From positions 3,520,183-3,584,182 of the forward strand of contig OZ254080.1 of the NCBI GenBank assembly GCA_965267485.1: a DNA stretch of 64,000 nt, read 5' to 3'. This document shows, in pieces, positions 1-64,000 of this stretch. The stretch is from Pseudomonadales bacterium. Its GTDB lineage: Bacteria > Pseudomonadota > Gammaproteobacteria > Pseudomonadales > Azotimanducaceae. The translations under genes and the position numbers were made by a program. The notes beneath the pieces were generated by a model. It made no database searches. It saw nothing but the letters and a program-made list of their open reading frames with translations, and had not been told where the DNA came from. The first letter of the stretch is position 1, and each line of letters begins with the position of its first letter.

Positions 1-298
1 GAATCTCGCGCTGACCGAGATGCAGAAAGTCGTCGACTGGACGCGCAAACAGGATCTCGGCCAGTTCCGCATACCGCTCGCGACCATGGTCATGGAAAAC
101 GACCCGACCATCAGTCCACGAGCCGCGGTGCGTGCCCACGAGAAGTGGGGCGGGACGCCGAAGTCACTGATTCCAATCGAGATCGACCCGACCGAGCCTT
201 CCCACGTATTTGTCGGGGATATTACGGCCCCACACCGCACAGACTGGGTGGTCGAACAGTTCGCCGGCTTCGTCGAGTCGATTCCGCCCCTGGACTGA
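1..298 (+). CDS. C-terminal fragment of an alpha/beta-hydrolase-like protein (5' end outside window)
   Basis: ORF is open to the window edge and stops with TGA at 296-298. A hairpin+T-run terminator lies downstream. Family call is weak recall only. Confidence 0.45.
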   Translation, partial: NLALTEMQKVVDWTRKQDLGQFRIPLATMVMENDPTISPRAAVRAHEKWGGTPKSLIPIEIDPTEPSHVFVGDITAPHRTDWVVEQFAGFVESIPPLD

Positions 299-426
299 AC
301 CAATCGCGTTCTCGCCCCGTACTAGAGGATGTGAATTGTGCGGCAGCCTGTTTCCCCTCTGTGCAGCTGTCCTGACACAAGCTCCCTCTACTCTCTTATC
401 TCCGACCAAGAAGAGAGTAATTGCTC

Positions 427-455
427 AAGGCCAGCCCCGCGCTGGCCTTTTTTTT
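427..455 (+). terminator. Rho-independent terminator
   Basis: GGCCAGC / GCTGGCC stem with a short loop, followed by an 8-nt T run. Lies downstream of the hydrolase-like ORF. Confidence 0.6.
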
Positions 456-466
456 GCTCAACCGCA

Positions 467-622
467 GGGTCAGACCCCAGTGCCACCCCTGGGTCAGACC
501 CCAGTGCCACCCCTGTGCCACCCCTGGGTCAGACCCCAGTGCCAGGCTGGGGTCTGACCCCCCTCTGGCACTGGGGTCTGACCCCGCTCTGGTGTCGGGG
601 TGTGACGGGGGTCACTGACGGG
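467..622. repeat. GGGTCAGACCCC/CAGTGCCACC repeat cluster (locus A of a 4-locus family)
   Basis: Three forward units start at 467, 491 and 526. Two inverted units lie at 549 and 574. A 14-bp perfect inverted repeat (526-539 / 547-560) has a 7-nt loop, and a degenerate tail runs to about 622. Confidence 0.8.
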
Positions 623-684
623 TCGCCTGTTTTTTGGATAATGCTTGGATTATATTTCCACAGGAACAGAGCAGGCTTCAGCCC

Positions 685-1383
685 ATGGCTTCAGTGACCT
701 ACGCAATCGTGTTCAGCGGCGACATTCTCGACGGGCACCAGGTGTTCTCCGTCAAGGCCCACATGTCGAAGATGCTGAAGGCCGATGCGGACAAGATGCA
801 GACGCTGTTTTCTGGCAAGCAGGTCGTCCTGAAGCGTACGCCCGACAAGGAGCAGGCGCTCAAGATTGGCTCGGCGCTGAAGAAGATCGGCGCAGACGTC
901 AAGATCAAGGCCATCAAGAGCGAAGCGCCAGCACCCCAGCCCGCCGAGACGGCGGCAGATTCCTCAGGGCTGTCACTGGCGCCGAACGAAGGTTTCATCG
1001 TGCCCCCGAAACCGGCTCCCCCGGCGCCGGAGGTCGATCTGTCGCAGTTTTCCCTCGCCGACATGGGCGATGAACCCCTCGCGCCGCGCGAGCCGACCCC
1101 GGCACCACCGATCGAGGTCAGCGATTTCGGCCTCTCGGAAAACGACGGTTCACCGCTTGTCGAACCCTCGAGCGCGCCGGTGCCCGAGGTGAACGCACCG
1201 GATTTCGGCCTCGATGAGCCGGGCGCGGTGCTGGAGACACTTCGTGAGGACAAGCCGCTGGTCAATCCTGACATCAGCAGCCTGTCGCTCGCCGAACCGG
1301 GCAGTGATCTGACCGACGAAAGTGCGCGCACCCCGCCACCGCCACGGGCGCCGGACGTCAGCAGTCTCTCGCTGGCCGACTGA
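685..1383 (+). CDS. Hypothetical protein: small N-terminal globular domain plus a Pro/acidic-rich tail with repeated short motifs
   Basis: Long ORF with coding-like composition. ATG at 685 (MASVTYAIVFSG) is preferred over the 634 start, but the start is uncertain. The antisense ORF 699..1445 is judged spurious. Confidence 0.55.
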   Translation: MASVTYAIVFSGDILDGHQVFSVKAHMSKMLKADADKMQTLFSGKQVVLKRTPDKEQALKIGSALKKIGADVKIKAIKSEAPAPQPAETAADSSGLSLAPNEGFIVPPKPAPPAPEVDLSQFSLADMGDEPLAPREPTPAPPIEVSDFGLSENDGSPLVEPSSAPVPEVNAPDFGLDEPGAVLETLREDKPLVNPDISSLSLAEPGSDLTDESARTPPPPRAPDVSSLSLAD

Positions 1384-1975
1384 GTTCGCGCCAGCGCCGC
1401 AAGTCCTCCGGTCGATCGACATCCCAGATCGTCGGCAGACAGCAATAGCGTAACGATGCCTGCTCGAAGCGCTCGACCGTTATCGCAGCAACACTTGCAG
1501 TACTCCAGGCCATGTCACTGAAAAGAGACAACCGCGGCCGGCGCAATCCAATCAGACCGTAGCCCCCGTCCTCCGCCGGGCCCAATACCGCATCGGCAGA
1601 CTCCAGCGATGACAGCGCAAGATCGAGATAGTCACGATCAATGGGCGGGCAATCCGTACCCACCAGCACGACGGCATCCGCCCGGCCGGACGCCCCGTCG
1701 ATTGCGCAATGCATTCGCTCGCCCAGATCAGCGCCTTGCTGCAGGTACCGCGGCACATCAAAGCGCTCAAAAAAGGGGTGATCAGTCGAAGGCGAGCACC
1801 ACAATTCGACCGGCGCGAGATTCGATGCAACAGCTTCACTGATCATTCGGGTCGCCAGCGCCTCATGAACTCGACAGGCCTCCGCCTCGCCGACACTGCT
1901 CGCCAGCCGCGTCTTTACCTGCCCCGGCTCGGGCGCCTTGCAAAAAACAACGATTCGGAACGATGGATAGCGCAC
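1358..1975 (-). CDS. DUF2064-family (TIGR04282-like, CofC-like nucleotidyltransferase fold) protein
   Basis: Motifs IVVFCKAPEPGQVKTRL, GTDCPPI and GPAEDGGYGLIG. GTG start at 1975-1973. Confidence 0.72.
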   Translation of the reverse strand: MRYPSFRIVVFCKAPEPGQVKTRLASSVGEAEACRVHEALATRMISEAVASNLAPVELWCSPSTDHPFFERFDVPRYLQQGADLGERMHCAIDGASGRADAVVLVGTDCPPIDRDYLDLALSSLESADAVLGPAEDGGYGLIGLRRPRLSLFSDMAWSTASVAAITVERFEQASLRYCCLPTIWDVDRPEDLRRWRELSRPARDC

Positions 1976-1978
1976 TAG

Positions 1979-2240
1979 TGTCCTGTCTCACAAATAAGTG
2001 TTACTTCAGAGACCGCAGGATGCGTCATAACAAGGCGTGCTCCGCCGCGAATATCGAGAATATTTGCAAGGAGCGCAACGCGGTTATGGTGCATCCTGTG
2101 GCCTCCCGAAGGGCGCATTCTACAAGGCTTCTGGACAGCGTTGCGTCCCTTGGCAATGTTCTCGACATTCCCGGCGGGCCGCGCCTTGCCAGAAGCCTTG
2201 TAGAACGCGCTGAAGTAGCACTTATTTGTGAGACAGGACA
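1979..2240. mobile_element. MITE (262 bp) with 31-bp terminal inverted repeats, flanked by direct CTAG
   Basis: IR-L 1979-2009 (TGTCCTGTCTCACAAATAAGTGTTACTTCAG) and IR-R 2210-2240 match at 30 of 31 positions. CTAG lies at 1975-1978 and 2241-2244. The interior is itself an imperfect long palindrome and has no transposase. Confidence 0.75.
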
Positions 2241-2915
2241 CTAGCGATATCGCTCGACCAGACGCTCAGGGTCTACGCCAACAAAATACATCAGGCGCAG
2301 CTGCCACATCAGCAGGATCGTTGGCCAGACGCCGCGATCTTCCCAACGACGTGAAGACGTCGCGACGCGCACCGCTGTGCAGTACGGCATCATGCGACGA
2401 CGCATGCGGCGACTGAACTCGATATCCTCCATCAGGGGCTGGATCGAGAGCCCACCGGTGCGCTCGAACGCAGCACGCGTGACGAAAATGGCCTGATCGC
2501 CGGTGCAGATACCGGTCAACCGGGAGCGCCAGTTCATCATGAACTCGATCACGCGAAACATACGGTGAACCCCCGAAAGTCTGACATCGAAGCGACCCCA
2601 TTCCCGCCCGGATGCTGCAAACCCTGCCATCGCATCTGCAAAGTCCGGCGGCAGACGGGTATCCGCGTGAAGAAAGACGATAAGGGGGCGGGTCGAGCAT
2701 CGTGCGCCTTCGTTCATCTGTCGGCCACGCCCACGCTCGCTTGAGACAACGTGGGCCCGATAGCGACGGGCAACAGCGACGGAATCATCATGACTGCCGC
2801 CGTCAACGACCACGACCTCCGGGCCTTCCGGAACGGTCGCAAGCGTCGTCTCGAGCGCAGGCGCATCATTCAGCACCGGGATGACGATCGAAATGTCGTC
2901 GAGAATGCCGGACAC
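2241..2915 (-). CDS. Family-2 glycosyltransferase (TIGR04283-like)
   Basis: Motifs SIVIPVLND, VVDGGSHDDS and FLHADTRLP. The proposed GTG start at 2915 overlaps the TAG of the upstream gene by 1 nt. The ORF-track ATG at 3029 would overlap that gene by more than 100 nt. Confidence 0.72.
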   Translation of the reverse strand: MSGILDDISIVIPVLNDAPALETTLATVPEGPEVVVVDGGSHDDSVAVARRYRAHVVSSERGRGRQMNEGARCSTRPLIVFLHADTRLPPDFADAMAGFAASGREWGRFDVRLSGVHRMFRVIEFMMNWRSRLTGICTGDQAIFVTRAAFERTGGLSIQPLMEDIEFSRRMRRRMMPYCTAVRVATSSRRWEDRGVWPTILLMWQLRLMYFVGVDPERLVERYR

Positions 2916-3316
2916 TACAGTCGGGCGTGCTCGATCTTTGTACAGCGATCCTGGACCACGAAGATGCCGGCTGCTTCGAGCCGCCGCGCCGCTTCGGCGT
3001 TCTCGATGCCAAGCTGCATCCAGAAACACTTCGCCCCGATACGGATGGCCGGCTCAACAAACGGAAGCACATTCTCGGATCGCTGGAAGACATCGACAAT
3101 ATCGACGGGTTCAGGAATCGATTCGAGGTCGGGATAACACGTCATGCCCGCAATCTCAGCGTGATTGGGGTTGACGGGAATGACCTTGTAGAACGGTGCG
3201 AGGTAGAGCGCGACTTCATGGCTCGCGCGATCCGGCTTGTCTGACATGCCGACCACGGCGATGGTTCGCGACGCTTTGAGTATCGTTGGAATGTCCATCC
3301 CGGGAAGATAGCACAA
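2915..3316 (-). CDS. CoA-binding domain protein (YccU/YneT-like)
   Basis: Motifs IAVVGMSDKPDRASHEV, IPVNP and DIVDVFQRSE. The start may instead be the internal MDIPTIL at 3298. Confidence 0.78.
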   Translation of the reverse strand: MCYLPGMDIPTILKASRTIAVVGMSDKPDRASHEVALYLAPFYKVIPVNPNHAEIAGMTCYPDLESIPEPVDIVDVFQRSENVLPFVEPAIRIGAKCFWMQLGIENAEAARRLEAAGIFVVQDRCTKIEHARL

Positions 3317-3339
3317 AGGGTCTGGTAAACTACGACCAT

Positions 3340-3416
3340 GCCCCGGTAGCTCAGTAGGATAGAGCGACCGCCTCCTAAGCGGTAGGTCTCAGGTTCGATT
3401 CCTGATCGGGGCGCCA
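3340..3416 (+). tRNA. tRNA-Arg (anticodon CCT)
   Basis: A cloverleaf can be folded by eye. It has a 7-bp acceptor stem, anticodon stem ACCGC/GCGGT, loop CTCCTAA, a TTCGATT T-loop and an encoded CCA. Confidence 0.9.
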
Positions 3417-3469
3417 CTCACCACGCTGCCCGACCGGGCAGCGCAGCAACAGCGCAAAGCACACGACCG

Positions 3470-4123
3470 CTAGAGTGCGGCGCAGATCGTGTATTCGTTG
3501 GATTCGTTGTACGGCGCGGCAAGCGCGACGTTGGTCGGGTTTGTGTTGGTGCCGGGCGTGCCGAGGGTTGCACGGATGCTGCCCGAGTTACCGAGGCCAT
3601 CATCATTCTGAAGGTCGAGAGCAGAAGCCGCTTTGCCGGGCACCTGGCTCATACACAGCTTGAGACCGTTGAGGCCGCCGCCCATGGGCTGCACCGTGAT
3701 GCCCATCAGGCCACCCCAGGGATTTCGCGGCAAGGACGCTGCGCCCTGATCAGCCGGGTTGCCCGAGATGTAGCCCGCCGCACGAAGGTGCTGCCAGAAG
3801 TTGTCGTGCTCGCCGCCACCGTTCCAGGTGTTATTCAGGTTTGCCACCAGCGCACCGTTGGCGTTGCCTGCCTGCGTCACAGCGGCCCAGTCGCCACCGC
3901 GGCCTGTCAGTGCAGCGAGGTTACCGTCGTCGCCCGGCAATGCCTGATAGCGATCCTGATAAGAGAGGTAGGCGGCCGACACGGCACTGATATCAGCGCT
4001 GGCCTTCTTGATGCGAGAGTTGTCGATGAGTTCTGTGCCCTGAAGAATGGCCCCCAACAACAATCCGATGATGACCAGCACCACCGCAATTTCGACCAAG
4101 GTAAAACCTGACTGACGCGCCAT
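3470..4123 (-). CDS. Prepilin-type (type IV pilin / pseudopilin) protein, probable major subunit
   Basis: N-terminus MARQSGFTLVEIAVVLVIIGLLLG shows a class III signal with the G|F cleavage site and Glu+5. An AAGGA RBS lies upstream of the ATG at 4123. Confidence 0.82.
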   Translation of the reverse strand: MARQSGFTLVEIAVVLVIIGLLLGAILQGTELIDNSRIKKASADISAVSAAYLSYQDRYQALPGDDGNLAALTGRGGDWAAVTQAGNANGALVANLNNTWNGGGEHDNFWQHLRAAGYISGNPADQGAASLPRNPWGGLMGITVQPMGGGLNGLKLCMSQVPGKAASALDLQNDDGLGNSGSIRATLGTPGTNTNPTNVALAAPYNESNEYTICAAL

Positions 4124-4242
4124 ATCACAATCCTTATGGGTGTTTTCCGCCCGCATAATTTAGAACGAATCGTTCACACACGCCACCCCGAAAGCCTCCG
4201 GTTGGTAAGCAAGTACTCACAAATGTAAACGAACGTAAACGG

Positions 4243-4944
4243 CTAGTTGGCGCGCCCGGCTCTCACCAGTTGATAAGCCAGGACGTTGGGCGAGATCCAG
4301 AGCACCCGGTCATCGAACTCACTGCCCGCCGCCTCCGACGCGTCACGGCTGACGAAGACCGTATCGCCATCAAGGTTTTCAAGCTGATCAGCGGACGTTG
4401 CTGCCGCCCCATCCTCGCCGGTCGAGAACACAACCGCGACCACATTGTCAGCCAGCACCGAGGCGCACGCCGAATCCTCGCAAGCCTGAAAATCCGGGAC
4501 GAGGCCGAGCGAAATCGCATTGGTGAACTCGCCGCCCGCTGCACCGGTGACGGAGTAGCGATAGGCATTCAGCCACGGGTCTACCGCAAGGCCGTTGCCG
4601 TTAACCTTCATCGAAAGCCCGAGCGTTCGCACCGGCACAAACCCGTGCTGCACATTACATGCGGTGGTTGCCGCGTTCGGCAGCGCGAGTCCGCCCGAGG
4701 CGGCGGTCGAAGGGCATGGCAGCCGGCCGTTGCGTGCGGCAAAGCCCAGCAGCGCATTATGGATTTCATCGAGCCGTGTATCGGCTTCCCGACGCTGATT
4801 GGTCTCGAACTGGGTCGTGAGTGGCACCAGCAACCCGCCGAGCAACACGCCAATGACCACCAGCACAACGGCAATCTCCACGAGCGTGAAGCCCGCCTGA
4901 TGACTGGCCTGATGACTGGAGTCAGAACGCATGGCAATCGTCAT
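4243..4944 (-). CDS. Prepilin-type N-terminal cleavage/methylation domain protein (minor pilin)
   Basis: Motif HQAGFTLVEIAVVLVVIGVLLGG. The start is at 4944 or 4932. Confidence 0.75.
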   Translation of the reverse strand: MTIAMRSDSSHQASHQAGFTLVEIAVVLVVIGVLLGGLLVPLTTQFETNQRREADTRLDEIHNALLGFAARNGRLPCPSTAASGGLALPNAATTACNVQHGFVPVRTLGLSMKVNGNGLAVDPWLNAYRYSVTGAAGGEFTNAISLGLVPDFQACEDSACASVLADNVVAVVFSTGEDGAAATSADQLENLDGDTVFVSRDASEAAGSEFDDRVLWISPNVLAYQLVRAGRAN

Positions 4945-6001
4945 TGAACGTCGATGAAAAGTCTGCGGGCATCATACTGGTAAACAGCGTATCCGGCGCA
5001 CTCGCGTTATCCAGTTCGAAGTACTGGGCGACATCGGCACTGGGCCGCGCCTGTCCGGCAAGCGATACGCCGGGCGCCACCACCACCGCAGACGCAGGTG
5101 ATGTCGCGGGCCCCGTGACCGTCAGGCAGTTGCCCTCGGCAACGAGGCACATACGATACAAAAGCTCCCCGCGCCAGTTCAGCGACAGCCAGGCCGGCGG
5201 TACCGGCGCCGTGCCGAACGGGCAGGCCGCGCCCCAGTCAAAAGGCAGTGCGCTGTCGAAAGCGATGGCACCGGACTGCTGGCTGGCAATGCTGTCGTAA
5301 GGCCCGCCGAACGCTGCTGCAAACGGGTACTCACCGCACGCCGTCCGGTAGGCAGCGAGCAATCGCTCTGATTCGCCCGTTGCCCGGCGCTGAACGAGCG
5401 TCCAGAGCGTCGACGTCGAGAGCCCCAGTGCCTGATCGTTCCCGCTTGCATCGGTAAACGACTGATAGTCCGCGAGATTCGCGTCGGCATTGATCCCTTC
5501 GAGAAAGCCGCCCGGCGCAAGTGACGTTCGGCTCTGACCATCGAATGGCGCACCTGGCGCAAGGATGACCGCTGCCATTGCGCGCCCGTCCAGCGTCAGA
5601 CTGGTAACGGTCGACGGATTCCGAAGCACCGCGGTGTCCACCAGGTTTGTCTCAACGGCGTAGAAGATGAATGCGCCGCTGGTATCCAGCGAACGATCCA
5701 GATTGAGCGTGCGCCAGGGCAGCAATCCAAGCTGACTGCCGCAGTCAGATCCAGCCGGGTCTTCAATCCCGTCGCCATCGACGTCCGGACACGGGAGTGT
5801 GCCCGGCACGGCATGCGCAAGCGCAAAACCCACCAGCGCCTGCTGCGCCCGCTCGAGCCGCCCGGCATCGCGCAGCTGTCGCGCCGTATCGCGATCGTTG
5901 ATCGACACCACGGCCACGAGCGTGGTGGTTGCCGCCGCCATGAACAGACCCAGCAGCACGAGAATCGCGATGCCGCGCTGTCGCGCCCGCGCCATCCGCA
6001 T
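4922..6001 (-). CDS. PilX/MshP-like pilus protein (non-canonical pilin-like N-terminus)
   Basis: N-terminus RQRGIAILVLLGLFMAAATT resembles PilX_N. The gene sits within the pilus operon and overlaps both neighbours. Confidence 0.5.
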   Translation of the reverse strand: MRMARARQRGIAILVLLGLFMAAATTTLVAVVSINDRDTARQLRDAGRLERAQQALVGFALAHAVPGTLPCPDVDGDGIEDPAGSDCGSQLGLLPWRTLNLDRSLDTSGAFIFYAVETNLVDTAVLRNPSTVTSLTLDGRAMAAVILAPGAPFDGQSRTSLAPGGFLEGINADANLADYQSFTDASGNDQALGLSTSTLWTLVQRRATGESERLLAAYRTACGEYPFAAAFGGPYDSIASQQSGAIAFDSALPFDWGAACPFGTAPVPPAWLSLNWRGELLYRMCLVAEGNCLTVTGPATSPASAVVVAPGVSLAGQARPSADVAQYFELDNASAPDTLFTSMMPADFSSTFNDDCHAF

Positions 6002-6531
6002 TAGCGGGACTCGGGCGGTAGCTCGGATTGTGACCCGGCTGGCGCGTCCGCCGCCGACAGCGATTCCGGCGCAGGACGCGGCTCCCAGGCCTCCAGCACC
6101 AGCCCGCGCCCGATGTACCAGATCTGCCCCGGTTTGAGCGTCGATTCCAGGCCATCAACGAGGAATCTCGCACCCTGATCACTTTCGCGATGGGGCAGAA
6201 ACGGCAGATCTCGATCGTTGGTCAGGTAGCTCTTGCCGTCGATCCAGTAGTGCGCGAAACCGTCGTTCTTCTTCAGCACGCCGGAGAACGTCAGCGTCTC
6301 GGGGGCGACGATGTCATCGTCGGGAAGATCGCGTGCGACCTCTTCCACCTGCTCTTCGATCGGTGTCGATTCGGCAAGCCGGTTGATCAGCCGCCGTTCG
6401 CGCTCATTCGTGAATACGCGATCGAAGGGGTAGCTTTCGGCGAGCGCTGCGCTCGAAAGGAGGCTGACGACAACGGCAAAGACGATACGCACGCGCCTAC
6501 CCCTCAGCCCAGCTGTCAGACACCGCGGCAA
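6001..6531 (-). CDS. Pilus-operon exported protein (possibly PilP/MshK-like)
   Basis: Signal-like N-terminus and operon position only. The start is uncertain. Confidence 0.4.
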   Translation of the reverse strand: MPRCLTAGLRGRRVRIVFAVVVSLLSSAALAESYPFDRVFTNERERRLINRLAESTPIEEQVEEVARDLPDDDIVAPETLTFSGVLKKNDGFAHYWIDGKSYLTNDRDLPFLPHRESDQGARFLVDGLESTLKPGQIWYIGRGLVLEAWEPRPAPESLSAADAPAGSQSELPPESR

Positions 6532-7120
6532 CCGTATACCAGGTCAGCTGGCACTCCCCGCGCAGTCGCGTCGTCCGGAATTCTTCCACCGACGCGTCGA
6601 GCCATCGAAACCCGCAGCTGTCGATGCTGTAGATGCCATTTGCCCGCGCCGCGACCTCCTCGAGAAACTCGTAGAGGCTGCCCTCGTGCCGCAGCTGCAT
6701 CGTCACCTTCATGCCCGTCGCACGGATCTTCAGCTCCGGATGCCAGAAGGGGTCGATGTACTGCTCCGTTACCCTGCTGCTTTCGAGCGTAAACTCCACG
6801 CCCGGCAGATCAAGTTCGCCCGCGACTTCACGGAACGACTCTGCCCACTGCAAACGCTGTGGTTCACCCACGTACCCGCGATCCATGTACTCGACATAGT
6901 CATCGATCGTCGTTCTGAGCGTGTCGACACTCGCCTCGGCGGAATCGTTGAGGTAGATCTGGGAGTCATGGCGCACGATGGCATCGTTCAGCGCCTGCCG
7001 GCTTTCGAAGAAATAGAGCCCGGCCATGACCATGAACACGATCGCAATCCCGAAGCGCGTCAGCGCAAACAGGTGTTGCCGCCAGGTGACCTGCCCGAGG
7101 AGTTCACGCATTGAGATCAC
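6497..7120 (-). CDS. Bitopic membrane protein of the pilus operon (possibly PilO/GspM-like)
   Basis: Single N-terminal TM segment (FGIAIVFMVMAGLYFF) and operon position. Confidence 0.42.
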   Translation of the reverse strand: MISMRELLGQVTWRQHLFALTRFGIAIVFMVMAGLYFFESRQALNDAIVRHDSQIYLNDSAEASVDTLRTTIDDYVEYMDRGYVGEPQRLQWAESFREVAGELDLPGVEFTLESSRVTEQYIDPFWHPELKIRATGMKVTMQLRHEGSLYEFLEEVAARANGIYSIDSCGFRWLDASVEEFRTTRLRGECQLTWYTVAAVSDSWAEG

Positions 7121-8747
7121 CCGCCAGCACCACCATGAGCACGAACTCGTTGGAGCGGAGTTCCCGTGCCTGCGCCTGATCGATCGTACCCACCTGATCC
7201 GTAAACCGGGCGTTCTCCCGCATATCGATCGTTGTTTCGATCAGTAATACCCGATCGACCTCCGGCAGCGCCTCAAGCTCGCCAACGAAATCGCGCATCT
7301 CCAGCGTCGCACTGCTGTAGCTGCTGCCGGCCACATCGATCTCGCCATAGAGCTGCATCACGGCACGGCGGGTCTGGATGTCACTTTCCTCGACATACCC
7401 CGAGTCGTATTCGTCTTCCGATGCCTGTTGTGACACCAGCAGCAGATCACGTTCGAGTACGCGAATCCGCTGTTCGAGATCCGACGCCTCATACTTGTTC
7501 CACTCGATTCTCGAGAGGCTGACACTCGAGAAGCGCGGCTGCCCCAACACGCGGCCGAGGGGCTCGAAGAACGCTTGCGGCGTATTCGCGGCGTCCTGTT
7601 CGATACGGCGCACGACGTCCAGTGTGCTTTCGACCAGCGGCGCATCGTCGAGAATGGATGCGACATTACTGAATCGCTGGTTGAACTCGATCATGCGATC
7701 CTGACGAGCAAGGATGAGATCCTCTTCGCGCTGGTTCATCTCCAGACTGCTCATCGCCAGCAACACGCCTGCCGTCAGGCAGACCAGCATGCCGAATTCC
7801 GTTACCTGCGAGACGACCCGATTGGTCAGATAGCTGTAGTACGTGGACTTCTGGTCACGCGTCGCATAGTGATCCTGCAGCGGATTCTCGCGCGTGCACA
7901 GATACGAGAACAGCGTATCCGCACCTTCGTCTTCGCAGTTCTGCAGGCCGAATTGCTTGAACAGTCGTTCCAGACTCACGAACTCGTAATGTATCCGCTC
8001 GCGATCGTTCGCGAGATCGCGGGCATCCTCGAGCTGCTCGTCATGCATGATGCAGTACACGCGAAGCTGGTCGCTCGGCTCCATCAGCTTCTGGTTCATC
8101 AGAAAGTTGTAGATCTCGATCGTCGCCCGCTCGAGGTTTGTGATGACGCCCTCAAAGTCATCGCGGTCCCACATGTCGCGATCGAACTTCGCCTGCCGCG
8201 ACAGCATCAGGCTGCCGCGCCGGAAGTAGCTGTTCCGAAGGGCGCTGCGCACCTCCCGAGAGACAATCAGCACATGCTCATCACCCTTCTGGATGATCGG
8301 CTTCAGCAGGCGGTGGCTCAGCAGCGGCAACGACCAGATGCCGGCAAGCTGCACTTCATGAGCCTTCAACCGGTCAAGCCAGGGGGACAGGAGTTCCGTA
8401 TTGGTCAGCGCAGACAGCAGCACGGTGTCATCCCGTCGACCGAGGTCGCTGCGCCCGGCAATTCGCGCGTGGGAATACACCTCGTCACGGTAGTGCCGCT
8501 CCAGCATGCGTTCAATGAGCGCACTACGATCCCAGAAGTTGACGTGCGGAATCGTCTCCCGGCGGAAGTCTTCCTCGATCATGTCGACGAGCAGGCGGGA
8601 CGTCATCTCGCCCGAGTGTTCCAGCAGGTATTCGAAGTCAGCAAAGCCCGAGTCATCCGGCTGAAAGTCCTGCGAGCTCAGCAGGCGCGGCCCGTCGAAG
8701 TCGAAGACCGTCATCCGATAGCCTGAGAAGTAGTAAACGCGCTGCAT
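7104..8747 (-). CDS. Pilus assembly protein, possible PilM-PilN/GspL-like fusion
   Basis: 547 aa with one central TM segment (MLVCLTAGVLLAMSSL). It lies directly downstream of the platform gene. The fold assignment is inferred, not seen. Confidence 0.45.
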   Translation of the reverse strand: MQRVYYFSGYRMTVFDFDGPRLLSSQDFQPDDSGFADFEYLLEHSGEMTSRLLVDMIEEDFRRETIPHVNFWDRSALIERMLERHYRDEVYSHARIAGRSDLGRRDDTVLLSALTNTELLSPWLDRLKAHEVQLAGIWSLPLLSHRLLKPIIQKGDEHVLIVSREVRSALRNSYFRRGSLMLSRQAKFDRDMWDRDDFEGVITNLERATIEIYNFLMNQKLMEPSDQLRVYCIMHDEQLEDARDLANDRERIHYEFVSLERLFKQFGLQNCEDEGADTLFSYLCTRENPLQDHYATRDQKSTYYSYLTNRVVSQVTEFGMLVCLTAGVLLAMSSLEMNQREEDLILARQDRMIEFNQRFSNVASILDDAPLVESTLDVVRRIEQDAANTPQAFFEPLGRVLGQPRFSSVSLSRIEWNKYEASDLEQRIRVLERDLLLVSQQASEDEYDSGYVEESDIQTRRAVMQLYGEIDVAGSSYSSATLEMRDFVGELEALPEVDRVLLIETTIDMRENARFTDQVGTIDQAQARELRSNEFVLMVVLAGDLNA

Positions 8748-9947
8748 CTAGCTGATCCCCGTCGCCGCGCTCCAGACCGGGCCGAGCACGCTGAACATGA
8801 TCCAGCCCAGCAGCGCGCCCATGGTCACCGTCAGCACCGGGCTGATCGCGGGCTCGATGGTCTCGATGGTCTCCTGCACTTCACGCTCATAAAAGTAGCT
8901 GACGTTGCGCAGCGCCTCATCGAGATTACCTGTGGTTTCGCCCACATTGATCATCCGCAGCACCAGTGGCGGAAACACCTGCACACGCGCAAAGCTCTGG
9001 GAGATTGGCGTACCCTCGGAGATCGCCTGACGCACCCGGTCCATCGCCTTTTCAAGGTGTGCATTGTCGACAAGCTGTTCGGTGATCTCGATGGATCGGA
9101 GTACGGTGACGCCCGCGCTGTAAAGCAGTGCCATGTAGGTTGCGAAGCGGGCCAGCCTGATCTTGAGCGACATCGGGCCGATGAGGGGAATCCGCAGCTT
9201 CATGCGATCAATCGCAATGCGGAACTCCGGTCGCGAGCGGGCCGCGAGCCTCAGTACGATATCAACGGCCAGCGGCACCACGAGAAAGAGCCACCAGAAC
9301 TCACCGACAAAGTCGGCCGTCGCCAGCAGCGCCACCGTGTGGAAGGGGAGTTCGCTGCCCAGTTCCTCGACAAACGGGATGATGCGGGGCACGAGGTACA
9401 GCAGCAGAAACGCCGAGACAGCAATGATGATGGAGCCGACGATTGCCGGGTACATCATCACGCGCTTCGCCTGTGCAATGAGTTCGTCCGTACGGCGCAT
9501 TGTCAGGCCCATCTCGTGAAGTACGCGCGGCAGCTCACCGGATTCCTCGCCGACGCCCACGAGGGCAACGAACACGTTGTCGAAATCATGCGGATATCTG
9601 GCGAGCGCCGTCGAAAAGTTGGAGCCACCCTCGATCGATTCGACGATGCCTGACAGCACGTCGCGAAAGTAGTTGTCGCCCACGCTGTCGCGCAGGTCAA
9701 TCAGCCCGTCGATCAGCGGCACCCCGGAGGCAGTGAGCTGTTCGAGATGGAAGACCATGTTGATCAGGTCGCGGCGCTGGATCGAGCCGGTGCGGATCAG
9801 CCGTCGCCGAACGTGCGGGCGGCAGGAAATCAGGTCGAAGCCCTGGTTCTCGAGACGGAACTCGACATCGACGTCAGACTTCGCCTGAATCAGTCCCCGG
9901 TGAATCTTGCCGTAGGCATCAATGGCCTTGTAGCGATACTCGGCCAC
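8748..9947 (-). CDS. Type II secretion system F-family platform protein (GspF/PilC/MshG-like)
   Basis: Two T2SSF repeats and three TM regions. N-terminus is typical (YKAID..G....G.I.A). Confidence 0.9.
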   Translation of the reverse strand: MAEYRYKAIDAYGKIHRGLIQAKSDVDVEFRLENQGFDLISCRPHVRRRLIRTGSIQRRDLINMVFHLEQLTASGVPLIDGLIDLRDSVGDNYFRDVLSGIVESIEGGSNFSTALARYPHDFDNVFVALVGVGEESGELPRVLHEMGLTMRRTDELIAQAKRVMMYPAIVGSIIIAVSAFLLLYLVPRIIPFVEELGSELPFHTVALLATADFVGEFWWLFLVVPLAVDIVLRLAARSRPEFRIAIDRMKLRIPLIGPMSLKIRLARFATYMALLYSAGVTVLRSIEITEQLVDNAHLEKAMDRVRQAISEGTPISQSFARVQVFPPLVLRMINVGETTGNLDEALRNVSYFYEREVQETIETIEPAISPVLTVTMGALLGWIMFSVLGPVWSAATGIS

Positions 9948-11650
9948 TAGCGGAGCCCCGTCGTCAGGTCCACGACCCGGCTCAGTTCTTCAATCGTCGT
10001 GTCACCCTGGCGAACGAGCCGCAGGCCGTCCTCCGACATCGACTGGAAGTTGCCGGCGCGGGCGTGGCGACGGAACTCGTTGGTGGTCACTTCCCTGGCC
10101 AGCAAATCATCGAGATCCTCGTTCATCATGAGCACTTCCATGACAAGCGAACGGCCGCGGAAGCCCAAACCGGAACAGTGCGCACAACCCGTGGGCTGGT
10201 AAAGCTCGATCGGCTCCTCGACGCCCAGGATGATCTGCTCGTATTCCTCTGCCGCCCGCGTCGTCTTGCAGTGGCTGCAAAGCACGCGCACCAGGCGCTG
10301 GCCGACAATGCCGATGATGTTGCCCGCCATGATGCCGGACTGGACGCCGATGTCGCGAAGACGCGGAAACGCGCCAAGCGCCGAGTTCGTATGCAGGGTC
10401 GTAAAGACCTGGTGGCCGGTCATCGCTGCGCGGAAGGCCATCTCGGCGGTGTCCTTGTCGCGAATCTCGCCCACCAGAATGATGTCCGGGTCCTGCCGCA
10501 TGATCGCGCGGATGCCATCGGCGAAGTCGAGCTTGGCGCCTTCCGAAACCGCCGTCTGACGAATCATGTCGATGTGGTATTCGACCGGGTCTTCCAGCGT
10601 CATGATGTTCACGCGGATCGAGTTCAGGAAGTTCAGCATCGAATACAGGGTCGTCGTCTTGCCGCTCCCTGTAGGCCCCGTGACGAGGATGATGCCCTCG
10701 GGCCGGCTCATCAGCAGCTTGAGCTTGTCGATATTGTCGCGAGCGAGATTGAGCTCTTCGAGTTCGAGCAGCCCTTTCTCGCGGTCCAGCACGCGTAGCA
10801 CGATGTTCTCGCCGTAGACCGTCGGCAATACGGAGACACGGAAGTCGACCGTCTTGCCGCCCACCTTGAGTGATATCCGCCCGTCCTGGGCAACCCGGTT
10901 CTCGGCGATGTTGAGACCGGCGATAACCTTCAGCCGCACCGAAATCGCCGGCCAGAAATCCTTGTGGAGGCTGCGGATCTGCAGCATGACACCGTCGATG
11001 CGATAGCGAACGCGCAGGAACATCGCCTGCGGCTCAAAGTGAATGTCAGACGCGTTTCGCTTCACCGCGTCGGAAAGCAGTGCGTCGACGAGCCGAACGA
11101 TTGGCTGGCTGTACTCCTCGCCGGATTGCTCGAGGCTGTCGTAGTCGACGATGCCGGTTTCGACCTCCTTCAGGATGCCGTCGACTGACATCTCGTAGCC
11201 ATAGAACTGGTCGATGGCCTTGATGATGTCACTCTCGGTCGCGAGCACCGGGCGGAGAATGACGTCGCTCTTGATATTGGCATTGATACGGTCGAGCACC
11301 ATGACGTCATAGATATCGACCATCGCCAGCACGAGTGTCCGGTCCTCGGCGTTGTAGGACACCGGGAACACGCGATGCCGTTGCGCCAGCTGCTTCGAGA
11401 CGATCTGGATGGCGTCCGAATCGGGCACGATGCTGGTGAGATCGATACTGCCGCGGCCGAGGGTCTCGCCCAGCATGTCGCGCATGATGTCCTCGGACAC
11501 GAAGCCGAGGTCGACCAGCGCCTGGCCGATCATCTTGCCGGTCTTCTTCTGTTCAATCAGCGCGATGGTGATCTGGTCTTCGGTGACGATGCACTGCTCC
11601 AGCAGGCGCTCACCAATGCGAAGCGGCTTGGACGCCTTCTTCTCGCTCAT
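9947..11650 (-). CDS. GspE/PilB-family secretion ATPase with MshEN-like N-terminal domain
   Basis: Walker A GPTGSGKTTT, tetracysteine CSHC...CAHC, and tandem RLGxxLLxxGxV-type motifs at the N-terminus. Confidence 0.92.
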   Translation of the reverse strand: MSEKKASKPLRIGERLLEQCIVTEDQITIALIEQKKTGKMIGQALVDLGFVSEDIMRDMLGETLGRGSIDLTSIVPDSDAIQIVSKQLAQRHRVFPVSYNAEDRTLVLAMVDIYDVMVLDRINANIKSDVILRPVLATESDIIKAIDQFYGYEMSVDGILKEVETGIVDYDSLEQSGEEYSQPIVRLVDALLSDAVKRNASDIHFEPQAMFLRVRYRIDGVMLQIRSLHKDFWPAISVRLKVIAGLNIAENRVAQDGRISLKVGGKTVDFRVSVLPTVYGENIVLRVLDREKGLLELEELNLARDNIDKLKLLMSRPEGIILVTGPTGSGKTTTLYSMLNFLNSIRVNIMTLEDPVEYHIDMIRQTAVSEGAKLDFADGIRAIMRQDPDIILVGEIRDKDTAEMAFRAAMTGHQVFTTLHTNSALGAFPRLRDIGVQSGIMAGNIIGIVGQRLVRVLCSHCKTTRAAEEYEQIILGVEEPIELYQPTGCAHCSGLGFRGRSLVMEVLMMNEDLDDLLAREVTTNEFRRHARAGNFQSMSEDGLRLVRQGDTTIEELSRVVDLTTGLR

Positions 11651-13278
11651 TGCGCGCCACCCAGCTGGTTCATGCGATTGCGGGCGGTCGCGATATCGAA
11701 CCGGCCGCCGCTTCGCTCTGCGAGGCGCACGGCCTCATCGTAGAAGTTCCGCGCCTCCCGGCGCTGCCCAAGATGATCCAGCGCGACAGCCAGATTGAAC
11801 GCGTAGTCGGCGCTGTCGCGATTTCTCGAATACGCCTCGAAGAACGCCTGTTGAGCGGGCGACCAGCGCCCGTCTGCGGCAAACCCCATGCCCCTCATGA
11901 AGTGCAGCTGGGCGTTGTCGGGATAACGCGCGAGCAGGTCTTCAAGTTCGTCACCCACCTCACCCAACGCACCCCGGTGCTGCATGAGTGCCAGCATGCC
12001 GATTCTCGCATCCGCGTCGGTGGGCGACGCAATCAGCACACGTTGATAGTGACTGAATGCCTCGCTCCACCGGGATCGGGCAACAGCGGTTGCCGCGGCG
12101 CCCAGCAGCGCGTCCCGATTCGATGGCGAGCGTTCGAGCGCCGCCGCGTACTGCGTTGCCGCCGCGTCGAAATCTCCACGCTGATACGCCTCGTAGCCCT
12201 CGATGATCATCTGCGTCTCGGGGATGGGGCGCGTCGATGTGCGCGTGAAGACCGCGGTGGGCTCACCGGTTGCCGCGGTCGATGCCAGAAGGTTCAGGAT
12301 TTCCGTTCGGGAGGGTGGCTCGTCGCCGCGATTCAGGATGCGCGGCGCTGCCGGTTCCACCGCGACAGGCGCCGGTTCTTCCTGGGCAGCGGGGACGGCC
12401 ACGGGTGTATCCGGTGCGGCAACACTGCTGGCCGCTGCCTCATGAGTCGTTGCGATAGGCCGTTCGGCAGGCGCTGGCTGCGGAGCGATCAGGCGATCGG
12501 GAATGCTGAGTTCCTCATGATCGGCGATGGCCTCCACTTGCGCCACCGAAGGTCTGGGCGCACGACTGCCAAGCAGGAAGAAGTAATAGGCCACGACGCC
12601 ACCAATCGCCGTCAGCACGAGCATGAAATACAGAAAGTTCTGGCGCCGGCGCTGACGCTTGCCGATCTCTCGCCCCATGACAAGCAGCTGTTCGACGCGG
12701 CCAGGATCGGCCTTGGCGCGTGGCGGTGGCGCCGGCTCCTCGTCCTGCTCCCACGTCAGATCCTCAACCCGAATCGGTTCCGGTACCGGCCCATGGGACA
12801 CGGGCTCGTCGATGTCCCCGGCGTCTTCGAGTTCGCCTTCGGCGGCCGCCTCAAACGCATCCCAGTCGAACTCACTCTCGTCGAGCTCCACGGCATCATC
12901 TGCATCGACGAGATCCTCAATCAATTCATCATCGGGCTCGTCGTCAGCTTGCGCCTCGAAGGGCTCGTCATCGACGGCCGGCACGTCGGTCTCGACAGTG
13001 TCGTCAGCATCTTCGATGTCGTTGTGGCGATCGACTTCCGGTGCCGACGTCTCACGAGCGGGCTCGTCATGAAGTTTTTCCGCACGATCGAGCAGGAACT
13101 CGTTCACGCCCTTCATGATCTCACTGGTGGATTCCGGCCTGGCCGGCGCCGAAGTCGACCCCACCGGTTCGCTCGCGGGAGCATCATCTGCCGGCGGCGC
13201 CTGGTCGGCGTCCTGCGCTTCCCGGCGCTGCCGCTTTTCGAGCGCCGCCTGTTTCAGTGCTTCAAGAAGAAGACTCAC
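11647..13278 (-). CDS. GspB/MshN-like bitopic protein with acidic linker and C-terminal TPR repeats
   Basis: N-terminus MSLLLEALKQAA, one TM segment (FLYFMLVLTAIGGVVAYYFF) and C-terminal TPR-like repeats. The start overlaps the ATPase gene by 4 nt. Confidence 0.6.
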   Translation of the reverse strand: MSLLLEALKQAALEKRQRREAQDADQAPPADDAPASEPVGSTSAPARPESTSEIMKGVNEFLLDRAEKLHDEPARETSAPEVDRHNDIEDADDTVETDVPAVDDEPFEAQADDEPDDELIEDLVDADDAVELDESEFDWDAFEAAAEGELEDAGDIDEPVSHGPVPEPIRVEDLTWEQDEEPAPPPRAKADPGRVEQLLVMGREIGKRQRRRQNFLYFMLVLTAIGGVVAYYFFLLGSRAPRPSVAQVEAIADHEELSIPDRLIAPQPAPAERPIATTHEAAASSVAAPDTPVAVPAAQEEPAPVAVEPAAPRILNRGDEPPSRTEILNLLASTAATGEPTAVFTRTSTRPIPETQMIIEGYEAYQRGDFDAAATQYAAALERSPSNRDALLGAAATAVARSRWSEAFSHYQRVLIASPTDADARIGMLALMQHRGALGEVGDELEDLLARYPDNAQLHFMRGMGFAADGRWSPAQQAFFEAYSRNRDSADYAFNLAVALDHLGQRREARNFYDEAVRLAERSGGRFDIATARNRMNQLGGAQ

Positions 13279-13287
13279 CGCCGTGCC

Positions 13288-14892
13288 TCACTGACCGGTT
13301 GGCTCGATATAGCGGCGAAAGTCCCGCAGTTCGCCGGCGACGCTGGCACGCTCGATCACGGTCGGCTTGAGAAAGATGACAAGCTCTGACTTGCTGGTTT
13401 GCGCGTCGCGGTACGAAAACGCCTTGCCAAGCCCGGGCACGCGGCTGAGGAACGGCACACCGCGGTCGTTCTGTTGGGTTTCGTCCTGCATCAGTCCGCC
13501 GATGATCGCGATGTCTCCACTGGATACCTTCAATATCGACTCGACCTCACGAACCTGAATCACCGGAATCTCGCTTACCACATCGGCATCGGCCAGCGCC
13601 GGGTTCGGATCACGCACGAAATTGATGACGCGCGAAATCGTCGGTCTCACATTCAGAATGACGCCGCCGCGCTCGTTCACGAACGGCGTCACACTCATCA
13701 CGAAGCCGACGGGCACCGTATTCACCTCGGTCTCGAAGGTCGTCAGCGTGCCCGCACCGGCAACAGTGGTGGACGTATCGATGTTCACCTCGACCGTGAA
13801 GTACACGAGGTTATCGACCACCTTCAGCAGCGCAGTCTGGTTATTCATCGCCATGACTTTCGGGCTCGACATGACGCTGACGTCACCGAAGGTTTCAAGC
13901 GCCCGCAGGGTCGCCTGCAGGGGATTGCCGTTGAACGACTGATCGTCAACGGTCAGCGTGAATGTCGGTGGTGTCGCGAGCGACGTATCGGTCAGCGCCT
14001 GATTGACGGTGACACCACTGGTGGAATCGAGGTTCAGCAGCGTCCAGTCGATGCCAGCCTGGAATCGCTCGCTGAGGTTCACCTCGGCAATCGTCGCCTC
14101 GATGAGCACCTGCCGCTGCGTACTCAGCTGAACGGAGTCGAGAAATTCGCGAACCTGGCGATGCTCACCCTCGGTCGCGCGCACGGCGACGATACCCGAT
14201 TCGCGGTTGACGATAACGTCAGGGCTGATCGCCTCGCTGGCTTCCCCCTCGGCGCCGGCAGAACGGTTGAGGATGGCGAGGATATTGTCTCTGAGCGTTT
14301 CCCAGAATGCGTTTTCGCTCACGTTCTGCACGCGGGTGTCCGAGCTGTTGCCGGTCGCGCTGTCGCCGCCGGACTCACCCTGCCCCGTGGCGCTGATCTG
14401 GGTTGAGACCGCAACGCTGCCGATGCTGGTTCTTGCAATGTTCAGGTAGTCGACCTGGTAGTTCCGCAGAAACGGCAGGTCCCGCTCCACGGTCAGCCGC
14501 TTGCCGTCGATTTCGTACCGGAGTCCTGCGCTGCGTGCGATGCGTGCCAGCAGAGACGACAGCGGCTGGTCGACGGCGTTGACGGTGACCCGCTGGTCGA
14601 TTCCCGTATCGATATCGAGATTCAGGCCGGCATCGCGCGCAATCGAAAACAGCAGCTCGCGGACCGGTACGTCATAGACAACCACGGTATGGGTTGTCTC
14701 CTCACGCTGGACCTCCGGTCGCGGCAGTGAGATTGCGGCCGCGACTGGCGGCGGAATGTCTTCGGCCGCTGGCGCCGGCTCCGGCGCACGAAGATGGCCG
14801 CCGGTGAGCGGCTCACGCTCGACCGGCGTGGGAGTGGTCTCGCAGCCAGCGACCACCAACGTCAAGAGAACAACCAGCATCACTCGTCTCAT
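13288..14892 (-). CDS. Secretin (MshL/PilQ/GspD family), lipoprotein type
   Basis: Lipobox LVVAGC and a C-terminal secretin domain (VPFLSRVPGLGKAF...LVIFLKPTV). ATG at 14892 overlaps the upstream stop by 4 nt. Confidence 0.9.
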   Translation of the reverse strand: MRRVMLVVLLTLVVAGCETTPTPVEREPLTGGHLRAPEPAPAAEDIPPPVAAAISLPRPEVQREETTHTVVVYDVPVRELLFSIARDAGLNLDIDTGIDQRVTVNAVDQPLSSLLARIARSAGLRYEIDGKRLTVERDLPFLRNYQVDYLNIARTSIGSVAVSTQISATGQGESGGDSATGNSSDTRVQNVSENAFWETLRDNILAILNRSAGAEGEASEAISPDVIVNRESGIVAVRATEGEHRQVREFLDSVQLSTQRQVLIEATIAEVNLSERFQAGIDWTLLNLDSTSGVTVNQALTDTSLATPPTFTLTVDDQSFNGNPLQATLRALETFGDVSVMSSPKVMAMNNQTALLKVVDNLVYFTVEVNIDTSTTVAGAGTLTTFETEVNTVPVGFVMSVTPFVNERGGVILNVRPTISRVINFVRDPNPALADADVVSEIPVIQVREVESILKVSSGDIAIIGGLMQDETQQNDRGVPFLSRVPGLGKAFSYRDAQTSKSELVIFLKPTVIERASVAGELRDFRRYIEPTGQ

Positions 14893-15764
14893 CGCGACAG
14901 TACTCCACCCGTCTGGGCGTTGAAGCCTGACCGGAACGGCCACCATCTCGGCTTTGACGTGTATTCGCTGTCAACCGCCGCGCGATAGATATCGTCGGGA
15001 CGGATATCGTGAATGCCGCGCGCATACCCCGACATCAGCGCCTTGTCCGCAAGGATGTTGATGCGGCGAATCAGGCCGTGAGAATACTTGAGCACGCTGC
15101 GAGCAGTGGCCCGGGAGAACAGGTCCGGGCCCTTGTAGCCCGAGGCCCGGACGCGAAAATTCAGATAGGCGTGAACGTCGTCGAGCTTCAGCGGCGAGAG
15201 ATAAAGACTGTGCGTGACCCGCTCGCGCAGCTGTCGGATCTTCCGGCTGGCAAGCTTTTCGTCCAGTTCCGGTTGGCCGAACAGTACGATTTGCAGCAAT
15301 TTGTATTCGTCGGTTTCGAGGTTCGATAGCAGGCGCAGCTCCTCGAGGGTTTCGAGCGGCATTTCCTGCGCCTCTTCGACCAGCACAACCACGCGCTCGT
15401 TGCGTGCATGCCGCCGCAGAAGATCGGCCTGGATCTGGCGCATGACCGTCAACTTGTCTCGCCGAACGGGCAGCTTAAGCCCCATCTCGCGAGCAATCTC
15501 CTGCAGCATCTGCGGCGGCGACAGGCGCGGATGGGCAAGATAGACCCAGGTGATGCCGCGGGTCAGCTTGTGCGGCAGCATACGGCACAGCATCGTCTTG
15601 CCCGTACCGACTTCACCAACGACCTTGGTGATGCCTTCGCCGGTGGAAATCGCGTAGCAGATGGCGTGGAGCGTCGCACCGCGCTCGGAACCTTCAAAAA
15701 ATGACTGCGTGTCTGGCGTGATCCGGAACGGGGGCCTGGACAGACCGAAATGATCGAGATACAT
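14889..15764 (-). CDS. ExeA/MshM-family AAA ATPase
   Basis: N-terminus YLDHFGLSRPPF and Walker A GEVGTGKTML. It lacks a C-terminal PG-binding domain. Confidence 0.85.
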   Translation of the reverse strand: MYLDHFGLSRPPFRITPDTQSFFEGSERGATLHAICYAISTGEGITKVVGEVGTGKTMLCRMLPHKLTRGITWVYLAHPRLSPPQMLQEIAREMGLKLPVRRDKLTVMRQIQADLLRRHARNERVVVLVEEAQEMPLETLEELRLLSNLETDEYKLLQIVLFGQPELDEKLASRKIRQLRERVTHSLYLSPLKLDDVHAYLNFRVRASGYKGPDLFSRATARSVLKYSHGLIRRINILADKALMSGYARGIHDIRPDDIYRAAVDSEYTSKPRWWPFRSGFNAQTGGVLSR

Positions 15765-15877
15765 GTTGGCGTCGGTTCTCCCGCGGGCAGGCGGAAATGC
15801 CCACGCGAAGTAGTCTAAGCCAGAAAATCACGCTTTGCACGGTGCCAAAGTGCCATCATCATCAAGACGTGACCCTG

Positions 15878-17209
15878 TCAGACGAAGGCCGTGGTTCCCG
15901 TCGCCTGTGGATCCGCCGATGCCAGGTGCCAGACGGTCTTGAATACCGTGCCGCGGGGTGAGTTCGGCGTGACTTCGACGTTGCCGCCCCGCTTGCGAAC
16001 GATGCGATTCACCAGCGCCAGTCCAAGCCCGCTGCCGGCATTGCGCCGCCCTGCCGTCACGAATGGCAGGAAGATGCGCCGCCGCGCCGAATCGGTAATG
16101 CCGGGGCCGTCATCACAGACCGATATCTCCAGCGTATCGCCTTCCCGCACGCCGAGGATCTTGATCTCGCCTGACTCGGCATCGTGATGCTTGATCGCGT
16201 TGTCGACGAGGTTACGAATCACGAGTTCCACCTCCGTGCCATCCGCCATGACCCGGTCAAAATGACCGCTCACCGACACCCGGTAGCGGGGCAGGTTCTC
16301 GTACAGGCGCTTGACCGAGTTCACGGCATGTCGGGTATCAGCAATCGCGGCCGGGTCTTCGGCGACCTGCGAGCGTGCATACTGCACGAGCGAGTCAATC
16401 AGATTGCTCGCCTGCATGACCTGATCGACGATGCGCTGGAGCGCCGGCGACGGATCGAGGTCCCGCTGCACCTTCAGACGGCTCTCGAGATCCTCGGCAA
16501 TGCCGACGATCTGCTGCAGCGGGCCACGGAGGTCATGGGCCGACGCTGACGAAAAGAGTTCGAGCGTCTGCACCTGCTCCGAGAGCAGCGCGTTCTCGCG
16601 AGACATCACTGCTTCACGCTCGAGACGCCGGCGCCGTTTGGCGAAGATCAGCACGACGAGCCAGATTGCCATCGCGCTCGAAACGAGAATCGCCACAGAG
16701 AGGAACGCCTGCCATTGCGCTGCTTGCTGACCCAGTCTGGAGATACCCGACACCAGCGCCTGAGTTGACTGCCGGTATTCCGCCAGTGCCGGGCCGTCAT
16801 TGACGACAACCCGGCGATCGATCTGCATGACCGGTCTTCCCTCCGCATGGAGGCGGGCGATGGTCGGCAGGTGGGATCGATATTCGTCGAGGGTCTCGCG
16901 ATAGACCTCATAGCTGACATTGAACTCGTACCGCCGTGCGATTGCCTCGACCTCGTCCAGGTCGGCCAGCACCCGTTCATGGTTTTTCAGCACGCGCTCG
17001 CGATAGGCAGGATCGCCCCGCAGCACGAAGTTCTTGAAGTCGTGGATTATCCCGCCATAGCCGGCAAGCTGATCCATCTCGACCGAGAGGTTGGCGAGCG
17101 CGACCAGGTCATCGAGTACCCGGGCGCGGGAATTTGTGACGAATGCCAGCCCGACAAGTGAATAGATCACTATCGCAATGACGAGAATGAGATAGGCATT
17201 CAACTTCAT
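15878..17209 (-). CDS. Sensor histidine kinase (two TM segments, periplasmic domain, HisKA + HATPase)
   Basis: H-box SASAHDLRGPL, N-box LVDNAIKH and G-box GSGLGLAL. No response regulator lies adjacent. Confidence 0.85.
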   Translation of the reverse strand: MKLNAYLILVIAIVIYSLVGLAFVTNSRARVLDDLVALANLSVEMDQLAGYGGIIHDFKNFVLRGDPAYRERVLKNHERVLADLDEVEAIARRYEFNVSYEVYRETLDEYRSHLPTIARLHAEGRPVMQIDRRVVVNDGPALAEYRQSTQALVSGISRLGQQAAQWQAFLSVAILVSSAMAIWLVVLIFAKRRRRLEREAVMSRENALLSEQVQTLELFSSASAHDLRGPLQQIVGIAEDLESRLKVQRDLDPSPALQRIVDQVMQASNLIDSLVQYARSQVAEDPAAIADTRHAVNSVKRLYENLPRYRVSVSGHFDRVMADGTEVELVIRNLVDNAIKHHDAESGEIKILGVREGDTLEISVCDDGPGITDSARRRIFLPFVTAGRRNAGSGLGLALVNRIVRKRGGNVEVTPNSPRGTVFKTVWHLASADPQATGTTAFV

Positions 17210-17310
17210 CGACCCAGGTGCCGATTTCTTCTACAACGCGATCCACCGTAGACCTCGTCTGTACCATCGTCAATCAGCCATCGTTGAGTGGTAATCGGCG
17301 CAATCGCGGG

Positions 17311-18069
17311 TTAGGGCTTTACGTAGACATGTACGAAGCGGTCGGTGCTGAACCGGATGGCCGGATCGAACACGTTCAGCGTGTGGTCATCGGCAGGGTT
17401 GTGCAGCGCATCAGAAGCCTGCATGAGCCGGAAACCGTGTCCCTCGATGTCCTTCCGGGCAAAGGCGGGGTCGATACGGTGCAGCGTCTGCGCGGCGGTG
17501 GTGCCCGTGCCCGCGGCGGCCACGTGATCGACGATCAAAAAGCGCCCGCCGGGCACCAGGGCGTCATGAATCTGGGCAAGGAACGCATCGGCGTCAATCG
17601 CCGGCCAGCCGCCCTCTTCGTCGACATAGTAGAGGTCGTGATACGACATGATGATCATCGCCGCATCCAGCGTCGCCGAACCAAGCTGAAGGTCATCGAC
17701 CTCGGCATTGTGCCTCGTCACGTTCGGCAGTGACCGCCCCTCGAATCGCTCGTTCAGCGCTTTCGCGGCGAACTGGTTGTAGGCGCCATTGTTGTGAAGC
17801 AGCACCTCGCCATTCTCGCCGACGACACCGGCCAGGATCTCGCTGTAATAGCCGCCGCCACCGAAGATATCAGCGACGCGGTCGCCGGCGCGCAGCCCGA
17901 GGAGCGGCACGATGACATCCGGCCGGCTGGTGGCATCACGCTCAAGGTCACGGGAAAGCCGGTCAGGGCCTGCCAGTACTGACTGAATGGAGGTGGGTTG
18001 CGGCTGCAGTGACTGGCTGGCACAGCCGGTCACAACGACGGCTAGCAGGCAAACGATGAGTGGTCTCAT
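17311..18069 (-). CDS. Class I SAM-dependent methyltransferase with lipoprotein-type signal
   Basis: Lipobox VVTGC and motif I-like VADIFGGGGYY. Confidence 0.72.
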   Translation of the reverse strand: MRPLIVCLLAVVVTGCASQSLQPQPTSIQSVLAGPDRLSRDLERDATSRPDVIVPLLGLRAGDRVADIFGGGGYYSEILAGVVGENGEVLLHNNGAYNQFAAKALNERFEGRSLPNVTRHNAEVDDLQLGSATLDAAMIIMSYHDLYYVDEEGGWPAIDADAFLAQIHDALVPGGRFLIVDHVAAAGTGTTAAQTLHRIDPAFARKDIEGHGFRLMQASDALHNPADDHTLNVFDPAIRFSTDRFVHVYVKP

Positions 18070-18119
18070 GATATCTCTCCCCTGATCTGATCATGAGTCC
18101 GCCCGACCGCGCGCAACGT

Positions 18120-18626
18120 TCAATCCTCGTGGGCGGGCCCCGCCAGCTGTCGAAGCGCATTGCCACTCATGCGGTAGCCGATCCATTCGGATTGCGCCTC
18201 CGCACCCAGCGACTCATAGAAGTCGATCGACGGCTTGTTCCAGTCCAGCACGCTCCATTCGAAGCGTGTACAGCCCTCACTCACCGCAATTTGCGCAAGC
18301 CGCTCCATGAGCGCGAAGCCTGCACCGGTGCCGCGATGTTCCTCATCGACGAAGAGGTCTTCAAGATAGATGCCGTAACGACCAGTCCAGGTCGAGAAGT
18401 TGTAGAAGAACAGCGCGAAGCCGACGGCGGTACCGTCCGACTCCGCGATCAGACAGCGTGTCTTTGCCGTCTGGCCGAACAGCGCATCCGCAAGGTCGTC
18501 GGTCGTTGCGACGACTTCGTCTTCTGCCTTCTCGTAGCGTGCCAGCCCCCGAATGAACGCCAGAATGACATCGACGTCTGTGGGTACTGCCTCACGAATC
18601 TCGATCATCTCGCTGTCTCTCACCAA
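18120..18626 (-). CDS. GNAT-family N-acetyltransferase
   Basis: Acetyl-CoA motif HRGTGAGFALMERLAQ. The start may be the internal MIEIREA. Confidence 0.8.
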   Translation of the reverse strand: MVRDSEMIEIREAVPTDVDVILAFIRGLARYEKAEDEVVATTDDLADALFGQTAKTRCLIAESDGTAVGFALFFYNFSTWTGRYGIYLEDLFVDEEHRGTGAGFALMERLAQIAVSEGCTRFEWSVLDWNKPSIDFYESLGAEAQSEWIGYRMSGNALRQLAGPAHED

Positions 18627-18641
18627 TTGCCCAGCGAGAGT

Positions 18642-19409
18642 CTACTGCGAGATGCCGGCGCGTGCCCTGATCGCTTCGTCACGCAGCGAGACGTCCTTGC
18701 CGGCGAACTCCCGGGCGTCTTCCGTGCACAGCCAGACAATGGCGTCGGCAACCTTGTCTGTCGAGATATGAACCGCGGGGTCGAGCTGGCTCACAGGATT
18801 GATGCCCGAGGCGCGAATCTGCACCTGCATCTCGGTTGCCACTGTGCCCGGGCTGAGCCCAAGCACCGTGATCCCTTCGCTGCGGTACTCGTGGTCGGTG
18901 CACTGCGTCAGCGACAGCAGGCCGGCCTTGGTCGCGCAGTAGTGACTCCACGCCTCGATGGCGTTGGTGGCCGCGCCGGAACTGATATTGACGATGACGC
19001 CTTCGCCTGCCGCCAGCATTGGCGGCAGTGACGCCCGGATAGCGTGGTACGCACCCTTGAGATTAATGTCGACGACCTCGTCCCAGCCATCCGGGTCGCT
19101 GTCGGCAATCCGTGCGATCGGCTCAATGACGCCGGCATTGTTCACGAGGATGTCGATGGCGCCGAACGCATCGACGGTGCGCAGAACGGCGGCCTCCACG
19201 TCCGCGTAGCGCGTGACATCGCAGGTGATCGCCTGGGCCCGGCCACCCGCCTTTGTGATCTCGTCAGCAATTCGCTCGATATCACCCGCACTGCGGGCCG
19301 CGAGTGTGACCGCGGCACCGGCACGTGCCAGCGCCCTCGCGGCCGCCTCACCAATGCCGCGGCTCGCGCCGGTGATCAGCGCCGCCTTGCCTTCGAAGTT
19401 ATCGCCCAT
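18642..19409 (-). CDS. SDR-family oxidoreductase
   Basis: Motifs TGASRGIGEA, NNAG and catalytic YxxxK (YCATK). Confidence 0.85.
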   Translation of the reverse strand: MGDNFEGKAALITGASRGIGEAAARALARAGAAVTLAARSAGDIERIADEITKAGGRAQAITCDVTRYADVEAAVLRTVDAFGAIDILVNNAGVIEPIARIADSDPDGWDEVVDINLKGAYHAIRASLPPMLAAGEGVIVNISSGAATNAIEAWSHYCATKAGLLSLTQCTDHEYRSEGITVLGLSPGTVATEMQVQIRASGINPVSQLDPAVHISTDKVADAIVWLCTEDAREFAGKDVSLRDEAIRARAGISQ

Positions 19410-20762
19410 CTATACCACTCCATAGGCATAAACGGCTTCGGCGACTTTCGCGAAGCCGGCGATGTTGGCGCCCTTCACGTAGTCCACGTGGTCGCCGGAC
19501 TGACCGAACTCGACACAGCGGCCGTGAATGTCGCGCATGATGCCCTGCAGGCGCTCGTCCACCTCGTCGCGCGACCAGCTGATGCGAAGCGCGTTCTGAC
19601 TGAGTTCGAGACCCGAGACCGCGACGCCACCGGCATTCGAGGCCTTGCCCGGCGCGTGAGGTATCTGCTTTGACGCCAGGAACTTGAGCGCTTCAGGGGT
19701 CGTCGGCATGTTCGCGCCTTCGACCACGGCAATGACGCCGCGGTCAACGAGACCCCGGGCGTCATCGAGGCCGAGTTCGTTCTGGGTCGCACACGGCACG
19801 GCGACGTCACACTCGATCCCCCAGGGATTCTTGCCGGCACCGTACTCGACATCGCTGTATTTCTCGGCAACTTCCTCGATGCGGCCCCGCTGCTCTTCTT
19901 TCAGGTGGCGGACGAACTCGAGTTGCTCCTCGGTAATGCCATTTTTGAAGTGAACGGTACCGCCACTGTCACTCATGCTGACGACACTCGCGCCCATGTC
20001 GAGCGCCTTCTCGGCCGCGTACATGGCGACGTTCCCCGACCCGCTGATGGCGACGCGCTTGCCCTGCAGGCTGCGATCGGTCTGGTTCAGCATTTCCTCG
20101 CAGAAATAGATGGCGCCGTAGCCCGTCGCCTCCTTGCGGACGGCGCTGCCACCGAACGACTGGCCCTTGCCCGTAATCACACCGCTCCAGCGGTTCTGCA
20201 GCGCCACGTATTTGCCGAACAGGTAGCTGATCTCACGGGCGCCGACGCCAATGTCACCGGCGGGAACATCCACGTCTTCGCCGATGTGTCGTTGCAACTC
20301 CACCATCATGCCGTGGCAGAAGCGCATGATCTCGGCCGAGCTCTTGCCCTTGGGGTTGAAGTTCGCCCCGCCCTTCGCCCCGCCCATCGGCAGCCCCGTG
20401 AGGCTGTTCTTGAAGATCTGCTCGAAGCCGAGGAACTTGAGCACGCTTTCGGTCACTGATGGATGGAAGCGCAGCCCGCCCTTGTACGGGCCGAGTGCGT
20501 TACAGAACTGGACACGCCAGGCCCGGTTTGCCCGCACCTCACCGCTGTCGGTTTCCCAGGTGACCCGGAACGATATGATCCGGTCGGGTTCGGTCAGGCG
20601 CTCGAGAATCTGGGCCCGGCGATAGTCCTCGCGCTCCATATACCAGGGCATGATCGAATCGACGACCTCTTCGACGGCTTGCTGGAATTCGGTCTGGTAC
20701 GGGTTGCGCTTGCGCACCCCCCGCATGAATTTGTTGATCTCTGTCTGAACTGCATCGGGCAT
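19410..20762 (-). CDS. gdhA: NADP-specific glutamate dehydrogenase
   Basis: Motifs GGLRFHPSV, LPMGGAKGG and GSGNVA, with a length of 450 aa. Confidence 0.93.
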   Translation of the reverse strand: MPDAVQTEINKFMRGVRKRNPYQTEFQQAVEEVVDSIMPWYMEREDYRRAQILERLTEPDRIISFRVTWETDSGEVRANRAWRVQFCNALGPYKGGLRFHPSVTESVLKFLGFEQIFKNSLTGLPMGGAKGGANFNPKGKSSAEIMRFCHGMMVELQRHIGEDVDVPAGDIGVGAREISYLFGKYVALQNRWSGVITGKGQSFGGSAVRKEATGYGAIYFCEEMLNQTDRSLQGKRVAISGSGNVAMYAAEKALDMGASVVSMSDSGGTVHFKNGITEEQLEFVRHLKEEQRGRIEEVAEKYSDVEYGAGKNPWGIECDVAVPCATQNELGLDDARGLVDRGVIAVVEGANMPTTPEALKFLASKQIPHAPGKASNAGGVAVSGLELSQNALRISWSRDEVDERLQGIMRDIHGRCVEFGQSGDHVDYVKGANIAGFAKVAEAVYAYGVV

Positions 20763-20771
20763 CGCGGGTTC

Positions 20772-21458
20772 CTACCAGGGTAGTCGATTCCCGCGCCAGT
20801 CGAAGAAGCCCCCGGTATCCCGGGAGTCAAGGCCGCGCAATACGTCCAACAGCCGGGTTGCTGTCTCTTCCGGCGTTACAGCTTCAGGACCACGGCCCTC
20901 GGCGACGAATGGCGCAGAAAGGTGTGTGTGAGTCGTACCAGGATGCAGCGCAATGACGATCAACTCCCTGTTTGTTCGCCCCAATTCGATCGAGGCGTTT
21001 TTTGTAATCATGTTGAGCGCCGCCTTGCTGGCGCGATAACCATACCAGCCGCCGGCCCGGTTGTCGTCGATGCTGCCAACGCGGGCACTGAGGATCGCCA
21101 GCACCGTGCGCTGACGACGCATAAGGTGTTTGCCGAAGTATTTGAGTATCAGGGCCGGGACGACGACGTTGCGATCAAATGACGTGAGCAACTGATCGCG
21201 CGATATGTCCCGCAGGGATTTCTCGGGCCTGTGCTCGTCGTCGTGCAGAAACCCGTTACAGATGAACATGAGGTCGAACCCGCGCTCGATCTTGCGCGCC
21301 AGCGATTCGACGCTCTCCTCCGAGTAGTCAGTCTGATGCCAGCGCTCACCCTCGCCGGGCTGCCGGCTGATCGACGTGATTTCGTAGTCGTCATCCAGCG
21401 CGCCGGCGAGCGCCCGGGCAATATCGCCACCGGCACCGACAATCAGTGCTCTTTTCAT
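20772..21458 (-). CDS. SDR-family oxidoreductase (C-factor-like)
   Basis: Motifs MKRALIVGAGGDIA and YRASKAALN. The ORF-track start at 21476 is also possible. Confidence 0.78.
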   Translation of the reverse strand: MKRALIVGAGGDIARALAGALDDDYEITSISRQPGEGERWHQTDYSEESVESLARKIERGFDLMFICNGFLHDDEHRPEKSLRDISRDQLLTSFDRNVVVPALILKYFGKHLMRRQRTVLAILSARVGSIDDNRAGGWYGYRASKAALNMITKNASIELGRTNRELIVIALHPGTTHTHLSAPFVAEGRGPEAVTPEETATRLLDVLRGLDSRDTGGFFDWRGNRLPW

Positions 21459-21562
21459 GTTCCCGATTCCATTCACATTCGAACATGCCTACGAGAATCA
21501 GAGGCTGGCAGATGGGCAGGGGCTCGCCTGATCGCAACCCCGCATGCCGTCGTACACTGTGC

Positions 21563-23110
21563 ATGGCAAAAAAACGCTACCAGACACTCCGCCTGATTCT
21601 CGGCGACCAGCTCGACATTCAACACTCGTGGTTTGCCTCGGTCGATGACAGCGTGCTTTACCTGATCGCCGAGCTTCGCCAGGAGACCGGCTATGCCCGG
21701 CACCATGTACAAAAAGTGTGCTGCTTTTTTCTGGCCATGGCGCGTTTCGCCGAGGCGCTGATCGAGAAGGGTCACGACGTCTGCTACCTGACCCTCGATG
21801 ACACCGCAGACCATGAGGATCTGACGGCGCTGCTCGACGCCACCCTTCGGGACCACGACATCGAACGGTTCGAGTACCAGTTGCCGGACGAGTATCGGGT
21901 GGAGCAACAGCTTGCCGACTGGGCATCGAACGCCGGCATCGCGGTCTCTGCCGTCGAGAGCGAGCACTTTTATCTGAGCCGCGAGGCGCTGCCTCGCTAC
22001 TTCAGTCGGGATCGCAATCATCTGATGGAGACGTTCTACCGGTCGATGCGGCGTGAATCCGGCATTCTGATGGACGGGGCGAAGCCGCTCGGCGGCCGCT
22101 GGAACTTCGACGCCGAAAATCGCAAGAAGCTGCCAAAGACTGAGCAGGTGCCCTCCCCGCGCCTGTTCGAGCACGACGCTTCGGCCGTGCTGGAGAGACT
22201 CGAACGACACGGCGTCGAGACGATCGGACGCACACCTGGCACGCGACTGTCATGGCCGGTGACGCGACGCGAGTCGCTGGGGCTGATCAATCATTTCTGC
22301 GACGAATTGCTGCCCGATTTCGGCCGCTATCAGGATGCGATGACCGACCGCGGCTGGGCGCTGTTTCACTCCCGCCTGTCGTTCAGCCTGAATGCCAAGC
22401 TCATCCGCCCCCATGAAGTCATCGAGCGAGCGATCAATGCATTCGAGTCGCGCCCGGACGACATCTCACTGGCGGCCATCGAGGGCTTCGTGCGCCAGAT
22501 TCTGGGCTGGCGCGAGTTTATGCGCGGCATCTACTGGACGTACATGCCGGGGTATGCGACGCGGAACACGTTCCGGCATCAGGGTGCCCTCCCCGCGTTC
22601 TATTGGGATGGCGACACGAAGATGCACTGCATGAAGACGGCGATTGAACACTCGCTCGACCACGCCTACTCGCATCACATCCAGCGCCTGATGGTCACCG
22701 GCAACTTTGCGCTCCTGCTCGGCGTACATCCTGACGCCGTCGACGACTGGTACCTCGGCATCTACGCCGATGCCCTGCAGTGGGTAGAGATCACCAATAC
22801 GCGCGGCATGAGCCAGTTCGCCGATGATGGCATTGTGGCGACCAAGCCCTATATCTCGTCGGGCAAATACATCCAGCGGATGAGCGATCACTGCAGCCAG
22901 TGTGCCTACGACGTGAAAAGACGCACCGGCGAAGGCGCCTGCCCATTCAACGTCTTCTTCTGGGAATTTCTGGATCGACACCGGGCACGCCTGGCTGACA
23001 ACCACCGCATGGGCATGATGATGCGCAACCTCGAACGCATCGACGCCGTCGAACTCGACGAGATCCGCACGACGGCGCGCCAGTACCGGCAGCACGCCGA
23101 CGAGCTGTAG
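21563..23110 (+). CDS. Cryptochrome/photolyase-family protein of the Fe-S (CryB/PhrB, FeS-BCP) type
   Basis: N-terminus LRLILGDQL and a C-terminal Cys cluster CSQCAY...GACPFN. ATG at 21563 was chosen over the longer ORF-track start. Confidence 0.82.
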   Translation: MAKKRYQTLRLILGDQLDIQHSWFASVDDSVLYLIAELRQETGYARHHVQKVCCFFLAMARFAEALIEKGHDVCYLTLDDTADHEDLTALLDATLRDHDIERFEYQLPDEYRVEQQLADWASNAGIAVSAVESEHFYLSREALPRYFSRDRNHLMETFYRSMRRESGILMDGAKPLGGRWNFDAENRKKLPKTEQVPSPRLFEHDASAVLERLERHGVETIGRTPGTRLSWPVTRRESLGLINHFCDELLPDFGRYQDAMTDRGWALFHSRLSFSLNAKLIRPHEVIERAINAFESRPDDISLAAIEGFVRQILGWREFMRGIYWTYMPGYATRNTFRHQGALPAFYWDGDTKMHCMKTAIEHSLDHAYSHHIQRLMVTGNFALLLGVHPDAVDDWYLGIYADALQWVEITNTRGMSQFADDGIVATKPYISSGKYIQRMSDHCSQCAYDVKRRTGEGACPFNVFFWEFLDRHRARLADNHRMGMMMRNLERIDAVELDEIRTTARQYRQHADEL

Positions 23111-23154
23111 GGCACCGCACCGATTCGCGCCCTCCCATGGTGCAACCCAATGCC

Positions 23155-23193
23155 GGGGTCAGACCCTGGTGCCAGACCCCGGGGTCAGACCCC
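23155..23193. repeat. GGGTCAGACCC repeat (locus B, two units)
   Basis: Sequence GGGGTCAGACCCTGGTGCCAGACCCCGGGGTCAGACCCC, downstream of the photolyase stop. Confidence 0.6.
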
Positions 23194-23374
23194 GACCATC
23201 GGCCACATTCGGCTCTAAAAGTGGAATGACGATGAACCGGCGGCAAGGTGCTGCCGTACCACCCAAGAACTGAATTCCGCCCTCACTTCCTGCCGCGCTC
23301 ACACCGACGAATGGCGCCCCGGAACAGTGCCACTTTGCGACCACGTTCGCGCGCAACCTCCCGCAGAACCGTTC

Positions 23375-23390
23375 TGGTACGCCGGTTGCA
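23375..23390 (+). promoter_or_regulatory. Sigma-54 (RpoN) type -24/-12 promoter
   Basis: TGGTACG-CCGG-TTGCA matches TGGCACG-N4-TTGCW with one mismatch and exact spacing. It lies about 36 nt upstream of the ATG at 23426, with an AAGGA RBS in between. Confidence 0.5.
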
Positions 23391-23425
23391 TATATCGCGT
23401 CGTCAGAAGTAACAAGGACTCCCTT

Positions 23426-24700
23426 ATGCGACGCAATGACCTCAAACTGATATTGATCGTTGTTGCCGCATTCCTGACAGTTCCGGCTCAGGCCGGAGCC
23501 AAGGGTGGCCTGATTGAAGCGATATTCGAGATCGAACGCGAAGAGGGAGCGCATTCGACCGAGCTTTACCAGCCACTCCAGGAACTCGGCATGACGCTGC
23601 TCGACAACGGCGAGCACGAACTGGCGCTGGACACGTTTCGACGTATGCAGCACATCATTCATCGCAGCTACGGCGTCTACGCGCCGGAACAGCTCGAGAC
23701 CGTCGACCTGATCACGACAACCTATGCCCGGATGGGCGAGTTCGAAGAGGTCGATACACAACAGCACTTCAGCTTTGCGATTGCCGAACGCGCGTTCGAG
23801 CCCGGCGACATCAGAATGGCGCAGGCCAGCGCGAAGCTGGCACGGTGGTATCGCAACACCGCCCGCTTCGACCAGGCCCTCGACCTCTATCACCAGGCGC
23901 TCGGGATACTGGATGACTCCAGGGTCAAGTTTCGTGTCGCGATGCTGCGCGGCGAAGCCTTGACGCTGTACCTGTCGGGCCGATGCTGCGCCTCGGACAA
24001 GCTCGCCGAAGCATCTGCGATTGCCCAGGCTTCGAGCGCGTTTGATTTTCAGGAGAAACGTCAGGCGGCACTCGATCTCGCAGACATGCTGATGGTCGAG
24101 AAAGCCTATGAAGCGGCCCCGCCTGCCTACGCGCTGGTACGCCAACTCTCGAACGAAGCGCTTGGCGCCGCCATGCTCGGCGTACGACATCCGCGCGCGA
24201 TCTCGAACGCCATTGTCGATGCGACCATGGCGTTCAGCGGACGCAGAAAGGTGATCGACCTTCCGTCTGAAGGGACGCAGCTGTTCGCGCGAACCACAAG
24301 ACTGCCGGCATCAATCGGCAATCCGGTTCCCGTCTGCTCGGCGACCGTCGAGGAAGTCCTGCGGTCAGCCAGCATCGAACGCCTGGGCGAATACTTCATC
24401 GATGTCGACGTCGAGATCGACGCGAACGGCCGACCGCGCAATATCGAAACCGATGGCAACGCGCCAGTCAGCCTGAATCGGTACGTGCGTGCCGTTTTGC
24501 AACAAACGCGCTACCGGCCGCAGACGACAGAGGACGGCGAACGCTCGGCCGCGAAGCTCTCGTTCCGGCAGACCTTCTCACCAGATGACGGCGTTGAACT
24601 CGTCGACAGCCTGAATGGCTGGAACGCGCTGCTCACAAAACAGGCATGCCAGACCGTCCAGCAGCACGGCTTCACCGTCATGAACGCCGCCGCCGACTGA
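23426..24700 (+). CDS. Exported TPR-like protein with TonB_C-like C-terminal domain
   Basis: Signal peptide MRRNDLKLILIVVAAFLTVPAQA. The C-terminus (YFIDVDVEIDANGRPRNIE...RYRP) resembles a TonB C-terminal domain. Confidence 0.58.
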   Translation: MRRNDLKLILIVVAAFLTVPAQAGAKGGLIEAIFEIEREEGAHSTELYQPLQELGMTLLDNGEHELALDTFRRMQHIIHRSYGVYAPEQLETVDLITTTYARMGEFEEVDTQQHFSFAIAERAFEPGDIRMAQASAKLARWYRNTARFDQALDLYHQALGILDDSRVKFRVAMLRGEALTLYLSGRCCASDKLAEASAIAQASSAFDFQEKRQAALDLADMLMVEKAYEAAPPAYALVRQLSNEALGAAMLGVRHPRAISNAIVDATMAFSGRRKVIDLPSEGTQLFARTTRLPASIGNPVPVCSATVEEVLRSASIERLGEYFIDVDVEIDANGRPRNIETDGNAPVSLNRYVRAVLQQTRYRPQTTEDGERSAAKLSFRQTFSPDDGVELVDSLNGWNALLTKQACQTVQQHGFTVMNAAAD

Positions 24701-24707
24701 GCGCAGC

Positions 24708-24822
24708 CACCCGGGGGTCTGACCCGGGGGTGGCACTAGGGTCTGACCCGGGGGTGGCACTGGGGTCTGACCCGGGGGTGGCACTGGGGTCTGACCCGGG
24801 GGTGGCACTGGGGTCTGACCCC
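24708..24822. repeat. Five tandem 24-bp units GGGTCTGACCCGGGGGTGGCACTG (locus C)
   Basis: GGGTCT starts at 24715, 24739, 24763, 24787 and 24811, an exact 24-bp period. The array begins 8 nt after the stop codon at 24700. Confidence 0.88.
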
Positions 24823-24901
24823 GCGCTGCCGTTTGTCGCGCGGCGTGGCCTTCGGCGGCGCATCAGGTAACATTCGGGTTCGGCAACCGGGATGACGACC
24901 C

Positions 24902-25636
24902 ATGACAACAAGAATTATCGCAGGGCTCGTCCTGCTGGCCTCCGCAACAAGCGCTCACGCAGACTTCATCGGCGTCTTCGCCGGCATCGGCGGCTGGCGC
25001 GCCGACTTCTCCGGCGACGTGGTTTCGAACGTCAATGTCGAGAACGAGCTTGGCATCGCCGACGACCTGAGCAACTACGCCTACTTCGCCTTCGAGCACC
25101 CGGTGCCGCTCTTGCCGAACATCCGGGTCGAGCGCACCAACGTCTCAGACACGGGCACCGGCACCCTGACAGGCTCGTTCGAGTTCGCGGGCGAGGATTT
25201 CACCGTCGGCGAGATGGTCGAGGCGGATATCGACCTGACCAGCACCGACCTGACGCTGTACTACGAACTGCTCGACACCGGCATGGATCTCGACGTCGGC
25301 CTCACGGCACGTGTATTCCAGGGCGATGTCATCATCGACAATGCATCCCGTAGCGTGACCGGCGGGTTGCCGATGCTCTACGCGCGCGCCAAGTTCGGCC
25401 TGCCGTTCTCAGGCTTCTATCTGGGCGCCGACATCAACACGCTGTCCTACCGGGACAGCGAGCTGACCGACCTGTCGTTCACGGTAGGCTGGGAGATCGA
25501 GAACTTCATCCTGCCGGAATTCGGCATCGAGGGCGGATATCGCAAGATGACCCTCGAACTCGATCCGGATGAATTCGATGTCGGCGTCGACGTCGATCTG
25601 GACGGTGTCTTCGTCAATCTCACCGCCCACTTCTGA
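24902..25636 (+). CDS. Outer-membrane beta-barrel protein (TIGR04219-like)
   Basis: Signal peptide ...ATSAHA, alternating beta-strand pattern and a C-terminal Phe. Confidence 0.62.
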   Translation: MTTRIIAGLVLLASATSAHADFIGVFAGIGGWRADFSGDVVSNVNVENELGIADDLSNYAYFAFEHPVPLLPNIRVERTNVSDTGTGTLTGSFEFAGEDFTVGEMVEADIDLTSTDLTLYYELLDTGMDLDVGLTARVFQGDVIIDNASRSVTGGLPMLYARAKFGLPFSGFYLGADINTLSYRDSELTDLSFTVGWEIENFILPEFGIEGGYRKMTLELDPDEFDVGVDVDLDGVFVNLTAHF

Positions 25637-25678
25637 TAAGCGTTTGAACGCGGCATCGCGTTGAGACAGAATCATCTG

Positions 25679-26482
25679 ATGCAACGCCCGGCCACGACAA
25701 TCCGGCGTCTGACGACGCGAGCACTGCTCTGCATGGCCTGTTTGCTGGCACCGTTCGCGAGCGCCGAGATCGATGACGACCAGCGGCTGCCGCTACGCGT
25801 CGGCATCACCGTCGAGTTCGAGCCGGTTGCCTTCGAGGTCGCCGGCGAACCCCAGGGCATCGAAGTCGACTTCGCTCATCTGTTGGGCGAGAAACTCGAG
25901 CGCACCATCGAATTCTCGATCTTTCCGTTCGCCGAACTCCTCGACGCCCTCGAGGCCGGCAAGGTCGACATCGTCATGGCCGGCATGTCGATTACCGAGG
26001 AACGTCAGGAGCGGGTCCTGTTTTCAGAGCCCTACATGGTCGTCGGGCAAATGGGTATTGTGCGCGCCGAGGACGCATCGCGCTTCGCGGGGCCTGCGTC
26101 GATGCAGGCTTCCGGGCTCAAGGTCGGTGTACATCTCGGTTCGACAGGCGAACAGTACGTCATCGACAACATGCCACGGGCGAATCTCATCGCCTACGAG
26201 TCGGTGGAGTCGGCGCTGGCCGCCCTCCGCAATGGCGAAATCAATCTCGTGATTCACGACTCCACGACCAGCTTTCAGCTCCACCGTTCCTTCGTCAACG
26301 ACAACCTGATCAGCCTGAACCGGTTCCTCACGCGGGAATCGATCGGGTGGGCAACGCGCAAGACAGACCGGGAACTCCACTCGCTCGTCAACTATGCCCT
26401 GCGCGAAATGAAGGAAGACGGTGTGGTGGCCGAGGTCATCGGGGAATGGCTGCCCATGCTACCGGTGACAATCGGCCAATGA
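25679..26482 (+). CDS. Periplasmic substrate-binding protein, family 3 (amino-acid type)
   Basis: Signal peptide, then GIEVDFAHLLGEKL..., KVDIVMAGMSITEER and LFSEPY. Confidence 0.8.
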   Translation: MQRPATTIRRLTTRALLCMACLLAPFASAEIDDDQRLPLRVGITVEFEPVAFEVAGEPQGIEVDFAHLLGEKLERTIEFSIFPFAELLDALEAGKVDIVMAGMSITEERQERVLFSEPYMVVGQMGIVRAEDASRFAGPASMQASGLKVGVHLGSTGEQYVIDNMPRANLIAYESVESALAALRNGEINLVIHDSTTSFQLHRSFVNDNLISLNRFLTRESIGWATRKTDRELHSLVNYALREMKEDGVVAEVIGEWLPMLPVTIGQ

Positions 26483-27078
26483 GCGACCAGAGCGATCTGT
26501 TCGGCCATCTTCAGTCCCTGCTCCAGCAGGGCAAGGATCCTGACGATCATGATGCCGACATCTTCGAGCGGTACGGCCAGACCGTTGCCGTCATGGTCAT
26601 CGATTCAGTGGGGTTTTCCCGCGTTGCCGAGCGCAGCGGTATCCTGTACTTCCTCTCGCGCATGATTCGCGTACGTGACTCCATCGAGCCGGCCCTCCAT
26701 GCACACGGCGCCTCGATGGTCCGGTTCGAGGCCGACAATGCCTATGCCGCATTCGATCACGTCGATGCCGCCATCGAAGCTGCCCACGCCGTGCACCAGC
26801 AAATTGCCGATGCCGGCATCATGCTGAGTGAAGACGAACCGTACCGCGTCTGTATCGGCATCGGCTATGGCACGTTGCTTCACGCCGGCCACGAGGGCTA
26901 TTTCGGCCATGAGATGAATCTGGCTTCAAAGCTTGGCGAGGACATCGCCGAGGGTGCAGAGACGCTGATTACCCTCGATGCACATCGCGCCGCCAGCCCG
27001 TCTCTCACCGCAGGGTTCACAGACCAGCGCGTGAACGTCTCTGGCATCGAACTGCAGTACGCCCGCAAACGGCACTGA
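26479..27078 (+). CDS. Stand-alone class III nucleotidyl-cyclase-homology domain protein
   Basis: Motifs VMVIDSVGFS, EADNAYAAF, RVCIGIGYG and GHEMNLASKL. The ATGA overlaps the SBP stop. No TM segment or signal peptide. Confidence 0.6.
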   Translation: MSDQSDLFGHLQSLLQQGKDPDDHDADIFERYGQTVAVMVIDSVGFSRVAERSGILYFLSRMIRVRDSIEPALHAHGASMVRFEADNAYAAFDHVDAAIEAAHAVHQQIADAGIMLSEDEPYRVCIGIGYGTLLHAGHEGYFGHEMNLASKLGEDIAEGAETLITLDAHRAASPSLTAGFTDQRVNVSGIELQYARKRH

Positions 27079-27100
27079 ACCCACAGAACCGAGGCACTCC

Positions 27101-27910
27101 ATGAAAACAGCGCTCACCCTAATGATCGGCCTGCTCGCGCTCACCAACCCGGCCCTGGCTGCCGACGACATCGTGACCGCGACCGGCGCCGGTATCGCCG
27201 ACGGGACGCGCTTTCCCTCCGCCATGCAAGCAAAGATGCTGTCCCGCCGCGCCGCCATGGCAGATGCCCAGCGCAACCTGCTAGAGATCATCAACGGTGT
27301 GCAGGTGACCTCCGGCACCACGGTCGAGAACATGATGGTGACCTCGGACAAGGTCGGGACCCGCGTCAGGGGCGCTGTGCAGGGCGCCTGGGTGATCGAC
27401 GAGAGCACGATGGAAGATCAGGGCAGCTGGGTGACCGAGATCACGCTCGGCATGTGCATGAACCGCAAGGCACCGGAATGCCGGCAGAAACCGACGCTGC
27501 AGCAGGCCATCGCCGCATCGATTGCCGAAGCCGAGGAAGTCACGCCGTTTGAGGCGGCAACCCCAGGTGCGGAGCCGGCTTCCGGGCTGATCGTCGACGT
27601 CAGCGGGGTCGGCTTCTCGCCTTTCCTGGACGTTCGCATTCGAAATCAGGGCGGCCAGGAGCTCTATGGCCCTTCGCTCGTTTCGATCGGCGACGGCACG
27701 GATTGGCTCAACTTTGCACCATCAGTTGATCAGGCCAGAGGCATGACCGCGCTCGTAGGCGAGTCGCCGCTGCTGGTGTCCGCCGAACGGGTCGAGGACG
27801 GCTACATCGTCGTCGTCTCCGATGATGATGCATCGCGAATACACGGCAGCAACCAGGCCGGCGACGCGTATCTGGCGCAGGGTAAAGTCGTTTTCGTGAT
27901 GGCGCGATGA
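27101..27910 (+). CDS. Exported LPP20-like protein, paralog 1 (N-terminal LPP20-like domain + shared C-terminal domain)
   Basis: Signal peptide ...NPALA. Motif AKMLSRRAAMADAQRNLLEIINGVQVTSGTTVENMM...VRGAVQGA, with C-terminal SGLIVDVSG... Confidence 0.62.
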   Translation: MKTALTLMIGLLALTNPALAADDIVTATGAGIADGTRFPSAMQAKMLSRRAAMADAQRNLLEIINGVQVTSGTTVENMMVTSDKVGTRVRGAVQGAWVIDESTMEDQGSWVTEITLGMCMNRKAPECRQKPTLQQAIAASIAEAEEVTPFEAATPGAEPASGLIVDVSGVGFSPFLDVRIRNQGGQELYGPSLVSIGDGTDWLNFAPSVDQARGMTALVGESPLLVSAERVEDGYIVVVSDDDASRIHGSNQAGDAYLAQGKVVFVMAR

Positions 27911-29121
27911 AACGCCTGCTGCCGGCGCTCATCGCAACGTCCCTCTGCGGCCTCACGCACGCACAATCGCCCGACGACCTGTTCGAGGCGCTCGACCGTG
28001 AACTCGAAGCCGAGTTCCAGGCAACCGACGCCGAACTGGAACGGCAGTTCCAGGCGCTGGACAAGGCCCTCAAGGAAGCATTCGAACGCGCCGAGGGTGA
28101 AGTCGCCGGCAAGTGGGGGCAGCAGGAAGCCGAACTGCCCAGCAAGAAGCGCTGGGCCGATTACTCCGAGGATCTGCAGGCACGGCGAATCATCGACTTC
28201 GAGGCCGGCGAGATTCGCATCGACATCCTTGCCGACGACATCGAGCCCGCCAGTCTCGCATCGCTGCTGAGCGAATCGGCGATCTCGCTGCAGAGCGCCA
28301 CCCAGGCCGATCTTTCGGAACGCGATCTCGTCCTGGGCTATGCGAAGCAGACCTTGGCCGAGCAGGCCATCCCGCTCGATACCTACGCCCCGGAACGCCA
28401 GAACCCGATCGTCGGGCAGGTCATGGGCGCCGTCCCCGACAGAACCGACATCGAAGCTGGCCTGACGGCAGTCGCAGGCGGCGGCAGCGTCGCCGGGCTT
28501 GATATTGCCCCGCTCGCGAACGGCAAGCAAAAGGTCTCGCTGACAATACCACTGAGGCTGGGCTTCGAGAGTACGCTGGCTTCCCGCTATCGTGGCAGCG
28601 TATTGAAAGAGTCGGCGCGGTACGATCTCGACCCCAGCCTGCTCTACGCAATCATCGAGACCGAGAGCAGCTTCAATCCACGCGCCAGATCACCCGTGCC
28701 GGCGTTCGGACTCATGCAACTCGTGCCGAAGTCTGGCGGCATGGATGCGTATCAGCATGTCTACGGCGAGAAGCTCCTGCTCGACCCCGAGTACCTCTAC
28801 CAGCCACACCAGAATGTCGAACTCGGCGCGGCCTACCTCGACGTGCTCAACTCCCGCTACCTGCGGCTCATCACCAATGAGACGAGCCGACTGCTGTGCA
28901 CGATCGCGGCCTACAATACCGGCGCCGGTAACGTGGCCCGCGCCTTCACCGGCAAGACCAACGTCGCAGAGGCGGCGCGGATCATCAACGGCATGACGCC
29001 GGAGGCGGTCTACGAGCACCTCAAGGCGCATCTTCCCTACGAGGAAACGCGCAATTATATTCAGAAGGTCACACGGGCACAGGACAAATACGCACCCCTG
29101 GATGCCCGGGCGAGGAGATAA
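27907..29121 (+). CDS. MltC-like membrane-bound lytic murein transglycosylase
   Basis: Catalytic motif IIETESSFNP plus GLMQLVP and AAYNTGAGNV. The long N-terminal domain is as in MltC. The ATGA overlaps the upstream gene. Confidence 0.83.
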   Translation: MKRLLPALIATSLCGLTHAQSPDDLFEALDRELEAEFQATDAELERQFQALDKALKEAFERAEGEVAGKWGQQEAELPSKKRWADYSEDLQARRIIDFEAGEIRIDILADDIEPASLASLLSESAISLQSATQADLSERDLVLGYAKQTLAEQAIPLDTYAPERQNPIVGQVMGAVPDRTDIEAGLTAVAGGGSVAGLDIAPLANGKQKVSLTIPLRLGFESTLASRYRGSVLKESARYDLDPSLLYAIIETESSFNPRARSPVPAFGLMQLVPKSGGMDAYQHVYGEKLLLDPEYLYQPHQNVELGAAYLDVLNSRYLRLITNETSRLLCTIAAYNTGAGNVARAFTGKTNVAEAARIINGMTPEAVYEHLKAHLPYEETRNYIQKVTRAQDKYAPLDARARR

Positions 29122-29123
29122 CC

Positions 29124-30140
29124 ATGATCAAGTTTCAACGACTGATACTGATGCTGATCGCGGGCTGTGCGGCAGCCACGGTGCAGGCCGAGGACGTCAT
29201 CCAGTCGCTGCCGGGCGGAGAGATCAACTGGACCGAAGGGGTCGTTTACGCCGACGGCTACGGTACTGCGTCACCGGACATTACGCTCGCGGCCCAGCGC
29301 CGCCTGCTGAGCCGTCGGGCCGCTGTGGTTGATGCCCAGCGCAACCTGCTCGAGATCACCAAAGGCGTGCGCCTGACCTCGATGACGAAGGTCAGCGACA
29401 TGATGGTGGCGAACGATACGACGGCAACGCGCGTGCGCGGCGTTGTGAAAGGCGCTGTCGTGGTCAAGGAGAACTACCAGAACGACATCTACAGCGTCAC
29501 GATGATGATGCCGGTGGGCGGCAAACTGATGCAGGCCGTGCTCGACAAGGATCAGATGACCGCCGATATCGAACGCCCGTCACTGTTTGGCATTGATGCC
29601 TGGGACGTCGCTGCTGCCGTCGACAGCCTGCTCGCCGCGGTGATCGCGCCGGTTCAGGCGGCCACCAACCTCACGCTCCAGAACCAGCAGGAAGCCGACA
29701 CGGTTCGCAGGATTCTGGGCTGGCTCCAATCGTCCGGGGCGGATGATGTCGAGGGCGCGCTCAGGGATTCGGTCAACCGCTTCGAACAGGGCGCGCGCTT
29801 CTCGGGACTGCTGGTCGACGCCTCACAGGTCAACAGCTTCGAAATCGCCGCGGTACCAACGATCCGCGACGAAGAAGGCAATATCGTCTACCCCAACGAC
29901 AGCACGTCGTTTGGCGATATCGTCGAGAAACGGGGGGTCACCTACGATCTCGATCTCGACGACGCCATCCGCAACGACCGCGTCGCCACGTCACCCTTCG
30001 TCGTCAATGCCGTCGGCACCTACAAAAACCAGTTCTCTGATCTCGTCATCAGCAAGGCGGACGCCCAGCGGATTGCCGAGAGCGCCAGCACGCTCGATGC
30101 CATGCAGCGGGCCGGTGTGCTGATTGTGATCGGGATCTAG
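29124..30140 (+). CDS. LPP20-like lipoprotein, paralog 2
   Basis: Lipobox LIAGC. Motif AAQRRLLSRRAAVVDAQRNLLEITKGVRLTSMTKVSDMM...VRGVVKGA, with C-terminal SGLLVDAS... Confidence 0.62.
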   Translation: MIKFQRLILMLIAGCAAATVQAEDVIQSLPGGEINWTEGVVYADGYGTASPDITLAAQRRLLSRRAAVVDAQRNLLEITKGVRLTSMTKVSDMMVANDTTATRVRGVVKGAVVVKENYQNDIYSVTMMMPVGGKLMQAVLDKDQMTADIERPSLFGIDAWDVAAAVDSLLAAVIAPVQAATNLTLQNQQEADTVRRILGWLQSSGADDVEGALRDSVNRFEQGARFSGLLVDASQVNSFEIAAVPTIRDEEGNIVYPNDSTSFGDIVEKRGVTYDLDLDDAIRNDRVATSPFVVNAVGTYKNQFSDLVISKADAQRIAESASTLDAMQRAGVLIVIGI

Positions 30141-30394
30141 CCCGCATATCTCACCGATTCGCTGCGTTCTCAATGAACACCGCGCCATCCGGTATGTTTG
30201 TCGAGGAGTCGGACGGCTCAGTCTGTAAACTCGAATCGCTTGCCTGAATCTCGCTTGTCTTGGCGGCTCGTGAGCGCACATGCTCGCTGTGGCGTGTTCT
30301 CGACGGGCGCGCCCGAGCGACGCCTCCGCTCGCGAGCACGCTCACAAGCCACCAATCCTGCGCGATATTTCAGGCAATCGGTGAGATATGCGGG
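30141..30394. mobile_element. MITE (254 bp) with 19-bp terminal inverted repeats, flanked by direct CTAG
   Basis: IR-L 30141-30159 (CCCGCATATCTCACCGATT) is a perfect inverted match to IR-R 30376-30394. CTAG lies at 30137-30140 and 30395-30398. No credible ORF inside. Confidence 0.7.
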
Positions 30395-31267
30395 CTAGAG
30401 CGCGTCTGCGCGCGGGCCCGTGGTAATCGTCAGATCGGCCTCGGCAAACTCGGCGACGCCCGGCCGGCTCATATTCGAGTCCTTGATACCAATCTCGATG
30501 CCGCGCGTTTTCGCGGCGACCTGCTCGATGCCATCGTTGACCAGATAAACATCCCTTCCGACCGGTGTCATATCAATGTTGCCGAGCTGTTCGGTGCTCG
30601 CATACAGAATCAGCTTCTCCTCGCCGAAGGGTTCCGTGACCGTCAGCTCGAAGCGATCCTCACCGGTGGGCACCTCGAACATCGTGCCACCCTGGAAGTA
30701 GTTGTCGCGCCGGTGCTGGTTCGGCAGCAGCTGAATGTTGTTCCCCTTTGCGTCGACATACACGAGCCGCGCGTAGAAAGGCTTGTTGCCACGCAAGAAG
30801 ACCTTCATCTTGTCCCCTTCGACGAACGCGCCCTCACCCGAGTTCACCCAGAGCTCGACATTGAGCGGCAGGCGCGGGTCCATCTTCATCTCACCGGTCT
30901 CCACCCGCTGCATCGGTGCAGCCGCCGGAATCACTTCGGCCTTGATTCGCAGCTTGACGCAGAGATCGACGGGCCCGTTCTGCGCCCAGTTCTTCTCGAG
31001 GATATCGAGCAGCCTGACCTCCGCCTGTGTGAACGCCTCAACGAGATCGTTCTTCAGCTCGAAGTTCTCGACAATCGTCGTGCTGCTGATGTGTGATGAC
31101 GTGTACTCCACTGCCATGCGCTTGGCAGATTCCAGCGCAACCTGCTCGGTTTGCTTTCTGGATTTGTCTTCACCCATGCAGGATTCGCCGTCAGCCTCGG
31201 TGATCGAAGACTGGGCGGCGAATGCATGACCACTTGCAAGTAGCGCCAGCAGCAGCAGAAATCTCAT
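30395..31267 (-). CDS. Exported DUF4384-domain protein with LPP20-like N-terminal region
   Basis: Signal peptide ...GHAFA. DUF4384-like segment VELWVNSGEGAFVEGDKMKVFLRGNKPFYARLVYVDAKGNNIQLLPN...EPFGEEKLILYAS. Confidence 0.6.
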   Translation of the reverse strand: MRFLLLLALLASGHAFAAQSSITEADGESCMGEDKSRKQTEQVALESAKRMAVEYTSSHISSTTIVENFELKNDLVEAFTQAEVRLLDILEKNWAQNGPVDLCVKLRIKAEVIPAAAPMQRVETGEMKMDPRLPLNVELWVNSGEGAFVEGDKMKVFLRGNKPFYARLVYVDAKGNNIQLLPNQHRRDNYFQGGTMFEVPTGEDRFELTVTEPFGEEKLILYASTEQLGNIDMTPVGRDVYLVNDGIEQVAAKTRGIEIGIKDSNMSRPGVAEFAEADLTITTGPRADAL

Positions 31268-31276
31268 GTCAACCTC

Positions 31277-32236
31277 CTAGAGAACGATGATCACGCCCGC
31301 ATCGTCGAGAAAACCCTCCCCGACCAGCTTTGCGAGACGCTCGGAAGATTCGGTATTCAGCACGATCTCGGTTCGCGTATCGCCAAAGGTACGCAGGCCT
31401 TTCAGCACCAGCGGCCGCTCACCGACGATCGGGTGGGTTCGCGCCGTTTCGAGATCGCGCGTGAACAGGGACACCAGCTGCCCACGATCGCGCCTGGCAA
31501 TCTCGTGGGATCGAGACGGATACAGGATACCGGCGCGCAACTCTCGAATGCGAGGCGACATGGACGGAATGAAGTTGCTCCCCCGGGCATCGAGCACAAG
31601 ACCGGTAGGCGTCGTATCGGCAACCGCGGCCCGGCCCGGGTTTGCGGCGATCAGCGACTCGATCGTCGAGATGCGGCTCGAAAGTCGGTCGAAAGCCGTC
31701 TGCCAGGCGGGCGCGTCGGCGGCGCTGGCCTTTGGCACCAGCAGTTCGAGCGCGTAGGCGATCCATGCCGCCGGCAGTTCGACCGCCGACAGTGCCTGCT
31801 CCTCTTCCGGGAATACCTCGTCATAAACCGTCGATGCGAACTGTCCGGACAAGGGTGCGGTTACCGTGACACGGCACGTGCCGTCATCCGCCGGCGTGCG
31901 CTCGACGATCTGTGCACCGCGAAGCACGCCTTCAACGGTTGTCTTGATGACGTCGCTGTCGACCATCATGTTCTTGACCAGCGTCGTACCCTGTACGCGA
32001 ACGCCCTGCATCGACTCGAGCAGGTTTCGCTGCGCATCGACGACCGCGGCGCGGCACGCGAGCAAGGACGCCACCGCCGCTGGCGTACCCTCGGGCGGAA
32101 TGCCTGCCCCCTCCGCCCGCGCCTGGGCGGCCGTCCAGTTGACGCCACTGTTGGCACCAACCCATTCAACGAACTCCTCGGCTGAGGCGAATCCCGCGCC
32201 GAGCAGGCAGATTGTCAGAACTAACGATCGAATCAT
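31277..32236 (-). CDS. Exported LPP20-like protein, paralog 3
   Basis: Signal peptide ...GFASA. Motif LLACRAAVVDAQRNLLESMQGVRVQGTTLVKNMM...VEGVLRGA, with C-terminal TGLVLDARG... The start overlaps the upstream stop by 4 nt. Confidence 0.62.
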   Translation of the reverse strand: MIRSLVLTICLLGAGFASAEEFVEWVGANSGVNWTAAQARAEGAGIPPEGTPAAVASLLACRAAVVDAQRNLLESMQGVRVQGTTLVKNMMVDSDVIKTTVEGVLRGAQIVERTPADDGTCRVTVTAPLSGQFASTVYDEVFPEEEQALSAVELPAAWIAYALELLVPKASAADAPAWQTAFDRLSSRISTIESLIAANPGRAAVADTTPTGLVLDARGSNFIPSMSPRIRELRAGILYPSRSHEIARRDRGQLVSLFTRDLETARTHPIVGERPLVLKGLRTFGDTRTEIVLNTESSERLAKLVGEGFLDDAGVIIVL

Positions 32237-34092
32237 GGCGAATCTCCGAGCAGCGCATCACCGAGCACGGTCATGTTCGAAGCCGGCGGCTCGAACGTGT
32301 TGTTGGTCAGGTTGACCTGGTAGCTGGATCCGTTCTGCAGGTGAAAGGGTTGATTGGCGACGAACTCGTTGCCAACGAAGACGGGCTGCGCCTGCCCCTC
32401 AATGACAACGCCGGAAGAACCCGCGGCGGCAATCCGGCTGTCCCGGATCGTGGGCCGGGCTGATCCGCTGATGGTCACGGCACTGAAGCGGTTGTTCTCG
32501 AACGTACATGACTCGACCAGCGGGCGGCCGGCGAGAATCTGCAGCGGCAGACCGCCGCCGGTGAAATCGATGCCGCGAAGCGTCACCGGTCGCTCCGTCT
32601 GCAACACGAGAAATTCACTGTAGGTCTGGCCGGCAGCATCATTCACGCGAACCGGCAGGCTCCGATCACCGAACACATGCAATTCACCGAGAACGGTCAA
32701 CGTGCCGCTGGATCCAACTCGAAGCTCGACGCCAGGGTCGATCAACAATACCCCGTCCGTTGCGATGCGTGTCGGCACCGACACCGCGTACGGGCTGTCT
32801 GCCTCTGTCAGGCGCCGTACGCCCGAGATCACTTCCGGCATGGCTCCCTTCACGACGGCGGCGCGGCCAAATCGGGGGTCGGGCGCGGCAATCGACTGTA
32901 CGACAACAGCTTCACTCTCGTTGCCGGCCCGGTCGACGGCACGTATCGCCAGCGTTTGCGGGCGGAAGTTCGTGAGCCCGGTCACGAGCGCCGTCTCGTC
33001 CATCACGGACATCGAGCTGAGCGCCTGCCCCAGCCGCGACTCGAGGCGCGATACTTCATAGGCTTCAACGTCGGAATCCGCCGGGCCCTGCCATTCGACC
33101 TCGATCGCGCCGTCCTTCGACAACGTCGTCACATGGGTGACCGCTGCAGGAGCAACGTTATCGACATTGAGTAGTCCGTAGGGTGAGATCCAGCTCGTCA
33201 CCTGTCCGAAGCTGTCCTGGAGCCGGCCGGTCACGACGGCATCCTCGAGATTCAGATCGCGGGGGATGACGGTGCTGCCGGTATACTGCCCCGGCGCGAC
33301 TTCCTCGAGATCAACAACCTCGTCACCCACGAGAGCGGCTGCCGTCATGTTGGCATCGCCCTCTATGGCGATCTCAAGTGTATCCCCGTATTTCAGGTAC
33401 TGGCCCGCGCCAGAGTGCACGACGTCGATGATCGCGGGTTTTTCTCGCTGCCCGAGCACCGCCGGCTGTGGAAACTCCTTGACGAGATCGCGGCCGAGAT
33501 CGTCCGCCGCCCGATACAGGTTGACGTCGCCGTAGAGATGCCGCGCCGAGGCCAGCGCATTCATGATGATGCCAACCGGATTGGTCGAAACACCACCGGC
33601 GTGACTGCGCCGCACATCTTCCACTGACCAGATCACGTCGCCGCTCGCATTGTAGAAAGTCAGCTCGACGCCAACCGCAATCTGCGCGTAGATCCCGGCG
33701 AACGTCTTGTTGAAGTGCGTGATGTTGCCAACGACGACGCCATCGACGCCGAGCAGTTCCATCGCCTGCGCAGGCGAGAGCGAGGATGGATCATCAATGC
33801 CCGCGAGCGCCAGCCGGTTGTCAACGTCTCGCCAGTGCAGCCAGCGGTAATTGGTGGTCGAGAAGTGGTTCGACAACGTGCGACGTACCGCCTCGAAGGC
33901 GAACTCGCTGTCCGTCTCGTTGGCGAACGGCATGATCGCAACGGTGGACGGCAGATTCTGCGCTGCCCGAACCTGCTCGATCTGCTCCCCGGACTGCACC
34001 GCCGGCGCAGCAGTCACCGTCGAATCGGTGGAGACAGCGCAGCCGCTGAGCAGCCAGAGCAGCAGGCAGATGACGATCTTATTGTTGTTCAT
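32233..34092 (-). CDS. Lipoprotein fusing a DUF799/GNA1162-like domain, Ig/FN3-like domains and a right-handed beta-helix
   Basis: Lipobox LLSGC. Motif VAIMPFANETDSEF...GVDGVVVGNITHF, then an FN3-like segment (IEVEWQGPADSDVEAYEV), then C-terminal parallel beta-helix repeats. ATG at 34092 was chosen. Confidence 0.6.
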   Translation of the reverse strand: MNNNKIVICLLLWLLSGCAVSTDSTVTAAPAVQSGEQIEQVRAAQNLPSTVAIMPFANETDSEFAFEAVRRTLSNHFSTTNYRWLHWRDVDNRLALAGIDDPSSLSPAQAMELLGVDGVVVGNITHFNKTFAGIYAQIAVGVELTFYNASGDVIWSVEDVRRSHAGGVSTNPVGIIMNALASARHLYGDVNLYRAADDLGRDLVKEFPQPAVLGQREKPAIIDVVHSGAGQYLKYGDTLEIAIEGDANMTAAALVGDEVVDLEEVAPGQYTGSTVIPRDLNLEDAVVTGRLQDSFGQVTSWISPYGLLNVDNVAPAAVTHVTTLSKDGAIEVEWQGPADSDVEAYEVSRLESRLGQALSSMSVMDETALVTGLTNFRPQTLAIRAVDRAGNESEAVVVQSIAAPDPRFGRAAVVKGAMPEVISGVRRLTEADSPYAVSVPTRIATDGVLLIDPGVELRVGSSGTLTVLGELHVFGDRSLPVRVNDAAGQTYSEFLVLQTERPVTLRGIDFTGGGLPLQILAGRPLVESCTFENNRFSAVTISGSARPTIRDSRIAAAGSSGVVIEGQAQPVFVGNEFVANQPFHLQNGSSYQVNLTNNTFEPPASNMTVLGDALLGDSP

Positions 34093-35095
34093 TGGTGACC
34101 TCTGTCGGTTCAGGATTCTGGCGGTAAACCTCGTCGTCGTAGGCATGCCGCGGCGGGCCCACGGTGACCGTTGGCGCGATGGTCTCGCCCCCGAACAGCC
34201 ACGAGCGGTTCATCTGGTCGGTCAGCTGGGTCATGCTCTGAAGCGCAAGGTCCACCGAAATCAGCGTAATCGGCAGCTGGCGAATGGCCGGCGCCGACTC
34301 GCGCATCAGCGTTTCGGCCTCGGCAAGCGTCAGGGAGGCCTGGTGAGTCAGCGTGACGGTATTCTCGAGCGTCGCCTGCAGGTCGTCATCGGTGTTGGCA
34401 ATCAACTCGTTGATGCCGGCCATGCTCCCCTGCAGGCTCGTCAGACTCGTCTCCACTGACGCCACCATGCCGGGCAGCGTCCGGCTGACTTCGGCAAGGC
34501 TCGCCGTGACGGTCTCGAGATTGTCGATGCTTCTGTAGATCTTGTCCTGATTCTGGTTCATGCCGCGGGTGATCTCCTCGACGTTGGCAACGATCTCGGT
34601 CACCTGGTCGGTGAGCATGATGATGTCGATCTCCTCGAGGATCGAACTGATGCCCTTCGGCGTATCGGCAGGGATGAATGTACCCGGGTCCATCACGCCG
34701 TTGTCCTGGTTCGCCGGCTGGAAGATCAGGCCGCTGCCGGTCAGCAGCGTCGAGACGCCGAGCTCCGTGTCGACGGCGAGCCGGCTGCCTTCGGCGTAGA
34801 ACGGCTGATAGGCCGGAGACAGTTTGAAGTCGACGCGCACCATGCCCTCGGTCGTCATGCTGACGGCGGTGACATTGCCGATCGGGACGCCGCGCATCGA
34901 AACGGATGCCTCAACGCCAATGCCGTAGGTCTGGTCGAGTACCGTGTAGAAAGGAATGCCCTCTTCGGCATTCAGGCGATGCACGAAGGGAATCAGAAAA
35001 CCGATAAGAAAGAGGAGCAATGCACCAATCACGAACAGCCCGACGACGCGATCTCGCGCACCGACCTCGAAGGGCGTGTGACCGGTCGCCGTCAT
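34079..35095 (-). CDS. MlaD/MCE-family protein with long C-terminal helical extension
   Basis: N-terminal TM segment and MCE core (VSMRGVPIGNVTAV). Confidence 0.8.
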   Translation of the reverse strand: MTATGHTPFEVGARDRVVGLFVIGALLLFLIGFLIPFVHRLNAEEGIPFYTVLDQTYGIGVEASVSMRGVPIGNVTAVSMTTEGMVRVDFKLSPAYQPFYAEGSRLAVDTELGVSTLLTGSGLIFQPANQDNGVMDPGTFIPADTPKGISSILEEIDIIMLTDQVTEIVANVEEITRGMNQNQDKIYRSIDNLETVTASLAEVSRTLPGMVASVETSLTSLQGSMAGINELIANTDDDLQATLENTVTLTHQASLTLAEAETLMRESAPAIRQLPITLISVDLALQSMTQLTDQMNRSWLFGGETIAPTVTVGPPRHAYDDEVYRQNPEPTEVTNEQQ

Positions 35096-35757
35096 GAGAC
35101 GCCCTGCGCTACCAGCGATCGATTCTTGATGTCGTAGACCCGATCCGATCGCTCGATCACAAGGTCACTCGACGTCGTCATGATGACGCTCATCGGATGC
35201 TCTGCCTGATAGCTTCTGATCGTCTGCATTGTAGCGACAACCACCTCCTCTGACATCCCTCCCTCCAGTTCGTCCACCAGCAGCAGTCCGGGCTCGACGA
35301 CGAGCGCGCGCGCCAGGTTCACCAGCCGGGTCTGCACATCGTTGAGCTGGTGTGGGCTCAGCGTCAGCAGCGAGGCATCGAGGCCAAGCCGTGCGCAGAC
35401 GGTCGTGATCCGGTCTTCGATCTGCGCCTCAGTCAGGTTGGTGTGAAAACGGAGCGGCAGGCTGATGTTCTGGTAAACGGTATAGAGACTGATGAGCCCG
35501 CGTTCTTCGTAGACAAATCCGATCGATGCAGCGACGGCTTCCGAGGCGCCTTGCAGGAGGTTCTCGCCCCGGTAGACGACCTCGCCGCCGCACCCCCGGA
35601 GCAGACCGGCAATCGCCTTCAAGAGGCTGGTGCCACCGTCGAGCACACCCGTCTCGATGGCCACGAGTTCGCCGTCGTCCACCCTCATGTCGATGCCATC
35701 GAGCAGCAGCAGCCCCGGATACTCGACCCGAAGGTCCCGTACCTGCAGCAGACTCAT
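35092..35757 (-). CDS. MlaF-like ABC ATPase with degenerate catalytic motifs
   Basis: ABC fold is recognisable. However, Walker A reads TGVLDGGTS (no Lys), the Q-loop Gln is replaced by Glu, the signature reads LSPHQ, and the H-loop His is absent. Walker B LLLVDE is retained. Confidence 0.72.
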   Translation of the reverse strand: MSLLQVRDLRVEYPGLLLLDGIDMRVDDGELVAIETGVLDGGTSLLKAIAGLLRGCGGEVVYRGENLLQGASEAVAASIGFVYEERGLISLYTVYQNISLPLRFHTNLTEAQIEDRITTVCARLGLDASLLTLSPHQLNDVQTRLVNLARALVVEPGLLLVDELEGGMSEEVVVATMQTIRSYQAEHPMSVIMTTSSDLVIERSDRVYDIKNRSLVAQGVS

Positions 35758-36566
35758 TGCGTGTACGCCAAAAGGGACAGCACGACATTGATCAAGAAGA
35801 ACGCCATGAGCTGCGAGGTGGTCGAGTTCGAGATGGCTTCTGAAACCTCATCGAAGCTTTCGTCGGCCTTGCCGCCGAAGTGAATCGAGATGACGCCGAT
35901 GACCATACCGCCGAGCAACGCCTTGACGATGTTGATGGCCACTTCGTTCATCGTGATCTGGCCGAGAATGTTCGACAGGAATGCGCCGAAGCTGATCGTC
36001 GGATCCGACAGCCAGATGAAGACATACGCCGACAGGATGCACATGAAGTCGAAGTAGATGAACATCAGCAGGAGCGAAATGGGAAACGCAAAGAAGACAG
36101 GCAACAAAAACAGGAACACCGGGTTGATCCCCATGCCCTTGAGCACCTGAAACTCGCGATTGATGCGCAGATATCCGATTTCGGACGTCACGGCCGTCGC
36201 AGAGCGCGAAATCAGGATGATGCCGGAAATCAGCGGGCCGAGTTCCCTGAACACGATGACCACGAACAGGTACCCGTACTGTTCGGCGATGACCGCGCGC
36301 GGGATGTAGTCAAAGAGGCGGGACATCAGCAAGGCGCCGATGAAGATCGCAATCATCCCGTTGACATAGAGCGCACGCACACCGGTCTTGTACAGCTGGC
36401 GCACGAACAACCGGTAAAAAATCTGGCGCCGGTTCGGATAACGGAGATCCGCGGCGGCGGTCAGCGCAACCGAAATGAGGCCGACGATATCGAAGACATA
36501 CGCGAGGGTGTTCCGGTGCCACCTGCCGACGGCACCGACCCAGTCCATCACTGACGATCCAGCCAT
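35754..36566 (-). CDS. MlaE-family ABC permease
   Basis: Motifs RELGPLISGIILISRSATAVTSEIG and MGINP, with multiple TM segments. Confidence 0.85.
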   Translation of the reverse strand: MAGSSVMDWVGAVGRWHRNTLAYVFDIVGLISVALTAAADLRYPNRRQIFYRLFVRQLYKTGVRALYVNGMIAIFIGALLMSRLFDYIPRAVIAEQYGYLFVVIVFRELGPLISGIILISRSATAVTSEIGYLRINREFQVLKGMGINPVFLFLLPVFFAFPISLLLMFIYFDFMCILSAYVFIWLSDPTISFGAFLSNILGQITMNEVAINIVKALLGGMVIGVISIHFGGKADESFDEVSEAISNSTTSQLMAFFLINVVLSLLAYTQ

Positions 36567-37315
36567 GCCGCAACCGCACCTGCGCGCTCGTCATCGCCGA
36601 TTGCCAGCAGCGCGCGCCGGGCACGATCGGCGAATGCACCCGCACGCTCACGGTCGCCTGCCCCGGCAGCGAGCCGCGCAAGTGCAAAGAGCGTATCCGC
36701 GACGCCGCGGGAATCTCCGGCAAGTCGATACATGTCGAGCGCGTTCTGCAACAGATCGCTGCGCGCCGCGGCGAGGCCGGCGCGATACAGCACGAAGGCA
36801 CGGTCTGCGGCGCGCTGCCGGCCATCGTCCAGCAGCGCTGCGGCTCGCTCGGTCTCGTTCAGGTAGGTCAGGGCAACGGCGCGGTCAATGGGATCATCAG
36901 CACGCGATACGACCCGCCGGAACGCGGCTTCGTCACCCAGCGCACGGCCCACGATGATGTCGGTCTCGAAGTCAGCATCCAGCTCGCGCCGGGTGGGTGC
37001 GTCCATCTGCTGCCGGAGCCTGTCGAGCCGGCGGGCTTCGACCTTTGCCGCGTCCACCTCACCCCGGGCGAGCGCATACTGGGCCGCTAGTTTGGTAACG
37101 CGCCACTGCCCGCCCAACTCATCAAGGGACTCATACCGGCTTCGTGCGGCGCTCATCGCCTGCGGAATCAGCCAATAGGCTCGGGTCTCAAAGGCATCGA
37201 GCAGGTTCTGCTCGAGTGGATCGATTGTGGGCGCCTCCTCCTCGGGGCTGCTGGCACAGCCGAGCAGCAGGAGCAGCGCCAGGCTAGGCAGAAGCCGTCT
37301 GGGCCATCTTTTCAT
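36548..37315 (-). CDS. Lipoprotein with TPR-like helical repeats
   Basis: MKRWPRRLLPSLALLLLLGC contains a lipobox. The start at 37315 overlaps the upstream gene by 32 nt. Confidence 0.5.
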   Translation of the reverse strand: MKRWPRRLLPSLALLLLLGCASSPEEEAPTIDPLEQNLLDAFETRAYWLIPQAMSAARSRYESLDELGGQWRVTKLAAQYALARGEVDAAKVEARRLDRLRQQMDAPTRRELDADFETDIIVGRALGDEAAFRRVVSRADDPIDRAVALTYLNETERAAALLDDGRQRAADRAFVLYRAGLAAARSDLLQNALDMYRLAGDSRGVADTLFALARLAAGAGDRERAGAFADRARRALLAIGDDERAGAVAAWLDRQ

Positions 37316-38282
37316 GTTCGCGTTCCAGAATCCGGAGCAAAGCCGGCAGCCGATCAGGCGTGTTGACGTATTTGTCGAGAATATCGCGCGCTTCCTCGAG
37401 ACTCTTTTCACGAAGCAGGAACCGGAAGTTGGCACGCAGCGGCGAGAAGTCTTCCTTGTCGAGCAGCCCCTCGATGAGGTCGGTGAACTCGTCGTATTGC
37501 CCCTGTTCGAACAGGCGTCTCGCCCGACCGAGCTTGTACCGGAGTATCAGCGGCGACATGAGTGAATTCGAGAGGAACGCAGCGAACAGCGCCAGGAACG
37601 TCACGATGAAGTCACCGACCTTGTCTTTCGCGATGCTCATCCACTCCGCGAATTCGGTACTCGTCTGCGCTTCCTCGGTGGTCCGGATTTCCTCGACATA
37701 GCTGCGGGCCTGGCGATCGAAGGGGTCGATCTGCAGGGCCCGGCGAAATGTCACTTCTGCGGCATCAAGGTCGCCCTTGCGATACTGCGCCTCCCCCTTC
37801 GCCGTGAGCAGCACGGCGTTGCCCGGGAACTTCGCGATGGCGAGGTCACCGAGGGCAATCGCGGTGTCGAAGTTGCCGGCGTCGGTGGCCTTCTGGATGG
37901 CAATCGCCGCGAGGTTCAGGCTCGAGGTGAGCCGCTCGAAGCGCCGGTCGATCTCCTCGATGCGCGAGCGGGCATGATCATCGGCAGCATCTGCCGACAG
38001 TTCCAGATATGCCCGTCGTGCGGCTCCGAAACGCTCGCGATCGTACAGGAGGTCGGCATAGTCCCTGAGAATTGTGCGGTTCTTCCGGAACTTGTCCCGC
38101 CCCGCCTCGAGGACATTCAGCGCACTTCGGTAGTCGCCTCGCTCCACCAATTCTGATGAATATTCGACCACCCGCTGGGGCGAAGCGAGCACCTCGGCAT
38201 CGATCGCCGCAGACCGCACCGGCGACGCGAAGGTCACCATGGCGATTGCCAGCAGAATCAGTAGGATAGAGCGTCCAGACAT
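37284..38282 (-). CDS. Bitopic TPR protein (exported TPR domain, one TM segment, cytoplasmic tail)
   Basis: Signal peptide, TPR-like repeats and a TM segment (FIVTFLALFAAFLSNSL). It is the first gene of the minus-strand operon. Confidence 0.58.
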   Translation of the reverse strand: MSGRSILLILLAIAMVTFASPVRSAAIDAEVLASPQRVVEYSSELVERGDYRSALNVLEAGRDKFRKNRTILRDYADLLYDRERFGAARRAYLELSADAADDHARSRIEEIDRRFERLTSSLNLAAIAIQKATDAGNFDTAIALGDLAIAKFPGNAVLLTAKGEAQYRKGDLDAAEVTFRRALQIDPFDRQARSYVEEIRTTEEAQTSTEFAEWMSIAKDKVGDFIVTFLALFAAFLSNSLMSPLILRYKLGRARRLFEQGQYDEFTDLIEGLLDKEDFSPLRANFRFLLREKSLEEARDILDKYVNTPDRLPALLRILEREHEKMAQTASA

Positions 38283-38379
38283 TGTTTTCGCTACAATTGC
38301 TCAAGGCATTCTAACAACTTCGGTTTAGAGCGCACGCAGTCTGCAGCAAGCACTGCGAACAACCACACTCCGGGCCACC

Positions 38380-41238
38380 ATGATCGACTTCCGACACAGC
38401 ATCGCAGGCGTCATCTTCTTGTCCCTCTGCGCTTGCTTCGCCAGCGCACAGAGCCGCGGCATTTCGATCGACCTTCGCGAATCCCCGAGCGCCGACGCGC
38501 CCATCGTCGAAACGGTCCAACTCTACGACGAAAGCTACGCACTGGTCATCGGCATCGACGAGTACACGAACGGATGGCCGCGACTGAGCAATGCCGTCAA
38601 GGACGCGGAGATCGTCGCGCAGGAACTGGAAGCCAAGGGCTTCGAGGTCGAGTTGCACCGGAATCTCGACTCCGAGGAAATGGCCACAACGTTCAAGCGC
38701 TTCTTCACCATCCGCGGCCAGAATCCGAGCGCGCGCCTGTTCGTCTGGTTTGCCGGCCACGGCATGACGATCGAGGGCGAGGGTTATCTCGTGCCGGCAG
38801 ACGCGCCGGTGCCGTCTGACGACCAGAGTATCGGCAACTTCAAGTTCATGGCGTACTTCCTGCGGGACTTTGGCGGCCTGATGCGGGCCGCCCGCTCAAA
38901 GCACGCCTACGCGGTCTTCGATGCCTGTTTCGCAGGCACGGTATTCTCGTCCGCACGTGCCCTGCCCCCACCCGCCATTACCCGCGCAACCACCAAGCCC
39001 GTTCGCCAGTTCCTGACGAGCGGCGATGCGAACCAGGAAGTCTCTGACGACGGCACCTTCCGCGAGCTCTTCGTTCGCGCGATCCGCGGTGACGAGCGTG
39101 CCGATGCCAACAACGACGGCTACGTGACGGCCAGCGAACTCGGCATGTACCTGAATGATCGCGTCACCAACCTCACCGAACAGGCGCAGACGCCCCGATA
39201 CGGCAAGCTGCGCGACAAGAATTTCGACCTGGGCGACTTCGTGTTCGTGCTGCCCGGCACGACACCTTCAGGAGAAGGTGCGCCGACACTGGCCCGCAGC
39301 ACGCCAGACCCGGAGATCATCTTCTGGAATTCGATTCAGGGCAGTGAGGATGTCGGCGAGTTCGATGCCTACATTGCGCAGTACCCGGAAGGAAAGTTTG
39401 CAGAGCTCGCCCAGGCCCGCAAACGCGCCCTGCTCAGAAAGGCCGCGCAGGAACGCGCCGCCGAGGAAGCACGCAAGAATGTCGAGGTCACCTCCGTCGA
39501 CCTCGACATGGAGGCGACATCCACCGCCAACGTCCGCTCGCTGCCGTTCCCCAATGCACCGCGTGTGGGACAACTCCAGGAAGGCGCAGACGTCTGGGTG
39601 ACAGGAGAGGCCCGCACGCCCGGCGGCCTCTGGTACCAGGTTGCAAGGGACGGCGTCGTGCTCGGATTCGTGTACTCGCCGCTGCTCCGATCCGTGACGA
39701 CCGTCGCCGAATATCTGCCGATCGAAATGCTGCCCTTGCCCGAATCCGATGTACTCGTTGCACAGGCCGAGCGTGAGGCCGTGGAAGCCGAAACGGCAAA
39801 GACGCCTGCCGAACAATCAATCGACGACGAATTTTCGGTACTGGTCGATGACCTGCTCGAGCAGGTTGCCGTCGAACAGGAGGCCTCCGCGGCGCCCGCC
39901 GTGGCGTCGAGGGCGATCGAGATGGCGACACCCGTGCAGGGCCTCGAACCCGATCCGGCACTGGCGGAGCCCCCGGTTACCAACGAATCCGCGCTGGTGC
40001 AATCAGACGCGCCCGCAGCCGAGCCGGAGGCCGAGATCGCGCCTGCACGCCTCGCGGCCCCCGATGCCGAACTGATGCCTGCCAGCGACATGGATCAGGC
40101 AATCGCCGCCGCTGAATCTTCCGCGACGACGACACCCGCGGAGCCGCTCGACACAGCAACGACTGGATCTGCGATCGAGACTGAGACTGAGACCATAGCG
40201 TCGGCCGCCAACGAGTCCGATACGGCAGGCGCCGCCGAGCCCTCGCTCGCAGCCGCCGTCGCCACGACCGAATCCGCCGGCGATGGCGAGCACGCCGCTG
40301 CTGACAATGCCGCAGTTGAGCAGATTGCCACCACTGAACCTGAAGCGGCGGCCCCCGCCCCGTCGGAGAACACAAGCGCCGAGACCGATGCACCGGTCGA
40401 GACCACGCCCGCCGTCACCGCGACCGAGCCGTCGGGAGACGCGGAACAGGTCATCGCCATGGTCACCGAGGCCATCACAACGCCTTCGGCACCGCCATCG
40501 AATGCAGCAACTGCCGACGCCGCTGGCGCAGCGGATGACACAAGCGAGCCGGCAGTCGTCGAAACCGTGGCCACCGAACCATCGGCGACCGCCAGCGATG
40601 ATGTACCGCCCGGCCTCAAACGATTCATCGTCGCCGCGCTGTCCGGCGACTCCAAGATTCAGGCCTCACTGGGCTACATGTACGAAACCGGCAGCAATGG
40701 CGTGAGCGTTGATCTCGAAGAGGCCGTTCGCTGGTACACCATGGCCGCCAACAATGGTGAGCCCGGCGCGATGTTCAACCTTGCACTGCTCTACGAGCAC
40801 GGTGAGGGCATCGGCGGGCAGGATCTCACAGAAGCCGCATTCTGGTTCCGCCGGGCGGCCGACTCCGGCGATCTCGACGCGCAGCAGAAGCTCGCCTACA
40901 TGTATGAGCAGGGCCAGGGCGTGATGTCCGATCCAACGGAGGCGGTGTTCTGGTATCGCAAGGCGGCTGTTGCGGGATCGCCAGACGCCCAGCAGAAACT
41001 CGGCTTTATGTACGAGAAGGGCGTGGGCGTTGCGGAAGATCCGCTCGAAGCAGCACGCTGGTACGAGAAGGCTGCCCTTGCCGGTCGGCAGACGGCGCAG
41101 AACAATCTGGCACGCCTCTACCAGCTTGGTATCGGCGTCGACAAGGATCTCGACCGGGCGCGCTACTGGTATGAAAAGTCAGCCGCCCAGGGCAACGATA
41201 TCGCCAACCGGAACCTCGCCAACCTCGAAGGTGAATAA
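38380..41238 (+). CDS. Exported caspase-like (peptidase C14) protein with SH3b, a long acidic low-complexity linker and C-terminal Sel1 repeats
   Basis: Signal peptide ...CFASAQS. Catalytic His in FVWFAGHG and catalytic Cys in VFDACFAG. SH3b-like segment VRSLPFPNAPRVGQLQEGADVWV. About six Sel1 repeats (A..WY.KAA..G...AQ..LG.MY..G.GV). Confidence 0.8.
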   Translation: MIDFRHSIAGVIFLSLCACFASAQSRGISIDLRESPSADAPIVETVQLYDESYALVIGIDEYTNGWPRLSNAVKDAEIVAQELEAKGFEVELHRNLDSEEMATTFKRFFTIRGQNPSARLFVWFAGHGMTIEGEGYLVPADAPVPSDDQSIGNFKFMAYFLRDFGGLMRAARSKHAYAVFDACFAGTVFSSARALPPPAITRATTKPVRQFLTSGDANQEVSDDGTFRELFVRAIRGDERADANNDGYVTASELGMYLNDRVTNLTEQAQTPRYGKLRDKNFDLGDFVFVLPGTTPSGEGAPTLARSTPDPEIIFWNSIQGSEDVGEFDAYIAQYPEGKFAELAQARKRALLRKAAQERAAEEARKNVEVTSVDLDMEATSTANVRSLPFPNAPRVGQLQEGADVWVTGEARTPGGLWYQVARDGVVLGFVYSPLLRSVTTVAEYLPIEMLPLPESDVLVAQAEREAVEAETAKTPAEQSIDDEFSVLVDDLLEQVAVEQEASAAPAVASRAIEMATPVQGLEPDPALAEPPVTNESALVQSDAPAAEPEAEIAPARLAAPDAELMPASDMDQAIAAAESSATTTPAEPLDTATTGSAIETETETIASAANESDTAGAAEPSLAAAVATTESAGDGEHAAADNAAVEQIATTEPEAAAPAPSENTSAETDAPVETTPAVTATEPSGDAEQVIAMVTEAITTPSAPPSNAATADAAGAADDTSEPAVVETVATEPSATASDDVPPGLKRFIVAALSGDSKIQASLGYMYETGSNGVSVDLEEAVRWYTMAANNGEPGAMFNLALLYEHGEGIGGQDLTEAAFWFRRAADSGDLDAQQKLAYMYEQGQGVMSDPTEAVFWYRKAAVAGSPDAQQKLGFMYEKGVGVAEDPLEAARWYEKAALAGRQTAQNNLARLYQLGIGVDKDLDRARYWYEKSAAQGNDIANRNLANLEGE

Positions 41239-41244
41239 CGCTCG

Positions 41245-42582
41245 TTAGCCGCCCAGGCGCATGACGCGCTCGGTGGCCTCTCCATGGCCGCGATCGCTCG
41301 CGCGCCGATACCACGACAGCGCGGTATCACGGTCCCGCTTCACACCCCGACCCCGCTCGTAGAGATTGCCGATCAGGTATTCCGCGTCTGCGTAACCAGA
41401 CTCCGCGGCGAGCGTCAGCCACTCCAGCGCGGTCGCGTAATCCCGGTCGACACCACGCGAATCGATATAGGCGCGGGCCAGCGCTGTCTGGGCCGGCGGG
41501 TATCCCTGCTCGGCCGCCTTTGAATACCAGTCGACGGAGGATTCGTAGTCACGCCGCAGATCGGCAAGACCGTTGTAATAGAGGTTGCCGATGGCCACCT
41601 GCGCCGGTGGGTAGTTCTTCTCGGCCGCCATGCGGAACCAGTTGAGCGCCTCAACATGATCCTCACGGCCGCGGTCGTCCATGTTGCCGCGCTGGTACAT
41701 GAGGCCGACCAGCATCTCCGCTTCGGGGTAACCCTTGTCCACCGCATCGGCGATCTCGTTGCGTGCATCCTGAATCCGGTTCGCGGCAATCAGCGCGCGG
41801 GCATACTGCACCTGGAACCGCACCACCTCCGGGTGGCTTCGCAGCGCATCATTGCAGGTGGGTATCGCGACCTGGGCTGCAATCTGGTCGATCGGGATAC
41901 CGATGTCGCGCGGCTTGCGGTGATAGGCCGCGAGCTCATCACAGGTGTGGGACTCCGGCACTTCAGCCTCGAGCGCCTCCAGCGTCTCGTCAGTCACATC
42001 CCCGTTGACCTCGAGGCCGCGCCGAATCTGGTAAACGGCAAGCGCCTCGCGCGTCGGAATCGTCAGCTCGCCGTTCTCGTCTTCCAGCCGAAAGCCCACC
42101 TGGTACAGATTGCGCTGTGCCTCCCGGATTCTCAGCATTCTCGCCTTCTCGGCACGGCGCGCCATCTCTTCACGTCGCAGGCGCTCCTGTTCCTCGCGCT
42201 CTCGCGCCTGAATCTCGGCCTGCTCACGTACCGCCAGCAGCAGCTCCGTCGCTTCTTCGTAGTAGGTGCCCTCCCGGCCCGTGTTCCGAAGGTAGTACAC
42301 CAGGCGATCACGCGCTTCGAGCGCACGACCGAGGCGATACAGGGCACGGCCCTCGAGGAAATAGAGACTGTCGGGAATCGTGAGCTCGAGCGCGCGGAAC
42401 TGCGGCACGAGATCGACAATGCCCTGATGGTTCTCGTTGCGGATATGGTCGGCCAGCTGCTCCCTCAACAGGTCGATTCGCACTTCGAGCGGAAGTCCTT
42501 CCGATGCGATCTCGGCCGCCTGGCTGCCCATCGACAGCGAAAGGACAACCAGTCCGAGAAGTGTCTTGGTTCGGATATTCAT
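41245..42582 (-). CDS. Exported TPR / coiled-coil / PG_binding_1 / Sel1-repeat protein
   Basis: Signal peptide ...MGSQA. PG-binding-like LAVYQIRRGLEVNGDVTDETLEAL and C-terminal Sel1 repeats. Confidence 0.68.
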   Translation of the reverse strand: MNIRTKTLLGLVVLSLSMGSQAAEIASEGLPLEVRIDLLREQLADHIRNENHQGIVDLVPQFRALELTIPDSLYFLEGRALYRLGRALEARDRLVYYLRNTGREGTYYEEATELLLAVREQAEIQAREREEQERLRREEMARRAEKARMLRIREAQRNLYQVGFRLEDENGELTIPTREALAVYQIRRGLEVNGDVTDETLEALEAEVPESHTCDELAAYHRKPRDIGIPIDQIAAQVAIPTCNDALRSHPEVVRFQVQYARALIAANRIQDARNEIADAVDKGYPEAEMLVGLMYQRGNMDDRGREDHVEALNWFRMAAEKNYPPAQVAIGNLYYNGLADLRRDYESSVDWYSKAAEQGYPPAQTALARAYIDSRGVDRDYATALEWLTLAAESGYADAEYLIGNLYERGRGVKRDRDTALSWYRRASDRGHGEATERVMRLGG

Positions 42583-42599
42583 AGGATTTCCCCGGCGGC

Positions 42600-43715
42600 T
42601 TAGAAGGGGTCGGGCCCCTCACAATAGTCTTTGAGAGTCAGGATACTGCTGGCAAGCTGACGCAGGTCTTCGGCGCGATTGGCGTCCGTTGTGAACCGCC
42701 AGCGGTCTGTATTGAATTCGCCATCCGACGTTGTATGCAGCTTGTCGTTCAGTTCGAGTACCACGGATGCCCAGCCTTCGCCGGAAACACGCACCTGGCT
42801 GATGCTCCTCACGTCCTGCGTGAGGTCGAGATTGGCGCGGCGGGTCGCCTTGACCGGGCGTGCGTCACCACCGCACACGAACTCGTGGGACGACTCGCTG
42901 CGAAAGTTGAGCTGGCAGGTTCCCCGGGACTGCACCCAGTTGGCGACGACCCGGTTCTGCTCGCATTCGTGGGACGGTGCCTGGTATTCGGCAAGCGATG
43001 CGGCAATGAGCGTGACGACGTTGTTGACGGCCATGCGCGCACGTTCATCCTGTTGTTCCTGTTCGAGGTCGGCAATCTGCTCGGGCGTCAGCGCCTGCGG
43101 CGCCTCCGGCTCGGGTTCCGACGATGCCTCACCGCCGCTGGCGGCCTGGTCGATGGCTTCGGCCAAGAGCGAGTCGAGAGACAGATCGCCACTCGCGGGA
43201 CGGGACGAATCGGAGGACGGTGTCGGCGCAATGGTCGCCAGCGCACCGACATCGGCCGTGACCTCAAAACCCTCGATCTGCAGCGACTCGCCAAAAATGC
43301 GCCTTGCCGCATCCGGTGGCTCACAGAACGAGCCATCCTCAGGGCGCTCGCAAAACAGCAGGGCCCACATTGGCGACTCGGTGGCCGTCTCGCCGAAATC
43401 ACTGCCTGCGCGACCAATGAGCGGCGTGAGCTTGATGTAGCGCAGCGAATCGTCCTGTAGCCGGACCTGCAGCCACACGCTGGTGAGACCAGACAGGCAG
43501 TCCGAAGCGGTGTTGGGCCCGGCGTCCCAGCGCACACTGGACGTCAGCAGCGGCTCGCCAAAGGCCTCATCGAGGCGTGCCCGGACAGACATTTCGGAAA
43601 TATTGCAGAGCGATGCCCGAAAGTTTTCGCGCGTCACCATTTCGCTGACCGCTGCCCAGGAAGGCAGCGATGCAAAAAGTACGGTTATTCCCAACAGGCA
43701 CTGAATGCTTCGCAT
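42600..43715 (-). CDS. Hypothetical exported protein
   Basis: Signal peptide MRSIQCLLGITVLFASLPSWA. No family recognised. Confidence 0.5.
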   Translation of the reverse strand: MRSIQCLLGITVLFASLPSWAAVSEMVTRENFRASLCNISEMSVRARLDEAFGEPLLTSSVRWDAGPNTASDCLSGLTSVWLQVRLQDDSLRYIKLTPLIGRAGSDFGETATESPMWALLFCERPEDGSFCEPPDAARRIFGESLQIEGFEVTADVGALATIAPTPSSDSSRPASGDLSLDSLLAEAIDQAASGGEASSEPEPEAPQALTPEQIADLEQEQQDERARMAVNNVVTLIAASLAEYQAPSHECEQNRVVANWVQSRGTCQLNFRSESSHEFVCGGDARPVKATRRANLDLTQDVRSISQVRVSGEGWASVVLELNDKLHTTSDGEFNTDRWRFTTDANRAEDLRQLASSILTLKDYCEGPDPF

Positions 43716-43768
43716 AGCGGGCTAGTTTATCGTCGCGACCACCACCATGCCAGCGAGGCGCCGCCTGA

Positions 43769-45193
43769 TCAGTCCGCGACCGCCGCCCGCCGTTCGGCCA
43801 GTCTCGCCAGGTTGGCCTGATGCCCCTCCCGGTTGATGCGGTAGGTCGCGACAATAGCCAGCGCGAGCAGATACATGCCGCAGTAGAGCGGCAGGAAGAA
43901 CGTCGCGAGATCAACGCGCACCTCGCGCGTCACGTCACTGACGTCGGTGATTCCGTCGAGGCCGACGAGCGTTACAATCGTGCCGGCACCAATGATGCCG
44001 CCAGCGCTGATCGCCTTGCCCGCAAAGCCCCGGGCTGCATAGAACAGCCCTTCTGACCGGCGGCTTGTGGCCACCTCGCTGTCTTCGACGACATCGGCCA
44101 TCATCGAATCGAGCAGCACGTTGCCAATGATGCTGAAGATCACCTCCGAGACGATGAACAGGCTGTAAAGGTAGAGCGAGACCCAGCTGCCGAGCTCTGG
44201 CCAGAAGCCGGTCAGCAACAGGATGTAGGGAATCGGGTAGAGCGCGACGTTCATGAGAATGGCGAAGATGGCGGCGCCCTTCTTGCCCATCAGGCTGCCG
44301 AAGTACGGTGCGAGCCAGTACGCAATGGCCGGCGACACCATCACGCAGAGCCCGGTAAAGGCGATCATCGGGCCGGTGAACGCGAAGAAGTACGTCGTGT
44401 TGTAGAGATACAGCGCGGTACCAAGCCCCGCCGCGATGCCCGTCAGCAAACCATAGAAAAACAGTGCCGCGAAGTTGCGGTTTTTCACTGACTGGAAGAT
44501 CTGCCCGATCTCCCGGCCGATCTCCCGGAACCGGAATGGCTCAAGCGGCTTCGGCATCGCCGCTGCCTCCCGCTGTGTGCCCAGCGATGAGACGACGATC
44601 GCGGCGGCAATCAGCAATGCCCCGACCGCACCATAGATCGAATAGCCGGTCTGGACCGCGACCCCGTAACCACCGACCCACCACATGAAGTTGATCGTGT
44701 GAATGCCATTGCCGCCATACCAGCCGAACGCGTAGCGCAGTGCGAGCCACTTGTTGCGCCGGTCGTAGTCCGTCTCCAGATCAGGCAGCAGTGCGGTGGA
44801 TGGCACCTCGAAGAGCGTCGTACCGGTACGTATGAGCAGCGCCATCACGAGGATGTACAGAAACGTATTCTCCTCGTTGAGTTCAATCAGCGGATTGAAG
44901 AGGCCATAGAACGTGAAAGGGAGCAGGAAGAACGCGGCATACATGAACGGGTGCCGGCGACCGAGGCGGCTACTGGTCTTGTCCGACCAGTGTCCGAGCA
45001 GCAGGTCCGACGCGGCATCCCAGAGCATGGCAATGGCAAGCGCGAGCGAGGCGAGGTAACCGGGAACGCCCAGCACCTGATTGGCATAGATCAGCAGCAG
45101 ATAGCTGAAGGCGTTGTTCTTGATGCCATAGGCCAGCGAGGCCGATCCGTAGAACCAGAAGATCGGCCGTCGTTCGAGTGCGACGGTAGACAA
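43769..45193 (-). CDS. MFS transporter, GPH (glycoside-pentoside-hexuronide:cation symporter) type
   Basis: About 12 TM segments, with the GPH-like motif DAASDLLLGHWSDKTSSRLGRRHPFM. Confidence 0.8.
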   Translation of the reverse strand: MSTVALERRPIFWFYGSASLAYGIKNNAFSYLLLIYANQVLGVPGYLASLALAIAMLWDAASDLLLGHWSDKTSSRLGRRHPFMYAAFFLLPFTFYGLFNPLIELNEENTFLYILVMALLIRTGTTLFEVPSTALLPDLETDYDRRNKWLALRYAFGWYGGNGIHTINFMWWVGGYGVAVQTGYSIYGAVGALLIAAAIVVSSLGTQREAAAMPKPLEPFRFREIGREIGQIFQSVKNRNFAALFFYGLLTGIAAGLGTALYLYNTTYFFAFTGPMIAFTGLCVMVSPAIAYWLAPYFGSLMGKKGAAIFAILMNVALYPIPYILLLTGFWPELGSWVSLYLYSLFIVSEVIFSIIGNVLLDSMMADVVEDSEVATSRRSEGLFYAARGFAGKAISAGGIIGAGTIVTLVGLDGITDVSDVTREVRVDLATFFLPLYCGMYLLALAIVATYRINREGHQANLARLAERRAAVAD

Positions 45194-45276
45194 GTGCGAT
45201 TCCCCCTTAAATACTCGGGGGAATATAGCTCAAATGTCGGGGTTGTGGGCTATGCGCGCCAGACCTTCGAAGCTGG

Positions 45277-45404
45277 GTCGCCGGGGCACGCAGGGGCTTC
45301 CCGGCAGGCTGGAGGACATGGATGTCCGAAAGCCAGCGTACATGGATGTACCGGGGCGCGAAGCCTTGCAGCGGTGCCGGGAAGCCCCTGCGTGCCCCGG
45401 CGAC
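45277..45404. repeat. Perfect 30-bp inverted repeat separated by 68 bp (large intergenic hairpin / MITE-like)
   Basis: GTCGCCGGGGCACGCAGGGGCTTCCCGGCA at 45277-45306 has its exact reverse complement at 45375-45404. The spacer holds two ACATGGATGT copies. Confidence 0.85.
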
Positions 45405-45439
45405 TGGATTCAATTCCTGTGGTCAGCGAGCAGGAACGC

Positions 45440-46024
45440 TCAGTCGAAGTTGGCGGCGAGCGACGCGCGGATGTTCTCTGCGACGACGAGTTCATCCACC
45501 GGATAATGCTCATGATCAACGCCGATCACGAGTGGCTCGCCGGCCTTCGCGGCGGCGATCTGCTCATCGTTGAACTCATAGCGCAGAAAGTGAACGCTCG
45601 AGGTCTTCTCCTCGTTGTCGCGCTCCATGTCTTCGTCGGCAATCGCGAACACCTTGCCCGTCGAACCGAACTGCAGCCACACCTGATCCTCGATGCCAAT
45701 CAACTTCGCGAGTTGCCGCTTGCGCTCCTCCACATCCTCGTACTGGATCAGCATCGAAACTTTCAGGTTCTTGCCATCAGGGATCAGCGGATTGTAGGCA
45801 TCGAGTTCGTCCTGAATGCCCTCGGGTTCGAACACGCGCTCGACCCGCAGCATTTCCTGGATCTGATATCGAATCGTCGTCTCGTCCTCGAAGATCATCA
45901 GCATGTGCTTGCCGACGAGGACCTGACGATCCTTCTTGTGTGCCATCACTTTCGCCCGGAAGCTTTCGCGCTCCCGCGCATATTCTTCCAGTGACCAGAG
46001 ATCGTCACGGGTCAGTGTCATCAT
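45440..46024 (-). CDS. DUF3501-family protein
   Basis: Motif recall (LIPDGKNLKVSMLIQY, SSVHFLRYEF) and the classic neighbourhood with a CCG Fe-S protein and rubrerythrin. Confidence 0.75.
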   Translation of the reverse strand: MMTLTRDDLWSLEEYARERESFRAKVMAHKKDRQVLVGKHMLMIFEDETTIRYQIQEMLRVERVFEPEGIQDELDAYNPLIPDGKNLKVSMLIQYEDVEERKRQLAKLIGIEDQVWLQFGSTGKVFAIADEDMERDNEEKTSSVHFLRYEFNDEQIAAAKAGEPLVIGVDHEHYPVDELVVAENIRASLAANFD

Positions 46025-46036
46025 GATCTCTCCTGT

Positions 46037-47365
46037 TCAGATTCCGTATGCGTTGCGCAGCAGGGTGATCGGATGTTCTGCCAGGTCCACCGAGTCTGAA
46101 AGATGGGCAATCTGGGTTGCCGCCATCGGGCAGTCCGACGAAAAGTGGTCGGGACTCTTCTGGTCGACCTGCCGTACCACCGGGCGGGCGATCTTCACCG
46201 AATTGGCCCGGGTCTCCGCTTTCACCGCGTACGTGCCGTCGTGCCCCGAGCAGCGCTCGATGGCGTGGACCTGCGTATCCGGCACCAGGTTCAGCACATC
46301 ACGGGTCTTGATCCCGACGTTCTGTACCCGCGTGTGACAGGCAACCTGATATGAAACGTCACCGAGGCTGTTCTTGAACTCCGTGTTGAGCAGCCCTTCC
46401 CTGTGGCGCAGGAACAAATACTCGAAGGGGTCGAAGAACGCTGCCTGCACCTTTTTCACATCAGGATCATCCGGATACATCAGCGGGATCTCCTGCTTGA
46501 ACATGAGTACACAACTCGGAATTGGCGCGATGATGTCGTAACCCTCATCGACCATCCTTGCGAGCTGAGGGATGTTCTTCTCTTTCAGTTCGTTGACGGT
46601 GTCGAGGTCGCCCAGTTCGAGCTTGGGCATGCCACAGCAGACCTCTTTCGTCGCGAGATCAATCTGGATGCCGTTGTGCTCGAAAACCCTGATGAAGTCG
46701 TCGCCGATCTCCGGTGACGTGTAATTGCAATAACAGGTGGAGAAGAACGCAACCTTGCCGGTCGTGCGGCCGGCGGCCTTCGGTTCGCTGACGCCACCAC
46801 TTTGCCAGCGCTTGCGCAGCGTATTCGAGTGAAACGTCGGCACTGGCGCCTCGTGATGCACGCCCATCGTCGATTCGAGCGCATTGCGGAACATCCCGTT
46901 GCGATTGAGCGCATTGACGGTGACGTCGACCACCGGAATCGATGCCATCGCGAGTGTGGAATCGGTGCTGGTGAGCGCCTTGTCGCGGAAGGACGCGCCC
47001 TGCTTTTTGAATTTCTGTGCCTTCGCCTGCAGCATGAGGTGCGGAAAGTCGACATTCCACTCGTGCGGCGGGACGTACGGGCACTTGGTCATATAACACA
47101 GGTCGCAGAGATAACACTCGTCGACGACCTTGATGTAATCGGCCTTGTCGACCCCATCGACTTCCATCGTTTCCGATTCGTCGACGAGATCGAACAAGGT
47201 CGGGAAGGACTGGCACAAGCTGACGCACCGGCGGCAGCCATGGCATATATCGTAGACACGCTCGAGTTCTGCGTTGAGCTTGTCTTCGTCCCAGAAATCG
47301 GGCTCTTTCCACTTGAGGGGATGCCGTGTGGGTGCCTCGAGGCTCCCTTCGCGATGTTCGCTCAT
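46037..47365 (-). CDS. (Fe-S)-binding protein, heterodisulfide-reductase-related (two 4Fe-4S motifs + CCG domains)
   Basis: Motifs CHGCRRCVSLC and CYLCDLCYMTKCP, plus CCG motifs (EVCCGMP, and CSGHDG as the second CCG-domain region). Confidence 0.85.
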   Translation of the reverse strand: MSEHREGSLEAPTRHPLKWKEPDFWDEDKLNAELERVYDICHGCRRCVSLCQSFPTLFDLVDESETMEVDGVDKADYIKVVDECYLCDLCYMTKCPYVPPHEWNVDFPHLMLQAKAQKFKKQGASFRDKALTSTDSTLAMASIPVVDVTVNALNRNGMFRNALESTMGVHHEAPVPTFHSNTLRKRWQSGGVSEPKAAGRTTGKVAFFSTCYCNYTSPEIGDDFIRVFEHNGIQIDLATKEVCCGMPKLELGDLDTVNELKEKNIPQLARMVDEGYDIIAPIPSCVLMFKQEIPLMYPDDPDVKKVQAAFFDPFEYLFLRHREGLLNTEFKNSLGDVSYQVACHTRVQNVGIKTRDVLNLVPDTQVHAIERCSGHDGTYAVKAETRANSVKIARPVVRQVDQKSPDHFSSDCPMAATQIAHLSDSVDLAEHPITLLRNAYGI

Positions 47366-47392
47366 GCCGAAAAGTCCTCCTTGTACCGCCTG

Positions 47393-47812
47393 TTAGCCGT
47401 CGAGCGTGTCGAGTGCCTTCTGGAAGCGGTTGGCGTGGCTGCGCTCAGCCTTCGCGAGCGTTTCGAACCAGTCGGCGATTTCGTCGAAGCCTTCGTCGCG
47501 CGCGGTCGCGGCCATCCCCGGGTACATGTCGGTGTACTCGTGCGTTTCGCCAGCAATCGCTGCCTTCAGGTTGTTGCTGGTGTCGCCCATCGGGAGACCG
47601 GTCGCCGGGTCGCCGGATTCCTCGAGGTATTCGAGGTGGCCGTGCGCGTGGCCGGTTTCGCCTTCGGCGGTGGAGCGGAATACGGCAGAAACGTCGTTGT
47701 AACCCTCAACGTCGGCCTTGGCGGCGAAGTACAGGTAACGACGGTTGGCCTGGGATTCGCCGGCGAAAGCGTCCTTCAGGTTCTGCTCGGTTTTGGTACC
47801 TTTCAATGACAT
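47393..47812 (-). CDS. Rubrerythrin-family diiron protein
   Basis: Motifs [25 protein letters not shown] and [12 protein letters not shown]. Confidence 0.9.
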
Positions 47813-47933
47813 AGCTATCTCTCCTTAATCCTTGAATACCCCTATTAAGGGAGAGAGCACTGTAAGAGGGTGCCTTCAAGGGATCAAATGAATCTTTTCG
47901 CTCACGATGATCGTCTGAATCGATCAAGAAATG

Positions 47934-48785
47934 CTAGCCGCAGACCTCTGCCTTGTAGGCCTGAAAGAGATCATCGACCTGTTGCCAGAGTGCACCGGCA
48001 GCACCGTTGCCGACGGGTTTGCCGTCGAGTTCGCCGACCGGCCAGATCTCGTGGCCTGAGGATGAAATCATGACCTCGTCCGCGGCCTCGAGTTCCGCGA
48101 CGGTGATTTCACGTTCTTCGAGTTCAACGCCGTTGTCCTGGCAAAGTTCGACAATCAGGTCGCGCGTGATGCCGTGCAGCAACAGGTTGCTCTTGGGGGG
48201 CGTGACGAGCTTGCCGTCGAGCGCGATGAAGACGTTCGCCGCGGTGGACTCGGTGACGAGACCGTCTCGCACGAGAATGGCGTCATCGTAGCCATTGGCG
48301 ATGGCCTCGTTCTTGAGCATGCCGGCGGCGATCAGACTGACCGACTTGATGTGGCCCCGAGACCAGCGGAAGTCGTCCATCACCGTTGCGCGATACGGCC
48401 GGATCGACTCGCGCGACAGAATCGGCGCATGCCAGGCCATGACCAGGACGGTCGGCTCAGCGTTTGCCGGGTATTCATGACTGCGAATCTCAGCCACGCC
48501 ACGCGTGACCTGAACATAGACATACGCCGGGGACTCGGCACAACGTTCCACGGCATCGTGGATCAGCTTGGTCCATGCGGCATCGTCCATCGGGTTTCGG
48601 ATGCGGATTTCGTCCAGGCTGGCACCGAGACGCTTCAGGTGCCGCTCGAGCGTGAACGGCTTGCCCTGATAGGCCGGGATAACCTCGTAGACCCCGTCGC
48701 CGAACATGAAGCCCCGGTCGAGGACCGAAACCCGTGCGTCGTTCGGGGCCTGCCAGACCCCGTTGAGACAGGCGACGGCGGGCAT
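47934..48785 (-). CDS. Class IV aminotransferase (D-amino-acid / branched-chain type)
   Basis: Motifs RGFMFGDGVYEV and ESTAANVF, with a fold-type IV length of 283 aa. Confidence 0.83.
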   Translation of the reverse strand: MPAVACLNGVWQAPNDARVSVLDRGFMFGDGVYEVIPAYQGKPFTLERHLKRLGASLDEIRIRNPMDDAAWTKLIHDAVERCAESPAYVYVQVTRGVAEIRSHEYPANAEPTVLVMAWHAPILSRESIRPYRATVMDDFRWSRGHIKSVSLIAAGMLKNEAIANGYDDAILVRDGLVTESTAANVFIALDGKLVTPPKSNLLLHGITRDLIVELCQDNGVELEEREITVAELEAADEVMISSSGHEIWPVGELDGKPVGNGAAGALWQQVDDLFQAYKAEVCG

Positions 48786-48792
48786 TGGCGGG

Positions 48793-48951
48793 CTACTTCT
48801 TCGCGGTTTTCTTCATGCGCGATTCCTTGGGCTTGACGCCGGAAACGCCGTTTTCGATCTGTTCGATCTTGCCGCCATTCTTCAGGAACGCTTCGACGTC
48901 TTCTTCGAGACGGGCGCGGGGACCAGCTTTGCTGATGGACTTGTCTTTCAC
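48793..48951 (-). CDS. Small conserved-looking protein (52 aa), possibly SutA-like
   Basis: AAGGAG RBS 6 nt upstream of the GTG at 48951. Motif VEAFLKNGGKIEQIE recalls RNAP-associated SutA-type proteins (weak recall). The longer ORF-track start lacks an RBS. Confidence 0.4.
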   Translation of the reverse strand: MKDKSISKAGPRARLEEDVEAFLKNGGKIEQIENGVSGVKPKESRMKKTAKK

Positions 48952-49165
48952 GATGAACTCCTTATTCCGTTTAGGACAAGACACCGCAGGCGAGCGAATT
49001 CGCGGGGATTCAATTCCGAAATTGTGCTGTGAGAAGCGGTGTCGCGGCGAGAGATGAACAACATCACGGACGGATGGTACGCGAATCCGAGCCGCAAAGC
49101 GAGTCAGCGCTAACCTCACCCCGCCGCCACCGCAGCCTCTGCGCCCGCCCCGCCGCCAATCGCGG

Positions 49166-49352
49166 GAGCATTGGGGTCAGGAGCATTGGGGTCAGAGTCG
49201 GGAGCATTGGGGTCAGAGTCGGGGGTCAGAGTCGGGGGTCTGACCCTGGGGTGGCACTGGGGTCTGACCCTGGGGTCTGACCCTGGGGTGGCACTGGGGT
49301 CTGACCCTGGGGTCTGACCCCGGGGTGGCACTGGGGTCTGACCCCGGGGTGG
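49166..49352. repeat. Composite GGGGTCAGAGTCG / GGGGTCTGACCC(T/C)GGGGTGGCACT repeat cluster (locus D)
   Basis: Three GAGCATTGGGGTCAG units are followed by at least 6 GGGTCTGACCC units. The cluster lies between the aldehyde dehydrogenase terminator and the small-protein gene. Confidence 0.85.
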
Positions 49353-49355
49353 GGC

Positions 49356-49385
49356 AAAAAAAGGCGCCCGGTGGGCGCCTTTTTT
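49356..49385. terminator. Bidirectional rho-independent terminator
   Basis: A7 - AGGCGCCC / GGGCGCCT stem with a 3-nt loop - T6. It lies 13 nt beyond the aldehyde dehydrogenase stop codon. Confidence 0.72.
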
Positions 49386-49397
49386 GGATGGGTCGCG

Positions 49398-50828
49398 TCA
49401 GGCGACTTTGGGTACGAAGACCGATTTCACCTCGAGGAACTCCTCGAAGCCATACTCACCCCATTCGCGGCCGTTGCCAGACTGCTTGTAGCCACCGAAG
49501 GGGGCGCCGAAATCAGGGCCGGAGCCATTCACGTGGACGTTACCGCTGCGAATCTGTGCGGCGACTTCCATCGCGTGATCCACATCACCGGACTGCACAT
49601 AGCCCGAGAGGCCATAAGGCGTGTCGTTGGCGATGCGGATCGCTTCTTCCTCGGATTCGTAAGGCAGAATCGAGAGTACCGGCCCGAAGATCTCCTCGCG
49701 GGCGATGGTCATGTCGTTGGACACGTTGCCAAACACCGTGGGCTTCACGAAGTAGCCGCGGTTCATGCCATCCGGGCGGCCCGTACCGCCGGCAACCAGC
49801 GTCGCGCCTTCGTCAATGCCCTTCTGGATCAGCGCCTGGATCTTGTCGAACTGCGTTTCATTGACGACGGGACCGATGGTTGTACCCTCTGCGAACGGAT
49901 CGCCGGGCTTCACGCCTTCTGCGGCGGCCTTGGCGATCTCAAGGGCTTCGTCGTGAGACTTCGCCGGCACCAGCATGCGGGTCGGCGCATTGCAGGACTG
50001 GCCAGAGTTGGTGAAACACTGTGTCACACCGGATGCCACCGCGGCTTTCAGATCTGCATCCTCGAGGATGATGTTTGCCGACTTGCCGCCGAGTTCCTGC
50101 GCAACACGCTTGACCGTCGGTGCTGCGGCCTTGGCGACCTCGACACCTGCCCGGGTTGAGCCCGTAAACGACATCATGTCGACATCCGGATGCGAGGACA
50201 GCGCCGCACCCACACTCGGGCCGTCACCGTTGACAAGATTGAAGACGCCCTTGGGCACGCCTGCCGCATCGAGCACCTCGGCAAGAATCATCGCGTTGAT
50301 TGGCGCGACCTCACTCGGCTTCAGCACAACCGAGCAGCCTGCTGCGATGGCCGGCCCGACCTTGCAGGAAATCTGGTTGATCGGCCAGTTCCACGGTGTG
50401 ATCAGTCCGCAGACACCCACCGGTTCCCGACGCAGTACATAGTTGCCCTTGCGTTCCTCGAACGCATAGTTCTTGAGGATCTCCATGACCGTGGCGAAGT
50501 GGCCCTGCCCCGTTGCCGCCTGTGCGGCCTTGGACAGCCAGATCGGCGCGCCCATCTCGGTCGAGATGACCTGGGCGATGTCGTCGTAGCGCTTCTGGTA
50601 CTCACCGAGGATCGCACCGAGCAGTTCCACACGCTCGGCGACCGTGGTCTTCGAGAACGATTCGAACGCCGTCTTGGCGGCTGCGACGGCCTTGTCGACG
50701 TCGGCAGCGGAGCCCATGCTGATCTTCGCAAACGGCTCTTCGGTCGTCGGGTTGATCACGTCGAGCGTGGCGGGCTGAACCGGGTCGACCCATTCGCCGT
50801 TGATGTAAAACTTGAGGTATTCCTGCAT
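49398..50828 (-). CDS. NAD(P)-dependent aldehyde dehydrogenase
   Basis: Motif ELGGKSA and catalytic Cys in FTNSGQSCNA. Length 476 aa. Confidence 0.92.
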   Translation of the reverse strand: MQEYLKFYINGEWVDPVQPATLDVINPTTEEPFAKISMGSAADVDKAVAAAKTAFESFSKTTVAERVELLGAILGEYQKRYDDIAQVISTEMGAPIWLSKAAQAATGQGHFATVMEILKNYAFEERKGNYVLRREPVGVCGLITPWNWPINQISCKVGPAIAAGCSVVLKPSEVAPINAMILAEVLDAAGVPKGVFNLVNGDGPSVGAALSSHPDVDMMSFTGSTRAGVEVAKAAAPTVKRVAQELGGKSANIILEDADLKAAVASGVTQCFTNSGQSCNAPTRMLVPAKSHDEALEIAKAAAEGVKPGDPFAEGTTIGPVVNETQFDKIQALIQKGIDEGATLVAGGTGRPDGMNRGYFVKPTVFGNVSNDMTIAREEIFGPVLSILPYESEEEAIRIANDTPYGLSGYVQSGDVDHAMEVAAQIRSGNVHVNGSGPDFGAPFGGYKQSGNGREWGEYGFEEFLEVKSVFVPKVA

Positions 50829-51078
50829 CGTTTGGTCTCTGCTTGTGTTGGAAATAGCGTCGCGTTGCCGCGGGAGACGTAACGCTACAAAGATGCCCCG
50901 GGGGTGTCAAGAAGCCAAATCAGCTTAAAAATCAATATCTTGCGAAGGAGGTCAGCACACCTCAACGGGGCCGTTGAACGACTGTCTATCCGTCCGCGTA
51001 TACGATGGGAGGGCGGAAAAAGCGAACCCCTCGCATCACCGCTATACTGAACCGTACTCACCCTGACGTTCTCGAACC

Positions 51079-51759
51079 ATGTCTACCGCCATGCTGCAAC
51101 GCACCGCACGCCTCACGCTCGCCCTGACCCTGCTCTCGACGTCCTGGGCGCTCGGCGCCAGCCCGCTGACCTTCCGGTTCGAGTCCAGCGGCGGAGCGCC
51201 CGTCAGCGATGTGGTGTTGACGGCCGGAGGGCCAGCGCCCACGTCAGCGGCCACCATGGCCATCATGGATCAGCAGGACAAGGCATTTCGCCCGTACGTG
51301 CTACCGGTTCGCGTTGGCACCGAGGTCTCGTTCCCCAACAGCGACCAGATTCGCCACCACGTGTACTCGTTCTCGGCCGCGAAGCGATTCGAAATCCGCC
51401 TGTACCACGGCGAGCCCGGCGAGGCGGTGGTGTTCGACGAACCCGGTGTTGCGGCGCTTGGCTGCAATATCCACGACAACATGGTCGGATTCATCTACGT
51501 CACCGACCAGGCCCATTTCGGCAAGTCAGATGGCACCGGCGAAGTCACGCTGGACCTTCCCGACGAGGTTCGCCGCATCAACGTCTGGCACCCTGATCTC
51601 TCCTTCGATTCCAGCAAGGTCCTGTCGCTGTCACTGGCCGAGATTGCTCGCGATGGCGATGTGTACGTCATCAATCTGGGCATCGCGACGCCCGATCCCG
51701 ATCCACAGGCAATCGACCCCGCGGACACGGGTCGATTCCAGCAGTTCCTGCCCGACTGA
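51079..51759 (+). CDS. Exported cupredoxin-like protein (often annotated as methylamine utilisation protein)
   Basis: Signal peptide. Type-1 Cu-like ligand pattern HH...C-x2-H-x2-M (IRHHVYS, GCNIHDNM). Confidence 0.62.
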   Translation: MSTAMLQRTARLTLALTLLSTSWALGASPLTFRFESSGGAPVSDVVLTAGGPAPTSAATMAIMDQQDKAFRPYVLPVRVGTEVSFPNSDQIRHHVYSFSAAKRFEIRLYHGEPGEAVVFDEPGVAALGCNIHDNMVGFIYVTDQAHFGKSDGTGEVTLDLPDEVRRINVWHPDLSFDSSKVLSLSLAEIARDGDVYVINLGIATPDPDPQAIDPADTGRFQQFLPD

Positions 51760-51765
51760 TCCGAC

Positions 51766-54105
51766 ATGGGCTCTCTTCGCAATCAGGTACTCGGGCTCGT
51801 CGTCGGGCTCGTCGTGCTGACGTCGGCGACGACACTGTCCCTCTTCTGGTTCGATACGAGCGAGTTCACGCGAACGACTGTGGCACGCGAATTCACGAGC
51901 GCGACAGGATCCTTCCAGCAGTTGCTGGCTTCGAGGGAACGACAGCTCGTCAATTCAGCGGAGTTGCTCACGGCGGACTTCGGCTTCAAGCAGGCCGTCG
52001 CCACCCGGGATGGCCCGACAATTCAGTCCGCACTGCTCAATCACGGCAGCCGGGTCGATGCCAATCTCATGTTCGTGACCGATCTGCGGGGCCAGCTGAT
52101 CGCGTCGACGCACAACGATCTGCCGCCCGGCAGCCCGCTGCCATTTCCCGAGGTTCTCGCGGCCGCGGCCGCCGAAGGGAACTCGATCTCGCTGGTCGAT
52201 TTCGGGAATGTGCTCTACCAGCTGGTTGTACTGCCAATTCGCGCACCACGCCCCATCGCGTTCGCCGCGGTCGGGTTTCAGTTTGACGAAACGGTGGCCA
52301 TGGAACTCAGGCGCCTCACCGGGCTCGAGGTCACGATCACCACAGGATCGAATCCGACGCGCATCATCAGCACGCTGGAACAGGACGATCTGCAGCAGGC
52401 GCTCAGCGCGCCGAAACAGGTGGACCCGATGTTCGGGCTGCCGTTCGTCGATATCTCGCAGTTCGTGAGTCTTCGGCAACCGCTGACCGACGAGCAGGCC
52501 GGTGCCGGAACCCTGATTCTCTCGGCGAGAATCAGCGATCAATTCAACGCGTTCATCAAACTCAGGGATGAGGTCTTTCTGGCCTGTCTCGTTGTACTGC
52601 TTGCGGCGATCATCGGGGCATCGCTGTTCGCGAACAATATCACCCGCCCCCTCAACAGACTCGTTACCACCTCTATGCGAATGGCTCGCGGGAATTACGA
52701 CGTCGAGCCGGTCGATACCGGCCGATCCCGCGAGGTCGGCGCCCTGTTCCAGGCGTTCAGCGTTATGGGCCACGACATCAGGGAGCGGGAGGAACTGATC
52801 CGTTGGCAGGCGGAACACGATGAACTGACCGGCTTGCTCACACGACAGAAGACCGTCGAGCGAATGGCGAGCGAGATCCTCGACTCGGATCAGGCGGCGG
52901 TGGTGATTGCCTTCGCGATCGACGGCTTGCGCGACATCAGTGACGCGCTTGGCCCGGATGTCGCAGACGAGTTCCTGCGCATTTTCGGCGACAGGCTCAA
53001 ACGATCGCCGTCGGCCATCATCGGCTCTCGCCTCGCCACCAACGAATTTGCACAGGTCGTGATGCTGCGCCGTCATGAGGAGTCGCCGGAGTCGGTTTGC
53101 CAGTACGCACTCGAATCATTGCAGCGACCGATCCAGATTCAGGACATGGCACTCCGCAGAACGATTCGTGCAGGCTATGCGGTTGCCCCGGATGACGGCG
53201 AGAGTCCAGAGGTGCTGCTGAAGCGCGCGTCTATCGCGGTCGAGCGGGCTCGTCAGGAGCAGGTACTGATCCGGTCGTACCAGGAAGGCGAAGAGGAAGA
53301 GCAGGTTCGACGGCTCAGGATCATCAACGAACTCAAGGCCGCGCTCATTGCCGACGATGGCCAGTTGTTCATGGTCTATCAGCCAAAGCTGAACCTGCGC
53401 ACCGGCCGCGTCGACAAGCTCGAGGCACTGATCCGCTGGATCCACCCCGAACTCGGCTTCATCTCACCCGAACTCTTCATCGCACTGGCCGAGCAGTCGA
53501 GCCTCATCCTCGAATTGACGCAGTGGGTGACCGAAACCGTCATCCGGCAGCGCGCCGCGTGGCAATCGTCGTACCCTGACCTTCAGATTGCGATCAACGT
53601 CTCGGCGCAGGACCTCGAACAGGAGAGCCTCGTCGACAGTGTCATGACGCGCCTGAATGAGCACGAGCTCGAGCCGTCGTCACTCTGTTTCGAGATGACC
53701 GAACGCGACGTGATGAACAACGCCGACCGCACCGCCAAGACGATGCGGGAGCTCCGCGCCCTCGGTTTCGAGATCTCCGTCGATGACTACGGTATCGGCC
53801 AGTCTTCGCTGTCGAAGCTCAAGCAGTTGCCGGTGGATGAGATCAAGATCGACAAGCTGTTCATCATGACGCTCGAGGAATCGGAAGGTGACCGGGCGAT
53901 CGCAGAATCGACGATCGAACTCGGGCACAAGTTCGGGCTCACGGTCATCGCCGAGGGCGTTGAATCCGCTGGCGCTATCGAGATTCTCGCGGAGTACGGT
54001 TGCGACTACGTTCAGGGCTATCACCTCAGCAAGCCGTTGCCGCCCGACGAACTGAACACATGGCTTCAGGAATACAAAGATGCAAGGAGGGTCGCCAGCC
54101 AATGA
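51766..54105 (+). CDS. Periplasmic-sensor / HAMP / degenerate-GGDEF / EAL protein (probable c-di-GMP phosphodiesterase)
   Basis: Two TM segments flank a periplasmic domain. The GGDEF site reads ATNEF. EAL motifs are intact (EALIRW, DDYGIGQSSL, KIDK, EGVE, QGY). Confidence 0.88.
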   Translation: MGSLRNQVLGLVVGLVVLTSATTLSLFWFDTSEFTRTTVAREFTSATGSFQQLLASRERQLVNSAELLTADFGFKQAVATRDGPTIQSALLNHGSRVDANLMFVTDLRGQLIASTHNDLPPGSPLPFPEVLAAAAAEGNSISLVDFGNVLYQLVVLPIRAPRPIAFAAVGFQFDETVAMELRRLTGLEVTITTGSNPTRIISTLEQDDLQQALSAPKQVDPMFGLPFVDISQFVSLRQPLTDEQAGAGTLILSARISDQFNAFIKLRDEVFLACLVVLLAAIIGASLFANNITRPLNRLVTTSMRMARGNYDVEPVDTGRSREVGALFQAFSVMGHDIREREELIRWQAEHDELTGLLTRQKTVERMASEILDSDQAAVVIAFAIDGLRDISDALGPDVADEFLRIFGDRLKRSPSAIIGSRLATNEFAQVVMLRRHEESPESVCQYALESLQRPIQIQDMALRRTIRAGYAVAPDDGESPEVLLKRASIAVERARQEQVLIRSYQEGEEEEQVRRLRIINELKAALIADDGQLFMVYQPKLNLRTGRVDKLEALIRWIHPELGFISPELFIALAEQSSLILELTQWVTETVIRQRAAWQSSYPDLQIAINVSAQDLEQESLVDSVMTRLNEHELEPSSLCFEMTERDVMNNADRTAKTMRELRALGFEISVDDYGIGQSSLSKLKQLPVDEIKIDKLFIMTLEESEGDRAIAESTIELGHKFGLTVIAEGVESAGAIEILAEYGCDYVQGYHLSKPLPPDELNTWLQEYKDARRVASQ

Positions 54106-54944
54106 TGAGTAGATTCCTCGCAGCCGCGGTCTGCGCCATGCTGCCGGTCAGTGGTGCAATGGCCGCCGATGGCAAGCTCCTCGGAACCCCCGCTGTTACC
54201 CAGGTGGAGGGGACAGGCGGTACCGGGGTCGTGCCCTGGGCCATTCTCGCCGGCTACGACACCGATGAGCAGGTCGCCGTGTCTTCGTTTGCGACCGCCG
54301 TCAACGTCGACGACTTTCGCCTTCGCGTCTACGGCGCCGCTCTCAGCGTCAGCGACCGACTGGAACTGAGCGTCGCGCATCAGGACATCGAGGTCGTGCC
54401 GCTCGGCGTCGACATCGAACAATCCGTCATCGGTGCCAAACTCAAACTTGCTGGCGATCTGCTCTACACCTCCCTGCCCCAGATCAGCGCGGGACTGCAG
54501 TACAAGCGCCTCGATGATCCTTCTGTACCGTTCCTGCTCGGCGCGCGCGACGATGCCGGTATCGACTATTACGTCGCCGCCAGTCGCCTCAACCTTGGCG
54601 CCGTCTTCGGCTACAACCTGCTCTGGAATGTCACCGCGAGAGCCACGCGCGCAAACCAGAACGGACTGCTCGGCCATGGCGGCGACCTGAACGACGACTA
54701 CGAGATCATGCTCGAAGGCTCGGCTGCAGTGTTGCTGAACCGACATCTCGCTGTCGGATTCGACCTGAGGGGCAAACCGGACAACCTGTCGTCGGTACCG
54801 GAAGATCGCTGGGCCGATATCTTCGTCGCCTGGTTCCCGAACAAGCACATCAACGTCACGGCCGCCTGGGCCGATCTCGGCAACATCGCCGGCCTGCCCG
54901 ACCAGCGCGGCGTGTACGTATCACTAACGGGGTACCTTCGATGA
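54102..54944 (+). CDS. DUF3034-family exported protein
   Basis: Signal peptide ...GAMAADG. ATGA overlap with the upstream stop. Family is from motif recall (VPWAILAGYDT). Confidence 0.6.
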   Translation: MMSRFLAAAVCAMLPVSGAMAADGKLLGTPAVTQVEGTGGTGVVPWAILAGYDTDEQVAVSSFATAVNVDDFRLRVYGAALSVSDRLELSVAHQDIEVVPLGVDIEQSVIGAKLKLAGDLLYTSLPQISAGLQYKRLDDPSVPFLLGARDDAGIDYYVAASRLNLGAVFGYNLLWNVTARATRANQNGLLGHGGDLNDDYEIMLEGSAAVLLNRHLAVGFDLRGKPDNLSSVPEDRWADIFVAWFPNKHINVTAAWADLGNIAGLPDQRGVYVSLTGYLR

Positions 54945-55375
54945 ACAATCCAGTGAAAGCGGCGGCGCTCGTGCTGCTCGCGCTGCTGGCGACCAGCTGC
55001 GCCAACGCGCCTCTCGACAGTGATGACCTGTATCGCGATCTCGGCGGAAGGGAAGGAATCGATCGCATCACGGGTCGCTTCATCGCGGGGATCGGCGAAG
55101 ACCCGGAGATTCGCCCGTTCTTCCTGCACTCGAACCTCGAGAGATTCCACCGCATGATCGGCGATCACCTCTGCGACGTCTCCGGCGGCCCATGCGACTA
55201 CGACGGCGACAAGATGGTCGAGACGCACATCGGCATGGAGATCAATGAAGCGCAATTCAATCGCGTCGTCGAACTCTTGATTGACGCGATGCGCGCCGAA
55301 GACATTCCGTATCCCGTTCAGAACCGGCTGCTGGCGAAACTCGCACCCCTGCGGGGAGACATCATCTACCGCTAG
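54941..55375 (+). CDS. Truncated (2/2) hemoglobin, group I-like, with lipoprotein signal
   Basis: Lipobox LLATSC. Motifs LYRDLGGREGIDRI..RF and proximal-His region MVETHIGMEINEAQF. ATGA overlap with DUF3034. Confidence 0.72.
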   Translation: MNNPVKAAALVLLALLATSCANAPLDSDDLYRDLGGREGIDRITGRFIAGIGEDPEIRPFFLHSNLERFHRMIGDHLCDVSGGPCDYDGDKMVETHIGMEINEAQFNRVVELLIDAMRAEDIPYPVQNRLLAKLAPLRGDIIYR

Positions 55376-55377
55376 CG

Positions 55378-56187
55378 ATGCCTGATCGAATCGAAAAGAC
55401 CATCGAGGTCACCGGGCAGACTGATGCGGTCGAGGCCATCGCGGCGTCAACCGGCCTGTCGAAAACCCGTATCAAGCTGGCCATGACGCGAGGCGCCATC
55501 TGGCTGGGTCGCGGCAAGCAGGTTCGACGGCTGAGGCGGACGACGCGGACCCTCCAGCCCGGCGACACGCTGATCGTCAACTACGATGAAGGTGTGCTGG
55601 CTGCAGAGGCCCCCTCACCTTCACTCATCGCTGACGAGGAATCCTTCTCTGTCTGGTTCAAGCCCGCCGGCGTGATGTCGTCCGGCTCGCGCTTCGGCGA
55701 CCACACCGCAATCGACAGGATGGTCGAACGCGAACTCGACCGCGCCACGTTTCTTGTGCACCGGCTGGATCAGTACGCAACCGGCCTTATCGTGCTGGCG
55801 CACAGCAAGTCAGCGGCTGCGGACCTTGCCACACAGTTTCGCAACCGCAGCGTTGAAAAGCGGTATCAGGCGATCGTCGAGGGCTGCCTGCATGAACCAC
55901 TTACTATCGATACGCCGCTCGATGACCGCACGGCCATCACGCATGTCACGCCACGTGAGACGGGAACGACTGTCACGCTGGTGGATGTGCGAATCGAGAC
56001 GGGCAGAAAGCACCAGATCCGCAGACACCTCGCTTCGATCGGCCATCCGGTGATCGGCGACCGGCTGTACGGAAACACGACCGACAGCCCCCTCAGGCTG
56101 ACTGCGTGCGAACTGGCTTTCGATGCGCCATCAGGCGGCCGTTTTCGGTATGAGTTGCCGGCCAGTCAACGCCCGCACCTGCCGTGA
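55378..56187 (+). CDS. RluA-family pseudouridine synthase
   Basis: Motifs HRLDQYATGLIVLA and GRKHQIRRHL. Confidence 0.85.
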   Translation: MPDRIEKTIEVTGQTDAVEAIAASTGLSKTRIKLAMTRGAIWLGRGKQVRRLRRTTRTLQPGDTLIVNYDEGVLAAEAPSPSLIADEESFSVWFKPAGVMSSGSRFGDHTAIDRMVERELDRATFLVHRLDQYATGLIVLAHSKSAAADLATQFRNRSVEKRYQAIVEGCLHEPLTIDTPLDDRTAITHVTPRETGTTVTLVDVRIETGRKHQIRRHLASIGHPVIGDRLYGNTTDSPLRLTACELAFDAPSGGRFRYELPASQRPHLP

Positions 56188-56198
56188 AGGGGCGTTGC

Positions 56199-57332
56199 CT
56201 AACGGGCAAACTCGATCAGTACACCGGCCGCCACCGCGGACCCAATGACCCCGGCCACGTTCGGCCCCATCGCGTGCATGAGCAGGAAGTTGTTCGGGTT
56301 GGACTCAAGTCCTACCTTGCTGGCAACCCGCGCCGCCATCGGAACGGCCGACACGCCCGCTGCTCCGATGAGCGGATTGATCTTCTCGCGGCCGAACATG
56401 TTCATGAGCTTGGCCATCAGCACACCCGTTGCCGTACCAATGCAGAAGGCCACCATGCCGAGCAGCAGGATGCCCAGCGTATCCAGCACCAGGAACTGTT
56501 CGGCACGGAGCTTCGAGCCGACGGAGAGACCGAGGAGAATCGTCACGATATTGATGAGGGCGTTCTGTGTCGTGTCACTCAACCGGTCGACAACGCCACA
56601 TTCGCGCATCAGATTGCCGAAGCAGAACATGCCGAGCAGCGGTGCCGCACTCGGCACGGCGAGCGCCACCAGAATCAGCAGCACGATCGGAAAGAAAATC
56701 TTCTCGCGCCGTGACACGACCCGCAGCTGTACCATTTCGATCTCGCGCTCCTGCTTGCTCGTCAGGGCCCGCATGATCGGCGGCTGTATCAGCGGCACCA
56801 GTGCCATGTAGGAGTAGGCCGCGACCGCAATCGCGCCGAGCAGGTGCGGCGCCAGCTGGCCGGAGACATAGATGGCTGTCGGGCCGTCGGCCCCGCCAAT
56901 GATGCCGATGGCAGCGGCCTCCTTGATCGAGAAATCGAAGACGCCGATGCTGGTCATCGATACCGCACCCAGCAGCGTCGCAAATATGCCGAACTGCGCG
57001 GCAGCGCCGAGGAACAGCGTCCGCGGATTCGCTAGCATGGGTCCGAAGTCCGTGAGTGCACCCACACCCATGAAGATGAGCAGCGGGAACATGCCGGTTT
57101 CGACGCCAACGGCATAGAACTGGTGCAGGATACCCTCGCCAACGGCAATGTCGACCCCGGGTATGTTGCTGAGAATGCCGCCGAAGCCGATCGGGACCAG
57201 CAGCAGCGGCTCAAATCCCTTAGCGATGGCAAGGTAGAGCAGACCCAGACCGACACCGATCATGACGGCCTGGTCCCAGTGCAGTTGATAGACCCCGGTG
57301 GTATGCCAGAGCTCGAGCAGAATGTCGGACAT
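56199..57332 (-). CDS. oadB: Na+-translocating oxaloacetate decarboxylase beta subunit
   Basis: Polytopic OadB-family sequence ([17 protein letters not shown]..., [10 protein letters not shown]). Confidence 0.9.
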
Positions 57333-57338
57333 TGCCGT

Positions 57339-59132
57339 CTAGCCCAGCGTGATCAGTGTGTCGCCGGCATTGACGGAATCGCCCTCGCCAACCGGGACAC
57401 TTGCAACGGTACCGCCGGTGCTTGCACGAATCTCCGTTTCCATCTTCATCGCTTCCAGCACCAGGACGACATCACCGGATTCCACGACATCGCCAACCTT
57501 GACGTTGACCTTGAAGACATTCCCCGACAACGGCGCCTTGATGCCCACACTGGCGCCGGAGGCAGCCGGGCTCGCGGTGGGAGAGGATTGCGGTGATGCC
57601 GGTGCCGGCGTCGCGCTGTCGATCTCACCGCCCGGCGACACGCGAACCACGTACGCCTTGCCATCGACTTCAACGGTGTAGGTTTCAGGCGGTAGCGATT
57701 GGCCGGTTGCCGCTGCCGGTGCAGGTTCCGGCTCGTCGCCAGGACGCGGCTCGAAGGCGTCCGGGTTGTCACGATTCTGCAGGAACTTGATGCCGGGCTG
57801 CGGGAACAGCGCATAGGTCAGCACATCGTCATCGATGCACTCGCCGAACTTCAGTCCTTTCTCCTTTTCCTGCGACTGCAGTTCCTGCTTGAGTTTCTCA
57901 AACTCCGGTTCAAGACGATCCGCCGGCCGGCACGTGATGGGCGACTCGCCTTCATCAAGTACGCGCGCCTGCAGCGCCTCGTCGACCGGCGCCGGTGTCG
58001 CACCGTACTCGCCCCGAAGGACGCCGGAAGTCTCACGGGTGATCTGTTTGTAGCGTTCGCCAGCCAGTACGTTGAAGACGGCCTGGGTACCAACAATCTG
58101 CGACGTCGGCGTCACCAGCGGGATGAAGCCCAGCTCTTCCCGGACCCGCGGGATCTCGCTCAGGACCTCATCCATCCGGTCGAGCGCATTCTGTTCCCGC
58201 AGTTGGTTCTCAAGGTTCGTCAGCATACCGCCTGGCACCTGTGCGACGAGGATTCGCGAATCGATACCGCGCAGGGAACCTTCGAACCTGGCATAGCGCT
58301 TTCTGACATCTCGAAAATAGGCGGCGATCTCCTCAAGCGGCTCGATCTCGAGGCCGGTGTCGCGCTCGTGACCCTTCAGGATCGCGATCAGCGTCTCGGT
58401 GGGTGAGTGGCCGTAGGTCATGCTCATTGACGAAATCGCGGTGTCGACATTGTCGATGCCCGCCTCGATCGCCTTAAGGTATGTCGCAGTCGACATGCCG
58501 GTCGTCGCATGACACTGCATGTGAATCGGGACGCTGACGGCCTTTTTGAGTTCCGTCACGAGTTCGAACGCAACATACGGGGCCAGCAGGCCGGCCATAT
58601 CCTTGATGGCGATCGAGTCGGCACCCATTGACTCGAGGCGCTTCGCCATGTCGACCCACATCGGAATATCGTGAACGGGGCTCACGGTGTACGAGAGCGT
58701 ACCCTGCGCGTGCTTGCCCTGCTTGTTGACCGCAGCAATCGCACACTCGAGATTGCGCGGGTCGTTCATCGCATCAAAGATTCGGAACACGTCGACACCG
58801 TTTTCGGCCGCGCGCTCAACGAACTTGTCGACGATGTCATCCGCATAGTGACGATAGCCCAGAATGTTCTGGCCGCGAAAAAGCATCTGTTGGGGCGTAT
58901 TCGGCATGACCTTCTTGATCTCGCGAATTCGCTCCCAGGGGTCTTCCCCGAGATAGCGGATACATGCATCGAACGTGGCGCCGCCCCAGCTTTCCATCGA
59001 CCAATACCCGACCTTGTCGAGCTTTTCGGCCATCGGGAGCATGTCATCGAGACGGAAGCGGGTGGCGAGGAGCGACTGATGGGCGTCGCGGAATACGAGC
59101 TCGGTGAGACCGAGAGGCTGCTGATTGCTCAT
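57339..59132 (-). CDS. oadA: Oxaloacetate decarboxylase alpha subunit (carboxyltransferase + biotinyl domain)
   Basis: Motif LRDAHQSL-type ([12 protein letters not shown]) and biotin attachment site EAMKME. Confidence 0.93.
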
Positions 59133-59258
59133 TTTGTTATTGAGCCCTTATTTAGTTTCTTTCGCGCATTGGTGATGCGCTTGACAGGGTGCCGCGGGTA
59201 GCGACTCGGGGAATATCTCACAGCGTCTCGGCGAAAGCCAAACCGGCCGAACTGGCCG

Positions 59259-59504
59259 TCAGCGGCGAGGCGTCTCGCGATAGCGTCGAACGGCGGCAGA
59301 AATGGCCGCAAGCGTGCCGGCATCAGGCCCATCGCCGGGTGCAGGATGAGATCGGGCTTGCTCCGGCTCAACGGTAACCGGCTCATATCGCGCGACAAGG
59401 GCAGACATCGCCATGGTGGCGTAAACGAGGAGTGTAAGGAACACGAAGACTGTGCCCATGCCGAAGGCGGCCAATTCGAAACCACGGAGTACGAGATCAG
59501 ACAT
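59259..59504 (-). CDS. oadG: Oxaloacetate decarboxylase gamma subunit
   Basis: 81 aa with a single N-terminal TM segment (GMGTVFVFLTLLVYATMA). Position is upstream of oadA. Start chosen at MSDLVLRG. Confidence 0.6.
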   Translation of the reverse strand: MSDLVLRGFELAAFGMGTVFVFLTLLVYATMAMSALVARYEPVTVEPEQARSHPAPGDGPDAGTLAAISAAVRRYRETPRR

Positions 59505-59536
59505 AAGCGCGATATTACACCAATTTCGCGCTTGCC

Positions 59537-59565
59537 TTGACCCCTCGGGGTCGCGCATTGATAAT
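59537..59565 (+). promoter_or_regulatory. Sigma-70 promoter for the tRNA-Arg/tRNA-Ser pair
   Basis: TTGACC - 17 nt - GATAAT, followed by a GC-rich discriminator. The -10 element ends 12 nt before the tRNA 5' end. Confidence 0.55.
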
Positions 59566-59577
59566 ACGCGCTCGCTT

Positions 59578-59654
59578 GCGCCCGTAGCTCAGCTGGATAG
59601 AGCACCTGGCTACGAACTAGGGGGTCGGGAGTTCGAATCTCTCCGGGCGCGCCA
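59578..59654 (+). tRNA. tRNA-Arg (anticodon ACG)
   Basis: Cloverleaf folded by eye with anticodon loop CTACGAA. Close to the E. coli argV-type sequence. CCA is encoded. Confidence 0.92.
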
Positions 59655-59743
59655 TCTCTCTCAGGACCTGTTGGTCAGTGTCTCGTCGCCATCCTGATCG
59701 AACTCTGGTCAACAGGCGTGAGAAGATAAGCGAGACAATCTCC

Positions 59744-59834
59744 GGAGAGGTGGCCGAGTGGTCGAAGGCGCTCCCCTGCTAAGGGAGTATGGGTTAACAG
59801 CTCATCGAGGGTTCGAATCCCTCTCTCTCCGCCA
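59744..59834 (+). tRNA. tRNA-Ser (anticodon GCT), long variable arm
   Basis: GGAGAGGTGGCCGAGTGG..., anticodon loop CTGCTAA, long extra arm and encoded CCA. Confidence 0.92.
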
Positions 59835-59988
59835 GATTGCTCTTTGAGATAAGGTCCTCGCTCAATTCCGCTAAAACTGCCAACGGCGGGCTCATTTGAG
59901 GGATCCGCAGTCCGCCTCTTACTCTCGATCGCTACAACTGTGAAACCCGCCGAGGCGGGTTTCACGCTCTGAACTCACAGTGATTTAG

Positions 59989-60891
59989 CTATTCCAGCAC
60001 AAAGACAACGTCGACGACCGCATGCATTCCAAGCCTAGATTTGGCCCACGACCAAAGGATCAACTGATTGCCGGCGTGATCTACTCTCTTGGATCTTTTT
60101 GCCTTAGTTCTGAAAGACTCAAACCCATGGTCGCTTACATGTGAGATTTCATCTGGCGTGGAGATACCGTCAGCATTGGAATCGAGCCAAAAAATGAGAC
60201 TACTCCAGATAGCATCTGCCTCGGTAATCTTTCCGTCTTTATTGCCGCCATTTTTTGGCTTGTCATACTGTGCCAAAGCCATGAACCCATGCTTGGCCGT
60301 ATAGCCACGACCGATTATCACTGTGCTGTCACCGAATAGTTCAGAACTATCATCAATAACACCGTTCGAGTTTAGATCCAGCGCTATAAAGGCTTCGTTC
60401 CCGCCTTGCATAACCCATTGCGTGGACTCCGAAGCACCATCGGCGTCCAGATCGAATTCGATATACACGCCCTCTTCACCCAACAGTATCCCGTCTCTCC
60501 CGAGATCAACAATCAAAGGTGTGCAGCCAAATTGTGTTGCGTCCGTCTTTTGGATAGGTGGATCGTATGACGGACTCGTGATTTTTGTTCTAGCGAAGTA
60601 GAAATCGCCGCAGATAGCCGCCTTATCGCCGCTTCCCCAGTTATCACCAGTTTCGGGGCTAGTGAGCGTATCATTGCCGCTAAACAACTGGCCCTGGTCG
60701 GTTGAGGTTAATGTACCGTTGGAAGTAATGTTGGGGTCCCCGCTAGATCTTGTGTGATTGTGACTACTTGCGACAATCTGCTGCCAGGGATTGCCTGTAA
60801 TTACCTCTGCGTCAACGGTCGGCGTGGCACTTGCGTTAAAGCAACCAATCACAAGAACTGACAAAGCCAAAGTTCGAATGATCATCTTCAT
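59989..60891 (-). CDS. Secreted protein with several Dx[DN]xDG-type calcium-binding loops
   Basis: Signal peptide. Loops DLDADGASE, DLNSNGVIDD, NKDGKITEAD and DSNADGISTPDE. The gene is visibly more AT-rich than the rest of the window. Confidence 0.55.
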   Translation of the reverse strand: MKMIIRTLALSVLVIGCFNASATPTVDAEVITGNPWQQIVASSHNHTRSSGDPNITSNGTLTSTDQGQLFSGNDTLTSPETGDNWGSGDKAAICGDFYFARTKITSPSYDPPIQKTDATQFGCTPLIVDLGRDGILLGEEGVYIEFDLDADGASESTQWVMQGGNEAFIALDLNSNGVIDDSSELFGDSTVIIGRGYTAKHGFMALAQYDKPKNGGNKDGKITEADAIWSSLIFWLDSNADGISTPDEISHVSDHGFESFRTKAKRSKRVDHAGNQLILWSWAKSRLGMHAVVDVVFVLE

Positions 60892-61493
60892 GATTGCGCT
60901 CCTTGTTCTGCAAAGCAGACTTCCTCAAGCGCCGATCGGGCTTCGATTAACTTACCGGCGTACTGAGCAGTCTTGTCGACCGCGAACACAGCTGTCTTAC
61001 TTGCCCTTGACTCCATGTACTCAAGCATCAAGTCGTACTCTTCAGACGTCATCTCAAGCTTCGCTTCGATCAAAAACTTTTTGTAGATGGGTTCGACGTA
61101 ATCATCCAGCATGTGCAATGCCGTAAGCACTTCGTCGTCTGAAAGACTTGGCCCCTGACAGGCCAGTCTCTTATGAGTATTGAACAACTCATTATCGGCA
61201 CGGATGCCTAGATTCCTTGTCTTGCGCAACATGCTACGAACGAGCTCCGTGCTTGCGTCCGTAAGTCTTACGACATACTCAACTTGGCTCTGAAAGTTGG
61301 ATCTTGCCAATTTCATCACCATGGCTCTGAACTTAAAGCCATCTGGCAGTGGTGGAGCACCATCAGCACCATATACCCAGCGGGGCTGCTCTTGTGACAC
61401 TGCTTCTTCTGGGGGAGCGACAGGCTCTTGCGCCTGTCCAATAGGTGAACAGAAAACTAAACAAACAGAAACAGACAGAGTCAATATTCTCAC
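60888..61493 (-). CDS. Hypothetical secreted protein
   Basis: Signal peptide, 4-nt overlap with the downstream gene, AT-rich islet. No family recognised. Confidence 0.45.
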   Translation of the reverse strand: MRILTLSVSVCLVFCSPIGQAQEPVAPPEEAVSQEQPRWVYGADGAPPLPDGFKFRAMVMKLARSNFQSQVEYVVRLTDASTELVRSMLRKTRNLGIRADNELFNTHKRLACQGPSLSDDEVLTALHMLDDYVEPIYKKFLIEAKLEMTSEEYDLMLEYMESRASKTAVFAVDKTAQYAGKLIEARSALEEVCFAEQGAQS

Positions 61494-61792
61494 GATATCC
61501 GTACCTCTTAGCTCTTCGAATCTAGCAACAAGCTAGATTCATTCCTTGAATCAGAGATCACACTACAACTGGATCCGCTCTTGTTGGGTCACCTCTCGCA
61601 AGCTTGACTAGCTGTACTACGCCTCATGAGCGACCCGGACGACAGTCTAGAGAAGAACCACTAATTCTCAAAAAAGTTAGCTAGAAAAGATGCGCATAAA
61701 AAGCTTCTCTTAAGACCATGTTGATCTAGTGCAAAATATGTTCAACCCGCTGAGAGGATTGAGCAACATAGCGAGGCATCACCGACTGAACT

Positions 61793-62040
61793 ATGGCAAT
61801 TGCAGCACGCGGCGACGTGCGCGGCGTCATACTTCACTCGGATCGAGGTCGACCCTACGCCTCAAGGGAATACCAAGACCTCGTACGGAAGCATGGGGCG
61901 ATCTGCAGCATGAGTCGGAAGGGAGACTGCTGGGATAACGCACCCATGGAGAGCTTCTATCACTCGCTGAAGACCGAATGGACCACCTTCGAGGACTACC
62001 ATACCTTCGACGAAGCGCGAGCCAGCGTCTTCAGCTACAT
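61793..62040 (+). pseudogene. IS3-family transposase fragment (part of the rve/integrase core)
   Basis: Motifs ILHSDRGRPYAS and SMSRKGDCWDNAPMESFYHSLKTE. The N-terminal part is missing or frameshifted, and the C-terminal part is cut off at the IS21 end. Confidence 0.75.
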
Positions 62041-62105
62041 TGTTAACGCCGGAGTAAAATTGACCCCCCTGCATGGGTATGCTGGCGTCCATTTGGAACG
62101 ACGCC

Positions 62106-63892
<1,787 letters not shown>

Positions 63893-64000
63893 GTCATCAG
63901 CCAAAGAGGAAGGGGGTCAATTTTACTCCGACGATATCGGACAAAAAGGGGTCAATTTTCAACCGGCGTTGACACTCTGTAGGACATTGGCCCGGCCTGC

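What the first reader, a model, noticed from the sequence alone, without database searches (positions are those of the whole stretch)
27101..38282. Eleven-gene envelope locus: four LPP20-like proteins, DUF4384, a DUF799-FN3-beta-helix lipoprotein and an MltC-like enzyme, joined to an MCE transporter
SEEN:
- Two convergent, tightly coupled operons meet at 30.1-30.4 kb.
- Plus strand: LPP20-like protein (27101), MltC-like lytic transglycosylase (27907, ATGA overlap), LPP20-like lipoprotein (29124).
- Minus strand, all overlapping or less than 10 bp apart: bitopic TPR protein, TPR-like lipoprotein, MlaE-like permease, MlaF-like ATPase, MlaD/MCE protein, DUF799-FN3-beta-helix lipoprotein, LPP20-like protein, LPP20-like/DUF4384 protein.
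- Every non-transporter product carries a signal peptide or lipobox.
ESTABLISHED:
- The LPP20-family protein FlgP builds periplasmic disk/ring scaffolds on Campylobacter- and Vibrio-type flagellar motors.
- MCE proteins form periplasm-spanning lipid conduits.
- Dedicated lytic transglycosylases accompany envelope-spanning machines.
INFERENCE: no flagellar, secretion-system or pilus core gene sits in these operons. The locus therefore looks like an uncharacterised periplasm-spanning scaffold or lipid-trafficking apparatus rather than any named system.
Basis: partly seen in the sequence, partly recalled or inferred. Interest (0 to 1): 0.85.

Follow-up and report, generated by a model that had tools for sequence, protein, structure and literature searches.

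The report
Non-flagellar FlgP-like envelope system with dead-ATPase MCE
This is a real, conserved and so far undescribed cell-envelope gene cluster of marine Gammaproteobacteria that combines flagellar-disk-like (FlgP-type) periplasmic proteins and a cell-wall-cutting enzyme with a lipid-transporter-like (MCE) complex whose "ATPase" has lost every catalytic motif, so it probably acts as an envelope-spanning scaffold or passive conduit, not an ATP-driven pump.

Summary
All eleven genes exist at the stated coordinates, are tightly coupled, and nearly all domain calls are supported.

**Conservation.** The gene set recurs in about 25 genomes of marine Pseudomonadales-like MAGs. In two loci (L005, L013) all eleven genes lie on one strand, so the two convergent operons belong together.

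- The "MlaF-like ATPase" is a conserved pseudo-ATPase. Walker A Lys, the LSGGQ signature and the Q-loop Gln are gone in all 24 orthologues and the H-loop His in nearly all. The same holds for distant relatives, including cultured Catenovulum.
- The system is two separable modules. One holds FlgP-like proteins, an MltC-like enzyme and a GNA1162-β-helix lipoprotein. The other is K-J-MlaE-pseudoATPase-MlaD. Each occurs alone elsewhere.
- A, C and E are FlgP-like domains carrying the ring-forming hairpin, fused to a Treponema Tp0624-D2-like domain. That domain family has 2,492 cluster representatives and no Pfam model.
- The conserved neighbourhood is larger. It adds a class III cyclase-like gene, a periplasmic caspase-SH3-Sel1 protein, a Sel1/PG-binding protein and a 371-aa protein.

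**Context.** No flagellar, pilus or secretion core gene lies near any related locus, and no paper describes the system.

**Best reading.** An outer-membrane-proximal FlgP-like ring docked to an ATP-independent MCE complex. This mechanism is inferred, not shown.

The parts
26479..27078 (+). U1: cytoplasmic class III nucleotide-cyclase-like protein (199 aa). A conserved neighbour that was not in the original finding.
   Evidence: PDB 3mr7 adenylate/guanylate cyclase, E 1.3e-8, with both metal-binding Asp and the Asn retained. Found next to D or A in at least 13 distinct genomes. No signal peptide. Start taken from the L037 gene call.
27101..27910 (+). A: secreted FlgP/LPP20-like domain plus Tp0624-D2-like C-terminal domain (269 aa).
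   Evidence: Pfam LPP20 26.6 bits, cut-off 25.9. The C-terminal domain aligns with those of C and E. SPI-type signal peptide.
27907..29121 (+). B: MltC-like lytic transglycosylase (404 aa).
   Evidence: Pfam SLT E 1.5e-25 plus Mltc_N E 5.8e-8. NCBIfam MltC E 6.6e-52, but below the equivalog cut-off. The E-S catalytic motif 'IETESSFNP' is read directly from the sequence.
29124..30140 (+). C: secreted FlgP-like domain, helical linker and Tp0624-D2-like domain (338 aa).
   Evidence: Gapless phmmer alignment to C. jejuni FlgP 9hmf_C, E 1.3e-9. Family profile E 1.8e-18 to FlgP and 1.9e-7 to Tp0624. AF2 model pLDDT 80.6. Foldseek: 9hmf 2.6e-7, 5jir 4.3e-6. Cys15 is not conserved.
30141..30394 (.). 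254-bp MITE-like insertion between the convergent stop codons. Not part of the system.
   Evidence: 19-bp perfect terminal inverted repeats flanked by CTAG. Absent from the 98%-identical scaffold L037.
30395..31267 (-). D: secreted protein with an LPP20/FlgT_N-like N-terminus (tentative) and DUF4384 (290 aa).
   Evidence: DUF4384 E 2.4e-22. FlgT_N E 0.0026, below cut-off. The same weak FlgT_N hit appears in the L005 orthologue.
31277..32236 (-). E: secreted FlgP/LPP20-like domain plus Tp0624-D2-like domain (319 aa).
   Evidence: Pfam LPP20 28.0 bits, cut-off 25.9. Always follows F, even in the minimal two-gene loci.
32233..34092 (-). F: outer-membrane lipoprotein made of a GNA1162/DUF799-like α/β domain, two β-sandwich (Ig/FN3) domains and a right-handed β-helix (619 aa).
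   Evidence: Beta_helix E 3.5e-10, DUF4959/FN3-like E 4e-7, GNA1162-like E 0.14 here. PF05643 is recorded for most orthologues. Lipobox LLSGC is nearly invariant. AF2 model pLDDT 87.5 shows four domains. Foldseek finds tandem FN3 at about 1e-7.
34079..35095 (-). G: single-MCE (MlaD) protein with an N-terminal TM helix and a Pro/Gly-poor stretch of about 150 residues after the MCE domain, read as a helical extension (338 aa).
   Evidence: Pfam MlaD 34.5 bits. TIGR00996 Mce family E 4.4e-12 over residues 22-262. Mce4_CUP1 E 0.0016. Faint Helical_needle hit in the precomputed Pfam list. TM at 17-35. Low Pro/Gly content over 146-295.
35092..35757 (-). H: MlaF-like pseudo-ATPase (221 aa).
   Evidence: Best PDB matches are MlaF, E 3.7e-18. 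Walker A is TGVLDGGTS (Lys replaced by Gly). The signature is LNDVQ in place of LSGGQ. Q-loop Gln is replaced by Glu, and the H-loop His is absent. Walker B D-E is kept. All this holds in 24 orthologues and in 34-42%-identical relatives.
35754..36566 (-). I: MlaE-like permease (264-270 aa).
   Evidence: Pfam MlaE E 1.4e-38, 133 bits. Multiple TM segments. It is the best-conserved gene of the locus at 63-81% identity.
36548..37315 (-). J: lipoprotein of the MCE module, helical-repeat-like (255 aa).
   Evidence: Lipobox LLLLGC. Weak TPR_12 hit, E 0.011. Precedes MlaE in most loci that carry the MCE module. Unannotated genes of similar size occupy the same slot in L034, L035 and L036, although tblastn did not detect them as J homologues.
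37284..38282 (-). K: bitopic TPR protein with a signal peptide, a periplasmic TPR domain, a TM helix at 225-243 and a cytoplasmic tail (332 aa).
   Evidence: TPR_19 E 7.6e-17. Hydrophobic segments at 4-22 and 225-243. Residues 115-328, which cover the TM helix and the tail, are the part conserved in the distant loci L034 and L035.
38380..41238 (+). L: periplasmic caspase-like protease with SH3 and Sel1 repeats (952 aa). Conserved divergent neighbour.
   Evidence: Peptidase_C14 E 2.2e-16, SH3_3, Sel1 E 1.3e-49. Signal peptide. Found in at least 10 loci. The His/Cys dyad motifs AGHG and DACFAG are read from the sequence.
41245..42582 (-). M: periplasmic PG_binding_1 plus Sel1-repeat protein (445 aa). 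Conserved neighbour.
   Evidence: Sel1 E 1.9e-32, PG_binding_1 E 2.6e-8. Present in L005, L006, L007, L009 and L023.
42600..43715 (-). N: secreted 371-aa protein of unknown family. Conserved neighbour.
   Evidence: No Pfam, NCBIfam or PDB hit. Signal peptide. Present in L005, L006, L007 and L009.
24902..25636 (+). U3: TIGR04219 outer-membrane β-barrel protein (244 aa). Its association with the system is tentative.
   Evidence: TIGR04219 218.6 bits, cut-off 105. A homologue also flanks the Catenovulum locus L034 and L006.

Best explanation
The locus encodes a conserved, uncharacterised, non-flagellar envelope assembly built from two modules.

**Module 1: an outer-membrane-proximal periplasmic scaffold.**
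- Three paralogous secreted proteins (A, C, E) carry a FlgP-type SHS2 domain with the ring-forming β-hairpin and a Tp0624-D2-like domain.
- D is an LPP20/FlgT_N-like DUF4384 protein.
- F is an outer-membrane lipoprotein whose GNA1162-like domain sits at the membrane. It projects two β-sandwich spacers and a β-helix into the periplasm.
- B is a dedicated MltC-like lytic transglycosylase that would open the peptidoglycan for the assembly.

**Module 2: an inner-membrane MlaE-MlaD (MCE) complex.**
- The MCE protein G carries a long helical extension pointing outward.
- The MlaF-like subunit H cannot hydrolyse ATP.
- Two accessory proteins are specific to the module: the bitopic TPR protein K, with a conserved TM helix and cytoplasmic tail, and the lipoprotein J.

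**Proposed working.** The FlgP-like proteins oligomerise into a ring or disk under the outer membrane. This is analogous to the FlgP basal disk, or to the PqiC toroid around the PqiB needle. The ring receives the MCE needle. Together they form an ATP-independent trans-envelope tether or passive hydrophobic conduit, whose state may be set by a cyclic-nucleotide signal.

**Shown versus inferred.**
- Shown: gene content, domain identities, conservation, modularity and degeneracy of the NBD.
- Inferred: ring formation, physical docking of the two modules, passive or structural function, and regulation.
For: **One functional unit.**
- The K-J-I-H-G-F-E-D order is kept in about 24 loci.
- A-B-C lies on the same strand directly upstream in L005 and L013, and is convergent in the window, L001, L006, L025 and L026.

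**FlgP relationship.**
- Pfam LPP20 hits for A and E.
- C aligns without gaps to C. jejuni FlgP residues 64-160, which include the hairpin region. The family profile gives E 1.8e-18 and Foldseek gives 9hmf at 2.6e-7.
- The AF2 model places a hairpin (E83-87, E101-105) straight after the SHS2 helix, with a low-confidence tip.
- PMC12222027 states that ring oligomerisation in this family correlates with exactly this insert.

**C-terminal domain equals Tp0624 D2.** Foldseek 5jir 4.3e-6; profile E 1.9e-7.

**Pseudo-ATPase.**

**MCE with helical extension.** TIGR00996 covers residues 22-262, with weak Mce4_CUP1 and Helical_needle hits.

**Precedent for an outer-membrane lipoprotein ring docking an MCE needle.** The PqiC octameric toroid (PMC10897342).

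**All module-1 products are exported.** F and J carry conserved lipoboxes.

**Cyclic-nucleotide genes recur beside different variants.**
- U1 cyclase in at least 13 genomes.
- A Crp-type regulator in Catenovulum.
- GGDEF-EAL proteins in L036 and L029.
Against: - There is no experimental or multimer-model evidence for rings or for contact between the modules.
- Each module occurs without the other. L029, L031, L032 and L004 lack MCE, and L036 has MCE alone. Co-function is therefore not obligatory.
- A, C and E lack the lipid anchor that fixes FlgP to the outer membrane.
- No outer-membrane β-barrel partner lies inside the core. U3 is only a loose neighbour.
- F's β-helix hints at an enzymatic or carbohydrate-binding role that this model does not use.
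- A degenerate NBD might still bind nucleotide, or another ATPase might substitute.
Confidence: 0.45

Rival explanations
1. The locus is a surface-polymer or large-surface-protein export or processing apparatus. The GNA1162/CsgG-superfamily lipoproteins form the outer-membrane gate. The β-helix of F, or the large FN3/GH85_C-like proteins of other variants, is the enzyme or cargo. The TPR/Sel1 proteins act as AlgK/PelB-like scaffolds. The MCE and FlgP-like parts are accessory.
For: - F carries a NosD/pectate-lyase-type β-helix.
- Variants replace F with a TPR-CsgG-like protein plus a 940-965-aa FN3/GH85_C-like protein.
- Sel1 neighbours weakly resemble AlgK.
- A widespread 'csgG cluster' containing a GNA1162 homologue affects matrix phenotypes in A. 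baumannii.
- c-di-GMP genes lie next to two variants.
Against: - No glycosyltransferase, polymerase, flippase or curli-like subunit gene is in any locus.
- The CsgG hit covers only part of the profile (positions 40-107 of 210). It may reflect only the shared α/β fold.
- This reading gives no role to a dead-ATPase MCE complex.
Confidence: 0.2
2. The locus is a conventional ATP-driven Mla-like phospholipid transporter that happens to have extra periplasmic accessory lipoproteins.
For: MlaE, ABC-fold and MlaD genes lie in the canonical order with overlapping stop and start codons. The best PDB matches of H are MlaF proteins.
Against: - H lacks the Walker A lysine, the LSGGQ signature, the Q-loop Gln and usually the H-loop His. 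This is conserved in 24 orthologues and in distant relatives.
- No MlaB, MlaC or MlaA gene is in the locus.
- NCBIfam MlaD, MlaE and MlaF equivalog cut-offs are all missed by a wide margin.
Confidence: 0.1
3. The genes are accessory parts of a flagellar motor (an H/T-ring or basal-disk equivalent) encoded away from the flagellar regulon.
For: - Domain similarity to FlgP.
- Weak similarity to FlgT_N.
- Sub-threshold MotX-like Sel1 hits and an FlcA-like TPR hit.
Against: - No flagellar gene appears among the annotated or detected genes within ±10 kb of any of the 38 fetched loci.
- None appears among the window ORFs scanned.
- The architecture differs from FlgP: an extra D2 domain and no lipobox.
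- The genes are coupled to an MCE module, which no flagellar system has.
- The MotX, FlcA and FlgT_N hits are far below their cut-offs and reflect generic repeats.
Confidence: 0.04
4. The locus is a periplasmic caspase-based cell-death or anti-phage defence island, in which the cyclase makes a signal and the caspase is the effector.
For: - The caspase-like L and the cyclase-like U1 are conserved neighbours.
- DUF4384 is elsewhere fused to orthocaspases.
Against: - PADLOC finds no system, only a generic caspase domain hit.
- L is exported whereas U1 is cytoplasmic.
- Eleven envelope genes, including a lytic transglycosylase and an MCE complex, are not typical of defence islands.
- The locus sits in a stable chromosomal context with normal GC content.
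Confidence: 0.05

Closest known systems
FlgP basal-disk / H-ring proteins of Campylobacter and Vibrio flagellar motors (LPP20 family, PF02169; PDB 9hmf, 8z5n)
   Same: A, C and E share the SHS2-type LPP20 domain, including the long β-hairpin insert after the helix. That insert is the basis of FlgP ring formation.
   Different: - No lipobox is conserved.
- Each protein carries an extra C-terminal Tp0624-D2-like domain.
- Each locus has three paralogues.
- There is no flagellar gene context.
- The genes are coupled to MltC-like, GNA1162-like and MCE genes.
Treponema pallidum Tp0624 (PDB 5jir; PMC5104382)
   Same: The D1 (SHS2-like) plus D2 two-domain arrangement matches the whole of protein C. 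Foldseek gives E 4.3e-6 and the sequence profile gives E 1.9e-7 on D2.
   Different: Tp0624 adds an OmpA-like third domain that A, C and E lack. Its function is also unknown, so the match names a fold and not a mechanism.
MlaFEDB phospholipid transporter
   Same: It has the MlaE permease, an ABC-fold subunit most similar to MlaF, an MCE-domain protein with an N-terminal TM helix, and the same gene order.
   Different: - The NBD is catalytically degenerate in every member.
- The MCE protein has a C-terminal stretch of about 150 residues, read as a helical extension, that E. coli MlaD lacks.
- There is no MlaB, MlaC or MlaA.
- The accessory proteins K and J are specific to this module.
Trans-envelope MCE systems with outer-membrane lipoprotein rings (PqiABC with the PqiC toroid; the mycobacterial Mce1 needle; the Veillonella MlaD bridge)
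   Same: The concept is the same: an MCE hexamer with a helical needle reaches an outer-membrane-associated oligomeric partner (PMC10897342, PMC10665443). G also resembles Mce-family proteins over residues 22-262.
   Different: - G has a single MCE domain.
- The partner proteins are FlgP-like and GNA1162-like, not PqiC/DUF330.
- The complex uses a MlaE permease with a dead NBD in place of PqiA or an active MceG.
GNA1162/DUF799-CsgG-like 'csgG clusters' of Neisseria, Vibrio and Acinetobacter
   Same: They are widespread clusters of small envelope lipoproteins of the GNA1162/CsgG/TolB-N-like fold and of unknown role. GNA1162 has been speculated to be an accessory part of an unidentified transport machine. 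My recollection that these clusters also include LPP20-family genes was not checked here.
   Different: - Here the GNA1162-like domain is fused to Ig/FN3 domains and a β-helix.
- The LPP20 proteins carry the D2 domain.
- A lytic transglycosylase and an MCE module are added.

Membership tests
FlgP / LPP20 family (ring-forming FlgP subgroup) | SHS2-type LPP20 domain detectable by sequence | tested here: met
   A scores 26.6 bits and E 28.0 bits against a cut-off of 25.9. C versus FlgP 9hmf_C gives E 1.3e-9. The family profile gives 1.8e-18.
FlgP / LPP20 family (ring-forming FlgP subgroup) | Long β-hairpin insert between the SHS2 helix and the second strand, which correlates with ring oligomerisation (PMC12222027) | tested here: met
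   The alignment of C to C. jejuni FlgP 64-160 is gapless across the insert. The AF2 model shows strands 83-87 and 101-105 directly after helix 56-79.
FlgP / LPP20 family (ring-forming FlgP subgroup) | N-terminal lipobox (outer-membrane lipoprotein) | tested here: not met
   A and E have SPI-type signal peptides. C's Cys15 is not conserved (Leu is commonest), while Ala22 of the cleavage site is present in 79 of 83 sequences.
FlgP / LPP20 family (ring-forming FlgP subgroup) | Encoded with, or part of, a flagellar motor | tested here: not met
   No flagellar gene appears among the annotated or detected genes within ±10 kb of the 38 fetched loci, nor in the scanned window ORFs.
FlgP / LPP20 family (ring-forming FlgP subgroup) | Forms closed rings or disks in situ | not testable with these tools
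   This needs a multimer prediction or cryo-ET. Only monomer models could be made.
MlaFEDB-type MCE ABC transporter | MlaE-family permease | tested here: met
   PF02405, 133 bits, E 1.4e-38. The NCBIfam MlaE subfamily cut-off is not reached: 94.7 versus 212.
MlaFEDB-type MCE ABC transporter | Membrane-anchored MCE-domain protein | tested here: met
   PF02470 scores 34.5 bits against a cut-off of 25.1. TM helix at 17-35.
MlaFEDB-type MCE ABC transporter | Catalytically competent ABC ATPase: Walker A GxxGxGK[ST], LSGGQ signature, Q-loop Gln and H-loop His | tested here: not met
   Walker A is TGVLDGGTS, the signature is LNDVQ, the Q-loop reads VYE and there is no H-loop His. Only Walker B D-E is kept. 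This is conserved in 24 orthologues and in 34-42%-identical relatives.
MlaFEDB-type MCE ABC transporter | MlaB (STAS), MlaC shuttle and MlaA partners | tested here: not met
   None is encoded in the locus or in any related locus. Copies elsewhere in the genome could not be checked.
Trans-envelope MCE systems (Pqi / Let / Mce1 type) | Helical needle or stacked MCE rings long enough to cross the periplasm | tested here: inconclusive
   G has a single MCE domain plus about 150 Pro/Gly-poor residues. TIGR00996 covers 22-262. Mce4_CUP1 gives E 0.0016 and Helical_needle is only faint. No structure model of G was made.
Trans-envelope MCE systems (Pqi / Let / Mce1 type) | PqiC-type (DUF330) outer-membrane lipoprotein or a PqiA/LetA-type membrane partner | tested here: not met
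   The lipoproteins J and F belong to other families. The permease is of the MlaE type.
GNA1162 / DUF799 lipoprotein family (PF05643) | PF05643 match plus lipobox | tested here: met
   The window copy scores only E 0.14. PF05643 is recorded for most of the 80 orthologue clusters, and NCBI names some of them GNA1162 or DUF799 family. The lipobox Cys is nearly invariant.
GNA1162 / DUF799 lipoprotein family (PF05643) | Small single-domain protein in a DUF4810/CsgG-type cluster | tested here: not met
   F has 619 aa in four domains. No DUF4810 gene is present. CsgG-like genes appear only in the variant loci L029, L034 and L035.
MltC (membrane-bound lytic transglycosylase C) | Mltc_N plus SLT domains with the catalytic Glu | tested here: met
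   Both Pfam domains are above cut-off. The E-S motif is present in the sequence. The equivalog cut-off is not reached (176.8 versus 375), so B is MltC-like and not an orthologue.
Tp0624 D1-D2 architecture | SHS2-like domain followed by a D2 fold | tested here: met
   Foldseek matches 5jir over 335 columns, E 4.3e-6. The profile hit to the D2 region gives E 1.9e-7. The OmpA-like D3 is absent.

The most novel reading that the evidence does not exclude
The locus encodes a previously unseen kind of envelope-spanning machine. A non-flagellar FlgP-type periplasmic ring, evolutionarily related to flagellar disks, is seated through a purpose-cut hole in the peptidoglycan. It caps an MCE needle whose MlaF-derived pseudo-NBD no longer burns ATP. 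The pseudo-NBD would instead act as a ligand-responsive switch, for example for the nucleotide made by the adjacent cyclase, or for c-di-GMP in other variants. That switch would gate a passive inter-membrane lipid or hydrophobic-molecule bridge or tether. The periplasmic caspase-Sel1 protein would act on the DUF4384 component.
Probability: 0.15. Interest if true: 0.9.

Novelty: new variant of a known kind. Interest (0 to 1): 0.72.

Why it matters
- MCE systems are central to the open question of how lipids move between the two membranes of Gram-negative bacteria. A conserved clade whose NBD has lost nearly every catalytic motif, yet remains under strong constraint, is a natural experiment on whether MCE conduits need ATP, or whether they can serve as scaffolds or sensors.
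- FlgP-type ring-forming proteins are known only from flagellar motors. A conserved non-flagellar set would show where flagellar disks came from, or what else such rings do.
- The C-terminal D2-like domain defines a large family with no Pfam model: 2,492 cluster representatives at 50% identity.
- The system occurs in cultured Catenovulum species, so it can be tested directly.

Tried and rejected
- **Exact-sequence look-up of B:** nothing on record.
- **Rfam, tRNA and promoter/terminator scans:** nothing relevant to the locus. Terminator-like sites were at chance level.
- **Foldseek of the F model:** swamped by tandem FN3/Ig matches. It did not identify the nearest β-helix or GNA1162-fold structures, and the model could not be cropped.
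- **PDB sequence searches of D and N:** nothing meaningful. For F, only chance-level hits.
- **Pfam at E up to 10:** no model for the C-terminal domain of A, C and E, for U1, for N or for U3. Ten diverse D2-domain proteins showed only LPP20 or nothing.
- **Literature searches:** LPP20+DUF4384, LPP20+CsgG and MCE/MlaD+LPP20 found no paper on this system. MlaF+MlaE+'degenerate'+'Walker A' found only a review of tripartite efflux and T1SS, which was not read.
- **Anti-phage defence reading:** rejected after PADLOC.
- **Flagellar-accessory reading:** rejected for lack of any flagellar context.
- **'C is a lipoprotein':** rejected on conservation grounds.
- **Sub-threshold MotX, FlcA and AlgK hits** of the Sel1/TPR proteins: treated as generic repeat similarity.

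Full report

Yes. The ORF map shows three co-directional plus-strand genes:
- A 27101-27910
- B 27907-29121
- C 29124-30140

It shows eight co-directional minus-strand genes:
- K 38282-37284
- J 37315-36548
- I 36566/36548-35754
- H 35757-35092
- G 35095-34079
- F 34092-32233
- E 32236-31277
- D 31267-30395

Junctions are 4-32-nt overlaps or gaps of 9 nt or less. A 98%-identical metagenome scaffold (L037) carries independent gene calls of identical lengths. GC content is uniform across the region at about 0.61-0.63.

**2. Domain calls**

- **A and E:** Pfam LPP20 above cut-off.
- **C:** no Pfam hit, but phmmer against the PDB gives C. jejuni FlgP (9hmf_C, E 1.3e-9) and Vibrio FlgP. A profile of 83 family members raises this to 1.8e-18.
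- **D:** DUF4384 at E 2.4e-22. Its N-terminus gives only a sub-threshold FlgT_N hit, which recurs in an orthologue.
- **B:** Mltc_N plus SLT with the E-S catalytic motif. It is below the MltC equivalog cut-off.
- **F:** Beta_helix and an FN3-like region. GNA1162/DUF799 scores only E 0.14 in this copy, but it is a standard precomputed hit in most of the 80 orthologue clusters, some of which NCBI names "GNA1162 family" or "DUF799 family lipoprotein".
- **F model:** an AF2 model built on 53 sequences (pLDDT 87.5) shows an α/β domain (39-207), two β-sandwiches (222-311, 320-402) and a β-helix (422-610). Foldseek returns tandem FN3/Ig structures.
- **G, I, H:** G is MlaD with an N-terminal TM helix, I is MlaE and H is ABC_tran.
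- **K:** TPR, with hydrophobic segments at 4-22 and 225-243.
- **J:** carries a lipobox and a weak TPR hit.
- **Export signals:** all non-transporter products start with signal-peptide-like sequences.
- **Correction:** C's lipobox Cys is not conserved, while the AxA cleavage site is. C is probably a soluble periplasmic protein.

**3. Conservation and modularity**

Searching with C and F found about 120 and 80 protein clusters respectively, almost all from marine metagenomes and MAGs of Pseudomonadales, 'Candidatus Azotimanducaceae'/HTCC2089 and Arenicellales. A scan of one genome per species found 26 loci.

tblastn of all window genes against the loci gave these results:
- **Order:** K-J-I-H-G-F-E-D stays in this order in about 24 loci.
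- **A-B-C moves as a block:**
  - upstream on the same strand in L005 and L013, giving a co-directional eleven-gene array;
  - convergent downstream in the window, L001/L007, L006, L025 and L026;
  - reduced to a C-like gene in front of K in L002/L003, L009, L012, L014, L018, L023 and L027.

This settles that the two convergent operons are functionally linked.

The parts are also separable:
- **Colwellia MAGs (L029, L031):** A-B-C-F-E with no MCE genes. A divergent operon encodes a FlgT_N-like protein, a TPR-CsgG-like protein and a 939-aa FN3/GH85_C-like protein.
- **A Zetaproteobacteria contig (L032):** an LPP20-like gene, TPR, MltC, TPR, FecR, F, an E-like gene and FecR.
- **L004:** only F-E.
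- **L036:** GGDEF-EAL, a 254-aa protein, MlaE, the pseudo-ATPase and MlaD, with none of the FlgP-like genes.
- **L035:** both partner sets around the MCE module.
- **Cultured Catenovulum sp. SX2 (L034):** Crp, LPP20, MltC, a C-like gene, a K-like gene, a 262-aa gene in J's position, MlaE, the pseudo-ATPase, MlaD, a 362-aa protein, TPR-CsgG and an FN3 protein.

**4. The "ATPase" is a pseudo-enzyme**

Aligned to MlaF structures, H shows the following:

| Motif | Canonical | In H |
|---|---|---|
| Walker A | GPSGTGKTT | TGVLDGGTS (Lys replaced by Gly; two Gly lost) |
| ABC signature | LSGG(Q/M) | LNDVQ |
| Q-loop | Gln | Glu |
| H-loop | His | absent |
| Walker B | D-E | kept |

In 24 distinct orthologues these replacement motifs are themselves almost invariant: xVLDG[GA]T[ST][LF]L, LNDVQ and VYE, with an H-loop His in only one copy. 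They persist in relatives at 34-42% identity, including three Catenovulum species.

The subunit is therefore under strong purifying selection for something other than ATP hydrolysis. A library search for degenerate MlaF found only one unrelated review, which I did not read.

**5. The FlgP-like proteins**

- The AF2 model of C (pLDDT 80.6) has an SHS2-type N-domain. After its helix (56-79) comes a hairpin (83-87, 101-105) with a disordered tip. A helical linker and an α/β C-terminal domain follow.
- Drobnič et al. (PMC12222027) report that ring oligomerisation in this family correlates with exactly this insert. It forms the continuous β-sheet of FlgP rings and is missing from Lpp20 and dodecin.
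- C aligns to FlgP without gaps across the insert.
- Foldseek and a sequence profile both link the whole of C to Treponema Tp0624 domains D1 and D2. The Tp0624 authors described D2 as previously uncharacterised (PMC5104382).
- A profile of the three window C-terminal domains finds 2,492 representatives (765 at E ≤ 1e-10) among 1.84 billion. The domain is nearly always at the C-terminus of 270-350-aa proteins, and occasionally multi-copy.
- Ten diverse members show LPP20 or no Pfam domain. One sits in yet another envelope cluster with CsgG/LpoB-like, PEGA, FecR and AsmA-like genes (L033).

**6. The conserved neighbourhood is larger**

- **U1 (26479-27078):** matches a class III adenylate/guanylate cyclase (3mr7, E 1.3e-8) with the metal-binding residues retained. 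It lies next to D or A in at least 13 genomes.
- **L:** a signal-peptide-bearing caspase-SH3-Sel1 protein.
- **M:** PG_binding_1 plus Sel1.
- **N:** unknown family, secreted.
- L, M and N lie on the other side in many loci.
- DUF4384 is fused to orthocaspases in cyanobacteria (PMC7475262). This gives a domain-fusion hint that D and L interact.
- **U3 (24902-25636):** a TIGR04219 outer-membrane β-barrel. It recurs beside the Catenovulum locus and L006, so its association is tentative.
- Cyclic-nucleotide genes of four kinds sit beside different variants: the U1 cyclase, a Crp regulator, GGDEF-EAL and RR-GGDEF-EAL.

**7. Most likely mechanism (confidence about 0.45)**

Shown:
- an exported set of FlgP-type proteins with the ring-forming insert;
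- a dedicated lytic transglycosylase;
- an outer-membrane lipoprotein with a long multi-domain periplasmic projection;
- an inner-membrane MlaE/MCE complex with a helical extension and a dead NBD;
- all of these inherited together.

Inferred:
- A, C and E (with or without D) assemble into a ring or disk beneath the outer membrane, organised by F.
- B opens the peptidoglycan.
- The G hexamer's helical extension reaches this ring, much as PqiC forms a toroid around the PqiB needle (PMC10897342).
- Without ATP hydrolysis, the assembly works as a tether or passive conduit.
- K contacts the I-H complex. Its TM helix and cytoplasmic tail are the part conserved in distant variants.
- The pseudo-NBD, and possibly the adjacent cyclase, provide regulation.

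**8. Rivals**

- **Exopolymer or surface-protein export apparatus (0.2).** It explains the β-helix and the CsgG-like and FN3 partners. However, there are no synthesis or cargo genes, and the MCE module has no role.
- **Conventional ATP-driven Mla transporter (0.1).** Contradicted by section 4.
- **Flagellar accessory (0.04).** There is no flagellar context in any locus, and the architecture differs from FlgP.
- **Defence or cell-death island (0.05).** No PADLOC system matched, and the compartments of L and U1 do not match.
- **Chance adjacency.** Excluded by the synteny.

**9. Comparison with known systems and novelty**

The system shares parts with several known ones:
- FlgP disks
- Tp0624
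- Mla
- needle-type MCE systems
- GNA1162/CsgG clusters, whose role is still unknown

It fails defining features of each. It has no lipid anchor and no flagellar context. It has no competent ATPase and no MlaBCA. It has no PqiC or PqiA.

I file it as a new variant of known kinds (MCE envelope systems, LPP20-family assemblies), not as a member of any named system.

**10. Limits**

- Everything mechanistic is inferred from sequence, monomer models and gene order.
- No multimer modelling could be run.
- Signal peptides were judged by inspection and hydropathy only.
- Whole-genome content of the carriers (flagella, canonical Mla) could not be examined.
- The genome scan used two peptide patterns of F, so the true distribution is underestimated.

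Noticed in passing
window 30141-30394: A 254-bp element with perfect 19-bp terminal inverted repeats (CCCGCATATCTCACCGATT) sits exactly between the stop codons of the convergent genes C and D, flanked by CTAG on both sides. The 98%-identical scaffold L037 lacks it and reads ...GATCTAG-AG-CTAGAG.... It looks like a MITE-like insertion/excision polymorphism. No other copy is in the window or in the fetched loci.
   Followed up: partly
window 24902-25636: A TIGR04219-family outer-membrane β-barrel gene (218.6 bits, cut-off 105) lies about 1.5 kb upstream of A. A homologue also flanks the Catenovulum locus (L034 17736-18521) and L006. It could be the missing outer-membrane partner, but the association is seen in only three loci.
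   Followed up: partly
window 26479-27078 and loci L034, L036, L029: Cyclic-nucleotide signalling genes of different kinds lie directly beside different variants of the system. These are a class III cyclase-like gene here and in at least 13 genomes, a Crp-type regulator in Catenovulum, and GGDEF-EAL proteins in L036 and Colwellia.
   Followed up: partly
window 38380-41238 and 30395-31267: A signal-peptide-bearing caspase-like protease with SH3, a long acidic low-complexity linker and Sel1 repeats is a conserved neighbour of the DUF4384 protein D. In cyanobacteria DUF4384 is fused to orthocaspases.
   Followed up: partly
window 11647-14946: A secretin (Secretin plus Secretin_N_2) and an adjacent TPR protein look like part of a separate MSHA/type IV pilus-like cluster about 12 kb from the locus. 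It is not conserved next to the related loci.
   Followed up: no
L033 (Logan SRR31654862 contig) 1681-10931: A distant LPP20-D2 protein lies in a cluster with a transglutaminase-like protein, another LPP20, TPR/SLH, CsgG/LpoB-like, PEGA and FecR genes, followed by a 1,220-aa AsmA-like protein. AsmA-like proteins are, to my knowledge, a second class of inter-membrane lipid-transfer protein. This is a single case.
   Followed up: no
L001 and L003 flanks: Cytochrome P450 genes, and in L001 an Alginate_exp-type porin, lie next to the locus in two relatives.
   Followed up: no
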